The translations under genes were made by a program, and so were the position numbers. This document shows, one piece after another, positions 1 through 64,000 of a DNA stretch of 64,000 nt (position 1 is the stretch's first letter; every line of letters starts with the position of its first letter). The stretch covers positions 31,208 through 95,207 of IMG/VR virus record IMGVR_UViG_2690316068_000001; one strand, written 5' to 3'. The notes under the pieces were generated by a model. The model had not been told where the DNA came from, did no database searches, and saw only the letters and a program-made list of their open reading frames with translations. Origin of the DNA: a virus (taxonomy: Duplodnaviria; Heunggongvirae; Uroviricota; Caudoviricetes).

Positions 1-154
1 GATAGCACGGTTGTAATCATTGACGTTGCGATTCTTCCTGTTAATCCCCATCAGCATCGTTTCTGTATCGAGGATATACGCTGGCAGATCATCAAAATAT
101 TCACTGCTAAACTCTGGCATCCTGCACATAAACGCACTTTTGGGGGCAGGGTGG

Positions 155-604
155 TTAACCTTTGTCGGCGTCGGCGTTAAATTCGCTGATCGACTCCCGG
201 AGCAACCGCTGAGTGTCAGCAGGAATGCGCTGGCGAACATTACCCGCCGCAACCAGTTGTTTCTGAACTTCTGCTTTTCGTTCCATTTGCCTGTCAGCAT
301 ACTTGGCTTGTTCTGATTCATTTTTCACTTCCTGGCTGTGAAAATGTTGATCTGCTTTGTTCATCGTCTCAATGGTCTGGTTAAGATCCATTATTGACTT
401 ATCACGTTCCTTAACAGCCTGATCAAGACTGCCAATTTTATCCAAGGCTTGCTTTAGCTGATGACGTTCCCATGCAAACCCGGCACCAACAAGTGCGCAA
501 ATCAGAACAAGAACACCAGTAGCAGCAAGTTTCTCCTTCAAAGACAAAGCTGTTTTTAACGTAGAAAAGAATGACATGTCTTCCTCCTGAAGAAAAATTA
601 TCAA
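155..604 (-). CDS. hypothetical membrane-anchored coiled-coil protein
   Basis: ORF track; hydrophobic N-terminal segment (after internal Met MSFFSTL...) followed by charged coiled-coil-like region; no catalytic motif recognised. Confidence 0.35.
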   Translation of the reverse strand: MIIFLQEEDMSFFSTLKTALSLKEKLAATGVLVLICALVGAGFAWERHQLKQALDKIGSLDQAVKERDKSIMDLNQTIETMNKADQHFHSQEVKNESEQAKYADRQMERKAEVQKQLVAAGNVRQRIPADTQRLLRESISEFNADADKG

Positions 605-616
605 TGAAGTCCTTTG

Positions 617-1462
617 TTACTGTGCCGCTTTGTTTAATTCATCAAGAACAGAATCAGGAACCAAAGCGGCGACTGCGCTGGCTGTGCTGGCCTTATTTGC
701 TGATGCTTCCGCAAGCGCGGTACCGATAGCATGGTTATAAGCAGTTATGGCTACGCTGGCGCTTTCCTTCGCTCGTTCATACTGCTGTTGCAATGCTGCT
801 ACCGGTACTGTTGTCTGGTCGAAAAAAGCACCAAATTGTTCAGTTGCTTCCTTCAGTGCTTCAACTTGTTGTTCTGTCAGTGCTGGTGGGGGAGTGACTG
901 CGCCGCCACCTGAATCAGAGCCTGACGAGCTTCCTGAGCCTGTGTTAAGGGTCTGGTTAATGTCCCCCATAGCAGCGACTAAACTCGACGTATTAAGCGC
1001 ATTTACAGAGTCCTCAAGCGATTTCGTTGTAGTCGCGTCACCAATGGCAATAGAGATCGGCAGTTCTGAAACTTCTCGCTCATTAGCACGACAGTAAACA
1101 TCCCAACCAATATCGAGTTGAAGGAGCATTGACAGATCAGCATAACCAGCCAACAGGTCCGCGTGCTGAGTTGCCAGTTCTCCAATGTTCGTTAAGCCGG
1201 TTGTGGTTGTTCTGATCGTTGAAACATAGCTGGTAATAGTGTCGGGATAGACAATTGTATCCAGAATTAATCCGGTCAATTCTTCTGCAAGCAGTTTTGC
1301 TGTGTTAGCACTGTTTCGTGCCGATGTTATGGCACCAGGTGTTTTCATCCCACCGGCGGCGGCCAATTTTTTATATGCGGATAACTGGTAGTCTTTTTCC
1401 AGCATGATATCTCCTAACTTACCTGAACCAGGCCGTCTCCGGACGCTACGGTAGATCCGCAT
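617..1462 (-). CDS. hypothetical protein, Ser/Thr/Gly-rich
   Basis: 281-aa ORF, tightly packed with neighbours; low-complexity Gly/Ser stretch; function not recognised. Confidence 0.35.
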   Translation of the reverse strand: MRIYRSVRRRPGSGKLGDIMLEKDYQLSAYKKLAAAGGMKTPGAITSARNSANTAKLLAEELTGLILDTIVYPDTITSYVSTIRTTTTGLTNIGELATQHADLLAGYADLSMLLQLDIGWDVYCRANEREVSELPISIAIGDATTTKSLEDSVNALNTSSLVAAMGDINQTLNTGSGSSSGSDSGGGAVTPPPALTEQQVEALKEATEQFGAFFDQTTVPVAALQQQYERAKESASVAITAYNHAIGTALAEASANKASTASAVAALVPDSVLDELNKAAQ

Positions 1463-1698
1463 GAAACAGGGTCACCAACGCATACGATCCCTTTACCATT
1501 GACGGTAAACCATGCCCTGGTTGATATAGCTTGCCCACCGTGCGTACTGTTTCCATCGGTATGCTGTGCATATTGCTTACCATCAACTAACACTTCGACT
1601 CCGTTGACTTTAAGTAGTGGTTCACTCTCTACAGGAGGCCTGGATGGGAATCCTCCGTGCCCCGAACAAATGCTGTCTTTTGTTGCAATACTTGCCAC
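1414..1698 (-). CDS. PAAR-like Gly/Cys-rich small protein (possible spike tip)
   Basis: 94 aa with repeated xVNGxxV / VGDPVSCG-like motifs reminiscent of PAAR repeat proteins. Confidence 0.3.
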   Translation of the reverse strand: MASIATKDSICSGHGGFPSRPPVESEPLLKVNGVEVLVDGKQYAQHTDGNSTHGGQAISTRAWFTVNGKGIVCVGDPVSCGSTVASGDGLVQVS

Positions 1699-1779
1699 GT
1701 CATCACCAATTATTTGCTCTGATTTTCGTTATTTTAATTCAGGTTGTTTGTGGTCTACATGGAGTTCAACTATTGCAAA

Positions 1780-1796
1780 ATTGCTCTAATAAATAT
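1780..1796 (+). promoter_or_regulatory. C1 repressor operator match
   Basis: ATTGCTCTAATAAATAT matches the 17-bp P1 C1 operator consensus ATTGCTCTAATAAATTT; sits in divergent intergenic region. Confidence 0.6.
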
Positions 1797-1867
1797 TGTT
1801 TTTTATGTCGTATTTTCGGTACCATTCAGCCATCGCCCTTCAATGGGCATTTGTTTGGAGTCGTCAG

Positions 1868-2152
1868 ATGCAGATGGAGCTAATAAGCCGCAAAGAGTTC
1901 GATAGCCGTGTAACCAGCGGTGAACTCGACAACTTGCAGGCTATCAAGGTGAAAGAAGGCTTTTGCCTCATTGGGAATCAGAGCGGAACAAATCGCGTTT
2001 TTATGCTTCGCCGTACGGATTTGAAGCCATTTGTCTGGAAGAACGAAATTGGTCCCAGCTCATACGCTCAAACGAGGGGGTGCCACAACCTGGCCTTTTT
2101 CTACAAAGACGAGCTTTCTGTGGTTGATATTCAAGGGTTACAACATGTTTAA
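1868..2152 (+). CDS. uhr: small protein upstream of hrdC (Uhr-like)
   Basis: 94-aa ORF ending just after hrdC start; position matches P1 uhr by gene order only. Confidence 0.4.
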
Positions 2153-3050
2153 GCACTGGAAAAACATTACTATTTATAAACTTTCTCGTGAGGCGGATCT
2201 GACCGACTTAGAAGATAAAAAGAAAATGATCCTTTTCACGCCATGCGGTAGTCAGGATATGGCTAAGTTCGGTTTTGTATCGCCATTTGGTGATAATTCC
2301 GAAGTTATCGCTATGCATGGAAATGGTTTTATCCTTGTTGAAGCAAAGCGCGAAACAAAAATTCTTCCCCCGCCGGTTATCCAGCGAGCTATTCAAGAAA
2401 AAATTGAAAAACTTGAGCAAGAACAAGCGCGTAAACTGAAGAAAACAGAGAAGGACTCCCTGAAAGACGAAGTTCTGCATTCTCTTCTGCCACGGGCTTT
2501 TTCAAAGTTTTCTGTTATCCAGGCGATCTACGACGGTTCAACTAAACGTATCTATATCAATGCCAGCGCGCGGCAGGCAGAGGATATGCTCGCGCTTATG
2601 CGTAAGTCTCTTGGTTCTCTTCCTGTTGTTCCCCTGAGTGTTGAAAATCCCATTGAATTAACGCTGACCGACTGGGTACGTGATGGTAGTGCTCCACAGG
2701 GATTTCAAATGGGGGATGCGGCAGAACTTAAGGCAGTGCTTGAGGATGGCGGTATTGCCCGAGTGAAAAAGCAGGATTTGGGAAGCGATGAAATTTCCAC
2801 ACACCTGGAAGCTGGCAAGCTCGTCACTAAGTTGGCACTCGACTGGCAGAACCGCATTAAATTTACACTGGACCATAACTTCAGCCTTACCAGCGTCAAA
2901 TTTGCGGATGAATTGCTTGAGCAGAACTCTGATATTGATAGTGAAGATGTTGCGCAGCGACTGGACGCAGATTTCTTCCTGTTAACCAGTGAAATTTCGT
3001 GCCTGGTTGATGCTCTGGTAAATGCCCTTGGTGGAGAGGCTAAGCAGTGA
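2145..3050 (+). CDS. hrdC: RdgC-like recombination-associated protein
   Basis: Translation from internal Met ([16 protein letters not shown]...[19 protein letters not shown]...[21 protein letters not shown]) closely parallels E. coli RdgC; about 300 aa. Confidence 0.85.
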
Positions 3051-5311
3051 AAGAGCTGTGCTATGGATCTGTTTGCAGTGGAATTGAAGCCGCGAGTATT
3101 GCCTGGGAACCGTTGGGTATGCGTCCGGCGTGGTTTGCTGAAATCGAGCCTTTTCCATCTGCCGTTCTTGCGCACCGCTGGCCCCATGTCGCCAACCTTG
3201 GCGACATGACAAAACTTGCCAAAAAAGTCCTGGCTGGGGAAATCGAATCCCCTGATGTGCTCGTCGGGGGAACACCTTGTCAGGCATTCAGTATCGCGGG
3301 CTTACGTGGTGGGCTTGATGATGAACGCGGCGCGCTAACTTTGAAGTATGTGGAGCTTGCAAATGCAATTGACGACAAACGGTCTGAGTCCTTCCTCAAA
3401 CCGACAGTTATCGTCTGGGAAAATGTCCCAGGAGTCCTGTCATCGGCAGATAACGCCTTCGGATGTTTCCTTGCCGGATTGGCTGGAGAAGATGCGCCAT
3501 TTGAACCAGGTGATCGACCTGAATCAGGAAAAAGTAACGCGTTCTGGCGGTGGGATGGCAAAACCGGTTGCCATGCTCCAAAGTGGCCGCAGTGTGGTTG
3601 TATTTATGGACCGCAGCGAAAGGTGGCCTGGAGAATCCTTGATGCCCAATACTTCGGAGTGGCACAACGACGCCGACGCGTGTTTGTTGTCGCAAGTGCT
3701 CGAACAGACCTCGATCCCGCAACGGTACTTTTTGAGTTCGAAGGCGTGCGCCGGGATATTGCGCCGAGCCGAAAAAAGAAGGAAATCGCTTCCGCCATTA
3801 TTGCAAATGGCGCTGCAATCAGTGGCGAAAGCCTAAATCCATGCCTACACGCTGACATTCCACCCGGTATGAAATCGACGAAAGCCGTAAACGCTTTCAG
3901 GATGGCAGCATTTGGGGAATATATTGACGATGAAACCGCATCGACAGTAAAGGCAAGAGATTTTAAAGATGCCACTGACCTTGCCGTTTTTAGCAGCACA
4001 GGAGCAGGTTTTTGGTCAGAAGGGCATGGTACATTGCGGGCACGTGAGCAAGAAAGCCATGAGCATCTTGTTACATTGGCTTTTCCTGAGCGTATGAGCG
4101 GTACACAACATGCTGCAACTAAGAATACTTCACCATCTCTAATGGCTAAAAATCCAACAGCTGTTTGCTATGAAGTAAGAAACGCAGAAGTAGCTGTCCG
4201 CCGTCTTACCCCTGTCGAATGTGAAAGGCTGCAAGGTTTTCCTGATGGGCATACGTTGATCCCGACGGAAAAGCGTAAAAAAGTTAATTCAGATGAACTG
4301 GCATATCTTCGCAATCACTATCCAGATTTAAGCGAAGAAGAGGCCGCGATGCTTGCAGCTGACGGACCGCGTTACAAAGCGATCGGCAATAGTATGGCAA
4401 TACCAGTAATGCGCTGGATTGGCGATCGGATTACTAAGGCCGTATGTCGGCAGAAAGAAGGAAGTAAAACAAAAGAGCGAAAAGTTAAACCAGCGGCAGA
4501 ATTCGAACGGTCCATATTCAAATGGGCTGGTGGAAAATTTGGTGTTCTGGAACAAATCTTTCGCTATTTGCCAGAAGGGAAGCGCCTGATTGAACCTTTC
4601 GTTGGTGGCGGAGCTGTCTTCATGAATGCCGGATACCAGGAAAATCTGCTAAATGATGTGAATGCTGACCTGATTAACTTTTACAAGACTCTGCAACGCG
4701 AGGCGCATTCACTTATCACTCTGGCACATCGTTTCTTCCAGGACTACAACACACAGGAAGGATACCTGGCAGTACGGAATGCGTTTAACAAACAAGTCTA
4801 TGATGATTTACATCGCGCAGCGGCGTTTTTGTTCCTGAACCGACATTGTTTTAACGGATTGACGCGTTACAACCAGGCTGGTGAGTTCAATGTCGGTTAT
4901 GGGAAGTATAAAACTCCGTATTTCCCATTACAGGAGATGGAAGCCTTCCTCGGTGCGGAAGGGCGGTCTGAGTTTGTATGCGGTGATTTTGCAGCGGTGA
5001 TTGAAGCTGCCGGAGAAGGAGATGTCATCTTTTGCGATCCGCCGTATGAACCGCTTCCAAATACAGAGGGATTCACGAACTATTCCGGTCATGACTTTAA
5101 GTTTGAAGAGCAAAAACGCCTGGTGTCTCTGTTGACGGATGCTCATCGTCGAGGTGCAAAGGTTCTCATTACTAACAGTGGCGCGCCAAATATCAGAGAG
5201 CTTTATCATGACAGTGGCTTCAGAGTGGAACCTCTTTTTGCCAGACGTTCTGTGTCTTGTAAGGGGGACACTCGAGGTGTAGCTCATGACGTTTTAGGTA
5301 TATTGCTCTAA
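3047..5311 (+). CDS. dmt: bifunctional DNA methyltransferase (N-terminal C5-cytosine, C-terminal N6-adenine Dam-like)
   Basis: 754 aa; [11 protein letters not shown] (C5-MTase PCQ motif) and ENVPG in N-terminal half; FCDPPYEP (DPPY N6-MTase motif) in C-terminal half; same length and architecture as P1 Dmt. Confidence 0.85.
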
Positions 5312-5330
5312 TAAATTTATTAGTGTAATA
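5302..5330. promoter_or_regulatory. overlapping inverted pair of C1 operator-like sites
   Basis: ATTGCTCTAATAAATTT at 5302-5318 overlapping inverted half AAATTTATTAGTGTAAT at 5314-5330, at dmt stop codon. Confidence 0.55.
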
Positions 5331-5984
5331 TCGCCTCAATGAATCGTGATTTATAGAGCGATTTAGCTGTTAGCCGCGACAGGCGCGGCGGTAAGCATGG
5401 CTGGGCCTAGTCCTCCCAGACAAACCACCGAGTTGCCAGGTTGACCATGCGCCTAAGTGGCAACTCCGAAGTGCGTTACGAGCTTCCAGTTTGCCCATCT
5501 TCGGGTGGGCGTTTTTTTTCAGGGTTTTCGTCATGGTTAGCGACTTTGCGGCGGTTTAGAAACTGACCATTAAAGTAAATGCAAACGATGATCTGATGAT
5601 GGTAGCGGCCTAAGAAGCCAGACGCCACGGGGTATGAGTCGTCCCCCGTCAAAAAATCGACCGCAGAGTGTCCCCGTCTGTGTATTAGGGAACGGGGAGA
5701 CACAACAGGTAAGGGCGCTGGTGTGATTAACCAGATGAACGAGAAGGGGCCATCTGTTGGTCAGCGTCCTTTCCTGTTGCGTTTTCTTTTCAGCGTAACA
5801 GCGGTGCTTAACAGCACTTTGGGTACAGTTCCACGAATTTACGGGTATATCCCGTCATGCTGAAAGCGCTAATCACGCTGGAAGCCAGGGTTATGCATCC
5901 CCTGTTACCGAATTGCAGCCAGGGCGCGGTGCGCCGAAAAGCATACGGAGGTGGAAGCCCTCGCCGGAGACGTACCCGGCAAGT

Positions 5985-6060
5985 GATGGTGTAGCTCAGC
6001 GGTTAGAGCGGTTGACTGTTAATCAACGGGTCGATGGTTCAAATCCATCCACCATCGCCA
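5985..6060 (+). tRNA. tRNA-Asn (anticodon GTT)
   Basis: 76-nt cloverleaf folded by hand: acceptor GATGGTG/CACCATC, D-arm TAGCTCAGCGGTTAGAGC, anticodon loop CTGTTAA, T-arm GATGG-TTCAAAT-CCATC, encoded CCA. Confidence 0.9.
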
Positions 6061-6062
6061 AT

Positions 6063-6138
6063 GCCGGTTTAGCTCAGTTGGTAGAGCGCCTGCCTTGTAA
6101 GCAGGATGTCAGCGGTTCGAGTCCGTTAATCGGCACCA
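6063..6138 (+). tRNA. tRNA-Thr (anticodon TGT)
   Basis: 76-nt cloverleaf: acceptor GCCGGTT/AATCGGC, anticodon loop CTTGTAA, T-loop TTCGAGT, encoded CCA. Confidence 0.9.
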
Positions 6139-7065
6139 GCACAACAGGTAAGGGTATTTTGCGACGTCGGAGATCGCCGAGCTTGGCAGAGGGTTCGAAT
6201 CCCTACGAAGTACCCTTACCGTTGTGATGAATGCGCAGGCTGATGCGCGAAAGACATTGCAGCTATTGCGGAAAAGAGCTGTTCGGCGGGGCAATTAAAC
6301 GCCCGTGAGAGTCTGAAATAACCGCAAGCCGGAGATCAGCACCGGTCATCACAACACAACAGGTAAGGGCATTCTCCCTTATGGGGCTTGGCTTAAATGC
6401 ATCGAGTGCTCTTACCGTTGTGATGAAGTGCAGCTCTTTGAAGCAACCAGAAGATAAGCATCTGGCTTCACAACATAAACCGCAGGAACGACCAATAAAC
6501 GGTAGTCCGTATGGAGAACACCCCGTTGAGGAAGAGGCCTGGCCGGAACCGTAACCGGCACTACAACGTTGAGAACACTGGCGTAACGGGGTCATATCCC
6601 AATCTACGAATAAATGTTGCGTTGCAGCGTGACAACCAGTGTTCTCAACATTGTGGTGAATGCACAGGCTGATGTGCCGCAACTACAGTAGTGCGCGCTT
6701 TGCGGGGCTTGCTACAACCCTGTGTCGGAGTTCAGCACCGACCATCACAGTTTGATTCTCTGGCATGAGCATAACGCTGAAATAAGTCCAGTCTGGTGCG
6801 GCCCGATCACCCGCCGTTAGCTCCACGAAACGGAGCACGTAACAGGTAAGAGCATTCTCCTGTAACGGGTTCATATCCCAATCTACAGGTCCACCAGGAA
6901 TGCTCTTTCCGTTGCGGTGAATGCGGCTAAGCGCACGCGGAACAGTTAAAACAATCCTCCTTAATGGTTAAACATTCCGACGTTAATTGTTAACTGGTTA
7001 ACGTCACCGGGAGGCACTCGGCACCGCAATCTAATAAATATGTCACTTTTATTGAGGGATAACCA

Positions 7066-7500
7066 ATGTTCGGTAAATTGTTCGGCAAGAAAGTCGCTTC
7101 TGCAAAAGTAGAGCTGAAAAAAGTTGAGAATCGCGATCTGATGGAGGCCATCATCGGTGGCTGTTTGTTGGTGTCTGCCGCTGATGGTGAAATCGAAAAA
7201 GAAGAAACAGCGAAACTTGATCAGCTTGTCCGCTCTAATCCGCGTCTTAGTCATTTTGGTAACGAAATTACTGCAACAATTACCCGCTTTACCGAGCAAC
7301 TGGAAGCTGGCTTCCGTGTTGGTCGCATGAATATCCTTCGCGAAATTGAAGATATCAAAAACGATCCAAAAGAAGCGGAAGAAGTATTCGTTAACATGCT
7401 GACAATTGCAGAAGCGGACGGTGAAATCGAGCCAGCAGAACACAAAGTACTGGAAGAAGTAGGCCGTCGTTTAGGTCTTCGTGTGGAAGATTATCTGTAA
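7066..7500 (+). CDS. TerB-family protein (tellurite-resistance TerB-like; P1 tci-like)
   Basis: 144 aa; internal duplication of ...ADGEIE... motifs (VSAADGEIEKEE and IAEADGEIEPAE) typical of TerB domain; sits between tRNA genes as the tci genes do in P1. Confidence 0.65.
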   Translation: MFGKLFGKKVASAKVELKKVENRDLMEAIIGGCLLVSAADGEIEKEETAKLDQLVRSNPRLSHFGNEITATITRFTEQLEAGFRVGRMNILREIEDIKNDPKEAEEVFVNMLTIAEADGEIEPAEHKVLEEVGRRLGLRVEDYL

Positions 7501-7664
7501 TGGCAAGCAAGGCACGTATCGCAATCGCCATTGGTTTTCTCTTGCTGTCCGTGCTGGTGGATTTCACCAGCACAATCCTGTCAGTTTTATCGGACGGGGC
7601 GTTGGTGGCAGTAGCTGTAACATTGGTATGGCCGATATTAAAAACAGCTTCTAAGGATCAGTGA
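7500..7664 (+). CDS. small hydrophobic peptide (54 aa)
   Basis: ATG overlapping TerB-like stop (TAATG); predicted transmembrane peptide MASKARIAIAIGFLLLSVLVDF...; below ORF-track size cutoff. Confidence 0.3.
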   Translation: MASKARIAIAIGFLLLSVLVDFTSTILSVLSDGALVAVAVTLVWPILKTASKDQ

Positions 7665-7771
7665 TGGGCTTCTGGGATTTTGCTGACAAGCATCCAATTG
7701 TTCTCGTTGTCATTGCTGGCATAGTTGTAGGCGGTATTGCTGGCGTCATAGAAGCACTCAGGAAACAGTAA
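7664..7771 (+). CDS. small hydrophobic peptide (35 aa)
   Basis: Translationally coupled to previous small ORF; MGFWDFADKHPIVLVVIAGIVVGGIAGVIEALRKQ. Confidence 0.25.
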   Translation: MGFWDFADKHPIVLVVIAGIVVGGIAGVIEALRKQ

Positions 7772-7774
7772 TCC

Positions 7775-7850
7775 GGCCCTTTAGCTCAGTGGTTAGAGCT
7801 GGCGACTCATAATCGCACGGTCACCGGTTCAAGTCCGGTAGGGGCCACCA
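7775..7850 (+). tRNA. tRNA-Ile2-like (anticodon CAT, lysidine type) or tRNA-Met
   Basis: 76-nt cloverleaf; near-identical in layout to E. coli ileX (GGCCC.TTAGCTCAGTGGTTAGAGC...CTCATAA...GGTTCAAGTCC...GGGGCCACCA). Confidence 0.9.
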
Positions 7851-8136
7851 TATTTGGTTGTAACACGGCGTCTGGCACATGCGTCGTTAGCGGTCTGGTG
7901 ACGTTAAAAGGGGGGAACCTTGCCCCTAGCTCAGGCAACGAACCAGGTAGCCGGAATGTGCAAGCCACCGTTTGTTGTTTCTCGGGTAAAGGGATTCACC
8001 ATCCTGGCGATTCGGTGTGACAGCCGGGAAGAGTCCGGCGCATTAATCCTGATTTTCTGGTGATGACTCATATCGTTAGGAGTGATTTGAGTATGCCGAT
8101 TATATCTGACATTCAGCACGCCTGGGTGGAGTGCTA

Positions 8137-9501
8137 ATGTCTGCATCCCCTCTTGAATCCATGCCAAATTCCCTTAGTGCAGAACAAGCTGTACTTGGTG
8201 GCTTAATGCTTGATAACTGCCGCTGGGATGAAGTTGCAGATCGTATAGTTGCTGATGATTTTTATACCAGTGCTCATCGTGAAATTTTCAGTGAGATGGA
8301 GAGGTTATTAAGTCATGGCAAACCGATTGATTTGATAACACTTGCTGAAGCACTTGAACAGAACGGTAAATTAGAACGCGCCGGTGGTTTTGCGTACCTT
8401 GCGGAGATGTCAAAGAACACGCCCAGCGCGGCAAATATTTGTGCTTATGCGGATATCGTTCGTGAACGCGCGGTCGTTCGTGAAATGATTTCCGTCGCAA
8501 ATGAAATAGCCGAAGCTGGATATGCGCAGGATGGCAGGGGCAGCAATGAATTGCTGGATATGGCCGAGCGCCGCGTTTTTGAAATAGCTGAAAAACGACA
8601 AAAGAGCGGTAGTGGTCCAAAAGATATCGCCAGCATTCTCGATGCAACGGTATCTCGCATAGAAGAGTTGTTTCAGCGACCACATGATGGTGTAACGGGG
8701 CTTGATACGGGATTTACCGATCTCAATAAGAAGACGGCAGGGCTTCAGCCGTCCGATCTCATCATTGTCGCCGCCCGCCCATCTATGGGGAAGACCACGT
8801 TTGCGATGAATCTCGTCGAAAATGCCGCAGTCCGTAACTATAAGCCCGTATTGGTTTTTAGCCTTGAGATGCCGAGCCACCAGCTGATGATGCGCTCACT
8901 GGCTTCTCTTGCACGCGTTGATCAGACTCGTATTCGAACAGGGCAACTTAACGACGAGGATTGGGCGCGGGTTTCTGGCGCAATGGGGATTCTGTTGGAC
9001 AAGCAAAATATTTTTATTGATGACTCAAGCGCCCTGACACCTACAGAGCTTCGTTCCCGCGCTCGTCGTGTTTATAAAGAAAATGGTGGTTTGAGCATGA
9101 TTATGATCGACTACCTGCAACTTATGCGCGTCCCCGAGCTGCAAGATAACCGAACGCTGGAAATTGCCGAGATTTCTCGCTCACTGAAGGCTTTGGCGAA
9201 GGAATTACAAGTACCGGTGGTGGCATTGTCACAACTTAATCGTTCACTTGAACAGCGTGCGGACAAACGACCGGTAAATTCAGATTTACGTGAATCAGGA
9301 GCAATTGAGCAGGACGCAGACCTGATCATGTTTCTGTATCGCGACGAAGTTTATCACCCGGATAGCGAAATGAAGGGCATTGCCGAGGTGATTATCGGTA
9401 AGCAACGAAATGGCCCAATTGGCACGGTGAGATTGGCTTTTAACGGCCAATACTCACGGTTTGATAACTATGCTGGTGCTGACTGGCAAGAGGATTATTG
9501 A
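8137..9501 (+). CDS. ban: DnaB-family replicative helicase
   Basis: DnaB-like N-terminus (SAEQAVLGGLMLDN), Walker A ARPSMGKTTFAMNL, RecA-like core; position after tRNA-Ile matches P1 ban. Start could be GTG at 8131. Confidence 0.9.
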   Translation: MSASPLESMPNSLSAEQAVLGGLMLDNCRWDEVADRIVADDFYTSAHREIFSEMERLLSHGKPIDLITLAEALEQNGKLERAGGFAYLAEMSKNTPSAANICAYADIVRERAVVREMISVANEIAEAGYAQDGRGSNELLDMAERRVFEIAEKRQKSGSGPKDIASILDATVSRIEELFQRPHDGVTGLDTGFTDLNKKTAGLQPSDLIIVAARPSMGKTTFAMNLVENAAVRNYKPVLVFSLEMPSHQLMMRSLASLARVDQTRIRTGQLNDEDWARVSGAMGILLDKQNIFIDDSSALTPTELRSRARRVYKENGGLSMIMIDYLQLMRVPELQDNRTLEIAEISRSLKALAKELQVPVVALSQLNRSLEQRADKRPVNSDLRESGAIEQDADLIMFLYRDEVYHPDSEMKGIAEVIIGKQRNGPIGTVRLAFNGQYSRFDNYAGADWQEDY

Positions 9502-9803
9502 TGCAACGGAAACTAACTAAGCGTAATAAAAATTGGTTGAGCGACATGCTGAAAAAAGCCAATCGCAACCATATGTACCTCAACGACTGGCTATCAATTA
9601 AAGGTAATCTCAGTGATGCAAAAATGATCGACAGACATGTTGCGCGCTATGGTGTTTCACTTGTCTTAGAAAAGGCTGAATTAGTATTTTCGGAATATTA
9701 TTCCATTCCGCAAATTAGCTCCAAAGGAAAAATATGTGGCTATGTGCTCAAACATAAAAGCAAGCTGGATGAGCTTTTAGTCAGGGAAAAGGAGACGCAA
9801 TGA
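9498..9803 (+). CDS. dbn: small protein downstream of ban (Dbn-like)
   Basis: 101-aa ORF translationally coupled to ban; assignment by position only. Confidence 0.4.
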   Translation: MMQRKLTKRNKNWLSDMLKKANRNHMYLNDWLSIKGNLSDAKMIDRHVARYGVSLVLEKAELVFSEYYSIPQISSKGKICGYVLKHKSKLDELLVREKETQ

Positions 9804-22440: not shown

Positions 22441-23077
22441 CCGCTTTTACATGATGTGCTTGCGTGAAACTGTGGGTAATAACGCCTCATTCCATTGCCA
22501 TAACGGCAATGGTTACAGTTCTGATATCGATCGCGCTCATGTTTACACGCTGGAAGAAGCCCAAAAAGCCTGGAATTGTGGACGAGATATCGATCAGCCT
22601 GTTTGCGCTGATAGCGTGGATGCAATGGCTGTGTGGCACGTTGATTGCCAGTACATCCCCACAGAAAGCCTGATTGAGTCAGATTGCACTGCGTATGTGG
22701 CCTACAAAAAAGGTAGCTGGAACGGCAACGATGTTTACTGGCTTCAACACGGTGGATTGCCAACAGATGACTTCAGTAAAGCGACCATCTTTAGCGTCGC
22801 CAACAAAAACGAACCAGGAATAGTTTGGTTGCCATTTTCCATTGCTGATGCAGCAAAGCGTCGGACGTTCAATATCAATAACTTTAACCGCAGAACAATG
22901 GTTCAGGGCGCAGGTTTGGTCATGCCTGACTGGTTGAAAGAGCAGAACAGAAGAAAGAAGTCGCGAAGCGGGAAGGTGCGTTGGAATTGTCCGCATTGCG
23001 GAAAAATAACCTGGCAGTACAGCCCATATGATTTTGAAGGCTGTAGTGATTACAACTGTGAAGGATGGCGAGAATGA
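22433..23077 (+). CDS. hypothetical Cys-rich protein with C-terminal zinc-ribbon-like motif
   Basis: 214 aa; CPHCGK...CSDYNCEG near C-terminus. Confidence 0.4.
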   Translation: MNNRFYMMCLRETVGNNASFHCHNGNGYSSDIDRAHVYTLEEAQKAWNCGRDIDQPVCADSVDAMAVWHVDCQYIPTESLIESDCTAYVAYKKGSWNGNDVYWLQHGGLPTDDFSKATIFSVANKNEPGIVWLPFSIADAAKRRTFNINNFNRRTMVQGAGLVMPDWLKEQNRRKKSRSGKVRWNCPHCGKITWQYSPYDFEGCSDYNCEGWRE

Positions 23078-23661
23078 CAATTGACTATCAGGCACTGCGT
23101 GAGGCGGCAGTTGCAGTAGAAACAGAACCTATGCATCAAAATTTTGTGGCGTTTCGTATGGCGTTCACGCCATCGGTGGCACTGGCACTACTGGATGAAA
23201 TTAAGCGGCTGGAAGACACAAATATTGATGCTATGTGCCGTATTGCAGAGCTTGAGACTAATCTCGCGGCGCTGGTGGCAGAGAACGCCGGACTGAAACA
23301 CGCAATGGCCGTAACTCTTGAGCATGTGTCGGTCACGGATGCAGGGCAGGCCGGAGTTGCTGCAATGATTATCAACGATGCCCTGCACCACAGCGAAACT
23401 CCAGCTACCGATGCTTTTCTAGCTGAAGTGAAGACTGAAGCACGCAAGGAAGGCGCTTATTTTGTGGCGAACAGAATGCTGGCTGCCTGGGAAGCTGGTT
23501 TTATTGATGATACTGCGAAGAACGCCGCGGATATTGCCCGGATGATTCTTACCTCTACTGAGTTTATGGCTAATGCGCCGGAAGGCGATTTTGACCGCTC
23601 ATTCTCTGATGGCGTTCTCGAAGATATCGCCGACCAGCTTCGAAAAGGAGGCAACCAGTGA
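23065..23661 (+). CDS. hypothetical protein (paralog 1, shared N-terminal domain)
   Basis: N-terminus ...IDYQALREAA...ALALLDE... shared with following gene. Confidence 0.4.
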   Translation: MARMTIDYQALREAAVAVETEPMHQNFVAFRMAFTPSVALALLDEIKRLEDTNIDAMCRIAELETNLAALVAENAGLKHAMAVTLEHVSVTDAGQAGVAAMIINDALHHSETPATDAFLAEVKTEARKEGAYFVANRMLAAWEAGFIDDTAKNAADIARMILTSTEFMANAPEGDFDRSFSDGVLEDIADQLRKGGNQ

Positions 23662-24317
23662 GCAAGATTGACTATCAGGCACTGCGTGAGGCGGCGGAAC
23701 GTGCAATTCCAGCAATGGAACGCCTGTTAATGTTGCCAGCTGATGATGATTTGTTAAGTGAACAGGAACTTAAAGATTACGGTGTGGATATTGATGCGCT
23801 CAACGCCTTCAAATTTCTGGCCGGACCAGAAACCGTGCTGGCACTACTGGATGAACGGGAAAGAAACCAGCAATACATCAAACGCCGTGACCAGGAGAAC
23901 GAGGATATTGCGCTAACGGTAGGGAAGCTGAGAGTTGAGCTTGAGGAAGCAAAATCAAAACTCAACGAGCAGCGTGAGTATTACGAAGGTGTTATCTCGG
24001 ATGGAAGTAAGCGCATAGCAGAACTGGAAGCGCGGGAAATAAAACCAGCCAAAGGTGAAGTTCTGGTCGTTGTATCTGGTTTTACTGGTTGCGGAAAAAG
24101 CGCCATTGCCGGGGAAATAGAAATCGCGATGAAGGCTATTGGTGTACCGGTTAAGTGGACTAATGGCGATGCAGAAAAGCGCATGACTGGCGCTGACTGG
24201 CTGACTGCGATTGAGATGTACAAACCAACTGTGCGCATCGTGGAAGTTAATGTGCCACGCGCCGCTGGAATTCGCACCAAAGGAGATGCAGGAGAGCAAA
24301 GCGATGAAAAACCGTAA
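23658..24317 (+). CDS. hypothetical protein (paralog 2) with P-loop-like motif
   Basis: N-terminus MSKIDYQALREAA...VLALLDE; C-terminal SGFTGCGKS resembles Walker A. Confidence 0.4.
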   Translation: MSKIDYQALREAAERAIPAMERLLMLPADDDLLSEQELKDYGVDIDALNAFKFLAGPETVLALLDERERNQQYIKRRDQENEDIALTVGKLRVELEEAKSKLNEQREYYEGVISDGSKRIAELEAREIKPAKGEVLVVVSGFTGCGKSAIAGEIEIAMKAIGVPVKWTNGDAEKRMTGADWLTAIEMYKPTVRIVEVNVPRAAGIRTKGDAGEQSDEKP

Positions 24318-24493
24318 AGCAAAGATTCTGTTAGTTCGTAGAAACGCTCCTGGCGTCTGGCAGTGGGTGAGACTCAGCAACCGACGGATGGGGTTGATGA
24401 AATATTACGGGATGATGGATTGTGGTTTTTGCAAAAAGCCCAGCGCGGCGCAAAACCGCTGGAAAAACCACTTGCGCACTAAAGGAGAGTGAT

Positions 24494-24703
24494 ATGGCTA
24501 TCGCTGCAAGTTACACCATGCATCTCTATTGTGATTGCCTCCAGTGTACAGATGGCAAATATAAGTCGCCAGACTTCGGTGAGTATATAGGTACGTCATG
24601 GGCTGGCTGTGCAAAAGAGGCGCGCAAGGATGGCTGGCGAATAAGCAAAGACAAAACGCGTGCTTTTGCGCCCGGGCATAAAGTTTTGAGGATTAACAAA
24701 TGA
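24494..24703 (+). CDS. hypothetical small Cys-rich protein
   Basis: Internal Met of ORF 24422-24703; CDCLQC...C motif. Confidence 0.3.
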   Translation: MAIAASYTMHLYCDCLQCTDGKYKSPDFGEYIGTSWAGCAKEARKDGWRISKDKTRAFAPGHKVLRINK

Positions 24704-25575
24704 CCACTTTAACCGACAAAGAACTGATTAAAGAAATCAAAGAGCGCATAGGTAGCCTGGATGTGAGAGACAATATTGAGCGCCGTGCTTATGAAATTGC
24801 TCTGGCATCACTGGAGGCAGAGCCAGTGGCAAAAATTATAGCTCACTACCCATTAGGAATTGACGTAGGCAAACAAAAGTTCGTACAGGCCATTGGAGAG
24901 CTTCCTGACTTTGGAGGACATCTATTCGCCGCTCCACCCGTTCCAGTAGTACCGGAAGAAAAACCAATGCCTAATCCTCTTAGCATGTACGCGGTTGATG
25001 CTGTTGCCGCTATTGCAGAGGTAAGAGGCTGGAACGCCTGCCGCGCCGCCATGCTTCAGTCCGGAAACTTTCGGGAAAACAAGAATTCGTCAACCAATAA
25101 TTTTCGGGAAATCGCGGAAACGTCAACCAACTATCCGGTAATTCCTAGTGAGGTGTTGTCCGCAATCTTGAAGGTTGCCAAGATTCGTGCCGATTTCGAT
25201 GATTTTGACGGTGACAGGCGAGGTATCGGTGATTGTCTGGATGAGGCTGAGCAAGAGCTTATCGTTACCATTAACAAATATGCCAGTCAGTTGGCAGCAG
25301 AACCTATAGCGCCTAATGACGTTCGAGAGCAGACAGCCATTCCGCAAGTTCCGGTAACTCCGGATGGTTGGATAAGCTGTAGTGAGCGAATGCCGGATAC
25401 CAAAACAGCCGTTCTTGTTGCCAGGGAGTTTGACAGGAAAGGTGACTGGCGAATGAAATGGGCGACTTACATCCCGGGGCATCCTGACGCTAATGATGGG
25501 TGGGTAATACCTGGTGCGTCGTGGATTCCATCACACTGGATGCCGCTACCAGAACCGCCGCAGGAGGCGAAATGA
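24700..25575 (+). CDS. hypothetical protein
   Basis: 291-aa ORF in operon. Confidence 0.4.
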   Translation: MTTLTDKELIKEIKERIGSLDVRDNIERRAYEIALASLEAEPVAKIIAHYPLGIDVGKQKFVQAIGELPDFGGHLFAAPPVPVVPEEKPMPNPLSMYAVDAVAAIAEVRGWNACRAAMLQSGNFRENKNSSTNNFREIAETSTNYPVIPSEVLSAILKVAKIRADFDDFDGDRRGIGDCLDEAEQELIVTINKYASQLAAEPIAPNDVREQTAIPQVPVTPDGWISCSERMPDTKTAVLVAREFDRKGDWRMKWATYIPGHPDANDGWVIPGASWIPSHWMPLPEPPQEAK

Positions 25576-25832
25576 TGGATGTAAAAGAGAAGGTTTTGCA
25601 GGTGATGCGTTCCCGTGCTGCCCTACAAGAGAAAGCTCTCGGCGGTGAATATCCATTCACGATAGCAACCTGGAATCTGCGGTTGGCAATGGAGAAGGAA
25701 TTTCCTGATGAAGAATGGCGCTCGGCAGATTTGCGCAAAATTCTTATGGAGCTGGCTAAAGACGGAACAGTATCCAAAGATACCCATGCCAGCCGGATTG
25801 GTCAGGCGGTATGGAGACTTGAGGTGCGGTAA
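25573..25832 (+). CDS. hypothetical protein
   Basis: In-frame Met (MMDVKEK) of ORF 25500-25832, coupled to upstream gene. Confidence 0.3.
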
Positions 25833-25908
25833 TGAGCTGGCCTGAAGCATTTGCGATTGTAGGCGTAGCTATGGCGATTGCCGCTATTTTTATCTTCTGG
25901 GGGTAACG

Positions 25909-26142
25909 ATGGGAAAATTAACTTTTGTTGTCGAATTTGAGGATGGCAAAGAGCCACCTGTTAGCGCCAATCTTGATGTTGCTGGTGGCAGGCTGGTTTC
26001 GGTTCTATTTGGTGATTACCGCGACGACTTCTTTCAGCCTGAAGAAGTTGATGTAGTGCGAGAAGCATTAAACGAGCTAAGTGTTGATAACGATGATGCT
26101 CATGCGGAAATCATCAAAAAAATGGAACTGCTAACTCACTAA
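25909..26142 (+). CDS. hypothetical small acidic protein
   Basis: 77-aa ORF. Confidence 0.3.
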   Translation: MGKLTFVVEFEDGKEPPVSANLDVAGGRLVSVLFGDYRDDFFQPEEVDVVREALNELSVDNDDAHAEIIKKMELLTH

Positions 26143-26320
26143 ATTATCAATTATGGTGCTATCACCTACGACACCGAGAGAAAATTTATAATGTCAAAAG
26201 TAAATGTTTTGATTTTTTCAGCAATTGTTGGCTTTGGTTTTACTGCCGGAGTGCAGATTTATATTGCGTGGGAAAAAATCATCAACTACGCATGGAGTTG
26301 TTTTATTAAGTGAGGTAAGT

Positions 26321-26614
26321 ATGTGGAGAGGTAATAGTCATGGCAAAAGCCAGATGATACTTACCGAATATCAGTTTGACCATAAAACCAATAAATCACG
26401 TTCAGTATATTTGCTTCGGCACAATAGCCGCGTAAGGAATACCGTGCTGGAGCAAAATCTGACTGTTGAAATGGATAATTACGGTGGCTTCAAGCCAACA
26501 ATTTCGCTTGATGATTTTCCTCGTGGTTTAAGCGAAAGAGAAGCAATGCTGAAATTAGCAGAATGGCTACAAAGATTAAGCATTGCTATTGAAGATAACT
26601 GGTCTGAACCTTAA
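26321..26614 (+). CDS. hypothetical protein
   Basis: Internal Met of ORF 26225-26614; AT-rich. Confidence 0.3.
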   Translation: MWRGNSHGKSQMILTEYQFDHKTNKSRSVYLLRHNSRVRNTVLEQNLTVEMDNYGGFKPTISLDDFPRGLSEREAMLKLAEWLQRLSIAIEDNWSEP

Positions 26615-26620
26615 ATTTAT

Positions 26621-26995
26621 ATGATGACACTAAAACATTTTCTTGACCGCCCATTATGGGCGGCAGCCGCAGGCTATGACTTTAATTATATGGATTGCAT
26701 GTCTTATACTGCCAATGCATACGACCATTCGTTCAGCCTGCTGTTTAATTCTTTAAGAATATTGCCGGAAACAGAAGTTGGAGAGCTTCATTTATGGCTA
26801 TTGGGCTTTATCGCGGCTGTCGTTGGTATTGCTGTATGGCCTTTTATTTTCTGGCTGGTGGCTGTTGTAGTGTGGTTTAAGTGCAAGACGTACCGGAGAA
26901 AGTATTTCTTAGGTGATGGAATGACTGATATTGCCAAAATGAACATTGAAAAATGGACTAAGGAATGTGAAAAGAAATGGCGCAAAAAGAAATGA
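26621..26995 (+). CDS. hypothetical membrane protein
   Basis: 124 aa with strongly hydrophobic central segment (LWLLGFIAAVVGIAVWPFIFWLVAVVVWF). Confidence 0.4.
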   Translation: MMTLKHFLDRPLWAAAAGYDFNYMDCMSYTANAYDHSFSLLFNSLRILPETEVGELHLWLLGFIAAVVGIAVWPFIFWLVAVVVWFKCKTYRRKYFLGDGMTDIAKMNIEKWTKECEKKWRKKK

Positions 26996-27909
26996 CCAGA
27001 ATCACTGAAGAGCGTATATCAGAGATTATTTCCCGTATCGAAATGTATGGTCACGGTGCTGGATATACGGCAGATGAAGTATTGGCACTTGCCCAAATGG
27101 TTTTGGCGGCTTGCAAAGATGATAAAAAAATGAAGTTTATCGACTTGTTAGTGAAGGAGCTGCCTAAGTGCGGCGGGTGGCCTGATGGAATGAGTTATTG
27201 TTACCTACCCAGTGTCAATTTAATGGCACCATGCGCGACTTTTGCTTTTGGCTCAGACCACAAAAAAGACACTTTCTTTGGGCGCAATTTTTGTTGTGAT
27301 ATTGAGCTTCCAATTGGTGACCTTGATAGCGATGAATACCAGTCAGTTGTCACTCGCGAACAATACGAATCAGCTCTCATAGCGTCGCAGAAAGTCGAGT
27401 TCAATGGTGATGAACTTGAAAGTAAGACTTACAGGTTGGATTTTGGGCAATGGCTGGAACAGCAACGCGGGAAAATCGATGTGGACTGTGGTTGTGTGTC
27501 CACTGAAACATTCATGCACTGGCTGCGGGTAGCTTACGAGGCTGGCAACTATCCGGATATTCCGGATAGTTCGGTGCCAGCGCCAGGAAAGGGCGTCACC
27601 GGTGAACGTATCCGCATTAAGCCGCATGTTTATCGCGAACTGGTTAACCGTCTCCACGATACAGCGATCAAGTGTGCTGGCACCCAGCAATTACGAGAAA
27701 GAATTAGCCGTGTTTTGGGCGACGTTATTACGCCATATCATCATAAACAAGCCGAGAAAAGCGGTCTGGAAAGGTGTCATCTTGAGGCAGTATTAAACAT
27801 TAAGCCGGGGCATACGCTTGGCATTATTGATGCACTGTTGGTTCATAAGATGGCCATGGCTTTATTGTCGTTGGTGGACGCTGGTGATACAAGCGAGGGT
27901 GAAGTATGA
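26977..27909 (+). CDS. hypothetical protein
   Basis: 310-aa ORF. Confidence 0.4.
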   Translation: MAQKEMTRITEERISEIISRIEMYGHGAGYTADEVLALAQMVLAACKDDKKMKFIDLLVKELPKCGGWPDGMSYCYLPSVNLMAPCATFAFGSDHKKDTFFGRNFCCDIELPIGDLDSDEYQSVVTREQYESALIASQKVEFNGDELESKTYRLDFGQWLEQQRGKIDVDCGCVSTETFMHWLRVAYEAGNYPDIPDSSVPAPGKGVTGERIRIKPHVYRELVNRLHDTAIKCAGTQQLRERISRVLGDVITPYHHKQAEKSGLERCHLEAVLNIKPGHTLGIIDALLVHKMAMALLSLVDAGDTSEGEV

Positions 27910-28268
27910 GAGTTGCAGATCACATCAAACACCTTGAAAGAATTATCGAAAACGGTGAACTCTTAAGAGATCAGATGAGACGCACGGCAGAAGCCAGGGA
28001 GGCGATAATCCGCAGTCAGGCTGGTAAATTAAAGCAATTGTCAGAGATTAACACGCTATACAAGAACAGACGTAACCGGGCGGTGATGCGGCTTCAGAAA
28101 GCACGTAATGAAATTAAATTGGTGGAGGCAAAACTGAAAAAACAGATCCAGCGTTACGATCAGCAAGATGCTTTTTATGCCGCCATCAAGGCGGCTGCTA
28201 ATGAAATAGGCATCTGGAAGTTGCTGGTGGAGAAAGCAAAGACGAAGTTAAATGCCAACGAAAGCTGA
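27906..28268 (+). CDS. hypothetical coiled-coil protein
   Basis: 120 aa, charged heptad-like. Confidence 0.4.
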   Translation: MRVADHIKHLERIIENGELLRDQMRRTAEAREAIIRSQAGKLKQLSEINTLYKNRRNRAVMRLQKARNEIKLVEAKLKKQIQRYDQQDAFYAAIKAAANEIGIWKLLVEKAKTKLNANES

Positions 28269-28343
28269 ACTACAGGTGCCCACCAGCACATACAGAAAAT
28301 GATTGTTTCCACATCAAGGAGATTTTAATGTTTCACTGAAACA

Positions 28344-28481
28344 TTAAGTAAGCCAGTGCATAATTCCATTTTTTACTGACCTTAAAAGCAAAATCAAAAC
28401 GATGATGAGGATAATAGCCAGAATCTGGCTAATAATAGGCGCATCTAAAAATGCACTCAGGAACTGAAAAAAAGCGTTCAT
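28344..28481 (-). CDS. small hydrophobic peptide (45 aa), possible membrane-active peptide
   Basis: MNAFFQFLSAFLDAPIISQILAIILIIVLILLLRSVKNGIMHWLT on minus strand in AT-rich gap. Confidence 0.25.
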   Translation of the reverse strand: MNAFFQFLSAFLDAPIISQILAIILIIVLILLLRSVKNGIMHWLT

Positions 28482-29343
28482 TCAGGTGGTTCCTTGTCAA
28501 ATGTAAAGGTGCACTTGCTCACGTTGACGTAGAAACCCAACCCCTATATAGTTGGATTCGGTGAATGAAAGTCGTTAACGTGAGCTTACGGCACATGTTT
28601 TCGGAAAAACATCAGGGAACGGCTAATTCCTTGATGCGGGTGGGGTCTGTAATGCAGACCCTATCTATTAACGTCATGATTGCATCTCAAATTTTCTCCT
28701 TATCTTCAATTAATCTACATTCATTTCATCTGTTAGCCACCACAATATGTAGAAAATGGCCCTCTTGCAAGTGCATAACTTTGTGGATAACTCAGGAAGG
28801 AAAAAGTGGCTTTCGCGCACCTTCGGTCAGACAAGGTGTCCGGGAAAGTCAACGCAAAGAAAAAAATTGTTAAAAATAACGTTTGTTGGAATTGTATATT
28901 TCTATCCCCTTCAATGGTTAGCATTCTATTAACATCTTTTTTTAGAGACAGAAAAACATATCGTAACAACATATATACAGTATTAAGAGGCGAGTATTAT
29001 CCTGCGGTGGGAATTCTGGGTGCTGTTAGATTCGACTTTCTCAGCAGGATTACATCGTCAACTTGCGACGTTGCCGTATGACTTTCGTGTAATAGGTGAC
29101 AATGATGCGGCTAGTGAGTTACTTGTGAAGTTTTTCGGAAAAGGTTTTGTGGCCTCGGATCTTGATGAGCTACAGCAACATGAAGTGTCTAATTTGATTT
29201 TTAGCCATAGCCAATAAGCCTCCCTCCTCCATCAAGGCCACAATTTGTGACCTTAAACAATTTGTTTTCTGCTTTTTCTTATTTGAGGAAATAACGTTGT
29301 TGACAGCTAATAGGCTCGTTGTTGTTATACATGCCTGTATAGA

Positions 29344-29700
29344 TTATGACCGTAAATTATTAGCGGATTTTAAGCCATATTCACCGTTGTAGAAATTACT
29401 CATGTTCCATTCATTAGGAAGTTCTTTTCTGTCCAATGTATAGTGGCGCACGATATAACGATCTTCATCTTCTTCGATGGACAGGCGGACATAGCCAATG
29501 TGAATCACCGATACGGGCGGTGTTCGTATTGCATAGATGTCGCGGAGATATACCGGCAGCTCGACAAATGCATCAGGTGCATCTGTGATGCTCGTTTTTT
29601 CACAGTATTCATATAACGCATCGTTGATATCGTTAAGAGATTCATGATCGTATATTTCCAGGTAATTACCGCGATCACGATGGTACTCGATTTTAGCCAT
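29344..29700 (-). CDS. hypothetical protein (gene 2 of two-gene minus-strand cassette)
   Basis: 118-aa ORF whose start abuts stop of upstream 194-aa ORF. Confidence 0.45.
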   Translation of the reverse strand: MAKIEYHRDRGNYLEIYDHESLNDINDALYEYCEKTSITDAPDAFVELPVYLRDIYAIRTPPVSVIHIGYVRLSIEEDEDRYIVRHYTLDRKELPNEWNMSNFYNGEYGLKSANNLRS

Positions 29701-30285
29701 TCAAAATCCCCTGTTATCGTTTTGCATTTCTCTAATCCGGTTCAGAACTACTTCGTGCTGGACTTGGATAGCGGCTTTTTCGTTTTCAAGCCGGGCAATA
29801 GACATCTCTAATTCTTTGCTGTACCAGGCGAGCTGGGCCAGGTTCATCCGGTTGTGGTCGAGAGTTGGAGACACTTCGACGCGATCCCTTTCTTCCTGCT
29901 TTAATGAGAAGAGATTTATCTCATCCCTTGAGGAAAATTCAGCAACAATTTCTTGTTGATGATCCGGTCGCTGCGGCATCCTCGCCAGTATAAATGGCGG
30001 TTCTTTTGAAAACATGAATGTCGGTTCAGACCGTGTTTTTACCCAGCTTGCCTGCTGTCTTTCGGCAAGTTCACAGGCTTCATCATAGTTATCTGCCAAA
30101 CAAAGCACGGATGGACGGTCCCACGCCCCACCATTCAGACAATAAACTACAATTTTCCCGTCAGGTTGTGTAACCCCATATGGATGGTCCCACCAGGCGT
30201 CCAGCTGAGCTTTAGAGCGTTTCTCGTTAGGAGTGCAGTCAAAATTTTTGGGCAATACAGGATCGAGAGGAATGCGATTAGGCAT
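29701..30285 (-). CDS. hypothetical protein (gene 1 of two-gene minus-strand cassette)
   Basis: 194-aa ORF divergent from humD promoter region; no motif recognised. Confidence 0.45.
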   Translation of the reverse strand: MPNRIPLDPVLPKNFDCTPNEKRSKAQLDAWWDHPYGVTQPDGKIVVYCLNGGAWDRPSVLCLADNYDEACELAERQQASWVKTRSEPTFMFSKEPPFILARMPQRPDHQQEIVAEFSSRDEINLFSLKQEERDRVEVSPTLDHNRMNLAQLAWYSKELEMSIARLENEKAAIQVQHEVVLNRIREMQNDNRGF

Positions 30286-30423
30286 AGCTAATTCCTTATT
30301 AACTGATTGGCAACGAGGTTACGCTGATCCGTTGGTGATGAATAGTAGCAAAGAGCACAAAATCATCAGCGGTGGTTGATGTACGTAACGCGTTTGCACC
30401 AAAGGTGTCTCTTTAATGTATAC

Positions 30424-30439
30424 TGTATAAATGAACAGT
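30424..30439 (+). promoter_or_regulatory. LexA (SOS) box
   Basis: CTGTATAAATGAACAG fits CTGT-N8-ACAG; 20 bp upstream of humD start. Confidence 0.75.
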
Positions 30440-30459
30440 ATTATTGAGGTGAAAACGCT

Positions 30460-30849
30460 ATGGGCTTCCCTTCTCCTGCGGCGGATTATGTTGAAAGCCG
30501 AATTTCTCTTGATCAGCAACTAATCAGGCATCCATCAGCAACCTACTTCATGCGGGCAGCTGATAGCCATCACCGTGAGGGAATATTGCAGGGTGCTTTG
30601 CTGGTGGTTGATTCCTCGCTTACTCCGGTTGATGGTTCTCTGCTTGTGTGCGCTATGGAGGGTGAATATCGCATAAAGAGATACAGGAAGTATCCGCGCC
30701 AGCACCTGGAGGATTTAAGCACCGGGAAGAAAGAGGCGTTACCAGTAGATGACGATGGATGCACGGGCAGTAATGCTGTTTTTGGTGTGATCACTCATGT
30801 CATCAATGATGCCCGAAGTGGGGAGTTTGATGATTGTCCGGTTATTTAA
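30460..30849 (+). CDS. humD: UmuD-like SOS mutagenesis protein homolog
   Basis: Close parallel to UmuD (FPSPAADYVE..RISLDQQLIRHPSATYFM...VFGVITHVIN); LexA box upstream. Confidence 0.8.
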   Translation: MGFPSPAADYVESRISLDQQLIRHPSATYFMRAADSHHREGILQGALLVVDSSLTPVDGSLLVCAMEGEYRIKRYRKYPRQHLEDLSTGKKEALPVDDDGCTGSNAVFGVITHVINDARSGEFDDCPVI

Positions 30850-30921
30850 GCTGCAAAGGGCTGGTGCTTTATGCCTGTGAGGTTTATAATTGTGTACACA
30901 TAACGAGTACACGAGGTGTTT

Positions 30922-31143
30922 ATGCAATCCATTAACTTCCGTACCGCGCGCGGCAACCTTTCTGAAGTGCTCAACAATGTTGAAGCCGGGGAAGAGGTTG
31001 AAATCACCCGCAGAGGCCGTGAGCCAGCAGTAATTGTCAGCAAGGCTACTTTCGAAGCCTACAAAAAAGCGGCGCTGGATGCTGAATTTGCATCCCTGTT
31101 TGACACCCTGGACTCCACCAACAAGGAACTGGTTAACCGATAA
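30922..31143 (+). CDS. phd: Phd antitoxin
   Basis: 73 aa [49 protein letters not shown]... matches P1 Phd as I recall it; ATGA overlap with doc. Confidence 0.9.
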
Positions 31144-31523
31144 TGAGGCATATATCACCGGAAGAACTTATTGCGCTTCATGATGCGAATATAAGCCGCT
31201 ACGGCGGCCTGCCTGGCATGTCAGATCCGGGCAGGGCAGAGGCCATTATCGGGAGAGTTCAGGCCAGAGTTGCCTACGAAGAGATCACCGACCTTTTCGA
31301 AGTCTCCGCCACCTACCTGGTGGCTACAGCGAGAGGGCATATATTCAATGATGCCAATAAGCGTACCGCGCTAAACAGCGCGCTGCTATTTCTACGCCGT
31401 AACGGGGTGCAGGTATTTGATTCACCTGAACTGGCAGACCTTACTGTAGGCGCTGCGACTGGCGAGATATCTGTATCTTCTGTCGCCGACACGTTACGTA
31501 GATTGTATGGTTCTGCGGAGTAG
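31143..31523 (+). CDS. doc: Doc toxin (Fic-family kinase)
   Basis: 126 aa with Fic motif [11 protein letters not shown]; phd-doc operon arrangement. Confidence 0.9.
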
Positions 31524-31707
31524 ATTAATGGCACGCAAATACAACAAATTGTCCCTTGAAGCGTTAAAGATGCTTCTTGATGGCGTGAGTCGCCGCAAGG
31601 TAAAGCAATACCTGGTTGGTAAGCAAATTGGAGTCAGGACCGCTATTGCTGTGTTATGCCGTCAGGAAATGGTTGTGCTTAAACAGAGAATGCCGGGCAG
31701 CAGATAA
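31507..31707 (+). CDS. small protein downstream of doc (PdcA-like)
   Basis: 66-aa ORF overlapping doc 3-prime end; by position only. Confidence 0.3.
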
Positions 31708-31734
31708 AGCCCAATCAGTGATTAAAGGTGTGAT

Positions 31735-32778
31735 GTGAAAGCCGTAATTACTCCCTTTGTACAGAAAGAGCTTGGCCTCGCCACGTTCAAAGTGGATCAG
31801 GAGGTCAGAAAACTGGTGGAGGCTGGCCGTAAATTTATCATGGAGCCGGTGCCGCGTGAGTTAATCGAGCACATGGAAGACGGCCTCGTTGTTACCGAGC
31901 AAACCATGGCAACAAATGAGGCGTTGCAGCCGTTTTTTAACAGCGATGAACTGTTTCGCCGTATTGGTGGAATTGACGCGCTGGTGGCGTGGTTGCGTAG
32001 GAAAGAGGGTCAATGCCAGGCCGCAGATCGTAGTTGGTGTGACAACCATATTGTCCACGCTGAACGAGACAATAGCGCGGTGTTGTTGTGCTGGCATCAC
32101 GATAACCATTACCGGATGCGTGGTTTTAATGAGCTGAAAGAAACGCTGCACAATAATCGCGTTAACTGGATACTGGATGTCGCCCGTCAGGAAATGGGCC
32201 TTTCAAATAGCCATGATTTAAGTATTCAGGAGCTGTGCTGGTGGGCTTTCATGCGCAACATGATGCACCTGATGCCGGAAGAAGTCTGCCGCATATCAAT
32301 AAATAAGATGAAGGCTACTCCGCAGGATAGCGGACCTCTGAAAGAGGCGGATATTCGCCCGTATGACGATCGCGCTACAGCATATGTTCAGATGATGGAA
32401 GAACGCGCCGCGCCGATGCGTGCAAAAGTATGCCCTGTGGATGTTGACTCCGACCCAGGTATGGCGCATTTCAAAATACCAAAACTTCAATCGCTAAAAT
32501 TGCCCGAGTACATGGACTTTGTGGCTTCCCGTCCATGCTGTGGCTGTGGAGCTGCGGGAGCTGGCGCTCACATTACGCCTTATATCGTTCGTCATAGTCG
32601 ATTATGCGCGCATGACATTTATGCTATTCCTCTGTGCCAGTCATGCCAGCGTGATATTGAGCGTGACCGCGATAATTGGGAGAAGACGCACGGTAGGCTG
32701 GCGATGCATCAACGATTGTTCTTTGATTACGCGCTTGGAGTCGGCGCTATCACAAGTCACTCGTCGAGCGTTAGATAA
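31735..32778 (+). CDS. hypothetical protein downstream of doc (PdcB-like), Cys-rich C-terminus
   Basis: 347 aa; GTG start with AAAGGTG RBS; C-terminal CCGCG...C..C.SCQ cysteine cluster. Confidence 0.4.
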
Positions 32779-32779
32779 A

Positions 32780-32796
32780 ATTGCTCTAATGTATTG
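32780..32796 (+). promoter_or_regulatory. C1 operator match upstream of lpa
   Basis: ATTGCTCTAATGTATTG; P1 lpa is known to be C1-controlled. Confidence 0.55.
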
Positions 32797-32866
32797 CTAT
32801 TTCTTTAATCGAGGGTATTATATTCCACGTTGATTAGTTGACATGGGCTAATCAGTAGGTGACAGG

Positions 32867-33319
32867 ATGTTACTTAACTGGCAGGGACGCCACTTCATGG
32901 AAATAAATCACTCACGAATAACATCGTACGAGATTGCGGATTACATGATCCGCACTAAATCTCTTCTATCAGCGAAAGAACTCGCAGCAATTCTTGAAAA
33001 GGAATACCCGCATCTGGATGTCGATAAGCGCGATGTTTATCTGCGCTTAAAGGCTATCGCTGTGTCTAAGTATTCGTCTGTTTTGATTGATGACAGTACA
33101 CGCCCACGTAGATTTCAGATCCACTCTCTGAATCCTGAATTCTTTCGCCGCAGCCGCGCTCCGCGCCGGTTTGATGAAAAACTCCAGAACGAACTCTATA
33201 TGACGCAGGACGAAAAGGAACGCCGGGAGCACCAGCCTTGGGTGATGGCGCGTCAACTTTTCAATAAGGTGGTCCGTCAGCACCGTCATTACGGTAATGC
33301 CACATCCGCACGTATCTGA
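32867..33319 (+). CDS. lpa: late promoter activator (Lpa, gene 10-like)
   Basis: 150-aa ORF immediately upstream of pacA with C1 operator upstream; assignment by conserved gene order. Confidence 0.55.
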   Translation: MLLNWQGRHFMEINHSRITSYEIADYMIRTKSLLSAKELAAILEKEYPHLDVDKRDVYLRLKAIAVSKYSSVLIDDSTRPRRFQIHSLNPEFFRRSRAPRRFDEKLQNELYMTQDEKERREHQPWVMARQLFNKVVRQHRHYGNATSARI

Positions 33320-33405
33320 TTGATTGCTTGCCCGTTCCGGGCCTTTTGACATGTGACTTTCGTTACCCTCGCGTCAAAAAGAGTTTTATACGAAAGGAAG
33401 CATAA

Positions 33406-34599
33406 GTGACCTGGGACGATCACAAGAAGAATTTTGCTCGCCTGGCGCGAGATGGTGGTTACACCATCGCACAATATGCCGCCGAGTTTAATCTCAACCC
33501 AAACACCGCACGTCGTTATCTCCGTGCATTCAAAGAAGACACCGGAACAGCGGACAGCCGTAAGCCAAATAAGCCTGTCAGAAAACCACTAAAAAGCATG
33601 ATCATTGATCACGCTAATGATCAACGTGCAGGTGATCACATTGTGGCTGAAATGGCTGAAAAACAAAGAGTTAATGCTGTTGTCAGTGCCGCAGTCGAGA
33701 ACGCGAAGCGCCAGAATAAGCGCATAAATGATCGTTCTGATGATCATGACGTGATCACCCGCGCCCACCGGACCTTACGTGATCGCCTGGAACGCGACAC
33801 CCTGGATGATGATGGTGAACGCTTTGAATTCGAAGCTGGCGATTACCTGATAGATAACGTTGAAGCGCGGAAGGCCGCGCGCGCTATGTTGCGTCGGTCC
33901 GGGGCTGATGTTCTGGAAACCACTCTTCTGGAAAAGTCTCTCTCTCATCTCCTTATGCTGGAGAACGCCAGGGATACGTGTATTCGCTTGGTTCAGGAAA
34001 TGCGCGATCAGCAAAAAGACGATGATGAAGGAACTCCGCCTGAATACCGTATCGCGAGCATGCTAAACAGCTGTTCCGCGCAGATAAGCAGCCTGATCAA
34101 CACCATTTACAGCATCCGGAATAACTATCGAAAAGAAAGCCGGGAGGCGGAAAAGCACGCTTTGTCTATGGGGCAAGCTGGCATTGTTAAGCTGGCATAC
34201 GAACGAAAGCGTGAAAACAACTGGTCAGTGCTGGAGGCAGCTGAATTCATCGAGGCGCATGGAGGGAAAGTACCGCCCCTGATGCTGGAGCAAATCAAAG
34301 CCGATCTGCGTGCTCCTAAGACCAATACCGATGATGAGGAAAGGCAAACAGCCGTCGGTGGCCCTTCTCTTGAAGATCTGGACAAAGTTGCGCGAGAACG
34401 GGCCGCCAACCGCCGCGCCGATGCCGCATTGTGGATTGAGCAGCGTAGGGAAGAAATCGCCGATATCGTTGATACAGGCGGTTATGGAGATGTTGATACT
34501 GAAGGTGTATCAAACGACCCATGGCTGGAACAAGACCTGGACGAAGACGAGGAGGAAGACGAAGAAGTTACCCGCAAGCTATACGGGGATGATGATTAA
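33406..34599 (+). CDS. pacA: terminase small/pac-recognition subunit
   Basis: 397 aa; contains the hexamer-repeat pac site within its coding sequence as in P1; acidic C-terminus. Confidence 0.8.
33599..33757 (+). other. pac: pac packaging site (4 + 3 TGATCA hexamers with Dam GATC sites)
   Basis: TGATCA at 33599, 33606, 33618, 33633 and TGATCG/TGATCA at 33729, 33741, 33752; about 159 bp span. Confidence 0.8.
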
Positions 34600-36083
34600 T
34601 GGCCAGAAGTTGCGTAACGGATCCACGTTGGCGCGAGCTGGTGGCGCTATATCGTTATGACTGGATTGCTGCCGCTGATGTTTTGTTCGGCAAAACACCT
34701 ACCTGGCAGCAGGATCTGATTATTGAGTCTGTGCAGGAACAGGGTAGCAAGACATCTGTTTCGTCTGGTCACGGTACCGGGAAATCAGACATGACTTCTA
34801 TCATGATCATGTTGTTCATAATCATGTATCCAGGTGCCCGTGCCATTATCGTTGCGAACAAAATTCAGCAGGTAATGACCGGTATATTCAAGTACATCAA
34901 GATAAACTGGGCTACTGCCACCAGCCGTTTCCCATGGCTTGCTGATTATTTTGTTCTGACAGAAACCGCTTTCTATGAGATTACTGGTAAAGGTGTATGG
35001 ACTGTAGTACCGAAGGGCTTTCGTCTGGGAAGTGAAGAAGCTCTCGCCGGTGAACACGCAGATCATCTTCTGTATATTATCGATGAAGCCTCCGGTGTCA
35101 GTGATAGAGCTTTCGGTATCATCACCGGTGCTCTTACCGGACAGGATAACCGCATCTTATTGCTGTCACAGCCTACACGCCCAAGCGGCTATTTCTACGA
35201 TACACACCATAAACTGGCCAAGCGTCCTGGTAACCCTGATGGCGTTTATACGGCGATCACGCTTAACAGTGAGGAATCACCGTTGGTAACGCCAGCATTT
35301 ATCAAAATGAAGCTGGCGGAGTACGGCGGGCGTGATAACCCTATGTACATGATTAAGGTACGCGGCCTATTCCCTAAATCACAGGATGGCTTCCTTCTTG
35401 GGCGTGATGAGGTTGAACGTGCAACGCGGCGGAAAGTCAAGATTGCAAAAGGATGGGGCTGGCTTGCATGTGTGGACGTTGCTGGTGGTACGGGACGGGA
35501 TAAGTCCGTTATCAATATCATGATGGTGTCCGGCCAGCGAAATAAACGCCGTGTAATCAACTATCGAATGCTGGAATACACAGACGTTACAGAAACGCAG
35601 CTTGCCGCCAAAATTTTCGCAGAATGTAATCCTGAGCGATTCCCCAATATCACCATAGCGATAGACGGCGATGGCCTGGGTAAAGCAACGGCGGATCTGA
35701 TGTACGAGTATTATGGTATTACCGTACAGCGTATACGCTGGGGTAAAAAGATGCATAGCCGTGAAGATAAGAGCCTGTACTTTGATAAACGTGCTTATGC
35801 CAACGTTCAAGCCGCAGAGGCCGTAAAATCTGGTCGTATGAGACTGGATAAGGGTAATGAAACTATTGAGGAAGCGTCGAAAATCCCTGTAGGGATTAAC
35901 TCCGCAGGTCAATGGAAGGTGATGAGTAAGGAGGATATGAAGAAAAAACTCAACCTGCACTCACCAGACCATTGGGATACATATTGTTTCGCTATGCTGG
36001 CTGATTATGTTCCCCAGGATGAAGTGCTTAGCGTCGAAGACGAAGCGCAGGTTGATGAAGCTCTGGCATGGCTTAATGAATAA
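34599..36083 (+). CDS. pacB: terminase large subunit
   Basis: 494 aa; ATG overlaps pacA stop; Walker [11 protein letters not shown]; position and length match P1 PacB. Confidence 0.8.
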
Positions 36084-36107
36084 CTCATTGACCATGCCGG
36101 ATAGAAA

Positions 36108-36959
36108 CTATTGCGCGCTTTCGGGGTTGTCGTTTACTGGCTGCCCCTTCTTAGTGTTACGGCTGCGCGTAACTGATGCGGCTGATTTGACCTTTTTCTC
36201 TTCGCGAGTGATGGCAATTTGTTTTTTTACATTTTCAATATCTGCCAGGCGATATATTTTTGCCTGCGGCCAGCGGTCGCAGATGATCGGTTCTATAGAG
36301 TCATAAAGGCTAAATTTTGCTTTCTCGAATTCACCGTTGATGATGATTCCATCACGGAGAGTTTCATCGCAGATAAACACACCACACAGCGGCACATGGT
36401 AACTAACTGATTTACCATCATTGTAGTTAGGGCTACTGGAAATGTAGTGGACGCGCAGCATTGTTTCGCTAAAGCCGTGTACACGCATACGGAATTTTTC
36501 ATCCTCCGGGTACTGCTTCATTAGCTCTTTTGTTGCTTCCAGGTTCTCTATGTATTTCGCACTGTGCTCATTGATCCCCGCGCTTTTCTGGATGCGAATG
36601 TCCTTATCAATCAGATGAATAATGCGGCCAGCGGTCATGTTGACGCTGTTCACAGCTTCTGTCTGATAAGTCGTAACCTTACGCACACCGCGAAGGATGT
36701 TAGGCACTGGATATAAAATAGTCTTTGGGATATTGAGGTCTGGGTACTGTTCCAGTTCCCGCGCCATTAAAGTCCATTTATCAATTTCAGCCTGAATGCT
36801 GTCCGTTTCTTTGAACGGCAGAACGACAACCGGGCGAACAGGACGACCGTCGCTGGCGGCATCAACGTGTTGGGCGCGTGCAACAGCTTTTTTTAGAAAG
36901 AGATCCCTGAAGCTGACGAACTCCTGGTACAGTTGTTCGCCGTAGACATAATTTATCAT
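36108..36959 (-). CDS. c1: C1 master repressor of lysogeny
   Basis: 283 aa (P1 C1 length); adjacent to coi and operator cluster; multiple C1 operators genome-wide. Confidence 0.8.
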   Translation of the reverse strand: MINYVYGEQLYQEFVSFRDLFLKKAVARAQHVDAASDGRPVRPVVVLPFKETDSIQAEIDKWTLMARELEQYPDLNIPKTILYPVPNILRGVRKVTTYQTEAVNSVNMTAGRIIHLIDKDIRIQKSAGINEHSAKYIENLEATKELMKQYPEDEKFRMRVHGFSETMLRVHYISSSPNYNDGKSVSYHVPLCGVFICDETLRDGIIINGEFEKAKFSLYDSIEPIICDRWPQAKIYRLADIENVKKQIAITREEKKVKSAASVTRSRNTKKGQPVNDNPESAQ

Positions 36960-37069
36960 TGATCCTCCTCCAGAATTGACATGGCCAACAACTCACAGCG
37001 GATTACACTGGGAGTTGTTGGCCACCATTATAGAAGGATCCAACGAAAATAATAGATTTATTAGTGCAT

Positions 37070-37279
37070 TTATTGTGAGTCTGGCTGGTTAGTGGCCATG
37101 AGATATTCGATTGTGTCAGTGAGATCATCCAGGTCGTCTTGGGTGATGCGGTACTCCTGATTGGATATCTTTGAGTAGTGTTCAGCAATGGCGCGGGCAG
37201 CGTCGGTTTCGGCGGGGTCTACAGATAAAGCGTTAGAGCAATGTCTAACGTCGTCGATGGTTGGTGGAATGAAAGCCAT
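37070..37279 (-). CDS. coi: C1 inactivator Coi
   Basis: 69-aa ORF immediately upstream of c1, same strand, as in P1. Confidence 0.7.
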   Translation of the reverse strand: MAFIPPTIDDVRHCSNALSVDPAETDAARAIAEHYSKISNQEYRITQDDLDDLTDTIEYLMATNQPDSQ

Positions 37280-37518
37280 AATTATGCCTCACTGTATTGA
37301 CAACACAGAGCCTGAAGCTCTGACCTACTGTTTCACCCATGATCCATGCTGGGGTAATCTAACAACATTGCGCTGTGTGTAAGATGAGCAATGCATAGCT
37401 GTAATGCCGTTGTATAAGGTTTCCCTGTTTGCTCATTTCCTTCTGAGCCGCTCTACAACGCTGAAGACACATTAAATAGTGAATCCAAAGTCGTATTACG
37501 AAACGGCGGCAAAACTAT

Positions 37519-37534
37519 AATTTATTAGAGCAAT
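37519..37534 (-). promoter_or_regulatory. C1 operator match (Op99-like cluster)
   Basis: Reverse complement ATTGCTCTAATAAATT; upstream of coi-c1. Confidence 0.6.
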
Positions 37535-37600
37535 TGTCAAACAACTATGAAAAACAATCCAGTTTTTGGCTGGTGGAGTGGGATTTTTCTCTCAAAATTT

Positions 37601-37617
37601 ATTGCTCTAATAATTCT
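37601..37617 (+). promoter_or_regulatory. C1 operator match (Op99-like cluster)
   Basis: ATTGCTCTAATAATTCT. Confidence 0.6.
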
Positions 37618-37660
37618 TGATTTTTATGCGCAGCTGGACGTAAACTCCTCTTCAGACCTA

Positions 37661-37694
37661 ATAACTTCGTATAGCATACATTATACGAAGTTAT
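37661..37694 (+). other. loxP: loxP site-specific recombination site
   Basis: Exact 34-bp ATAACTTCGTATA-GCATACAT-TATACGAAGTTAT. Confidence 0.98.
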
Positions 37695-38112
37695 CTTAAG
37701 GGTTATTGAACATGATCAATTTACCTGTAAATCCATACAGTTCAATACCTTATCAGGTCAAATAGTGATCACTTGATCATTTGATCAAGGTTGCGCTACG
37801 TAAAATCTGTGAAATGTTGGCAGTGTTTGTGCTCCAGATTTCGCGTAGCGCACTTAGCACCACCAATCAATCAGAGGTGAAAAATGGGATATTCAGCTGC
37901 TAAAGTGTCCACTCATCTTGAGCTTGAGAAAAACCGTGGTTACTGGCGGGCAAAAGGGTTTGATCGTGATAGTTGTCAACTGTCATTATCGCGCGGTGAA
38001 GAGAAAATAGAACGCACGCGCGGTCGCTGGCGTTTCTATGACGAGAACCATAAACAGGTAAAGGCAGAGCCGATCCTGTACACTTTACTTAAAACCATTA
38101 TCTGAGTGTTAA

Positions 38113-39144
38113 ATGTCCAATTTACTGACCGTACACCAAAATTTGCCTGCATTACCGGTCGATGCAACGAGTGATGAGGTTCGCAAGAACCTGATGGACA
38201 TGTTCAGGGATCGCCAGGCGTTTTCTGAGCATACCTGGAAAATGCTTCTGTCCGTTTGCCGGTCGTGGGCGGCATGGTGCAAGTTGAATAACCGGAAATG
38301 GTTTCCCGCAGAACCTGAAGATGTTCGCGATTATCTTCTATATCTTCAGGCGCGCGGTCTGGCAGTAAAAACTATCCAGCAACATTTGGGCCAGCTAAAT
38401 ATGCTTCATCGTCGGTCCGGGCTGCCACGACCAAGTGACAGCAATGCTGTTTCACTGGTCATGCGACGGATCCGAAAAGAAAACGTTGATGCCGGTGAGC
38501 GTGCAAAACAGGCATTGGCGTTCGAACGCACTGATTTCGACCAGGTTCGTTCACTCATGGAAAATAGCGATCGCTGCCAGGATATACGTAATCTGGCATT
38601 TCTTGGGATTGCTTATAATACCCTGCTACGTATAGCAGAAATTGCCAGGATCAGGGTTAAAGATATCTCACGTACTGACGGTGGGAGAATGTTAATCCAT
38701 ATTGGCAGAACGAAAACGCTGGTTAGCGCCGCAGGTGTAGAGAAGGCACTTAGCCTGGGGGTAACTAAACTGGTCGAGCGATGGATTTCTGTCTCTGGTG
38801 TAGCTGATGATCCTAATAACTACCTGTTTTGCCGGGTCAGAAAAAATGGTGTTGCCGCGCCATCTGCCACCAGCCAGCTATCAACTCGCGCCCTGGAAGG
38901 GATTTTTGAAGCAACTCATCGATTGATTTACGGCGCTAAGGATGACTCTGGTCAGAGATACCTGGCCTGGTCTGGACACAGTGCCCGTGTCGGAGCCGCG
39001 CGAGATATGGCCCGCGCTGGAGTTTCAATACCGGAGATCATGCAAGCTGGTGGCTGGACCAATGTAAATATTGTCATGAACTATATCCGTAACCTGGATA
39101 GTGAAACAGGGGCAATGGTGCGCCTGCTGGAAGATGGCGATTAG
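38113..39144 (+). CDS. cre: Cre tyrosine recombinase
   Basis: 343-aa protein MSNLLTVHQNLPALPVDATSDEVRKNLMDMFRDRQAFSEHTWKMLLSVCRSW... matches Cre as I recall it; adjacent loxP. Confidence 0.97.
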   Translation: MSNLLTVHQNLPALPVDATSDEVRKNLMDMFRDRQAFSEHTWKMLLSVCRSWAAWCKLNNRKWFPAEPEDVRDYLLYLQARGLAVKTIQQHLGQLNMLHRRSGLPRPSDSNAVSLVMRRIRKENVDAGERAKQALAFERTDFDQVRSLMENSDRCQDIRNLAFLGIAYNTLLRIAEIARIRVKDISRTDGGRMLIHIGRTKTLVSAAGVEKALSLGVTKLVERWISVSGVADDPNNYLFCRVRKNGVAAPSATSQLSTRALEGIFEATHRLIYGAKDDSGQRYLAWSGHSARVGAARDMARAGVSIPEIMQAGGWTNVNIVMNYIRNLDSETGAMVRLLEDGD

Positions 39145-39161
39145 CCATTAACGCGTAAATG

Positions 39162-39178
39162 ATTGCTCTAATTCTTTG
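39162..39178 (+). promoter_or_regulatory. C1 operator match
   Basis: ATTGCTCTAATTCTTTG upstream of cra. Confidence 0.55.
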
Positions 39179-39194
39179 ATATTTATGGTGACAT

Positions 39195-39506
39195 ATGAGA
39201 AAGGATTTCAACATCGACGGAAAATATGTAGTGCTGTCTGTAAGCACTAATATTCAGTCGCCAGCCGTCATTGTCACTGTAAAGTTGAGCGATAGAATGC
39301 CTGATATTGACTCAATATCCGTTGCGTTCCCTGTCAAAAGTATGCGTAGTGCTGAACATTTCGTGATGAATGCCACCGAGGAAGAAGCACGGCGCGGTTT
39401 TGCCAAAGTGATGTCTGAGTTTGGCGAATTTTTGGGGCACGTTGACAAAGCCCTCTCAATCAGTTCAGCAAGGTCCAAAGCATTAACAGCTTCCATGATG
39501 AAATAA
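39195..39506 (+). CDS. cra: Cre-associated small protein (Cra-like)
   Basis: 103-aa ORF directly downstream of cre; by position. Confidence 0.45.
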   Translation: MRKDFNIDGKYVVLSVSTNIQSPAVIVTVKLSDRMPDIDSISVAFPVKSMRSAEHFVMNATEEEARRGFAKVMSEFGEFLGHVDKALSISSARSKALTASMMK

Positions 39507-39640
39507 AAAAAAAGCCTGGCAAGGAGCCAGGCTGCACAAAAGAGCGGGTTTGTATTCCGCATCCAATCAATCAAGAAGGAGTATAGCACACAGGTACTGA
39601 AGAGAAAAAAATGTGATTCGCGATAAATAAAATAGCTACC

Positions 39641-39657
39641 ATTGCTCTAATTGATTG
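39641..39657 (+). promoter_or_regulatory. C1 operator match upstream of ref
   Basis: ATTGCTCTAATTGATTG; P1 ref is C1-controlled. Confidence 0.6.
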
Positions 39658-39723
39658 TTATAATTGAGCCGCAGTTTTTGTCAACTACGAAGACGTGCCA
39701 TTACTTAACTCCTTGACATCATA

Positions 39724-39749
39724 GGCGGCCATTAGGCCGCCTTTTTTTT
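39724..39749 (+). terminator. rho-independent terminator
   Basis: GGCGGCC-ATTA-GGCCGCC followed by T8. Confidence 0.7.
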
Positions 39750-39755
39750 GACCAT

Positions 39756-40316
39756 ATGAAAACAATCGAACAAAAAATTGAACAGTGCCGCAAGTGGCAG
39801 AAGGCAGCCAGAGAACGAGCGATCGCTCGGCAACGGGAGAAGTTGGCTGATCCGGTCTGGCGAGAATCTCAATATCAGAAAATGCGAGATACTATCGACC
39901 GCCGTATCGCTAAACAGAAAGAGCGCCCACCAGCCAGCAAAACGCGGAAAAGCGCGGTAAAAATAAAATCTCGTGGCTTGAAGGGGAGAACACCAACGGC
40001 GGAGGAACGGCGCATCGCCAATGCTCTTGGCGCTCTCCCCTGCATTGCCTGCTATATGCATGGAGTAATATCTAATGAGGTGTCTCTGCACCATATCGCC
40101 GGTCGTACCGCGCCGGGTTGTCATAAAAAGCAATTGCCACTTTGTAGATGGCACCACCAGCATGCAGCACCGGCTGAAGTAAGAGCAAAATACCCCTGGC
40201 TGGTCCCTGTTCATGCCGATGGTGTGGTTGGAGGCAAGAAAGAATTCACCCTGCTGAACAAGTCAGAGATGGAGTTACTGGCTGACGCCTATGAGATGGC
40301 AAACATCATGCACTAA
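39756..40316 (+). CDS. ref: Ref recombination enhancement HNH endonuclease
   Basis: 186 aa (P1 Ref length); HNH-like core CIACYMHGV...HHIAGR...CRWHHQH; basic N-terminus. Confidence 0.85.
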   Translation: MKTIEQKIEQCRKWQKAARERAIARQREKLADPVWRESQYQKMRDTIDRRIAKQKERPPASKTRKSAVKIKSRGLKGRTPTAEERRIANALGALPCIACYMHGVISNEVSLHHIAGRTAPGCHKKQLPLCRWHHQHAAPAEVRAKYPWLVPVHADGVVGGKKEFTLLNKSEMELLADAYEMANIMH

Positions 40317-40505
40317 TAAATATATTATTTTTAATGATAAATGATTGACAGCTGACAAGTGACTTCAGTCAGAATCATCACACGCCCGGTACGGATGGAT
40401 CCCTTTTCAAATATTCCATGGACGGCACAGTCTAAGTACCGGGCGCTACCTTCAGTTGTATTGCTAAGCCGCCGCTGGTGGCTTTTCTTTTTTGTAGGGG
40501 GCGCT

Positions 40506-41147
40506 ATGGATAAGAAAATATGCGTTGTTTCGATGAGCGTCGGCAAACCGGCGTCAATGACTGCTGCATGGATCAATAACGAGCTGATAATGGCTGAGCG
40601 GACCAGCTACCCTGAACGCCGCCGCGATATGGAACTCCAGCTGCTGCGCGAATTGCGAGAAAAAGAGGAAAAGGGTTTTATCGTGCTGGTGGAAGAGGAA
40701 AACAGCTTTATTACCGGTCGAGTTGGCCAGCGTGTAAGGTTGCGTGATCCCTTCATGAACGGCAGACCGGTACTGATTGAAGCAATGCAGATTTACAAGG
40801 AATTGGAACGCCAGAAAGCGATCAAGTTACCGCGCAAGGAATCCGGCAAATACATCCTTCACCAAAGCATCTTCGATTCCGAACACGATAAAAAAGGCGA
40901 TGAATTTTTCAACATCAACTGGAGCGAAATAACGACAGAACATGTTCTGTCGTTACTATGTTGCTTTGCGACGGAATACAACAACGTTGCCAGCGCCGAC
41001 TACATCAGGGCAATGGCTGGAGAAGTTGAGGCCCATCAGGAACCATCATTACTAAGTCCCCTGATTAACATAATTCGCGGAACTCAAACACTAACGCAAA
41101 AACAAGTGCCGCAAGGAGAATTAACAGGTAAACAGAACTATTTATAA
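40506..41147 (+). CDS. mat: particle maturation protein (Mat-like)
   Basis: ORF after ref; start taken at ATG with AGGGGG RBS (ORF-track upstream extension looks non-coding). Confidence 0.45.
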   Translation: MDKKICVVSMSVGKPASMTAAWINNELIMAERTSYPERRRDMELQLLRELREKEEKGFIVLVEEENSFITGRVGQRVRLRDPFMNGRPVLIEAMQIYKELERQKAIKLPRKESGKYILHQSIFDSEHDKKGDEFFNINWSEITTEHVLSLLCCFATEYNNVASADYIRAMAGEVEAHQEPSLLSPLINIIRGTQTLTQKQVPQGELTGKQNYL

Positions 41148-41250
41148 TAGTTACGTTAGGTAACATTATGGGTATGTTTCATTTTCATACCCATTGATTT
41201 CTAGCTTGATTTGTTATTATATGTAACAACACATTAATCATTTGAACTGG

Positions 41251-42381
41251 ATGTTAGTAATGGGCAGTGAAGTATATCAAAGCCAAAAATGCGAGCTTAA
41301 ATATTCGAAATCTCAAATAGAAAAAGCAGCCAGAAAAATTAGACATGGTTGTGAGGGCGCAGAGCGAGAAGAAGCAATTAAAATGATTCAAAATTTCCGC
41401 GAGCTTCATTTATATCCATTGATGCTAATGAAAAATCATCTTGATAGGGCTGCAAAAAAAGTTGATAAAGAGAATAAGATTATTGTTGCAAGACGCCTAA
41501 AAAGACTTAGCACAATAATTGATAAACTGGAGCGTCCAAGTCTTGACGGCGGCGCAACAAATAATGCAATAGCCCTTACTAGAATGCAGGATATTGGCGG
41601 ATGTAGAGCTATAGTTAGAAACATCGAACAACTAAAGAAACTAAAAGACCGACTAGTTAAAAGTCGCTCCAAGCATAAAATCTTAAAGGAATATGACTAT
41701 TTAACTCCAAAGCCAAGCGGATATAGTGGCATTCACCTTGCATATAGTTGTTTTGATGAAGAAAACGGTAACAATCCGTGGAGTAAAACTAAAATCGAAG
41801 TACAACTAAGAACAGAACTCCAACATGCTTGGGCAACAAGTCTGGAGATAATAGATACACTTGAAAATATTAAGCTGAAAACTTCTAATGAAGGTCACCC
41901 TGAGTGGAGAAGATTTTTTTATCTTTCTGGATGCCTAGTTGCTCATGATGAAGGTGCCTGTATTCTTGATGATGAAACCATCAAAAATTATCAAACAGAG
42001 CTTAAAACATTGGAGGAGGCTTTATCTGTTCGCTCAAAATTAAGTACATATACATTTGCAATGAAGCTGACATCAGATGCAAACCTAAAGAAAAGCCTGC
42101 CCAAAAACCATAATGGATTCTTTTTGGTGAGGATGAGAAACGCCATAACAAAAAATGGCAAGGATACTGGAAAGTTTCTTGTTTCTGTGAAACCTTTTAG
42201 GAAAAAAGAATCGGAACAAGCCCTCCAGGAACTTAATAAGGATGATGCGGATCCTGAAGTATTAATTGCGGTGCTGCTTGCCACTAACAACATTAAATCT
42301 CTTAAAAAGGCTTATCCTAACTATTTTGGGTCAACAAATCAGTTCGGGAGATTCCTTAGCAGACACATTGATACTGTGTAA
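41251..42381 (+). CDS. RelA/SpoT-like nucleotidyltransferase, candidate fused toxSAS toxin-antitoxin (CapRel-like)
   Basis: AT-rich gene occupying the P1 res/mod position; synthetase-domain motifs DIGGCRAIVRN, KPSGYSGIHLAY, EVQLRTELQHAWAT; about 373-376 aa from MLVMGSEV/MGSEV start; C-terminal about 100 aa extension. Confidence 0.7.
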   Translation: MLVMGSEVYQSQKCELKYSKSQIEKAARKIRHGCEGAEREEAIKMIQNFRELHLYPLMLMKNHLDRAAKKVDKENKIIVARRLKRLSTIIDKLERPSLDGGATNNAIALTRMQDIGGCRAIVRNIEQLKKLKDRLVKSRSKHKILKEYDYLTPKPSGYSGIHLAYSCFDEENGNNPWSKTKIEVQLRTELQHAWATSLEIIDTLENIKLKTSNEGHPEWRRFFYLSGCLVAHDEGACILDDETIKNYQTELKTLEEALSVRSKLSTYTFAMKLTSDANLKKSLPKNHNGFFLVRMRNAITKNGKDTGKFLVSVKPFRKKESEQALQELNKDDADPEVLIAVLLATNNIKSLKKAYPNYFGSTNQFGRFLSRHIDTV

Positions 42382-42418
42382 ATTCCTATGCCTGGCTTAG
42401 CCAGGCATAGCCAAAGAT

Positions 42419-42667
42419 TTAATCAGCATTCAGGAGCAATGCGTTATCTATGATGATCTGCTCCCATTCTTCGAATGCCCGGTCGCGGACGCCCTGGGGA
42501 ACGCTGTTAGTTTTGAAATCGACGACCGTACGCCATTTCCCGTCCGGACGGTACATGCGCAGAGCTTTACTTCCCCCTTCCCTGCGCACCTCAACGTTAT
42601 GCTTATCAGCAAACTCTTGTAATGCTCGTAGCGTCCCATGCTTTACTGTGTAGTATCGCTTTTTCAA
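42419..42667 (-). CDS. lxc: Lxc/Bof-like small regulator
   Basis: 82-aa ORF downstream of ulx-like gene; by position and size. Confidence 0.45.
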   Translation of the reverse strand: MKKRYYTVKHGTLRALQEFADKHNVEVRREGGSKALRMYRPDGKWRTVVDFKTNSVPQGVRDRAFEEWEQIIIDNALLLNAD

Positions 42668-43104
42668 GTTTTCTCTCCAGCCTGTGCCAAGGCTTCAACT
42701 TCCAAATCGTAAGACTCAAACTCATAGTCCTGGTCGTCAACTTCTTCAGGCACTGGCAGTAAATGCCAGGCTGAGTATATCTGACCATTATCAAAACGCT
42801 CCTGGCTGTAGAGCGTCGCGGCTATGAGTGTTAGCGCCGGGCGGTCATAACGGTAAATTTTGCGAACGTCACGGTCAACGAGACGACCGAAATTACCATA
42901 ACCGCGCTCCAGTAATAATTTTTTAATTTCCGGCCAGTATGGACCATAGCTGCGGTACAGGCGGGGATTTTTCAGTAATCGCCCGCGTAGCCCTGACAGG
43001 AAGAAATCAACGTATTCGTCTTCTGTCTTTCCTAACAACGCTGTACGGAGTACCGCCTCAAGATATGTTTTATTCGGTTTTATTGTATCAGATAGTGTGG
43101 CCAT
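42664..43104 (-). CDS. ulx: Ulx-like protein (upstream of lxc, downstream of darB)
   Basis: 146-aa ORF between darB and lxc on same strand. Confidence 0.45.
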   Translation of the reverse strand: MATLSDTIKPNKTYLEAVLRTALLGKTEDEYVDFFLSGLRGRLLKNPRLYRSYGPYWPEIKKLLLERGYGNFGRLVDRDVRKIYRYDRPALTLIAATLYSQERFDNGQIYSAWHLLPVPEEVDDQDYEFESYDLEVEALAQAGEKT

Positions 43105-43137
43105 ATTATGCGACGCCCGGCGAACCGGGCGCTCCTG

Positions 43138-46100
43138 TTATGCGTATTGTTGGATGACGGCCAGAACGTCCGCCACGTTGTGTTTTGTCTCGATAATCCA
43201 CCAGTTACCCGGGAAATCGCTGTTCTTCGCCTTCGCTGGCAGCCAGCGAGCGCCGAATTTCGCCTTGATTGCGTCTTTCGCACGGAAAAGAACGCCTTTC
43301 ATGCCTGAGGCTTCCTGAAGCCCAAATACCTCGCCAGCGGCGAATTTTGGTGCGTACATCATCTTCAGGTCGGCGGTGGATACGCGATAATTCAGACCAA
43401 GAGACTGAGCTATGCTGGTGGCATCACCCTGTATTGATGATAACTCTTCTTGTTTCTCGTTTCTGGCGGCAATCTCTTCCTCCGTGATGTTGCCAAGGGC
43501 CAGGTTTATCCGATCAGCGTCGGCCTGTTTCTCTTCATCGGTGCGCCCGGCAAGAACCGTGTTAATTCTCTGCAATATCTCCACATGATTCTTGCGCATG
43601 CTGAGCAATTCCGGCGTAACCTCGTTAAGATCCACCAGCCCAAGGATGGCAAGGTCGGAAAACATTGATACCAGGTTGTAGGTCATGCGATAGCTGAGTT
43701 GACCATAGGCTGATGGCAACTTCACCGCATCCATTTGATAGGCATCCATAAATTTAGAGCCGTCGTTTACGACATCCGCTATTGCAGGTGTGATTTTCCC
43801 TGTGGTGGCGGCCTCCCTGATTGCTGTTACCCACGATTGAGTCAGCGCGGCGACTGCATGATTCAGATTGGCTTCCCGTTCTGCTGCGATGCGCGCGCTT
43901 GCTGCGTCCATTGCCTGCTTGATCTCGGCTTTATTGCTGTAAATGCCAATGGTGCCAAACTGTGCTGTGGTGATCTCATAATCTGACGCCCGGAACTCAT
44001 TGGTACCGAAAATGGCATTGGTGACTTCAAGTTCAGAATCCCCGTTACGAGTAGCCCCCTGGCTTGTTTTCTCCGGCATTCTGGCGATCGCATCCGCTAT
44101 TTTCTCCTGAATTGCTTCAGGGGATAGCGTATCTCCGTATGACGCGATTACATCGCCATAATTGGAGCCAAACAGTTCAACCAGGAATGCTTCTGCCGAA
44201 CGGATCTGGCGGTTATTCCCTTCCGACATCATACCAAGCACCCATTTTGCAATTGACGACTTCAGCGCGCCGTCACGGCGATCCGGGTAAACCGCATGCT
44301 TCAGTGGGTCCGTATAGGTACCAACAAAATCAATGCTATAGCCTGACTCTGTAGTCTGAACGCCGTATGAGTCAGTGATTTTGATCATGCCGCGCTGCTG
44401 GAAACGGTAGAAATCGTCACAGGAAACGATGTCGTTAATCCCGGCGATGGAGACGCCACCACTGATTTTCTGCATAACAGCATCTTCATCGGGAGTTACA
44501 TCAACCTGTTTATCCAGCGTCTTCACATCCCAGTTACCCGATTTGGTGCCTTTGAAGGTAAAGATGATCTCCACGTCTGCGCGCTGGCTGTCGAAGTCCA
44601 GCGACTTAATGCGAACGATATCACCGGCACAATCATAGTATTGGCCTACACGCCATGAGCGATCGCCGATAACAAGGAACTCATTCGCATGGTTAACCAG
44701 ATCAGGATCAACATCCAGAATGCCTTTATTTATTGCATCCTCCACCAGCGGGCGCAGGCGTTTGATATCCGTCGCGGCCTTCTGAGTACGGTTCAATAAT
44801 TTCTCATAGCGGGAGATGGCCTGAGAGATATTAGCCTTGCGCTGAATGGCGCTTTTCAACGACGCGCGATACTGTGCTAACAACATACGGTCTGTGTGAT
44901 GGACGCTACCCCAGCGGGCTTTCCAGTCTGCGTTATCAGCTGCTTTGGCCATTACCGCCTGTTTGAATTTGGCGACGTCGGCGGTGGTCTTTTCAAGTTC
45001 CGCTTTGCTTCGCTCCAATTCAGCGGTAAGTACCTCCACATCCTCACCAGCTGCGTGCTGCGCCTTGATGTAGTTCTGAAGGTCGATAGTAGCCTGTTCT
45101 TTCTGGCGAGCGCGTTTCGCAGCTTTCGCCTTATCCATTTGAACCTGCATCATTGCCAGACGTTCGCCGTCATCCTTCGCGGTATACATCTGCATTTCGA
45201 TCATATCGTTGGCGTCGGCGTTCTCCATTTCTGACTTATCTGAACGGAGGATATCGGAGATCCAGCCTGCTTTACGCTTCAGCGTCTTCAGTCGGTATTC
45301 ATCGAAAGACCCCTTGCCGCAGTAGTAGTGAACGCGAACGCTTGCACGGTTGGAGCCAACTCGGGCACCGCGACCGTTTCGTTGCGCAATACTGGCTGGA
45401 GTCCATGGCAACGTCAGATGATGGATGTCAGTCGTTCCTCGATGCAGGTTGATACCCACCTCTGCCTTTTTGTTGCAGATGATGATCGGAGTCCGGCCCT
45501 CCTGGAAGTCGGCTGCAATCTTTTCCAGACCGCCCAACGACATTTCATTTTGCTGCGCGATATAGGCGTCATACAGAGCCATTTGCTCGTTGTATTTCGC
45601 TATCTGTGCATCTGTTGGTTCATCCGGTAACTCTTTCGGCGGTTTAACCGCTTTCAGTTTCTTACCGGTTTTACCTGCCTCGGCAACCGTCTGAGCATTC
45701 AGTATCCCCACCTTTGAAGGTTCAAGGTTAAGAGCATTGCAGATAATGCGCTTGAGCTTCTGGTGCTGCGTTTTTTCATCGGTGAAGATGATTTGCTTAC
45801 CTTCCGGGAAAAACTCCTTCAGCGTGGCAATCAGCTTCGCGTATTTGGGCGTAACGGGGTGAGTTACGGTCTGTTCGTCAATGCCAAACCTGGCCAGGCG
45901 CTTATTCACTTCCTGCTCGAACGCTTCCGGAACCTGCAACTGAATAAACTCGCCCTTATCTATCAGGGAGTATTGCGATTGCTGCGTGATTGAATCATCA
46001 CTGTCGTCGTCTTCGCTGGTGGCTTGTTTAGGCAAACTGTCCGCCAGCTGCTGCACCGCATCGGCGTACTCCGGCAGGAAACGATAGGTGATCCGGCGAT

Positions 46101-49100
46101 AGTACAGGTCCATGTCAGTACATACGCGGTCCATATCCCTGATTATTGAGAAGATCGGACGGGCTTTCTCGTGCTCAATCACGCCGTCTTCATTGACCGA
46201 GGTCGTTACGCCATTGTTGGCTTTGGCCGCCGCTTCCGCCTGCTGACGCAATTCTTCATACGCCGCCAGTTGTTCTTCAGTAAGTGGTGCATCCTGCTGG
46301 TGTTCGTCCAGCTCCGGGATCTCCACGGTATCCTTAACGTCTTCCGCCGTTTTAAGCGTTACCCAGCGATGGAATATACCGCGCAGCGCATCAAGGTTTT
46401 CAAAGCCCACCAGCGCCATTTTTTCTTCAACTTCACCGCTAATTTTCTGTACCGTTTCCAGCCTGGTCTTGCCGAAGAATTTAACGAAGTCATCAGGACC
46501 GTAGATCCCCATGTTCTGCCAGTATTCCTTCGGCAGAACATGAGAAAGCATGTTGTATGCATCGATCGGGGTGTTAACGACTGGCGTTGCCGTCAGGAGA
46601 ACCGGTCCGCGCCCGCCATTCTTTTTCATCAAGTACGCGTTTTTGATTGCCATATCTCGCGCCGATTGCGCCACCGCGCTGGTGGGCAGATAGGCCAGCT
46701 GTGACGCTTCGCGACCATTTTTATAGCTATTGCGGTAGTTGTGGCCTTCGTCAGCAATCACGCTGTCGAAGCCCATATCCTCAAAGTACGGATACTTCTC
46801 TGCTTTTTCGGTACCGGTATCTGAATACTCCGACAATACCCGGCGACGCGCCGCCTCTTTGCGGTGGGAGTCGGAGTCCATTGCGCTGGCTACGCGCCCG
46901 GCGGCAACGAAGTCATAAAGCATGTCTTGTGCATGCTCATCTACGGTGTCATCACGTAGCGGAATGCGGGCGTATTGTTCTTTGGTAAACACGACTGCAC
47001 GGTAATTTGAGTGCGGGATCGCGTTCATCCGCGCCGTGATAGTGGCTTCATCTGCCAGCTTAAGAGCATCGCGCATAACTGGAGTGCCATCAGTACCAAG
47101 AACAGGTTTACCGTTCTCATTGAGCACCGGCACCTGGCGAATCTGATCGCCATCCATCAGCACATCAAGACCGACGAACAAGTAGTTACTGAATGCCTCT
47201 TCACTCAGGAATTCTTTTGCTTCGTAATACCAATTTTCCAGCACTGATTTAGGCACTACATACGCAGTACGGGTGGAGCGACCGTTCTCATAGTTGAACG
47301 CCTCAAGCGCCAGCGCGGTCGTGGTTTTACCCAGCCCGGTGCCGAAGCCCAGGATGCCGCGCCCATCTTCGGACAGTCGGCGCACCTCGCTATTCTGGTA
47401 ATCAAATGGCTGGCGCTTACCGCTTAATCCCTTCAACCCAAGCGGATCGCCAGAGTGTTCATACGGGATATTGCTATTGAACACATCGTTGTATTTGGCA
47501 ACCAGCTCATCGTAGCGATCGTGCGTCTTGATCCACTTATTGAACTGGTCCTCAAGCAGTGCCATCTGCTCGCGGTAGCCGTTCGCCGTCGCGCTATCTT
47601 TGCCACCGATACGCGCACCATTGAGATACTTTTCCAGCTGTGCCGGGAACCCGGTCGCGTTTTCACCTGATTTACGGTCCCACTCGTAGCGAATCTCACC
47701 TGTTTCTTTATCCTTGCGCTGGACGACACCGTATCGGTGCCCGACGAACAGACCATCACCACCGTGATAGGTGTCAGAAACCATTTCGTCGCCTTCCAGC
47801 TGCACTGACTGCACATAGCGCAGATCCGGATAGCCGTTTTCCTGCAAAAATTCCAGAATGACGGAACGGTCGAACCAACGGCTATTGAGCTTAAACCGGA
47901 TATTCTCTGCTGGCGTCTTGATGCGCTTCTCTTCGATAGCTGCCAGCTGATTAAGGACGTTGTTCTTTACTGGACCGTCGGGGAGTGTGGCGAGGAATTC
48001 CTGTTTTGGAGCCACTATCTCGTTAATGTCGCCGCTGGTGGCGCGGGCGAACGGAACAATCCCGCCATACGGTGAAACCGCAATACCAGGGGTGCTGGCC
48101 AATAAATTAAGCAACTCTTCATCACTGGCTGGCAGTTCGCCGGTAAACGCAAGGCGGAAATCATCGAGCTGGATTGGATCGCGGGTGAGATCGCTATAGA
48201 GATAACGCAGGGTGTCCTGATAGCTGGTGGAGTCATAACTTGCGCTGGAATCATGCGTAACCAGCTTCCCTGTCAGCTCGTCAGAAATAGTGCCATCCAG
48301 CTTAATTGCACCACGGAAAGCAAACCAGGCGCGCGCACCGCTCCCCGACAATTTCGCTATCGGACCGCGACCGGGGTTACCAAAACGGTCAATCTCTGCC
48401 TGCAAACGGGATACCAGAGAAAGGCGCTGCTGTTCGATTTGTTCAGCACTATGCCCGGCGGCCTTCATGTCCTGATATTCAATTAACATCCGGCCAATCA
48501 TCGCCCCGCGATACAAGCGTTCACGGTATTTTTCAGGCTGGCTGTTAATCCAGTCCACCAGCTGCACCATATCGTCGCTGATTGATGTGGTGTACTTATC
48601 GCGGACATTTGCCATCTGGGTAAATGTCATGCCGAGACGGCCTTCTGTTGTAGTCAGGTTACGCTGAAGAGCCTCCCAGCTATCCGCGCCATAACTGGCA
48701 GCATCGATCTTAAGTTCCTTCCCGGCATCAGCTTCAATCCAGCGACCACCAGCATATTTTTGCCATACGCCATTAATCAGGCGCATTTCCCCTTCACCAA
48801 CAACGTCTGCGGTCGGTGACGGTTCAGCCATATCGAGCAAAGACCAGTCGATACGGCTTTCGAAACGATGAATCAGCTTCGCTTTAAGAGCCTGGTTATC
48901 AATCTGACCGTCGGCACGAACCTCAATACGCCCCTGGAAGCCCTTTTCCTGGGTGCCATGAACAAACCGGCGGCCGTCCTTTTCAAACCACTTGCCAGAA
49001 ATAAACGTTGGCCAAAGCACATTTGCCGATTCGAGAGTGCTTTCATCCACCAGGGGGATTTTCTCAGCCATCTCTGCCGGATGTTTGCGCATCAGCACCA

Positions 49101-49905
49101 CATCAACGACTGTACTGGTCCCGTTTGCGTCAAAAGTACCGGTAGGCAAGCGGTGAGCGCCAAGAAATTCAGCTTTACGGGATAAGCGCAGGCGTAACCG
49201 CTTCATGTTTGAACCTGAAACAATGGACGGCGGCACAATCACACACATGAATCCGCCAGGTTTTATCTTGTCCAGCATGCGGAGCATGAAGTAAGACCCC
49301 ATGTCCGTTTCTTCTGCGTAAGGCTTATCGATGTTGCGTGTGTTATCACGACCGCCGAACGGAACGTTACCCACAACATGGTCGAATGAATCGTTAGGCG
49401 TGTTTATAGCCAGCTGTTCGAACGGGGAAATCTGTACGCTGTCTTCCGGGTGTAACAACTGGTTTATACGACCGGAAACACTGCTGATCTCAGTCGCGGT
49501 CATCACCGTACCAACCGGTTTTGTCTCATTAAAAACGCCGGTTCCCGCCGATGGTTCCAGAGTGTTACCTACGTCCGCGCCGTAGAGCTTCATGATCTCC
49601 CAGACACCTTCAGCGATAGGCTTTGGTGTGTAATATTCGGAGACGGACCCGCCAATGCCGCCTTCACCGGTGTACCCAGCCAGGATCTGGCGCTGTTCAT
49701 CTGTCAGTGTCGCGCCGTCCACCAGCGAATTAAGCAAATCTATCGCCTTCTGATTCGCCTCACGGCGCAGTCGGTCATAGCTTTTGCCTTCCACCTTTTC
49801 CACGCCGTATTTAATCGGCGCTCGGTGAGATGTTATTGCCCTAATGTATTTCAATATTTCGCTGACACTTGAACAGCGAAACACCCCCATAGATAGCTTG
49901 TTCAT
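43138..49905 (-). CDS. darB: DarB antirestriction protein (methyltransferase + SF2 helicase fusion)
   Basis: 2255 aa; N-terminal MTase-like motifs (LEPSAGTGVF, GNVPFGG); helicase Walker A GFGTGLGKTT and DEGH box; matches P1 DarB size and position. Confidence 0.85.
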   Translation of the reverse strand: MNKLSMGVFRCSSVSEILKYIRAITSHRAPIKYGVEKVEGKSYDRLRREANQKAIDLLNSLVDGATLTDEQRQILAGYTGEGGIGGSVSEYYTPKPIAEGVWEIMKLYGADVGNTLEPSAGTGVFNETKPVGTVMTATEISSVSGRINQLLHPEDSVQISPFEQLAINTPNDSFDHVVGNVPFGGRDNTRNIDKPYAEETDMGSYFMLRMLDKIKPGGFMCVIVPPSIVSGSNMKRLRLRLSRKAEFLGAHRLPTGTFDANGTSTVVDVVLMRKHPAEMAEKIPLVDESTLESANVLWPTFISGKWFEKDGRRFVHGTQEKGFQGRIEVRADGQIDNQALKAKLIHRFESRIDWSLLDMAEPSPTADVVGEGEMRLINGVWQKYAGGRWIEADAGKELKIDAASYGADSWEALQRNLTTTEGRLGMTFTQMANVRDKYTTSISDDMVQLVDWINSQPEKYRERLYRGAMIGRMLIEYQDMKAAGHSAEQIEQQRLSLVSRLQAEIDRFGNPGRGPIAKLSGSGARAWFAFRGAIKLDGTISDELTGKLVTHDSSASYDSTSYQDTLRYLYSDLTRDPIQLDDFRLAFTGELPASDEELLNLLASTPGIAVSPYGGIVPFARATSGDINEIVAPKQEFLATLPDGPVKNNVLNQLAAIEEKRIKTPAENIRFKLNSRWFDRSVILEFLQENGYPDLRYVQSVQLEGDEMVSDTYHGGDGLFVGHRYGVVQRKDKETGEIRYEWDRKSGENATGFPAQLEKYLNGARIGGKDSATANGYREQMALLEDQFNKWIKTHDRYDELVAKYNDVFNSNIPYEHSGDPLGLKGLSGKRQPFDYQNSEVRRLSEDGRGILGFGTGLGKTTTALALEAFNYENGRSTRTAYVVPKSVLENWYYEAKEFLSEEAFSNYLFVGLDVLMDGDQIRQVPVLNENGKPVLGTDGTPVMRDALKLADEATITARMNAIPHSNYRAVVFTKEQYARIPLRDDTVDEHAQDMLYDFVAAGRVASAMDSDSHRKEAARRRVLSEYSDTGTEKAEKYPYFEDMGFDSVIADEGHNYRNSYKNGREASQLAYLPTSAVAQSARDMAIKNAYLMKKNGGRGPVLLTATPVVNTPIDAYNMLSHVLPKEYWQNMGIYGPDDFVKFFGKTRLETVQKISGEVEEKMALVGFENLDALRGIFHRWVTLKTAEDVKDTVEIPELDEHQQDAPLTEEQLAAYEELRQQAEAAAKANNGVTTSVNEDGVIEHEKARPIFSIIRDMDRVCTDMDLYYRRITYRFLPEYADAVQQLADSLPKQATSEDDDSDDSITQQSQYSLIDKGEFIQLQVPEAFEQEVNKRLARFGIDEQTVTHPVTPKYAKLIATLKEFFPEGKQIIFTDEKTQHQKLKRIICNALNLEPSKVGILNAQTVAEAGKTGKKLKAVKPPKELPDEPTDAQIAKYNEQMALYDAYIAQQNEMSLGGLEKIAADFQEGRTPIIICNKKAEVGINLHRGTTDIHHLTLPWTPASIAQRNGRGARVGSNRASVRVHYYCGKGSFDEYRLKTLKRKAGWISDILRSDKSEMENADANDMIEMQMYTAKDDGERLAMMQVQMDKAKAAKRARQKEQATIDLQNYIKAQHAAGEDVEVLTAELERSKAELEKTTADVAKFKQAVMAKAADNADWKARWGSVHHTDRMLLAQYRASLKSAIQRKANISQAISRYEKLLNRTQKAATDIKRLRPLVEDAINKGILDVDPDLVNHANEFLVIGDRSWRVGQYYDCAGDIVRIKSLDFDSQRADVEIIFTFKGTKSGNWDVKTLDKQVDVTPDEDAVMQKISGGVSIAGINDIVSCDDFYRFQQRGMIKITDSYGVQTTESGYSIDFVGTYTDPLKHAVYPDRRDGALKSSIAKWVLGMMSEGNNRQIRSAEAFLVELFGSNYGDVIASYGDTLSPEAIQEKIADAIARMPEKTSQGATRNGDSELEVTNAIFGTNEFRASDYEITTAQFGTIGIYSNKAEIKQAMDAASARIAAEREANLNHAVAALTQSWVTAIREAATTGKITPAIADVVNDGSKFMDAYQMDAVKLPSAYGQLSYRMTYNLVSMFSDLAILGLVDLNEVTPELLSMRKNHVEILQRINTVLAGRTDEEKQADADRINLALGNITEEEIAARNEKQEELSSIQGDATSIAQSLGLNYRVSTADLKMMYAPKFAAGEVFGLQEASGMKGVLFRAKDAIKAKFGARWLPAKAKNSDFPGNWWIIETKHNVADVLAVIQQYA

Positions 49906-49972
49906 TGGTAATCCTTAACAAGTGACTAGTGTTAAATTTCCGTTCAAACACGATGCGAATTATTCTAATTAA

Positions 49973-52703
<2,731 letters not shown>

Positions 52704-52711
52704 CCACCAAA

Positions 52712-52742
52712 AATAACCCCGGCGGCTGCCGGGGTTATCGTT
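52712..52742 (+). terminator. rho-independent terminator
   Basis: AACCCCGGCGGCTGCCGGGGTT hairpin then T-rich. Confidence 0.7.
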
Positions 52743-52747
52743 AACTA

Positions 52748-53002
52748 TTATCGCCTTCGCCTGCGTGCCATATATTTGCGCACCGCGCGGCGTGGACAAT
52801 CTGAAGCGGTTTCTTTCTGCTGCATCAATCTTGCAGCCATGCTCAAAAATGTCAGGCACAGTCGAAGCCCAGCATACAATAGCGGTTCCAGTGGCCACGT
52901 CTCATTGAGCACATATACCGCCATGAAAATCGAGTCGAAAACTATCGCCGCCAGCGATAACTTCATTGTCGAAAGTCGGCGGAGCTGCCGGAGTTTATTC
53001 AT
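52748..53002 (-). CDS. putative lysis accessory membrane protein
   Basis: 84-aa ORF with hydrophobic segment directly downstream of lyz on same strand. Confidence 0.35.
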   Translation of the reverse strand: MNKLRQLRRLSTMKLSLAAIVFDSIFMAVYVLNETWPLEPLLYAGLRLCLTFLSMAARLMQQKETASDCPRRAVRKYMARRRRR

Positions 53003-53552
53003 TGACCAGTCCCGTCAGGCAAAGCTGGCGTTCTTTTTCACGGCGAATCTTTAAACCTCGCAGGGGCACGCCGTTACTGTTCACGAAATCAGGGAGATGG
53101 TTACACATATTCACCCATTCCCCTTTCTGCGCCCACTTGTGGATGGACGTTTCTACTCGCATGCCTCGCGCTTTGCTGTAGTAGGTCCGTAAGCTATTGC
53201 ATCCCATATTGAATGCCGCGCTTGTCATTGCACTGAAGGCATTATCGGGCATGTCTTTGCCCCGGAAGTGCTGATTAATACAGCGTTCAGCGATCAGGAT
53301 ATTCTTTTCCCAATCAGCGGCGATTTGCTGGTCGTTTTTTCGCACACCCGGCGTTACCCCGTGTGTATTACCGATCCCGTCAGTCCATACCCCCGCCGGG
53401 CACATGTATGGATCACGTCGGCAACCTTCAGCGTTACCAATCAGCTCAAGCCCCGCCTGGTTGGTTCGCACATTGCCATTACCCATCACGATGGTAATCA
53501 TCACCGCGATAGCGCAAATTGCACCGCCTCCTGCGGCTGTTTTTCCCTTCAT
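52995..53552 (-). CDS. lyz: SAR endolysin (T4-lysozyme family)
   Basis: 185 aa from MKGKTAAGG; N-terminal SAR-like hydrophobic segment; T4-lysozyme-like catalytic region GLELIGNAEGCRRD...TDGIGNTHG. Confidence 0.85.
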   Translation of the reverse strand: MKGKTAAGGGAICAIAVMITIVMGNGNVRTNQAGLELIGNAEGCRRDPYMCPAGVWTDGIGNTHGVTPGVRKNDQQIAADWEKNILIAERCINQHFRGKDMPDNAFSAMTSAAFNMGCNSLRTYYSKARGMRVETSIHKWAQKGEWVNMCNHLPDFVNSNGVPLRGLKIRREKERQLCLTGLVNE

Positions 53553-53686
53553 AAAGACCTCATAAGCGAATTTTTTACGCTCCAGGACAAACACTCATTC
53601 ACAGCCAATACCGACTGACTCGATCCCTTTAGAAGGCACAGGATAATGCAAATCACTTGTTAGCTACGTTTCAAAGATATACATTA

Positions 53687-53703
53687 TTGCTCTAATTAAT
53701 TTA
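53687..53703 (+). promoter_or_regulatory. C1 operator match upstream of ssb
   Basis: ATTGCTCTAATTAATTT. Confidence 0.6.
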
Positions 53704-53721
53704 TTTTATTAGGTAAGATAA

Positions 53722-54210
53722 GTGGCACAACGCGGTGTAAACAAAGTCATCCTGATTGGTACCCTGGGGCAAGACCCGGAGATCAGGTATATACCAAATG
53801 GCGGAGCGGTCGGAAGACTCAGCATCGCAACGAATGAATCATGGCGCGACAAGCAAACGGGCCAACAGAAAGAGCAAACAGAATGGCATAAAGTCGTTTT
53901 GTTCGGAAAACTTGCTGAAATTGCGAGTGAGTATTTACGAAAAGGTTCTCAGGTCTACATCGAAGGGAAACTTAAAACCCGTAAGTGGACAGATGACGCC
54001 GGTGTAGAACGTTACACGACGGAAATTATCGTCAGCCAGGGCGGCACCATGCAAATGATCGGCGCTCGCCGTGACGATTCACAGTCCTCAAATGGCTGGG
54101 GGCAATCAAACCAACCTCAAAACCACCAGCAATACAGTGGTGGCGGTAAACCTCAGAGCAACGCCAATAACGAACCTCCAATGGACTTTGACGACGATAT
54201 TCCGTTTTGA
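53722..54210 (+). CDS. ssb: single-stranded DNA-binding protein
   Basis: Near-identical layout to E. coli SSB ([19 protein letters not shown]...[30 protein letters not shown]...), Gly/Gln-rich linker, acidic tail DFDDDIPF. Confidence 0.95.
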
Positions 54211-54407
54211 ATGTGTAAAAAACGACTGAAAGAAAAGCGGTGGTCCAGACGCCGACAAAAGCACGAACTCGCAAACAAACGCCAAAGTTGGCAATGGCAC
54301 ACGCTTTTCACGAAAAGAACACCCCGAGATATTGCGTTCGCTGGTGGGAAAACATTCCTGACCCACCTGAAGGCGCAATACATCAGGTTTTAAGCAGAGG
54401 AAAGACT

Positions 54408-55085
54408 ATGAATAACATGACAACGAAAGAGCTTTTGACGGCACTTCCAAAATACAAAAGCCATAAAACAGTTCGCGCCTCAAAAATCAAAGATATCGAA
54501 ATTATCGCCCTAATGGATGTGGTCCTTTTTTGCAACATCGAAGTCGTTGAGCCAGAAGGGGTAAAAGTCCATGTTGATAAAATATTTTTGCAAAAACACC
54601 GACCAGAAATTGGCGGATATCTGGTCGCTTATGAGGACGGATCTCTGTCCTATTCACCAGAAAAAACATTTGAAGAAGGCTTTAGTCGGACTAACGACTT
54701 CTTCGAAAATGGGGTATCGCTCAGCATTGAAGGTCACAATGGGGTGACATTCATTACAGCCAGGGACGTAACTATTTCTGCTGGCGGTATCGCTACTCTA
54801 CAAGAAGAAATCGACCTTGAAGCAGCCGACTTTTCTGACGCGCTGATGTGGCTGAAGGATGGCAAGAAAGTTGCTCGACGCGGGTGGAACGGCGAAAACC
54901 AATTCTGCTGGCTGGTTCCTGAAGGACAGTACCCGGCACGAATGGAAGCCATTAAGGGATATTTCCCCGGCGACCTCGTTCCGTATGGTGCTTATTTCGC
55001 CTTAAAAAATGCACAAGGTGTAGTTGTTCCGTGGGTTCCTTCTGTAGGCGACTTACTGGCATGTGACTGGTTTGTAGTGGAGTGA
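54408..55085 (+). CDS. two-domain protein with C-terminal DUF2829-like (Tad2-like) domain
   Basis: C-terminal ...FSDALMWLKDGKKVARRGWNGENQFCWLVPEG...VVPWVPSVGDLLACDWFVVE resembles DUF2829 signature as I recall it. Confidence 0.4.
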   Translation: MNNMTTKELLTALPKYKSHKTVRASKIKDIEIIALMDVVLFCNIEVVEPEGVKVHVDKIFLQKHRPEIGGYLVAYEDGSLSYSPEKTFEEGFSRTNDFFENGVSLSIEGHNGVTFITARDVTISAGGIATLQEEIDLEAADFSDALMWLKDGKKVARRGWNGENQFCWLVPEGQYPARMEAIKGYFPGDLVPYGAYFALKNAQGVVVPWVPSVGDLLACDWFVVE

Positions 55086-55091
55086 TTTAAC

Positions 55092-55874
55092 GTGGAAAAT
55101 ACTAAAGCAATTCAATACCGCCTGCGTAATGGCCAGAGTGTCGAAGTGACCATCAATAATGATGGAGTACCTGGCGAAAAGGTTTCTATCTCTGATCTGG
55201 CTATCGAAAAAACCATCATGTGCCACCTTGGCTTTACTGAAGAAGTGAGCAAAAAGCATGGTGTAGCAATCTGGAGCGCAATGGATACTGGTATGCGCAA
55301 ATTCATTACTGCTCGTACCCCAGGGATGACCATGATGGACCTCATGCAGATTGCGCCGCTGTTTGAATGTGAGCCTTTAGATGTATTCAGCAATCCAGCT
55401 ATCTGCCAGCAGTTATATGGTGAGATGAAACTCGCGGTTACCCCCATTGTGCTGCATGAAGGATCGCTTGCTGGCGTGTGGAAAGTGGAGCGTATTTCAA
55501 GCTACATGCCTTTCCATGTCAACGGCGTAATCACTGGTGAAAATCAACCTGTTTCCGTTATAAAGTCAGACCTCAAGCGCGCAATTCTTGAAGCAAGTTG
55601 TCGAGTTGTCGGCCTGGGCAAACAGTCTTATGTTTCCTTCCCGGCTGGCCCTGAAGGCCCGGCAGAAATTCTGATTATGGATGCCGATCTGCTCTGGCAA
55701 ATACAGTTTCTGATTGGCAAAAGCATCATCCGCGCTGAAGAACTCGATCAGTACATTACCTGCACGATGACGGATGAAGTCAAAAGTGTGGCTATAGCCA
55801 ATGCCCGGAACCTATGTCGTGCTGCATTAACAGAACTGCAAGAAAACACCACGGAAGAAGTGGAAAGCGATTAA
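55092..55874 (+). CDS. hypothetical protein
   Basis: 260-aa ORF, GTG start 7 nt after upstream stop. Confidence 0.4.
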   Translation: MENTKAIQYRLRNGQSVEVTINNDGVPGEKVSISDLAIEKTIMCHLGFTEEVSKKHGVAIWSAMDTGMRKFITARTPGMTMMDLMQIAPLFECEPLDVFSNPAICQQLYGEMKLAVTPIVLHEGSLAGVWKVERISSYMPFHVNGVITGENQPVSVIKSDLKRAILEASCRVVGLGKQSYVSFPAGPEGPAEILIMDADLLWQIQFLIGKSIIRAEELDQYITCTMTDEVKSVAIANARNLCRAALTELQENTTEEVESD

Positions 55875-55905
55875 AAAAAATCCCGCCGATTGGCGGGATT
55901 TCTTC
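55873..55905. terminator. bidirectional rho-independent terminator
   Basis: AAAAAAAA-TCCCGCC-GATT-GGCGGGA-TTTCTTC between convergent genes. Confidence 0.75.
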
Positions 55906-56215
55906 AATATACGATCTGGTCTACATGATCACCAAAATCATCGTCGTCGTCGTCCTCATCGCCACCATCTACTGCTGGCCAATCAACAAACCAGCCAGCG
56001 TAAAGATGCAGCGTTCGGAGAACATCACTTGCGGGAGCATCAAGGGTGTTAACGAATCCCATATAGCTATTGGGATTTGCCCCAGCTATGGCTTCAGCGA
56101 TCATGTCCTCGGTAATGTCACCGGAGATAATGCTTAAACGCCCGGAAACTTCTTCATTATCATCAAATTCGATAATGGCATCTCCGCCTAATGGCGCTGC
56201 GATTTTAATCTGCAT
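55904..56215 (-). CDS. hypothetical protein with poly-acidic C-terminus
   Basis: 103 aa ending DGGDEDDDDDDFGDH; last gene of dar operon direction. Confidence 0.4.
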   Translation of the reverse strand: MQIKIAAPLGGDAIIEFDDNEEVSGRLSIISGDITEDMIAEAIAGANPNSYMGFVNTLDAPASDVLRTLHLYAGWFVDWPAVDGGDEDDDDDDFGDHVDQIVY

Positions 56216-59192
56216 TATTTAGCTCCTTTGCCACACCTAATAACAGTTCCAGCAATCCGTCACCATTCATCAGTGATGCGGCAGCGGCCTCTTTGTCATG
56301 ATACAACTGAAGAGCCATAGAGAATACTTCCGTTGCTGACGTTTTGGAAATAGTCGGTGATTTCTGCCGAATTTTCCCGGTGTTACTTACTGAGGCTGGC
56401 GGGTATACCTTCGCCATATAAATATTACTCAATCGAGATCTGAAGCACCATTCAGGCTTGCCACGCCCACCGATATTAACGAAAGATGGCTTATCCCCTT
56501 CAACATTGGCCTTCAGGAATGACCGGGCTTTCTCTAACAAACCAGGGTTACTGTACTCAAGATGATGACCCAGCTCGTGCCACAGTGCACTTGCATTTTC
56601 ATCGTTCAAATTGACAGCAACAACACCATTAATATTTGCATATGCCCTTCCCTGGTGGTGAACCACCTTTGATAAGGTCGAAATTTTACCGCCGGTCAGG
56701 CGATAAATATCAGCAAGTTCCTTGCGCAGGTCTATCCCACCATTCTGTCCAGCGCGGGCTTCTTCCACTTCTTCCGTGATAAAAGAGTCGGCCCACTCAA
56801 GAGCTTTTTCTTCAGATACGGATGAGTTGGCGATCGCACTGTTCATGGCAGATAACACTTTCTCGTGGACCGAACCCATACTTTGCTGATTCATTTGCCA
56901 GCGTGTCTGCGGGTTATATGAGAATCGCTTAAGTAGTTGGTCAAGATGCTCAAGTTCTTCTTCGCTGACATACTTTTTAGCCTCACCAATAATGCCGGGG
57001 AGAATATTGCCGTTAGGATTAAACGCTCGCGAAAGGAAGAGTTTCAGCGCCCCCATGCCCTCCGATGCTTCAATATCACCAATAACACGGTTAACAATGG
57101 CCGCACTCTTCGGATTAGCATCCGCCAACGCTCTGGCTACGATTTGCAGGGACGATACGACCTCACGCTGCATATCAGTCCTGATCTCATCAATAAACTC
57201 TGGCGTTATGCCGTGCTCTTTAAGGATATCCCTGCCTTCCGCCGTTACCCCATCGATATCACCGACATGTTTATTAACCTGACTTTGCAATGCCTTAAAT
57301 GCCCTCAGAATTCCACGGGCATCATCAGCTTTACTAACGGCCTTCCTGAATGCTGGCAAGAAGTCAGAGTTAACCTCATTTTGTTGATCGGCCCACTGAA
57401 TGGAGGCTTCTTTCATCTCGTCCAGAGTCAAATCACCCAACGCGGTATGGTCTGTGAATATGAGCGACAACCTCTGAACCATTTCTGCCAATGGTGATGC
57501 CGAATGCGCCGCGCTAAGGAATGCTTTCACCCTGGTTGGGCGAATGGAAAACCAGTCAATAGCTGGTGGCATATCTCCGTTTTTTATCGCCTGCGCTATC
57601 TCGTCAAAGCCATCGCGCCCAAGGGAGGATGCGTGATTTAACAAGCCGCGAAGTAACGAATTGCTGATACCGAATAATCGGCACCATTTTTTCACGTCGG
57701 CAACAGGCATTCGAACAAAATGCGCAAGCACTTGTACAAGCTGTTCATCCTGGGGATCTGTACGGGAAAGCAGCCTGATCAGATGAATAATGTCTTTGAT
57801 GCCGGATGCCCGATGTAATAGCAAACTGGTATATGGAGCAACACCATTGTAACTACCGCCGGAAACGGACTCGAAAAGACCGCCGGATATCCCTTGCATG
57901 CCTTCGTTTTCCAGTTCCTGAGACACCTGGCGAAGGATATCCTGTAACGACACATCACCACCGCCAAACATATCCCCCAGCGCCTGGCCCTGGTGCTGTA
58001 ACTCATCATTGATACGTTGAGCCATCAACTTAAAGGCGGAGGCCATACGCTTCGCGCTACGGTTATTCGCGACGATGAACAACGCGAGTGCTTTCACTTC
58101 CGGGGCCGTTTCGCTGAACATATCCCCCTGAGCAATAACATCGGTAATATGCTGGCCTGACTCCTTCGATTGCCTTACCAGGTCTACCGCATCTTTCAAT
58201 GCCGCCAGCGCCTTTTTATCGAGGCTATCCGCTGTCTCAATGCCATCAACAATAGTTGTCACAGCCTGCTTGTGCGCTTCTCCTGATAAAGCCTGCATCT
58301 GGACAAAATCATTGGCTGCCGCATTAAGCGCCGTCAGAACATTACGCATGTCCGGATCAGGTTCTTCTGCAACCATCCTTACCAGGCGCGCATCCTTATA
58401 TGCCTTGGCAAAGATCGCGTTTTGTATACGGTCTACAAGTTGCCGTGTTGGTCGCCCATCTTCAGTTACAAGGCCAGCCGCCTGTGTGGCACCAACTTGC
58501 GTCATAAATCCGCGAATAAACGCGTCATTACTGCGGCTAAGCAGATCTCCGCTTTCTGACGGGTTAAAAAGCGCCATCATCGCCGGTGTTATGCTGTCGG
58601 CATCAACAAAAGCCTTTTCACTGGCTGCCATTTCCTGAAGATCAGAAATATTTGAGTCCTTGGCAAACTGAACGCGGTCAACCTTGGTTAACCGGCGGCG
58701 CACCAGTACCGGAGCCGTCATTGATTCAACCTTTTCAGGTCGTATGCCGAATTCGGTCGCATGATCAATCAGGTACTCACGATACCGATCCGCATTGCCG
58801 TCCTGATAGGCTTTGATGATCCCCATGGTCCGTCCATTACCTGACTCAACGGCATTGTCCTCACCAATTATCGGCGCACCATGGCTGGATAAACCGGAAT
58901 CAGTAAGCTGAGCAGGCCGCAAATCTTTGGATATCTGGTTAACCTGAAGAAGGCTGGATGCGCGGGTCCGGTCGCGCGGCTGAAGTTCCTGGGGATAGTC
59001 AGGATTAATTTTCCCATCCAGAGTATTGGATACCAAAAGAGCTGAGGCATCGACGATATCAAACGCTGTTTTTACCTCGTCTCCCTTCGCTGTCACCACA
59101 TACGAAACCCGCCCATAACCGGGCAGGTTCTTTAGCAGCTCGATCAGCGTTTCTATGCTGGTGGCCATTACCACCTGATCGCTTAAGCTCAT
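56205..59192 (-). CDS. ddrB: DdrB-like large internal head/antirestriction component with HExxH motif
   Basis: 995 aa downstream of darA-ddrA; contains WHELGHHLEY (HExxH zincin-like) near C-terminus. Confidence 0.55.
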   Translation of the reverse strand: MSLSDQVVMATSIETLIELLKNLPGYGRVSYVVTAKGDEVKTAFDIVDASALLVSNTLDGKINPDYPQELQPRDRTRASSLLQVNQISKDLRPAQLTDSGLSSHGAPIIGEDNAVESGNGRTMGIIKAYQDGNADRYREYLIDHATEFGIRPEKVESMTAPVLVRRRLTKVDRVQFAKDSNISDLQEMAASEKAFVDADSITPAMMALFNPSESGDLLSRSNDAFIRGFMTQVGATQAAGLVTEDGRPTRQLVDRIQNAIFAKAYKDARLVRMVAEEPDPDMRNVLTALNAAANDFVQMQALSGEAHKQAVTTIVDGIETADSLDKKALAALKDAVDLVRQSKESGQHITDVIAQGDMFSETAPEVKALALFIVANNRSAKRMASAFKLMAQRINDELQHQGQALGDMFGGGDVSLQDILRQVSQELENEGMQGISGGLFESVSGGSYNGVAPYTSLLLHRASGIKDIIHLIRLLSRTDPQDEQLVQVLAHFVRMPVADVKKWCRLFGISNSLLRGLLNHASSLGRDGFDEIAQAIKNGDMPPAIDWFSIRPTRVKAFLSAAHSASPLAEMVQRLSLIFTDHTALGDLTLDEMKEASIQWADQQNEVNSDFLPAFRKAVSKADDARGILRAFKALQSQVNKHVGDIDGVTAEGRDILKEHGITPEFIDEIRTDMQREVVSSLQIVARALADANPKSAAIVNRVIGDIEASEGMGALKLFLSRAFNPNGNILPGIIGEAKKYVSEEELEHLDQLLKRFSYNPQTRWQMNQQSMGSVHEKVLSAMNSAIANSSVSEEKALEWADSFITEEVEEARAGQNGGIDLRKELADIYRLTGGKISTLSKVVHHQGRAYANINGVVAVNLNDENASALWHELGHHLEYSNPGLLEKARSFLKANVEGDKPSFVNIGGRGKPEWCFRSRLSNIYMAKVYPPASVSNTGKIRQKSPTISKTSATEVFSMALQLYHDKEAAAASLMNGDGLLELLLGVAKELNNAD

Positions 59193-59204
59193 CCCTGTTA
59201 CGCC

Positions 59205-59570
59205 TTATGCTGCCTCTTTAATGTTGGCGGCTATCCATGCCGCCGTGTGCTGTTTAACCTGGTCCAGGTCGATGTATGTGCCAACATATTGACTCAAATC
59301 CTGCAAGGTACCGATAAATGCATCGGTGCTCTGATCGACGAATTTATCAGCCAGGAAATCAGCAACCAGTTTTGGCACACCATCATGTACCGAAGGTTGT
59401 TTTTCCTCGCCACTACTGCCGCCGGACACACCGTACCCCATCTGTTGCATGATCTGGTCAATTTCATCGCTGATATCCAGCAACTCCATGCCACTCGCGG
59501 TAGCCGCTTTGGACATCAAAGCATCCAACTTATCGCTGAGATCCATTAACTCAATAGCTGATAGTGTCAT
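59205..59570 (-). CDS. ddrA: DdrA-like small protein
   Basis: 121 aa between darA and ddrB; by order. Confidence 0.45.
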   Translation of the reverse strand: MTLSAIELMDLSDKLDALMSKAATASGMELLDISDEIDQIMQQMGYGVSGGSSGEEKQPSVHDGVPKLVADFLADKFVDQSTDAFIGTLQDLSQYVGTYIDLDQVKQHTAAWIAANIKEAA

Positions 59571-61486
59571 GCCGCTACCCCCGCTTTCTGGATTGCTACC
59601 AGCAGATCAGCCAAGTGGCGAGCAGCGCCATTAACCAGCTCTTCGTTTTCCTCAAAACGCCCGGCAGCCTGAAGGGCTGCAATCGCTTCCCGGACATTAC
59701 CCCGGGCGTTACGGATCTCCGCCATGTCAGTGCTTTGCATATCCATCACGTTATTGAGATATTCAATGGCTTTATTAGCCTCTGCATCTGCTTCGCTAAC
59801 CGTTTCATCAGGCTGTGCCGGGGCAGGTTCTGGCTGAGTAATCTCACCGACTTCGGCCTGCAATGCATTGATCATGCTCTGCACCATTTTCTCGGTGCCA
59901 GCGCCCCCCGGAAACGCAATATTGGGGAAAGTTTTTTGAAACTGAGTTTTCAGCATTACGCGGAACTCGTCTGGTGAGCTGGTGGCCAGCTCCAGAGCTT
60001 TTTGTGCATATTTGCCAAACGGACCATTAGTAAGTGTCTTCGCCAAGAAGTCGAAAGAATCCTCGCGAGGCAATAACTTCAGGTCGTACTCACTCATTTG
60101 CTGATCAGAAAGCGGGGTATCGTAAGTAGCAATGCCGTAGCGTGCATATTCATAATACGGGTCACCTTCATCAGGGCGCGGCAGAATTGCTTTGTTACCT
60201 TCAGGTATTGCGCCAGGGGCCGCCGGACGCATTTGCAGGGCATATCGATATGCACCTACAGAGATTTCTGGTTCAGGCGAAGAGCTACCGGTATCCTCCG
60301 CTGGTTCAGGTTCGACGTTTTCCGGTTTATGTTCTTCTGGTTGGACCAGGTATTCCGATACATTACCCGCTTTATAGGCTTTAAACAGCTTGCCGATCGC
60401 ATCTGCCATGTCCACACCCTGTATGGATTTAGCCTTGATCATGTACACGCTGCCATCCGAATCGGTTAACTGGATATACCCTTCACCGTCCTCAATGAAT
60501 TGCTTCATTGATGCACCATTACTGAGCGTCACTTCCCCGTTCATATGCATACGATTTTTGATACTTGCAAGGCGATCCGTCATCGCGCGAGAGTGTCCAC
60601 CAGTCATCCCCGCAGGAGCAATGGTTTCGCGCCCACCAGTTCGATTGAGCTGATCAATCTCCGTCTGCAAACGCTCATTCTCTTCATAAAGAGAATCCGC
60701 TTCCGATGCAACAGCGTTAATTTTCTGCTCCAGATCTACCTTCTGCCCTTCTACCGCTGCCACCTGATCCGCGAGGTCGCTCATGGCATCCTCTTTCTGG
60801 TCACTGTCAGCCTGTAGTTGGGTTATTTCATCAACCAGGGCTTTTTTCTTCTTCTGCGCACGCTGGAATTTTGCCGAGTTTTTCTCTGCAAGGTTGGCAA
60901 GTTTCATGGTGACCTGCGCCAGCGTCATATCACGTCCACTCATCGGAGCAACGGTATGAGTAACGTCTTTTTTATTCAGTAAGAACTGGAAAGCAATCAG
61001 CGTATCGCTATTGGTGATCCGGTTTTCCGCTGTCGGGCTATGAAACAGAATGCTGATAGTCTGACCATCACTGAGCGGAATAATGGCTGGCAGGACCGGC
61101 AGCCCGTTAACGTTACGTGCCCGGCCAATTTCAGCCCCGCCGATCGCGCGTGCACCGTTCTGGGCCACATCCCCCGTTTTATCACTCCCCGCAGAGATTC
61201 CGGTACCATTCAGCTTCTGGTTCAATGCCCGGACAAATGCCTGCATGGTCCGGTGTAGCTGCAAACGAGTAGAACTAATCGCCTCCAGTAAATCCGTAGC
61301 ACACCAGTGGATCGGCGTGTCATAGAAGAACGTAGCCTCGATTTCCTCCAGGGTGTTGGATTCCGTCATCAGATAGCGGTCCTCACCGGCCATTAATGCG
61401 CGATATTCATCATCAGTCACTGGCGGGGGAAGCACGTCAAGCCCAGGTTTGATCGTCACCCCTTTATTGATATTGAACTGTTCCAT
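59567..61486 (-). CDS. darA: DarA antirestriction/head protein
   Basis: 639 aa; a segment (NGLPVLPAIIPLSDGQTISI...AEKNSAKFQRAQ) is paralogous to upstream hdf product, as expected for DarA/Hdf. Confidence 0.7.
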   Translation of the reverse strand: MEQFNINKGVTIKPGLDVLPPPVTDDEYRALMAGEDRYLMTESNTLEEIEATFFYDTPIHWCATDLLEAISSTRLQLHRTMQAFVRALNQKLNGTGISAGSDKTGDVAQNGARAIGGAEIGRARNVNGLPVLPAIIPLSDGQTISILFHSPTAENRITNSDTLIAFQFLLNKKDVTHTVAPMSGRDMTLAQVTMKLANLAEKNSAKFQRAQKKKKALVDEITQLQADSDQKEDAMSDLADQVAAVEGQKVDLEQKINAVASEADSLYEENERLQTEIDQLNRTGGRETIAPAGMTGGHSRAMTDRLASIKNRMHMNGEVTLSNGASMKQFIEDGEGYIQLTDSDGSVYMIKAKSIQGVDMADAIGKLFKAYKAGNVSEYLVQPEEHKPENVEPEPAEDTGSSSPEPEISVGAYRYALQMRPAAPGAIPEGNKAILPRPDEGDPYYEYARYGIATYDTPLSDQQMSEYDLKLLPREDSFDFLAKTLTNGPFGKYAQKALELATSSPDEFRVMLKTQFQKTFPNIAFPGGAGTEKMVQSMINALQAEVGEITQPEPAPAQPDETVSEADAEANKAIEYLNNVMDMQSTDMAEIRNARGNVREAIAALQAAGRFEENEELVNGAARHLADLLVAIQKAGVAA

Positions 61487-61487
61487 G

Positions 61488-62099
61488 TTAATTTCCTGCT
61501 TTCAGTTGCTTAAGACGGCGTTTGAGTTCGCCATTTCGGGCCTTTTCGTTATTGAGTCGGCCTGTCTCCTTATCCAGCTTCGCCCGCAAATCAGTGATCT
61601 GCTGTTGATTGAAAGACACCGAGTTCTGCGCTGATTTATAAGCGGCAACCACCTGAGCATTCCGCTGTTTTGCCTCTTGCAGGCGCTGAAAGTTGGATTT
61701 TACTGCCGGTTTCTTGTCTACCGGATTGGCAACACGTTTCGCTTTGGCGATCAGTGATTTCTGGAATTTTGCGGAGTTTTTGCGGGCCGCTTGCCCCATG
61801 ACGGTACCAAGCGTCTTGATATCCGGCGACTGAGCGTTAGGAATAGCTTTTCCATTCAGCCTCACAGACGATATATCGCCAGTATCGTTTATCTGTATGG
61901 CAAGAATTTGTCCGTCGTTAAGAACCAGCTTTGCGGTTTTAACTTTAACGCCATCTTTCGTTGTTGCGCGGTTGCTGGAGTCAACCTCAATTACCGTAAC
62001 ACCGGTTTTATTGATCGCCGCGATAAGGGATTTCAGCCCCTTTTCATTAACCTGGTCAAAATCGACCGTTGCATACTTATTTTTCGTCATCTGACACAT
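61488..62099 (-). CDS. hdf: Hdf (homolog of DarA fragment)
   Basis: 203 aa sharing NGKAIPNAQ...NDGQILAIQ...AARKNSAKFQKS with DarA. Confidence 0.6.
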   Translation of the reverse strand: MCQMTKNKYATVDFDQVNEKGLKSLIAAINKTGVTVIEVDSSNRATTKDGVKVKTAKLVLNDGQILAIQINDTGDISSVRLNGKAIPNAQSPDIKTLGTVMGQAARKNSAKFQKSLIAKAKRVANPVDKKPAVKSNFQRLQEAKQRNAQVVAAYKSAQNSVSFNQQQITDLRAKLDKETGRLNNEKARNGELKRRLKQLKAGN

Positions 62100-62520
62100 C
62101 CTGTGCGAGATTTATTACGTAACTTCTGCGGATTTGCTGAGTAACAGGGAAAATCCGATACAACGGGTTAATGAACGAGTCGCCATGCGTAACCATGACG
62201 TTGAAATGCCACAGCCGTTCTCCTTTACCCATATATTCAGTGGGTATGTACAACCATTCACTGTTTTCGCCCTGTTCAGCCGACGTCAGACAACGTTGTT
62301 CGCCTTCAATCACTGTCGTTGGCTTCTGAACATCGCGGATCCAATATCTGACCGTTGCGCCGCGCAAAAACGGGAATTTAGACCGGTATTTGAACGGCAC
62401 CCGGATGAAACCCGGTTTAATTTCCACATCACCAAGTTCTAAATGCGTGATGTCCTTGCGTTTTAGCAAATAGCGATCGGCTAAGGCTAACGCAAGAACG
62501 CATACACCCCAGCCAATCAT
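62077..62520 (-). CDS. lydB: LydB-like antiholin/lysis regulator
   Basis: 147 aa downstream of holin-like lydA; by order. Confidence 0.45.
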   Translation of the reverse strand: MIGWGVCVLALALADRYLLKRKDITHLELGDVEIKPGFIRVPFKYRSKFPFLRGATVRYWIRDVQKPTTVIEGEQRCLTSAEQGENSEWLYIPTEYMGKGERLWHFNVMVTHGDSFINPLYRIFPVTQQIRRSYVINLAQDVSDDEK

Positions 62521-62846
62521 TTCCCGCCTCCCTTTTTCACCAAACTTGTAAGAACATTCAGAATGCTATCGATATTCACTCGTTTCATCCCTGAAATCAC
62601 CTCATGACCGTTATTGCTGGCTATCGTTACCATTAAGTACGTAATTGATAACTCCCAGCCCTCGTGTTGCCCCAATAGGTACGCCACCGCGCCAGCTGTC
62701 ACTGCAACAAAGATCTCCGTAACCAATCCCAACAAATTGCCAGACTGGCGACCGTCTCGGACATCCATCAGGAACGTGCCTATCCCACCAATTACTGAAA
62801 GCAGGAGCGCAATAGCAACTGGAGCTAATTCCTGTGTGTCAAGCAC
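62517..62846 (-). CDS. lydA: LydA-like holin
   Basis: 109 aa with two to three hydrophobic helices and charged C-terminus KKGGGK. Confidence 0.55.
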   Translation of the reverse strand: MLDTQELAPVAIALLLSVIGGIGTFLMDVRDGRQSGNLLGLVTEIFVAVTAGAVAYLLGQHEGWELSITYLMVTIASNNGHEVISGMKRVNIDSILNVLTSLVKKGGGK

Positions 62847-63312
62847 AAGTTCCCTCCTACGTTGTCAGGAGGTAATGGTATGCAAAGTAACTTCTCATCT
62901 GGTTGTTCATAATTTGCCAATACATTCGTAAATCAAGTGAAAAACCCATATTTTGGTTATTCTTAATACAAAATGGCTATTCCAACTACATATCAAAAAA
63001 GCAACCACATCCAAAAATGAGTTTCCCCACTGAACTTCTGCAAGACAAAAACCAACAAAACCACCTTTTATGGCAAGCAGCCATGCTTCAAGCCAATGTA
63101 AAAAACATGGCTTATAAGCTCCACGCCTAACTCCAGTAAGAAATAAATAGGTTCCACTAATAATGGACATTAAAAAAATCAAAATCTGCATAAGCTCCTC
63201 CCGGATCTAACAAAAATCAAGCAGGAACCTATTCAGATTGTTATTTCTGTGCATAACGCTTTGTTCTTTAAAATTCGCAGACTCATAAGAACAACGCATT
63301 AGAGTAAAAATC

Positions 63313-63873
63313 ATGCTGATCGGCTATGTACGCGTATCAACAAATGAACAAAACACTGCTTTGCAACGAAATGCCCTTGAAAGCGCAGGATGTGAGCTAA
63401 TTTTTGAGGATAAGGCGAGCGGCAAACAGACTGAACGCCCTGGGCTAAAAAAGGTTTTGCGTATGCTTTCCAGAGGTGACACCCTGGTCGTATGGAAGTT
63501 AGATCGTCTTGGGCGCAGCATGCGTCACTTGGTTGTGCTGGTGGAAGAGCTGCGTGACAGAGGAATTAATTTCCGGAGTCTCACTGACTCTATCGACACC
63601 AGTACACCAATGGGGCGCTTTTTCTTTCACGTAATGGGAGCGCTGGCAGAAATGGAACGTGAGCTTATCGTTGAACGTACACGCGCTGGACTTGATGCAG
63701 CTCGCGCAGAAGGTCGTATAGGTGGGCGTCGGCCTAAATACCAAGAAGAAACATGGCAGCAAATGCGGCGATTGCTGGAGAATGGCATCCCCCGTAAGCA
63801 GGTTGCAATCATCTATGATGTGGCTGTTTCCACGCTTTATAAGAAGTTTCCGGCGTCGTCATTTCAATCCTAA
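63313..63873 (+). CDS. cin: Cin serine DNA invertase
   Basis: 186 aa; serine recombinase N-terminus MLIGYVRVSTNEQ; C-terminal HTH; Hin/Gin/Cin family. Confidence 0.9.
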   Translation: MLIGYVRVSTNEQNTALQRNALESAGCELIFEDKASGKQTERPGLKKVLRMLSRGDTLVVWKLDRLGRSMRHLVVLVEELRDRGINFRSLTDSIDTSTPMGRFFFHVMGALAEMERELIVERTRAGLDAARAEGRIGGRRPKYQEETWQQMRRLLENGIPRKQVAIIYDVAVSTLYKKFPASSFQS

Positions 63874-63891
63874 ACCTTGGTTTAAGAGAAC
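63866..63891 (+). other. cix: cix-like inversion crossover site
   Basis: Imperfect dyad AATCCTAAACC-TT-GGTTTAAGAGAA overlapping cin stop codon. Confidence 0.5.
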
Positions 63892-64000
63892 TCGGTACCA
63901 GCGGTGAAAAGATCCCCCTGTTGAGCACGGCTAACACATGGAGTGCGCGCCAGATTTTCAACGGAGGGATCACCGGGGCACTGACAGGGAACGCCGACAC

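Follow-up and report, generated by a model that had tools for sequence, protein, structure and literature searches.

Conserved RNA hairpin units interspersed with tRNAs and STnc100-like modules in the untranslated ban leader of a P1-like phage-plasmid

We detected exactly five copies of a conserved RNA hairpin unit (U1 to U5), all on the plus strand, in the window, a stretch of 64 kb from a P1-like phage-plasmid. They lie in the leader (5332-7066) of the ban operon, which C1 represses; this leader is untranslated, and in it the units alternate with tRNA-Asn, tRNA-Thr and the four STnc100-like copies of "module B", another repeat family, which was overlooked in the preliminary description of this DNA (Table 1). 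We tentatively propose, at somewhat less than even confidence, that the hairpins are structured spacers: they would help the array RNA to stay folded and present double-stranded stretches at which an enzyme, probably RNase III, cuts it into parts. The unit family is absent from Rfam, and its RefSeq annotation is either nothing or "hypothetical protein".

Table 1. Features of the ban leader and its surroundings (window positions; R1, covariance model of the hairpin unit; MFE, minimum free energy; z, against shuffles)
Feature	Position	Strand	Details
Inverted repeat I2	5300-5331		Supports the Op72ab operator call
C1 repressor operator Op72ab	5302..5329	+	Overlaps promoters P1ban/P2ban; P1 NC_005856 annotation via 99% alignment
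Leader RNA block, P1 label "dicF-like region"	5375..5519	+	3' end is an intrinsic terminator
Intrinsic terminator of "dicF-like region"	stem 5492-5511		Stem plus T8 run
Hairpin unit U1	5698..5788	+	Arms ACAACAGGTAAGGGCGCTG / CAGCGTCCTTTCCTGTTG; R1 30.2 bits, E=1.3e-6; MFE -40.9 kcal/mol, z -5.0
tRNA-Asn (GTT)	5985..6060	+	ARAGORN; Rfam 74.5 bits
tRNA-Thr (TGT)	6063..6138	+	ARAGORN; Rfam 72.9 bits; U2 begins 1-4 nt past the CCA end
Hairpin unit U2	6137..6233	+	R1 40.9 bits; MFE -40.5 kcal/mol, z -5.9
Module B1	6221..6355	+	Closing stem GUGAUGA/UCAUCAC; first small hairpin GCGCAGGCUGAUGCGC, last hairpin CCGGAGAUCAGCACCGG
Hairpin unit U3	6352..6429	+	R1 40.6 bits; MFE -33.0 kcal/mol, z -6.7
Module B2	6417..6475	+	Short form of module B; repeat family D3
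Hairpin unit U4	6559..6662	+	Arms ACAACGTTGAGAACACTGG / CCAGTGTTCTCAACATTGT; R1 43.9 bits; MFE -47.9 kcal/mol, z -8.3
Module B3	6650..6752	+	Repeat families D1, D3
Hairpin unit U5	6835..6923	+	R1 39.1 bits; MFE -33.9 kcal/mol, z -6.8; direct repeat D5
Module B4	6911..7030	+	STnc100-like 5' UTR element directly upstream of the tciA ribosome-binding site
P1 "plp" ORF	6263-6682	-	139 aa in the window
P1 "upl" ORF	6683-6874	-	63 aa
tciA (TerB family)	7066..7500	+	First protein-coding gene of the transcript
tRNA-Met/Ile2	7775-7850		ARAGORN and Rfam tRNA model

According to the transferred P1 annotation, P1ban/P2ban are the start of a transcript that spans the leader RNAs, hairpin units, tRNAs and modules B, and from this annotation we infer that the leader and the array form a single transcript. 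By alignment, the "dicF-like region" is a homologue of the sequence that precedes dicF in the Qin prophage of E. coli K-12; DicF itself (RF00039) had no Rfam match at E<=10 in 5300-7100. Folding of the whole leader gave z -6.0 against shuffles, and the adjoining coding DNA gave -3.8 and -0.8, a surplus of structure that is moderate only.

The array of hairpin repeats with conserved boundaries that had been described earlier is real: R1, whose training set contained the window's units or near-identical copies of them, matched all five at E<=1.3e-6, the next-best match in the 64 kb having E=0.78, and each unit folds strongly. The 5' motif AACAGGTAAGRGY has four copies in the window, all on the plus strand (5704, 6143, 6358 and 6841; shuffles expect 0.00). 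The 3' motif CTTWCCGTTGYGRTGAA was found at 6215, 6411, 6644 and 6905, with just two unrelated three-mismatch matches elsewhere. Since the units number five, the two motifs tag different sets of four, so both boundaries were confirmed but not on the same units: U1 has the 5' motif and a divergent 3' side, and U4, the sequence-divergent member, has the 3' motif and a 5' arm with compensatory changes. U4, whose centre bears the recurrent motif ACGGGGTCATATCCCAATCTAC, coincides with inverted repeat I1 (23 nt, 91% complementary) and is what had been noticed as extra inverted repeats at 6545-6660. The conserved 3' boundary of the units is partly the next STnc100-like module and not the hairpin alone. 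A small hairpin, GCUCCACGAAACGGAGC (6818-6836), precedes U5, the centre of which carries ACGGGTTCATATCCCAATCTAC.

Each unit is an imperfect hairpin of 19-25 bp (MFE -33 to -48 kcal/mol, z -5.0 to -8.3) with a conserved bulged A and U.U mismatch in the stem, and 0 of 200 shuffles fold equally well. The stems of U3 and U5 are closer to 19 bp than to 22, and that of U2 (6140-6226) surrounds a three-way junction. The covariation set comprised 47 distinct units from P1-like, SSU5-like and lambdoid elements. In this set 94.8% of the stem cells are paired (shuffles, 78%) and G-U pairs number 71 against 17 A-C pairs, the paired fraction and the G-U excess being somewhat inflated by the plus-strand folding criterion used to gather the units. 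Compensatory changes, with both sides altered, occur in 17 of the 19 stem pairs; none of 500 shuffles reached any of these measures, and slid-alignment controls gave 35-60% pairing. In every one of the five units of the window the plus strand folds better than the minus strand, the margin being 5.4-9.7 kcal/mol, and R1 scores are 10-24 bits higher for the plus strand. The compensatory changes, the G-U asymmetry and the better plus-strand folding argue that the units work as sense-orientation RNA; the conserved secondary structure suspected from the beginning was recovered both from the folding of each unit and from the alignment of the units with one another and with relatives. Rfam matches to miRNA precursors (mir-142, mir-465 and others) were all far under the gathering score and reflect hairpin shape only, and the sole match pointing to a YrlA/Y-RNA-like identity (25.6 bits) was spurious, lying on top of genuine tRNAs.

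Covariance-model scanning was a check proposed in the preliminary description; the Rfam tRNA model, like ARAGORN, called no unit and only three tRNAs in the window, all genuine, and the idea that whole units are tRNAs or pseudo-tRNAs was dropped, neither program matching them. The hairpin units matched neither the rtT nor the tRNA family of Rfam, nor STnc100 (RF02076). The T-arm reported for the unit at 6141-6240 is present in the centre of U2, as AGGGTTCGAATCCCT at 6190-6204, with a stem of 4-5 bp and a 7-nt loop of the form UUCRANY. T-arms were found in 6 of 55 representative unit centres against 0.06 expected (about 100-fold), and the tRNA model found no match at E<=1 in the T-arm-bearing centres of 8 other loci. 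The suggestion of a tRNA-derived family therefore holds for the T-arm fragments enriched in the centres but not for the units as wholes, which are not tRNA-like. A "tRNA cassette" with tRNAs nested within the arms was likewise rejected: the tRNAs lie beside the units and never inside them, and a single centre, that of unit L133 3668-3779, folds in a cloverleaf-like way.

Modules B share with the STnc100 (RF02076) and PasD small RNAs the GGUGAAU element, the small hairpin, the CCGG-loop-CCGG, the CACC and the terminal closing stem, but in P1 they are internal to a long leader and not free-standing genes, and the hairpin units that alternate with them are not STnc100. B4 matches RF02076 at 6913-7028 (model positions 31-147) with 42.0 bits and E=2.8e-7, under the gathering score of 47; the Rac STnc100 copy also scores just 43.8 bits. 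The B4 closing stem has z -3.1. Lambdoid phages (mEp460 and Stx2 phages) have the same 137 nt as B1, with 98% identity, in their early-left leader, and B2 is also found in SSU5-like phage-plasmids of Klebsiella and E. coli. The small hairpin of B3, GCACAGGCUGAUGUGC, covaries with that of B1, and its last hairpin, GUCGGAGUUCAGCACCGAC, with those of B1 and B2.

Of 5426 complete E. coli genomes, 2799 (about half) carry parts of one unit-module block, as do over 1000 plasmids, and the exact boundary motif occurs across Enterobacterales. The arms are near-invariant from Escherichia to Pantoea, Serratia and Erwinia, and the unit centres are mutually unrelated. In the IMG/VR loci scanned, the most frequent form is a minimal unit of 56 nt; because this variant exists, the centre is dispensable. 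Without exception the units lie in sense orientation in an untranslated, repressor-controlled leader. In P1 this is the Pban/Op72 leader, and in mEp460 and Stx2 phages the early-left one, below the CI gene; in Rac the units neighbour DicF and STnc100, upstream of kilR, and in K-12 Qin they are found 5' of dicF. In an E. coli prophage one unit directly adjoins the start of tRNA-Arg (0 nt between them), and others stand directly 3' of intrinsic terminators of upstream small RNAs; most family members elsewhere do not adjoin tRNAs. The hairpin family links DicF, STnc100/PasD, the phage tRNA clusters and the lambdoid N-leader structures, and all of these appear to be one shared toolkit of co-transcribed non-coding modules controlled by prophage repressors.

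For the structured-spacer function we suggest the following sequence of events. The Pban transcript would be a chain of self-closing RNA domains (the DicF-region-like leader RNA, the hairpin units, the two tRNAs and the STnc100-like modules) followed by the mRNA of tciABC and ban. The hairpins may let neighbouring tRNAs and small RNAs fold independently, and would leave little single-stranded RNA across a ribosome-free leader of 1.7 kb. Their imperfect stems, with the bulged A and the U.U mismatch, could be cut as double strands, RNase III being the most plausible enzyme, and cleavage there would split the array into parts and detach the stable RNAs from the mRNA that follows. As for the variable centres, they would be cargo or debris, many of them fragments of former tRNA genes, whose loss leaves the element intact. 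The sequence, structure, strand, family membership and genomic context of the units are established here; the cleavage, the cutting enzyme and the effect on expression are all things that we infer. How such arrays are protected from termination and how they are cut, once understood, would clarify the production of prophage small RNAs and phage tRNAs on induction and allow thousands of genomes to be annotated better.

Units that abut mature RNA ends (the CCA of tRNA-Thr, tRNA-Arg and small RNA terminators) support the spacer function, as do the structure kept through sequence change, the action on the sense strand, the constant leader context, the dispensable centre and the surplus of structure in the leader. 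The geometry also fits: E. coli RNase III uses about two helical turns (~20-22 bp), mostly Watson-Crick and often bulged, with bulge-directed cleavage (PMC11745405), and the 19-25 bp stems of the units, interrupted by the bulged A and the U.U mismatch, agree with this. Operons of these kinds also provide precedents: in the metY-nusA operon, tRNA-fMet is released by RNase III cleavage, according to the account of Regnier 1989 given in PMC5371410. With the RNase III hairpins of the lambda N leader, the T7 early region, the dicB operon and metY-nusA, the units share long bulged stems between functional RNAs, and repressor-controlled phage early operons beside DicF and tRNAs. The lambda N leader has at the homologous position a large closing-stem structure, which we take to be an RNase III site. 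The units differ from these hairpins in their hypervariable centres and several copies per leader, in arms far more conserved than the enzyme requires, and in that cleavage here is predicted. Our literature searches on P1 ban-leader transcripts, hairpins in phage-plasmid tRNA arrays and RNase III sites near dicF/kilR returned nothing specific, and the searchable literature yielded no expression or cleavage data, including rnc-dependent staggered cleavage, for any unit.

Several observations sit less easily with the spacer function, among them the short stems of U3 and U5 and the moderate size of the leader's structure surplus. E. coli tRNA maturation normally proceeds without need of RNase III. 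The near-invariance of the arms goes well beyond the slight sequence requirement of RNase III and suggests a sequence-specific partner that the RNase III model does not name.

Such a partner is offered by the main rival explanation, which we regard as unlikely but worth weighing: a BoxA in the 3' arm would recruit NusB/NusE, so that the polymerase resists Rho and intrinsic terminators within the untranslated array, optionally with an N-like protein on the neighbouring small hairpin and with the 5' arm masking BoxA as a switch. Near-invariant arms across genera are compatible with a conserved host protein, and BoxA is an 8-nt NusB/NusE site (PMC3177189). In alignment, the 3' consensus of the family, CAGUGCUCUUUCCGUUGUGAUGAAUGCGCAGGCUGAUGCGCGAAAG, corresponds to CAACGCUCUUUAAC..GAUGA.UGCGCUGACAAAGCGCGAAC of P22 nutL, and the likeness to lambdoid nut sites and rrn BoxA extends to the BoxA-like octamer of the 3' arm, the GAUGA spacer, the 5-bp GC hairpin and the position relative to the promoter and an N-leader-like structure. 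The units occupy the nutL position of N-encoding phages, upstream of a module like the N-leader structure of lambda, 933W and P22, the mEp460/Stx2-type early-left region has no annotated N, and the arrays hold internal terminators (e.g., DicF-like) upstream of genes. The 3' arm of U5, AUGCUCUUUCC, matches UGCUCUUU, the rrn BoxA core, and that of U3, GUGCUCUUACC, holds a lambda-type BoxA-like octamer.

The BoxA consensus (GCUCUUUA, or GCUCUUA of lambda type) is present in U3 (UGCUCUUA), in U5 and in most lambdoid members, but a good BoxA is missing in U1, U2 and U4 and in SSU5-type units (GGCCUCAAC, CGCUCAAC), all of which keep the structure. BoxA must be single-stranded, and here it is paired within a hairpin of -33 to -48 kcal/mol. 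The loop of the small hairpin is not conserved across the STnc100-like modules. The downstream genes are kilR, tciA, an HD hydrolase or hypothetical genes, with no N-like gene, and a non-exhaustive search saw no Arg-rich N-like ORF downstream of the units. In P1 the sole predicted terminator lies upstream of all units. HK022, an N-less lambdoid phage, also has cis-acting structured RNAs (put) just below its early promoters, but these are unrelated in sequence and structure, and the PL-nun interval has no motif in common with either the units or module B. Homology of the hairpin to the H-19B/933W nut sites was rejected too: the 933W nut regions have no unit, and only the closing stem of the N leader resembles module B. 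The BoxA-like GCUCUUUGAAGCAA in B2 was dismissed because it is not conserved in relatives, which have GCUCGUU and GAUCUUA.

A second alternative, to which we give a rather small probability, is that the units are tRNA-linked repeats in decay that serve no function themselves, being remains of tRNA genes with their flanks that homologous recombination has spread and reshuffled between temperate phages. The arms would then owe their conservation to gene conversion and horizontal transfer, and recombination junctions would be the main consequence. The tRNA-linked repeats of E. coli (tyrT/rtT type) are a precedent, in which tRNA 3'-half fragments (T-arm) are repeated beside tRNA genes; the T-arm enrichment, the cloverleaf-like centre and the near-identity of B1 between P1-like and lambdoid phages fit this view. 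Close relatives also differ in copy number and tRNA content with breakpoints within the repeats, some carrying more tRNAs in the array than the two of the window, and P1 itself lacks exactly 196 nt lying between two 3'-boundary repeats. Recombination at the repeats, as initially suggested, is thus well founded, whereas an integration hotspot found no support. Against simple decay, the conserved part here is the flanking stem and not a tRNA piece, most units have no tRNA fragment and lie away from any tRNA, the tRNA model finds nothing in the centres, and the commonest, 56-nt form has no tRNA remnant. Compensatory changes maintain the stem in lineages whose sequence drifted, and the strand-specific use of G-U pairs implies selection on RNA.

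A slightly less probable reading takes the conserved stem as a dedicated scaffold, a bacterial counterpart of the pri-miRNA hairpin, in which a conserved host factor would recognise the lower stem, cut it and free or display the centre. The lower stem is invariant in its bulged A, its U.U mismatch and GGUAAGAGCA/UGCUCUUUCC. If this were true, the hypervariable centre would be released or displayed as a small RNA, and temperate phages would exchange RNAs with regulatory or decoy roles, tRNA-arm mimics among them, within a fixed cassette for expression and processing that fires on prophage induction.

It is improbable that the units act at the DNA level, as a cruciform or single-strand hairpin site (integron attC-like), a miniature transposable element or a protein operator. 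In favour of a DNA site, the sequence of both arms is conserved, the centres act like exchangeable cassettes, and the arm bases AAC...GTT resemble the R''/R' boxes of attC. However, a duplex-DNA site would be symmetric, and the units show the G-U excess over A-C and the favoured plus strand; their orientation relative to transcription is constant and they occur only within RNA arrays. Target-site duplications are absent, the flanks are inverted (CAC...GTG) and no integrase or transposase is associated. The single orientation, the strand asymmetry and the RNA-array context ruled out a MITE or attC.

The least credible alternative, which we consider very improbable, is that the minus strand encodes the Plp and Upl proteins of the P1 annotation and that the repeats are incidental: both ORFs exist, and Upl matches two PHROGs of unknown function (built from P1-like annotations), but neither has a Pfam match, Plp has no PHROG, and the plus-strand RNA structures account for the sequence base by base. 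Substitutions are slightly commoner at third codon positions (25/53 and 21/51), a bias that is not significant in this low-power test (estimated chi-square p about 0.1 and 0.5). Homology of plp and upl to relatives breaks at the RNA-module boundaries, and most of 1025 RefSeq plasmids have nothing annotated there. The two are probably not genes, in agreement with the earlier impression that the ORFs over this interval are spurious; in the workhorse phage P1, 0.6 kb of the ban leader is thus labelled with probable artefacts over a conserved RNA array. The 196-nt indel falls inside plp and is not a multiple of 3, so that the Plp ORF has 125 aa in P1 and 139 aa in the window.

We detected five hairpin units (U1-U5) in the window, each with conserved stem arms around a variable centre. 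The preliminary description had proposed boundaries shared by at least four units. The 5' motif AACAGGTAAGRGY (four copies, + strand only, zero expected in the window) and the 3' motif (also four copies) bear this out, but they mark different sets of four, because the hairpins are five: U1 has the 5' motif without the 3' motif, and the divergent U4, which accounts for an 'additional inverted repeat' noted at 6545-6660, has the 3' motif without the 5' motif. All five fold as long imperfect hairpins (MFE -33 to -48 kcal/mol, z -5.0 to -8.3), confirming the long stem suggested earlier. R1, the covariance model built from the family arm sequences, gave exactly five matches in the 64-kb window (30-44 bits) and no others with E < 0.78, which demonstrates uniqueness within the window and not independent discovery, because its training set included the units of the window or copies almost identical to them. 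Upstream of the units there is usually a small GC hairpin whose loop is rich in purines, and then CAC (window 6818-6836; many units in loci L014-L133); the stems of this hairpin covary (GCUCCA-CGAAA-CGGAGC, CCGG-GAAAGA-CCGG, CCUCG-GAAGAGA-CGAGG), and its loops are reminiscent of lambda boxB (GAAAA/GAAGA).

Features of the hairpin array and its surroundings (window coordinates)
Feature	Position	Strand	Source or remark
Bivalent C1 operator Op72ab, promoters P1ban/P2ban	about 5302-5331		P1 annotation
dmt end	5311		P1 annotation
'dicF-like region'	5375-5519		P1 annotation; 3' of Op72ab/P1ban/P2ban
Intrinsic terminator of 'dicF-like region'	5492-5519		predicted
U1	5698-5788	+	R1
tRNA-Asn	5985-6060		
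tRNA-Thr	6063-6138		
plp, upl (two ORFs)	after tRNA-Thr	-	P1 annotation
U2	6137-6233	+	R1
Module B1	6221-6355		between hairpins
U3	6352-6429	+	R1
Module B2	6417-6475		between hairpins
U4	6559-6662	+	R1
Module B3	6650-6752		between hairpins
U5	6835-6923	+	R1
Module B4	6911-7030		after U5
tciABC	from 7066		P1 annotation
tRNA-Ile2	7775-7850		between tciABC and ban
ban	after tRNA-Ile2		P1 annotation

The arms of 47 distinct units were aligned with GAAA in place of the centre and the bulged A, where present, removed. Standard pairs occupied 94.8% of cells vs 78% with partners shuffled, and G-U pairs outnumbered A-C mismatches (71 vs 17), both values being biased upward by the gathering of units through + strand folding (at least 12 bp); strand was set by context, not folding. 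Slid registers gave 35-60% pairing. The compensatory changes sought in this alignment were found: 17 of the 19 pairs had changed on both sides, and none of 500 shuffles reached any pairing measure. Conserved irregularities include a 5-6 bp base (C)ACAAC/GUUGU(G), the bulged A and often a U.U mismatch.

An IMG/VR scan with the junction CGTTGTGRTGAATGC detected at least 120 loci in 94 distinct upstream contexts, nearly all with the arms CACAACAGGTAAGAGCATTG ... CAGTGCTCTTTCCGTTGTG and with mutually unrelated centres of 25-96 nt. Within 100 of these loci R1 gave 110 matches, some thirty of which were a minimal 56-nt form lacking a centre. The units of SSU5-like phage-plasmids (E. coli, Klebsiella) keep the architecture and base with different arm sequences (ACAACGTTGAGGCCA/TGGCCTCAACGTTGT and ACAGCGTTGAGCGGT/ACCGCTCAACGCTGT). 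Exact copies of the 3' motif are also present in Serratia, Pantoea, Erwinia, Kluyvera, Citrobacter, Kosakonia and others; there, too, the arms hardly vary and the centres are unrelated to one another. Of 5426 complete E. coli genomes, 2799 contain parts of one unit-module B-DicF-unit block, which is either unannotated or labelled a hypothetical protein. Rfam 15 has no family for the unit, and we found the conserved-arm, variable-centre family neither in Rfam nor in the searchable literature; the components are akin to known elements (STnc100/PasD, DicF operons, N-leader structures, RNase III sites). The family is widespread, cleanly defined and testable. The exact Enterobacterales motif on contigs labelled Martelella alba, Geobacteraceae MAG and Clostridia MAG (L147, L148, L150) probably reflects contaminating or mis-binned enterobacterial prophage DNA.

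The second repeat family, module B, starts in all four copies with G(U/C)G(A/G)UGAAU and a small GC hairpin and ends with a second hairpin and UCAUCAC(AAC), the two ends pairing to close the module. The small hairpins covary between copies (GCGCA/UGCGC vs GCACA/UGUGC; CCGG/CCGG vs GUCGG/CCGAC vs CCAGA/UCUGG). The 3' boundary described earlier is thus indeed conserved but does not belong to the hairpin alone: it is the hairpin end joined to the module B start. B4 matches Rfam STnc100 slightly below the gathering score (42 bits, E=2.8e-7), and B1 is 98% identical to a 137-nt stretch found in the early-left leaders of mEp460 and of several Stx2 phages. STnc100 is a PasD-related prophage sRNA with no known function (bioRxiv 10.64898/2026.05.13.724894; PMC12370729).

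The array belongs to a P1-like phage-plasmid. Window 5690-6960 is 100% identical to an E. albertii plasmid and shares parts with 1025 PLSDB plasmids; phage P1 records are 97-99% identical over 5300-7100. According to the curated P1 annotation carried over to the window, the whole array would sit within the 1.7-kb untranslated leader of a single repressor-controlled, + strand transcript. The 'dicF-like region' (5375-5519) has no Rfam DicF match, and its alignment partner in K-12 Qin is the sequence 5' of dicF (L160 1475-1560) rather than DicF itself; DicF's place is taken by another sRNA-like 3' end with the strong terminator GAAGTGCGTTACGAGCTTCCAGTTTGCCCATCTTCGGGTGGGCGTTTTTTTT. The region may encode a C1-controlled sRNA not described before. 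Between tRNA-Ile2 and ban, 7853-8045 is a conserved non-coding block, module C (TTTGGTTGTAACACGGCGTCTGGCACATGCGTCGTTAGCGGTCTGG...GGTAGCCGGAATGTGCAAG...GCCGGGAAGAGTCCGGC), which is also found at the start of the mEp460 early-left leader (L006 2256-2435) and 5' of a unit in a chromosomal prophage of E. coli (L140 1335-1510).

The best-supported reading, which we favour tentatively and at somewhat less than even confidence, gives the hairpins two roles within a polycistronic array of stable RNAs: they would be structured spacers and would offer double-strand cleavage sites. As spacers they would keep apart the tRNAs, sRNAs and STnc100-like modules, and cleavage would fall within the stems; the cleavage, its enzyme and the effect on expression are what we infer. 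The reading draws on conserved, bulged RNA helices of about two turns on the sense strand, located exactly at tRNA, sRNA-terminator and STnc100-like-module junctions and confined to ribosome-free leaders, and on a leader more structured than its shuffles (z -6.0; adjacent coding DNA z -3.8 and -0.8). It also draws on precedents for RNase III action in the dicB and metY-nusA operons (PMC11745405, PMC5371410). The lambda N leader, whose closing-stem structure is an RNase III site, is a further precedent. The main weakness is that arm conservation far exceeds the need of a double-strand-specific nuclease.

The leading rival, a nut/BoxA-like element, appears unlikely. The 3' arm does contain UGCUCUUU, the rrn BoxA core, or UGCUCUUA; its alignment with P22 nutL also takes in the GAUGA and GC hairpin that follow, and units occupy the nutL position in phages without an annotated N. 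However, BoxA is held inside a very stable stem and is absent from 3/5 window units and every SSU5-type unit, no N-like gene was seen, and the sole predicted terminator in P1 lies upstream of all units.

A reading of the units as non-functional tRNA-linked repeat debris and recombination junctions is improbable. The T-arm AGGGTTCGAATCCCT reported in U2 is real, and strict T-arm hairpins, with the loop TTCRANN on a stem of 4 bp or more, are present in 6 of 55 representative centres vs 0.06 expected; one unit has a cloverleaf-like centre fold. No tRNA caller or Rfam tRNA model accepted U2 or any other window unit, and the tRNA model matched no unit centre. Genuine tRNAs are always beside units, never inside, and units of other genera mostly lack a neighbouring tRNA. 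Some units adjoin tRNA ends very closely: one begins 1-4 nt past the CCA of tRNA-Thr in the window, and another, in a prophage of E. coli, abuts the start of tRNA-Arg with 0 nt between them. Thus tRNA-derived material is a frequent passenger, not a defining feature. The motif ACGGGnYCATAWCCCAATCYA recurs in the centres of unrelated units of P1-like and lambdoid phages (window 6586-6607, 6865-6886; L006 2733-2752; L093, L056, L076) and after a tRNA-Arg; it forms a GGG/CCC stem of 3 bp around a 7-nt loop, resembling a T-arm that lacks A58. Relatives of window 5985-6940 among P1-like and SSU5-like phage-plasmids (L003, L004, L005, L008-L013) differ in tRNA content: the first is Asn or Arg(TCT), Tyr(GTA) may stand between Asn and Thr, and a Ser(UGA) whose variable arm is long precedes the last hairpin, the window array having Asn and Thr only.

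A DNA-level element is very improbable; in 5/5 window units, folding of the + strand is favoured over that of the - strand by 5.4-9.7 kcal/mol. Coding by plp/upl is hardly credible, and the suspicion that these ORFs are spurious gained support. Plp has no Pfam or PHROG match, and Upl matches only PHROGs of unknown function underlain by the same annotations. Homology blocks with relatives stop at RNA-module boundaries, a 196-nt indel inside 'plp' between P1 and the window equals the distance between two 3'-boundary repeats, and RefSeq makes no call there in most plasmids. Distinct substitutions between relatives at codon positions 1/2/3 (15/13/25 for plp, 14/16/21 for upl) show no significant bias by an estimated chi-square, a low-power test. 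In P1 the hairpin family is hidden under two doubtful CDS annotations.

From the CI gene onwards, mEp460 and Stx2 phages carry, in this order, the operator/promoter region, module C, a hairpin, module B, a DicF-like sRNA with its own terminator, another hairpin and the first gene; Rac has a hairpin, DicF, STnc100 and kilR in succession. K-12 Qin has a weak unit 5' of the block named 'dicF-like' in P1, followed by dicF and then, shortly before dicB, by an STnc100-like element whose closing stem is long. This element (L160 1640-1790) has an extended stem of ~20 bp (GUGAAUUUUGUGAUG...CAUCACAAAAUUCAU) directly 5' of the dicB ribosome-binding site, likely the site of the reported RNase III cut forming the DicF 3' end. 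In lambda, 933W and P22, a large closing-stem structure (GGUGUGGUGAAGG...CCACACCACC) that resembles module B lies between boxA-boxB and N. On the other side of the mEp460 immunity region from the array, an IsrK sRNA match (67 bits) and a partial match to C4 antisense RNA adjoin the antirepressor gene (L006 1-158).

Follow-up and report, generated by a model that had tools for sequence, protein, structure and literature searches.

The region between mat and lxc, which in phage P1 carries the res and mod genes of the EcoP1I type III restriction-modification (R-M) system, raises a simple question in the virus genome studied here: what has taken the place of the restriction genes, and is it new? 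We addressed this question in a stretch of 64,000 nucleotides (hereafter the window; positions 31,208 to 95,207 of IMG/VR record IMGVR_UViG_2690316068_000001). From the sequence alone, an initial annotation had proposed that the slot is filled by one AT-rich open reading frame (ORF) encoding a fused toxin-antitoxin of the CapRel type, and had allowed that this may be the CapRel prototype itself rather than something new. Taking all lines of evidence together, the explanation that we hold to be almost certain is that a P1-like phage-plasmid holds a copy of CapRel-SJ46 in its mat-lxc slot, as an accessory gene.

Replacement of the P1 restriction genes

The backbone is 94-99% identical to P1 over most of the window, which holds cre, c8, ref, mat, lxc, ulx, darB, prt and pro in P1 order together with three P1 tRNAs. 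Judged by its sequence, the window has the backbone of a P1-like phage-plasmid (Punavirus). The closest record that we found was the Escherichia coli plasmid NZ_CP148447.1 (IncY, 93 kb, from chicken), with 99.6% identity over 24 kb. An Rfam scan of the whole window at gathering thresholds returned the three P1 tRNAs and no other hit, near capRel or elsewhere.

The immediate surroundings of the gene also follow the P1 gene order: cra, cre, c8, ref and mat precede it, and lxc, ulx and darB come after it. The left flank is formed by mat (maturation control; 40506-41147, plus strand), for which we use the start given in the SJ46 and RefSeq annotations, the P1 annotation giving a longer form. On the right lies lxc (modulator of the C1 repressor; 42419-42667, minus strand) and, beyond it on the same strand, ulx (42664-43104) and an intact darB (43138-49905), a single ORF of 2,255 amino acids.

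Between these flanks, blastn against P1 (NC_005856) delimits a segment of 1,270 bp (41148-42417). P1 homology runs up to window 41147 (P1 3468), where mat ends with its stop codon, and picks up again at window 42418 (P1 9749), a base short of the lxc stop. Thus P1 3469-9748, a stretch of 6.3 kb with res, mod and an IS5 element, is replaced by 1,270 bp in the window, and nothing in 41148-42417 has homology to this res/mod region. Set against the P1 annotation, these breakpoints place the gene in the slot to which it had initially been assigned.

The segment is AT-rich, as had also been proposed, with 36.7% GC compared to 47.7% in the left flank, 51.9% in the right flank and 48.3% in the window as a whole. 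Indeed, among all 1,270-bp stretches of the 64-kb window (mean GC 0.483, standard deviation 0.031) it is the lowest in GC, about 3.7 standard deviations under the mean. Its edges are not sharp, however, since identity to P1 decays gradually inside the flanking genes: within mat it is 0.82-0.90 over the last ~200 bp and 0.67 in the last 48 bp, and just past 42418 it is 0.92-0.94 over the first 100 bp. A search for direct or inverted repeats flanking the segment gave no matches beyond those of chance size. We therefore rejected a mobile element as the origin of the segment; the missing flanking repeats and the gradual decay of identity suggest instead that it was exchanged into the backbone by homologous recombination inside mat and lxc, rather than by transposition or site-specific insertion.

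Identity and domain structure of the gene

A mechanical ORF search gives a plus-strand frame at 41242-42381 with a TTG start and 379 amino acids, and the ATG at 41260, where GenBank, RefSeq and the crystal structures begin the protein, gives a coding sequence of 373 amino acids (41260-42381, stop codon TAA at 42379-42381); both ends of the 373-379 range first given for the gene are thereby accounted for. This is the one forward ORF in the segment, with intergenic stretches of 112 bp and 37 bp on its two sides and no separate antitoxin gene, so that capRel in the window is a single-gene system. Minus-strand frames of up to 106 stop-free codons do occur inside capRel, but we treated them as chance openings, because they shrink or vanish in an allele of 74% amino acid identity (see below).

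The translated protein is 100% identical to that in PDB entry 7ZTB_A (373/373 amino acids) and to that in 9ERV_A (across 372-373 amino acids). A crystal structure for CapRel-SJ46 was reported in 2022 in a paper whose text gives the identifier 7ZTB (PMC9712102), and its complex with the phage protein Gp54 followed in 2024, under 9ERV in the text (PMC11578894). At the DNA level, 41100-42450 matches Salmonella phage SJ46 (KU760857 / NC_031129) with 100% identity, and not a single difference from SJ46 was found across window 40951-43200, which takes in the upstream region and the hairpin 3' of the gene. The counterpart in SJ46, gene J46_0058, is labelled 'RelA/SpoT family protein' and is likewise 100% identical in DNA. 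SJ46 is a P1-like phage of the genus Punavirus, which bears out the statement in the initial annotation that the prototype came from a P1-like Salmonella prophage. On these comparisons the gene is an exact copy of CapRel-SJ46, already known and not new. A frame-changing sequencing error in capRel is unlikely, because about 21 identical independent records exist.

The domain structure agrees with this identity. Pfam RelA_SpoT (PF04607) matches the protein over nucleotides 41494-41838 with an E-value of 3.1e-13 and 50.4 bits, against a curated cut-off of 27, and the three RelA/SpoT motifs originally read from the translation (DIGGCRAIVRN, KPSGYSGIHLAY and EVQLRTELQHAWAT) are all present within this match. 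The PADLOC candidate model PDC-S33 matches capRel from end to end (residues 17-376, E = 5e-87). The division into N-terminal two thirds and about 100 C-terminal residues, also part of the first description, corresponds to the published split of CapRel-SJ46 at residues 1-272 and 273-373 (PMC9712102). Transferred to the window, and together with the Pfam match, this split places the N-terminal toxic region with its toxSYNTH pyrophosphokinase domain at 41260-42075 and the C-terminal fused antitoxin and phage sensor, made up of a pseudo-zinc-finger and C-terminal helices, at 42076-42378, both on the plus strand (PMC9712102, PMC11578894). Residues 273-373 are identical to those in 7ZTB and 9ERV. 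The G-loop tyrosine Y155 is encoded at 41722-41724 and the YXXY motif, Y352-P-N-Y355, at 42313-42324; a check of the translation found A77, R79, R116, Y155, L280, L307, V338, L339, A341, A351, Y352 and Y355 all in place.

Toxicity, triggers and rival functions

What this protein does has been worked out experimentally for CapRel-SJ46. CapRel, named for the Rel of Cyanobacteria, Actinobacteria and Proteobacteria and not for the capsid, is classed among the translation-inhibiting toxSAS (PMC9712102). Expression of residues 1-272 by themselves is toxic, and supplying residues 273-373 in trans relieves this toxicity; the latter adopt a zinc-finger-like fold that lacks the cysteines, hence a pseudo-zinc-finger domain (pseudo-ZFD) (PMC9712102). 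A closed state is predicted in which the YXXY motif sits in the ATP site, which is lined by R79 and R116, and mutation of the YXXY interface makes the protein constitutively toxic (PMC9712102). Toxin activity is directed at translation and not at transcription, through pyrophosphorylation of tRNA, and Y155A abolishes defence (PMC9712102). The initial reading of the gene as a tRNA-pyrophosphorylating toxSAS of the CapRel type with an autoinhibitory C-terminus is thus established in print for the identical protein.

Several database names, among them 'GTP pyrophosphokinase' and '(p)ppGpp synthetase', imply by contrast a small alarmone synthetase (SAS) that makes (p)ppGpp or (pp)pApp. The RelA/SpoT fold is indeed common to capRel and the housekeeping SAS enzymes, and the protein has matches to the structures of RelP, RelQ, YwaC and YjbM, but these are weak (E-values of 2e-7 to 2e-4) and confined to residues ~65-200; they cover the catalytic core only, leave the C-terminal third of capRel without a counterpart and do not amount to a close full-length relationship. 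Given that the identical protein pyrophosphorylates tRNA and blocks translation but not transcription (PMC9712102), and that CapRel is grouped with the translation-inhibiting toxSAS, we give this function next to no credence.

The second element of the first description, sensing of phage capsid protein, held up with a minor correction. Escape mutants of phage SECphi27 carry substitutions in its major capsid protein Gp57 (L114P, I115F); Gp57 binds CapRel-SJ46 directly, as measured by isothermal titration calorimetry (ITC), and is necessary and sufficient for tRNA pyrophosphorylation and the block of translation, with L280 and L307 of CapRel-SJ46 required for capsid binding (PMC9712102). The capsid is not the sole trigger, however, since Gp54 of phage Bas11, an unrelated protein of 66 amino acids, binds the same domain and triggers directly (PMC11578894). 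CapRel-SJ46 is triggered in infections by SECphi27, Bas5, Bas8, Bas10 and Bas11, and it also reduces plaquing by T2, T4, T6 and RB69 (PMC9712102, PMC11578894). Defence is seen at low multiplicity of infection (MOI) only, a sign that it works by abortive infection (PMC9712102).

We also considered whether the carrier's own capsid could act as a trigger. With a Gp57 sequence in which L114 and I115 were confirmed, BLASTP found no significant similarity between SECphi27 Gp57 and the P1 major head protein gp23 (E = 2), and tblastn against all frames of the window or of P1 gave no significant match (E >= 0.2). Nothing encoded in the window resembles Gp57 in sequence, and at the level of sequence this candidate was rejected.

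That a gene derived from toxin-antitoxin systems sits on a low-copy plasmid prophage might suggest that its main role is plasmid addiction, stabilising the phage-plasmid by post-segregational killing, rather than phage defence; P1-type elements do use a toxin-antitoxin module, phd-doc, for that purpose. Yet the window already has the phd-doc region, as 30699-37677 aligns to the P1 stretch with phd and doc. In CapRel-SJ46, moreover, toxin and antitoxin form one polypeptide that is not cleaved and whose level stays constant during infection, and the full-length protein is non-toxic in the absence of a phage trigger (PMC9712102). Since a single uncleaved polypeptide at a stable level offers no differential decay by which cells could be killed after plasmid loss, we consider a primary role in addiction exceedingly improbable and phage defence the far better account.

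Signals around capRel and native expression

The published constructs bear directly on expression. The 112-bp intergenic region 5' of capRel (41148-41259, plus strand) corresponds to the 'native promoter' in the published pBR322-capRel-SJ46 construct, the native part of the published gBlock TZ-1 beginning at window 41148, and it is 100% identical to SJ46. Within it lies a 7-bp inverted repeat (GGGTATG...CATACCC, at about 41170-41192), but our search of the fragment for a sigma-70 promoter yielded no convincing candidate, the best match being just 8/12. A much better match (TTAACA-16-TATAAT, 11/12) is predicted at 41121-41148 on the plus strand, across the mat stop codon and the junction with the segment. 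The -10 box of this site draws on the last codon of mat (TTA in the window, TTT in P1), on the stop codon and on the base that opens the segment. At the same site P1 reads TTAACT...TTTTAA and the 74% allele TTAACA...TTTTAA; because both have TTTTAA, a good -10 box is specific to the SJ46-type junction. The predicted junction promoter (41121-41148) was left out of the published constructs.

Downstream, a hairpin with perfect 12-nt arms (42386-42410) between the convergent capRel and lxc is a candidate bidirectional terminator. Its RNA fold has an energy of -20.3 kcal/mol (z = -4.8 against shuffled sequences). A scan for an intrinsic terminator after capRel did not flag this hairpin, which lacks a T-run.

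These signals could be taken to mean that capRel is silent cargo in this element, either unexpressed in the lysogen or expressed solely alongside mat, and that it would then give no native protection: the 112-bp region has no strong sigma-70 match, the sole strong promoter-like site sits in the end of mat, and mat in P1 is annotated as under a C1 operator and a late promoter. Against this, the same 112 bp with capRel, placed in promoter-less pBR322 or in single copy on the chromosome, gave 10- to 10,000-fold protection (PMC9712102, PMC11578894). Those assays used E. coli MG1655 with pBR322 or a chromosomal single copy, not the native phage-plasmid (PMC9712102, PMC11578894). The ORF is also intact and identical in about 21 plasmids from three genera, which argues for a maintained function. 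We regard a silent gene as highly unlikely, and we infer that capRel is probably expressed and protective in this phage-plasmid.

Other cargos of the slot and related systems

EcoP1I of P1 occupies the same locus in the P1 gene order and is likewise a defence cargo of a plasmid prophage, but its two genes run on the opposite strand, take up 6.3 kb with IS5 and have no sequence homology to capRel, and EcoP1I cleaves DNA whereas CapRel shuts off translation in an abortive manner.

A second CapRel allele, WP_000526244.1 (375 amino acids), is present in about 52 plasmids of PLSDB. At the two loci that we checked, plasmid NZ_CP103660.1 and phage vB_EcoM-673R5 (where the gene is annotated in two pieces), it lies in the mat-lxc slot with the same orientation and the same fused architecture as CapRel-SJ46. 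It keeps the G-loop, R79, R116 and the YPNY motif. Its amino acid identity to capRel of the window is 74% overall, with 77% over residues 1-270 and 65% over residues 271-373, whereas the DNA of its locus is 60-70% identical to the window in the segment and 95-100% in the flanks; the sequence of its 3' hairpin differs from that of the window. We found no published experiment on this allele. Its identification as the published CapRel-EcHT was rejected, as the upstream region of the EcHT gBlock is unrelated, and the N-terminus of CapRel-EcHT also looked different when compared by eye in text obtained by optical character recognition (OCR).

In another plasmid, NZ_CP033848.1, a 434-amino-acid SIR2 family protein occupies the mat-lxc slot. 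The cargos that we have seen there are hence a type III R-M system, CapRel-SJ46, the 74%-identical CapRel allele and a SIR2 protein.

Outside the slot, CapRel-Ebc, CapRel-Kp and CapRel-EcHT have the same fused toxSYNTH and pseudo-ZFD, with autoinhibition released by a phage protein, but their sensor domains, triggers and genomic contexts differ from those of CapRel-SJ46. CapRel-Ebc protects against T7, sensing Gp0.4 together with FtsZ (PMC13423816). The toxin domains of PhRel/ATphRel, from mycobacteriophage Phrann, and of FaRel2/ATfaRel2 are homologous to that of capRel, although in these systems the antitoxin is a separate gene whereas in capRel it is fused in one ORF. FaRel2 and PhRel2 pyrophosphorylate tRNA by the same chemistry as CapRel-SJ46, and the prophage-encoded PhRel/ATphRel of Phrann excludes superinfecting phages (PMC9712102).

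Carriers of the identical gene

SJ46 and the window have the mat-lxc slot, the protein and the DNA of 40951-43200 in common; the difference lies in the carrier alone. In SJ46 a Tn1721-type transposon is inserted upstream of mat, whereas cre-c8-ref-mat are uninterrupted in the window; darB is annotated in two pieces in SJ46 but is a single ORF of 2,255 amino acids in the window; and a comparison over 24 kb requires a gap of ~8.6 kb in the window. We therefore rejected the possibility that the window, which lacks the SJ46 transposon and has an intact darB, is SJ46 itself.

Among PLSDB plasmids, about 21 from E. coli, Salmonella and Klebsiella carry an identical capRel, as do 14 of the 5,426 complete E. 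coli genomes. Counting short partial matches as well, 52 of the 53 places at which capRel matches in complete E. coli genomes are on plasmids. Identical copies in E. coli prophages were already noted in 2022 (PMC9712102), and a survey of 2025 counts CapRel as one of the defence systems commonly found in E. coli P1-like phage-plasmids (bioRxiv 10.1101/2025.09.12.675607).

Implications for P1-like phage-plasmids

Given that the capRel coding sequence and the 112 bp upstream of it are 100% identical to SJ46, the mechanism published for CapRel-SJ46 may be expected to operate in the host of this element. The N-terminal toxSYNTH domain would be kept off by the C-terminal pseudo-zinc-finger, with the YXXY motif docked into the ATP site, until the C-terminal domain is bound by freshly synthesised major capsid protein or by Bas11 Gp54, which would keep the enzyme in its open state. 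The open enzyme would pyrophosphorylate tRNAs, translation would stop and the infection would abort. The benefit to the phage-plasmid would lie in the exclusion of competing phages by capRel, a gene probably brought into the backbone by homologous recombination within mat and lxc.

A wider reading can be put forward only tentatively, namely that mat-lxc is a one-slot defence locus exchanged by recombination, with at least four cargos, in which native capRel-SJ46 is expressed from the junction promoter or together with mat; we consider this combination possible but rather unlikely. If the junction promoter or co-transcription with mat were used, the level and timing of native capRel expression could differ from those published.

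As a discovery the gene carries little weight, as it is the prototype CapRel-SJ46 itself, with structure, triggers and mechanism published in 2022 and 2024. What is novel, and loosely so, is limited to the alternative cargos of the mat-lxc slot, the 74% allele and the predicted junction promoter. The result nevertheless has some bearing on how such elements are read, since the labels 'GTP pyrophosphokinase', '(p)ppGpp synthetase' and 'RelA/SpoT domain-containing protein' mask a known defence system. Several different backbones of the P1 type carry identical capRel in E. coli, Salmonella and Klebsiella, other defence cargo is found in the same slot of related plasmids, and the common CapRel allele with its diverged sensor domain would provide a ready comparison for studies of trigger specificity.

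Differences from the SJ46 and P1 backbones

In the window, darB is a single intact ORF of 2,255 aa (43138-49905, minus strand), whereas the record of Salmonella phage SJ46, the source of CapRel-SJ46, has two separate CDSs (8039-13351 of the SJ46 locus). SJ46 also has a Tn1721-type transposon upstream of mat, which the window lacks. For the homology comparison with P1, two P1 records were stitched together as the reference, and no match to this stitched sequence was found for 9 kb of the window (21698-30698). This stretch sits just before the phd-doc region and encodes about 15 small ORFs, labelled in related plasmids as ead/Ea22-like, DUF551, S24 peptidase and hypothetical proteins. Low-GC patches occur within it near 26050 and at 28100-28300, and the stretch shows 99.9% identity to CP027320.1 of E. 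coli and NZ_CP117572.1 of E. albertii. Smaller stretches of the window without P1 homology lie at 3773-4198 (inside the dmt region by alignment coordinates), 9512-9799, 54412-55095 and 62904-63259. The stretch at 54412-55095 falls in an ORF of 281 aa after ssb (54240-55085), at whose position a DUF2829 protein is annotated in a related plasmid.

Sequence elements around capRel

Inside mat, we found a perfect 26-bp palindrome (TAACGACAGAACA/TGTTCTGTCGTTA; 40930-40955). It is perfect only in the window and the closest plasmid, NZ_CP148447.1; SJ46 is one base off, at 40950, and the P1 counterpart is imperfect. Spanning the mat stop codon and the junction with the AT-rich capRel segment is a near-consensus sigma-70 promoter-like site on the plus strand (41121-41148; TTAACA-16-TATAAT, an 11/12 match). 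The TATAAT -10 box occurs only in the SJ46-type junction, TTTTAA being found instead in P1 and in a second CapRel allele, WP_000526244.1. Since the published 'native promoter' construct of capRel begins at 41148, this site was left out of it. At the other end, capRel and lxc converge, and between them lies a hairpin with perfect 12-nt arms (42386-42410; -20.3 kcal/mol, z = -4.8), which has no T-run on either strand. The equivalent place of the second allele also has a hairpin, but of another sequence and with A/T runs.

Alternative contents of the mat-lxc slot

The second CapRel allele (375 aa) shares 74% amino acid identity with CapRel-SJ46, its C-terminal sensor (65%) being less similar than the N-terminal part (77%). 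It is distinct from the published CapRel-EcHT, and no experiments on the second allele were found. About 52 plasmids in PLSDB carry this allele, and its mat-lxc position was seen in the loci of NZ_CP103660.1 (3001-4128) and phage vB_EcoM-673R5 (3001-4100). In the phage record it is annotated in two pieces, which may reflect a frameshift. In another P1-like plasmid, NZ_CP033848.1, the slot encodes a SIR2 family protein of 434 aa (5198-6502 of that locus). The mat-lxc slot thus holds at least four alternative defence cargos, namely the type III restriction-modification system of P1, two CapRel alleles and SIR2.

Follow-up and report, generated by a model that had tools for sequence, protein, structure and literature searches.

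Acb4 (PF13876), Sequestin (PF21825), Tad2 (PF11195) and Acb2/Tad1 (PF24729) are unrelated families of immune-signal sponges (PMC12265669). The same source gives, as general traits of such sponges, a length below 100 aa, homo-oligomerization and interface pockets with positive charge. Within the Tad2 family, homologues vary widely in the ligands they bind (PMC12393519). HgmTad2 binds gcADPR through W21 and N22 of its GWNG loop together with S90, T92 and D93 (PMC10680739). Type I Thoeris is not inhibited by ModTad2, a sponge of His-ADPR, the signal of type II Thoeris, and a second pocket of the protein binds cUMP and cCMP (10.1101/2024.01.03.573942; PMC12393519). In both proteins, the insertion between beta2 and beta5 forms a second, cyclic-nucleotide pocket (PMC10680739; PMC12393519). 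Sponge domains also occur fused to one another, and Sequestin was found through its fusion to known sponges in Pfam architectures (PMC12265669). Among phage-plasmids, a 2025 survey using DefenseFinder reported Tad2 in 93% of D6 and 56% of P1 elements.

The stretch of DNA that we analyzed, hereafter the window, comprises 64,000 nucleotides of a viral genome record and, judged by its sequence, is a P1-like phage-plasmid. The region of about 1.9 kb around the locus of interest matches an E. coli plasmid (NZ_CP128965.1, 95.6 kb) at 100% identity and Salmonella phage SJ46 at 99.3%. A probable operon on the plus strand begins with ssb (53722..54210), an open reading frame likewise annotated in P1 and SJ46. 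Upstream are the promoters P2ssb and P1ssb with the C1 operator Ossb/Op21 (53657..53719, plus strand); the operator sequence, ATTGCTCTAATTAATTT, lies at 53686-53702 on the same strand, and both features were transferred by alignment from NC_005856. A leader of 197 nt that is probably non-coding (54211..54407, plus strand, 98% identical to P1) separates ssb from gene 1 (54408..55085, plus strand), which encodes a two-module protein of 225 aa. Its N-terminal domain (aa 10-97, 54435..54698) is a small predicted beta-barrel, putatively Dec-OB-like, from a widespread, uncurated family, and it is joined by a variable, beta-rich linker (aa 98-135, 54699..54812) to a Tad2 (DUF2829) domain (aa 136-225, 54813..55082), all on the plus strand. 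Gene 2 (55092..55874, plus strand), an isaA homologue of 260 aa, starts at a GTG only 6 nt beyond the stop of gene 1, with a GGAG 9 nt upstream of the GTG. A hairpin at 55878..55901 marks the boundary between isaA and hxr. It has a G+C-rich stem of 10 bp (dG -17.1 kcal/mol, z=-2.65) and, because it is flanked by an A-run and a T-run, reads as an intrinsic terminator in either direction, the T-tract being stronger on the minus strand; all Rfam matches near it fall far below their gathering scores. An earlier sequence-only reading, which described two plus-strand genes bounded by a bidirectional terminator, is thus borne out. The same reading placed them between ssb and the ddr operon, and while the two genes and the terminator are indeed there, hxr (55904..56215, minus strand), the last gene of the convergent ddr operon, separates the terminator from ddrB (56205-59192, minus strand).

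Comparison with P1 shows how variable this interval is. The window aligns with P1 at 98% identity over 54100-54411, then with P1 isaA at 94% DNA identity over 55096-55874, and from 55906 onward with hxr. P1 lacks gene 1, and its copy of the leader, with the Shine-Dalgarno sequence and ATG, leads directly into isaA. By this alignment, the difference between the window and P1 is a gene-precise insertion or deletion of the whole of gene 1. The slot 3' of isaA varies as well, holding the terminator alone in the window, IS1 and isaB in P1, and a 364-aa gene in other plasmids; the statement in the sequence-only reading that P1 carries IS1 between ssb and ddrB agrees with the P1 annotation. We considered whether P1 isaB could be what is left of that 364-aa gene and rejected the idea, as the two show no similarity. 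In P7, the porin gene nmpC sits between ssb and the hxr equivalent. The region is matched in 588 of 5,426 complete E. coli genomes, with 116 of the 5,426 carrying at least 80% of it. Gene 1 is missing from the classic transducing phage P1 and present at this locus in about 116 of the 5,426 genomes. Because P1 lacks gene 1 while other E. coli elements have it, P1-like vectors could differ in their sensitivity to Thoeris-type immunity. Gene 1 homologues of 211-233 aa are found on contigs of about 90-100 kb from E. coli, Salmonella, Shigella, Klebsiella and Enterobacter.

The regulatory sequences upstream of gene 1 suggest when it might be expressed. Across the ssb promoters and the C1 operator, the window does not differ from P1 as annotated, and we found no terminator-like site on the plus strand between ssb and gene 1 and no P1 late-promoter-like site upstream of gene 1. 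The sole perfect late-promoter match is LPlyz, on the opposite strand at 53640-53658. A promoter scan returned no match but is uninformative, as it likewise missed the known ssb promoters. Given the P1-identical promoter and operator, the uninterrupted stretch to gene 1 and the lack of a late promoter before it, we infer that ssb, gene 1 and isaA form an early operon repressed by C1.

The C-terminal part of gene 1 is recognizably Tad2. Its match to the Pfam Tad2-like profile PF11195 covers aa 141-224 and profile positions 2-73 of 73 (E=1.6e-22, 80.2 bits against a cut-off of 25), and the predicted monomer has the fold of a Tad2 protomer, with an N-terminal helix, an antiparallel sheet and a C-terminal helix. 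Both the profile search and the structure prediction uphold the proposal of the sequence-only reading that this is a DUF2829/Tad2 domain. Among sequences in the PDB, the top matches are ModTad2 (9eib and 8v3e, E~6e-21), followed by HgmTad2/AcrIIA7, SPO1 Tad2 and SptTad2 (E 1e-9 to 1e-12). ModTad2 is the best match by sequence and by fold, leading SPO1 Tad2 and HgmTad2 by about 10 orders of magnitude in E-value, and is 47% identical to the domain in the window. The landmarks of the family are all identifiable: the GWNG loop (W160, N161), the beta2-beta5 insertion (aa ~168-199) and a PSVGD motif (S212, D215). The equivalents of the HgmTad2 pocket residues are W160, N161, S212, G214 and D215, so that 4 of the 5 are conserved and T92 is replaced by G214; this position is Gly here and Ser in ModTad2 (PSVGD here versus PSVSD). 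Domain identity, predicted fold and pocket motifs all support the suggestion that gene 1 is a candidate phage counter-defense gene. The Tad2 assignment is confirmed and is not novel, since PGAP already calls gene 1 a "DUF2829 domain-containing protein", one homologue is listed in UniRef as "Thoeris anti-defense Tad2 family protein" and the 2025 survey had reported Tad2 in P1 and D6 phage-plasmids.

What the domain binds, and from which codon the protein is made, each admit alternatives. On comparative grounds, ADPR-derived signals made by TIR proteins are the most likely ligands, and His-ADPR, which signals in type II Thoeris, is placed ahead of 3'cADPR because ModTad2 is the closest characterized relative; this is a guess at 47% identity to ModTad2, a level at which ligand specificity is not transferable because Tad2 homologues differ so widely in binding. 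The sequence-only reading had instead assumed a canonical type I Thoeris sponge for 3'cADPR or gcADPR, and we regard this as a credible if less favored possibility. The GWNG and S..D motifs of the gcADPR pocket are retained, type I Thoeris was inhibited by most of the Tad2 homologues that have been assayed, and a functional pocket has been predicted for 99% of Tad2 proteins (PMC10680739; 10.1101/2024.01.03.573942). Against this, the closest match by sequence and fold is a protein that does not inhibit type I Thoeris, and close ModTad2 homologues, one of them from the enterobacterium Tatumella, inhibit type II (10.1101/2024.01.03.573942). The PSVGD motif is also nearer to PSVSD of ModTad2 than to SQTD of HgmTad2 and SPO1 Tad2. 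That the DUF2829 domain is instead an anti-CRISPR of the AcrIIA7 type, directed at type II-A Cas9, we consider scarcely credible; the E. coli and Salmonella hosts of P1-like elements are not known to carry type II-A CRISPR. AcrIIA7 is, moreover, the same protein as HgmTad2, a sponge of gcADPR and cyclic dinucleotides (PMC10680739), and its anti-CRISPR activity was not reproducible (10.1101/2025.06.06.658234). As for the start codon, the frame is open from a GTG at 54240, and SJ46 is annotated accordingly with a 281-aa protein, as P1 is for isaA. This longer form is quite improbable, because the 4 differences between the window and P1 leaders would all be non-synonymous in the GTG frame, the Shine-Dalgarno sequence at the GTG is weak whereas a GAGG stands 7 nt upstream of the ATG at 54408, PGAP places the start at that ATG, the homologues inspected in other contexts begin with MNN... 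right after the upstream gene, and the biggest protein cluster is of 225 aa. The feature start of 54230 given in the sequence-only reading accordingly has to be moved, as it falls inside the 197-nt leader; PGAP and all distant homologues agree on ATG 54408.

Variation within the Tad2 domain is concentrated in one place. Among proteins of P1-like elements, mean pairwise identity is 86% and 80% in the two core segments and 51% in the beta2-beta5 insertion (aa ~168-199). This insertion occurs in at least 3 length alleles in P1-like elements: the ModTad2-like form found here, a longer form and a short form, the last of which also carries WKG in place of WNG. Hypervariability at this site fits a diversification of specificity, because the insertion builds the second pocket of HgmTad2 and ModTad2. 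Whole domains also appear to be exchanged. One D6-type protein matches that of gene 1 at 100% identity over aa 121-225 and at only about 55% in the N-terminal domain, and exchange therefore works at the level of the single domain. The same Tad2 domain occurs elsewhere in dUTPase-Tad2, Tad2-Sequestin and tail-fibre-repeat-Tad2 architectures. Both observations, exchange of single domains and a hypervariable insertion, are in keeping with an arms race in which ligand specificity is contested.

Of the two domains, the N-terminal one is the more useful lead. Its family comprises at least 2,500 sequence clusters, and those of its fusion partners that can be recognized all belong to four unrelated sponge families. 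Structure prediction gives a small beta-barrel for aa ~10-97 (pLDDT ~90), followed by the linker, which is predicted at low confidence (pLDDT 46-54), has two allelic forms and is missing in some homologues. The domain has no match in Pfam or NCBIfam, and its PHROG matches are to PHROGs with no assigned function. A phmmer search of 1.84 billion representatives returned 2,514 clusters at E<=1e-3, and 48 of the 150 best representatives are of stand-alone size (<=115 aa). The family shares the signature LP.Y.CHK.V.A.KI ... KH.P..GGY.V.YEDGY.S.SPAKAFE.GY and shows a remote, putative relationship to the OB domain of Dec from phage L. One apparent member of 2,604 aa with 8 domain repeats (P0151) was discarded as a spurious match to an Ig-repeat adhesin.

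Among 60 longer members of this family, the complete list of Pfam families consists of Acb4 (PF13876, 5 proteins), Sequestin (PF21825, 5), Tad2 (PF11195, 4) and Acb2/Tad1 (PF24729, 1). Fusions to Acb4 (P0154, P0213, P0276 and P0184), to Sequestin (P0147, P0206 and P0224), to both Acb4 and Sequestin (P0263) and to Acb2/Tad1 (P0189) are all represented, and the order of the N-terminal domain and the sponge is interchangeable (L042, P0270). Most other fusion partners are unrecognized singletons. The association extends to neighboring genes. Using local HMMs, we counted, across 80 independent IMG/VR loci, 7 sponges fused in frame and another 7 encoded separately but no more than 2.5 kb away, compared with 3 sponge genes in the zone from 2.5 to 10 kb, which holds 2.2x more DNA; the binomial P for proximity is 1.8e-5 for all matches and 0.013 without the fusions, figures that are rough since the HMMs were built from few seeds and some of the loci are related. 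In isolated phages, genes of the family lie amid early, replication or accessory genes and not in head-assembly modules. Co-location with sponges could merely reflect common residence in accessory islands. Nonetheless, because the domain is repeatedly found beside, or fused to, members of four unrelated sponge families, a second anti-defense activity is its most likely contribution, and on our best reading of these comparisons it is a candidate for an independent anti-defense module. More specifically, and tentatively, the ~85-aa domain may represent an unrecognized, widespread family of phage anti-defense proteins, either a new sponge or a binder of a defense protein or trigger. A Pfam-based fusion screen is blind to it because no Pfam model exists. 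The logic is the same guilt by fusion that revealed Sequestin, and a few binding and plaque assays could add a new anti-defense family. If so, the many unrecognized fusion partners would become a hunting ground for further anti-defense domains, and the P1-like gene 1 protein would be an inhibitor with two activities.

Gene 2, which the sequence-only reading had left unassigned, is a homologue of P1 IsaA. It matches phrog_2326 at E=2.3e-149 with full-length homology to P1 IsaA (YP_006486), and its protein identity to P1 IsaA and to cluster representatives is 94-96%. The IsaA family is confined to P1-like elements, and D6, Klebsiella, Raoultella and Enterobacter carry clades of it that are 40-50% identical; its predicted structure (pLDDT 85, pTM 0.82) has no informative structural neighbor among those searched. 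In elements of the D6 type and of Klebsiella, a Tad2 gene with two domains is followed directly by that for IsaA, and in Enterobacter one further gene intervenes. The order in D6, Klebsiella and Enterobacter elements, a genomic context unlike that of the window, is integrase, a 114-aa gene, a 160-aa gene, a dUTPase or N6/N4 methyltransferase, Tad2, an optional 169-aa gene, and IsaA. A further homologue at 39% identity to IsaA (L005) was discarded as uninformative, being an error-ridden copy of the same locus. The linkage between Tad2 and IsaA is recurrent and, as P1 and many E. coli plasmids have isaA without Tad2 at this locus, not obligate, and it fits a small accessory or anti-defense islet.

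Two other views of the partners of the Tad2 domain need to be weighed. The N-terminal domain might be a Dec-like structural or oligomerization module, a capsid-binding OB fold on a beta-rich stalk with no anti-defense activity of its own, that multimerizes or localizes the Tad2 domain or makes the protein virion-associated. The sole solved putative relative of the domain is a capsid decoration protein and not a ligand binder, and we treat the view as a serious if less favored rival. Set against it are the position of gene 1 in the presumed early ssb operon with no late-promoter-like site before it, the residence of family members in replication and accessory regions, and the fact that P1 forms virions without gene 1. 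The most conserved residues of the family (H19, K20, Y75, D77, S81, S83 and P84) are absent from Dec, the Pfam families found among the 60 longer members are exclusively those of cytoplasmic sponges, and a trimeric stalk would clash with a Tad2 tetramer. The second view concerns the other side of the gene: gene 1 and isaA could make up an obligate two-component system, with IsaA either required by Tad2 or regulating it. Across two genomic contexts and four lineages, in which IsaA identity falls as low as 40%, at most one gene lies between them, and the gap of 6 nt suggests translational coupling. Even so, an obligate pairing is improbable because in P1 and many E. coli P1-type plasmids the ssb leader is followed at once by isaA, and Tad2 is absent. 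An extra gene separates Tad2 from IsaA in the Enterobacter elements, the Tad2 domain is 100% identical in two lineages whose IsaA proteins are at 49%, and Tad2 proteins act alone in all published tests (PMC12393519).

We therefore favor, as the probable overall explanation, an accessory counter-defense gene that combines a Tad2 sponge with an anti-defense N-terminal module and is accompanied by a lineage-restricted IsaA. Gene 1 of these P1-like phage-plasmids would be transcribed with ssb from the C1-operator promoters, as their sequence suggests, and its product would probably be made once repression is absent, upon infection or induction. By analogy with solved Tad2 proteins, the Tad2 domain may form a tetramer, although its assembly could suffer from the 135-aa N-terminal extension. 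Pockets between protomers would sequester ADP-ribose-derived signals made by TIR proteins before they reach the Thoeris effector, and a second pocket from the hypervariable beta2-beta5 insertion may accept cyclic nucleotides. The N-terminal domain would act as an independent module on the same polypeptide, most likely supplying a second anti-defense activity by binding a ligand or target. IsaA would be a co-transcribed accessory protein, restricted by lineage, that frequently accompanies Tad2 without depending on it. In the literature that we searched, the N-terminal domain family, its association with sponges and the linkage between Tad2 and IsaA were undescribed, and a recent naming is possible.

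The proteins of this locus differ from the characterized systems in several respects. P1 IsaA (YP_006486) occupies the same place relative to ssb and hxr as gene 2; it is annotated as 320 aa from an upstream GTG, whereas isaA in the window is displaced behind gene 1 and has its own GTG start. Dec of phage L (6e3c), the putative distant relative of the N-terminal domain, lacks the HK and YEDGY.S.SP signature of the family. Dec is a capsid binder, whereas the genes for proteins with the N-terminal domain lie in early or accessory regions, and the domain is fused to sponges of the cytoplasm. ModTad2, from a Myroides odoratus prophage (9eib, 8v3e), is a stand-alone protein of 89 aa, whereas the domain described here is the C-terminal 40% of a protein of 225 aa; binding of His-ADPR and cUMP was shown for ModTad2 only. 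HgmTad2/AcrIIA7 (8kbi) has a longer insertion that forms a cGG/cGAMP pocket and has T92 where gene 1 has Gly, and both it and SPO1 Tad2 (8sme) are less similar in sequence to gene 1 than is ModTad2 (E 1e-9 to 1e-12). The closest parallels in architecture are the fusions of one sponge to another, namely Acb4-Tad2 of phage Pm86, Tad2-Sequestin, and Acb4-Sequestin of Ab09 gp59, which are likewise small phage modules joined by a linker; in close relatives of the Tad2 domain of gene 1 (P0061, P0062 and P0073), a Sequestin domain follows at the C-terminus. Gene 1 differs from these fusions in its partner, which is not a known sponge but an uncurated OB-like domain.

In D6-, Enterobacter- and Klebsiella-type relatives of P1, Tad2 and IsaA belong to a shared operon downstream of the cre-like integrase (L006, 1892-5777; L008, 1-4747; L011, 1-4855). 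The gene order runs from a 114-aa gene through a 160-aa gene to either a dUTPase or an N6/N4 DNA methyltransferase, followed by Tad2, an optional 169-aa gene and IsaA. A Pfam search with the small genes of this operon returned no matches. Overall, the integrase-side operon looks like an anti-defence islet. The Tad2 gene of phage D6 itself encodes 146 aa and lacks the N-terminal domain found in gene 1. D6 has one gene for the dUTPase and another, adjoining it, for the Tad2 domain, whereas some E. coli elements encode dUTPase-Tad2 as one ORF (P0056, 241 aa; L004, 2085-3034).

The Tad2 domain also varies in sequence. In one P1-like allele (P0021, P0028, P0031 and P0036; alignment A3), the beta2-beta5 insertion is short and the phosphate-binding WNG motif reads WKG instead, a combination suggesting that the canonical pocket is altered or lost. 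Relatives of the N-terminal domain of gene 1 are found in other arrangements. At the IMG/VR locus L035 (420-1708), a gene fusing Tad2 to Sequestin is directly followed by one fusing the N-terminal domain to Acb4, such that two neighboring genes together hold four small modules. Another family member, the 164-aa gp96 of Pseudomonas phage Dolphis (L013, 3986-4480), bears the label ‘capsid decoration protein’ even though its gene lies among small early-type genes, with a DNA methyltransferase alongside. The label probably stems from remote similarity to Dec. Within the window, an Acb4 HMM that we built from five sequences weakly matched an ORF at 620-1471 on the minus strand (E=0.0075), a hit that is probably noise.

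The 197-nt leader separating ssb from gene 1 (54211-54407) is present in all variants of the locus and is 98% conserved relative to P1. Its predicted RNA fold (dG -53.1 kcal/mol, z=-2.1) is somewhat better than that of shuffled sequence. The leader is probably non-coding, contrary to the SJ46 and P1 annotations, which count it as coding. At the other end of the locus, several Rfam leader and sRNA models weakly matched the terminator hairpin (searched in 55776-56003), all scoring far below their gathering thresholds, and we regard the hits as fortuitous, caused by a hairpin with a U-tract after it.

Cargo genes vary at a hot spot that separates isaA from hxr (window 55875-55905, compared with L001, 5104-6817; L016, 2373-3467; and L003, 1032-2147). 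This slot is empty in the window, while other E. coli plasmids carry a 364-aa gene there, for which a Pfam search gave no match. Comparison with P1 isaB showed the two genes to be unrelated. In P1, the slot is occupied by IS1 together with isaB, and in P7, the porin gene nmpC sits between ssb and the hxr equivalent.
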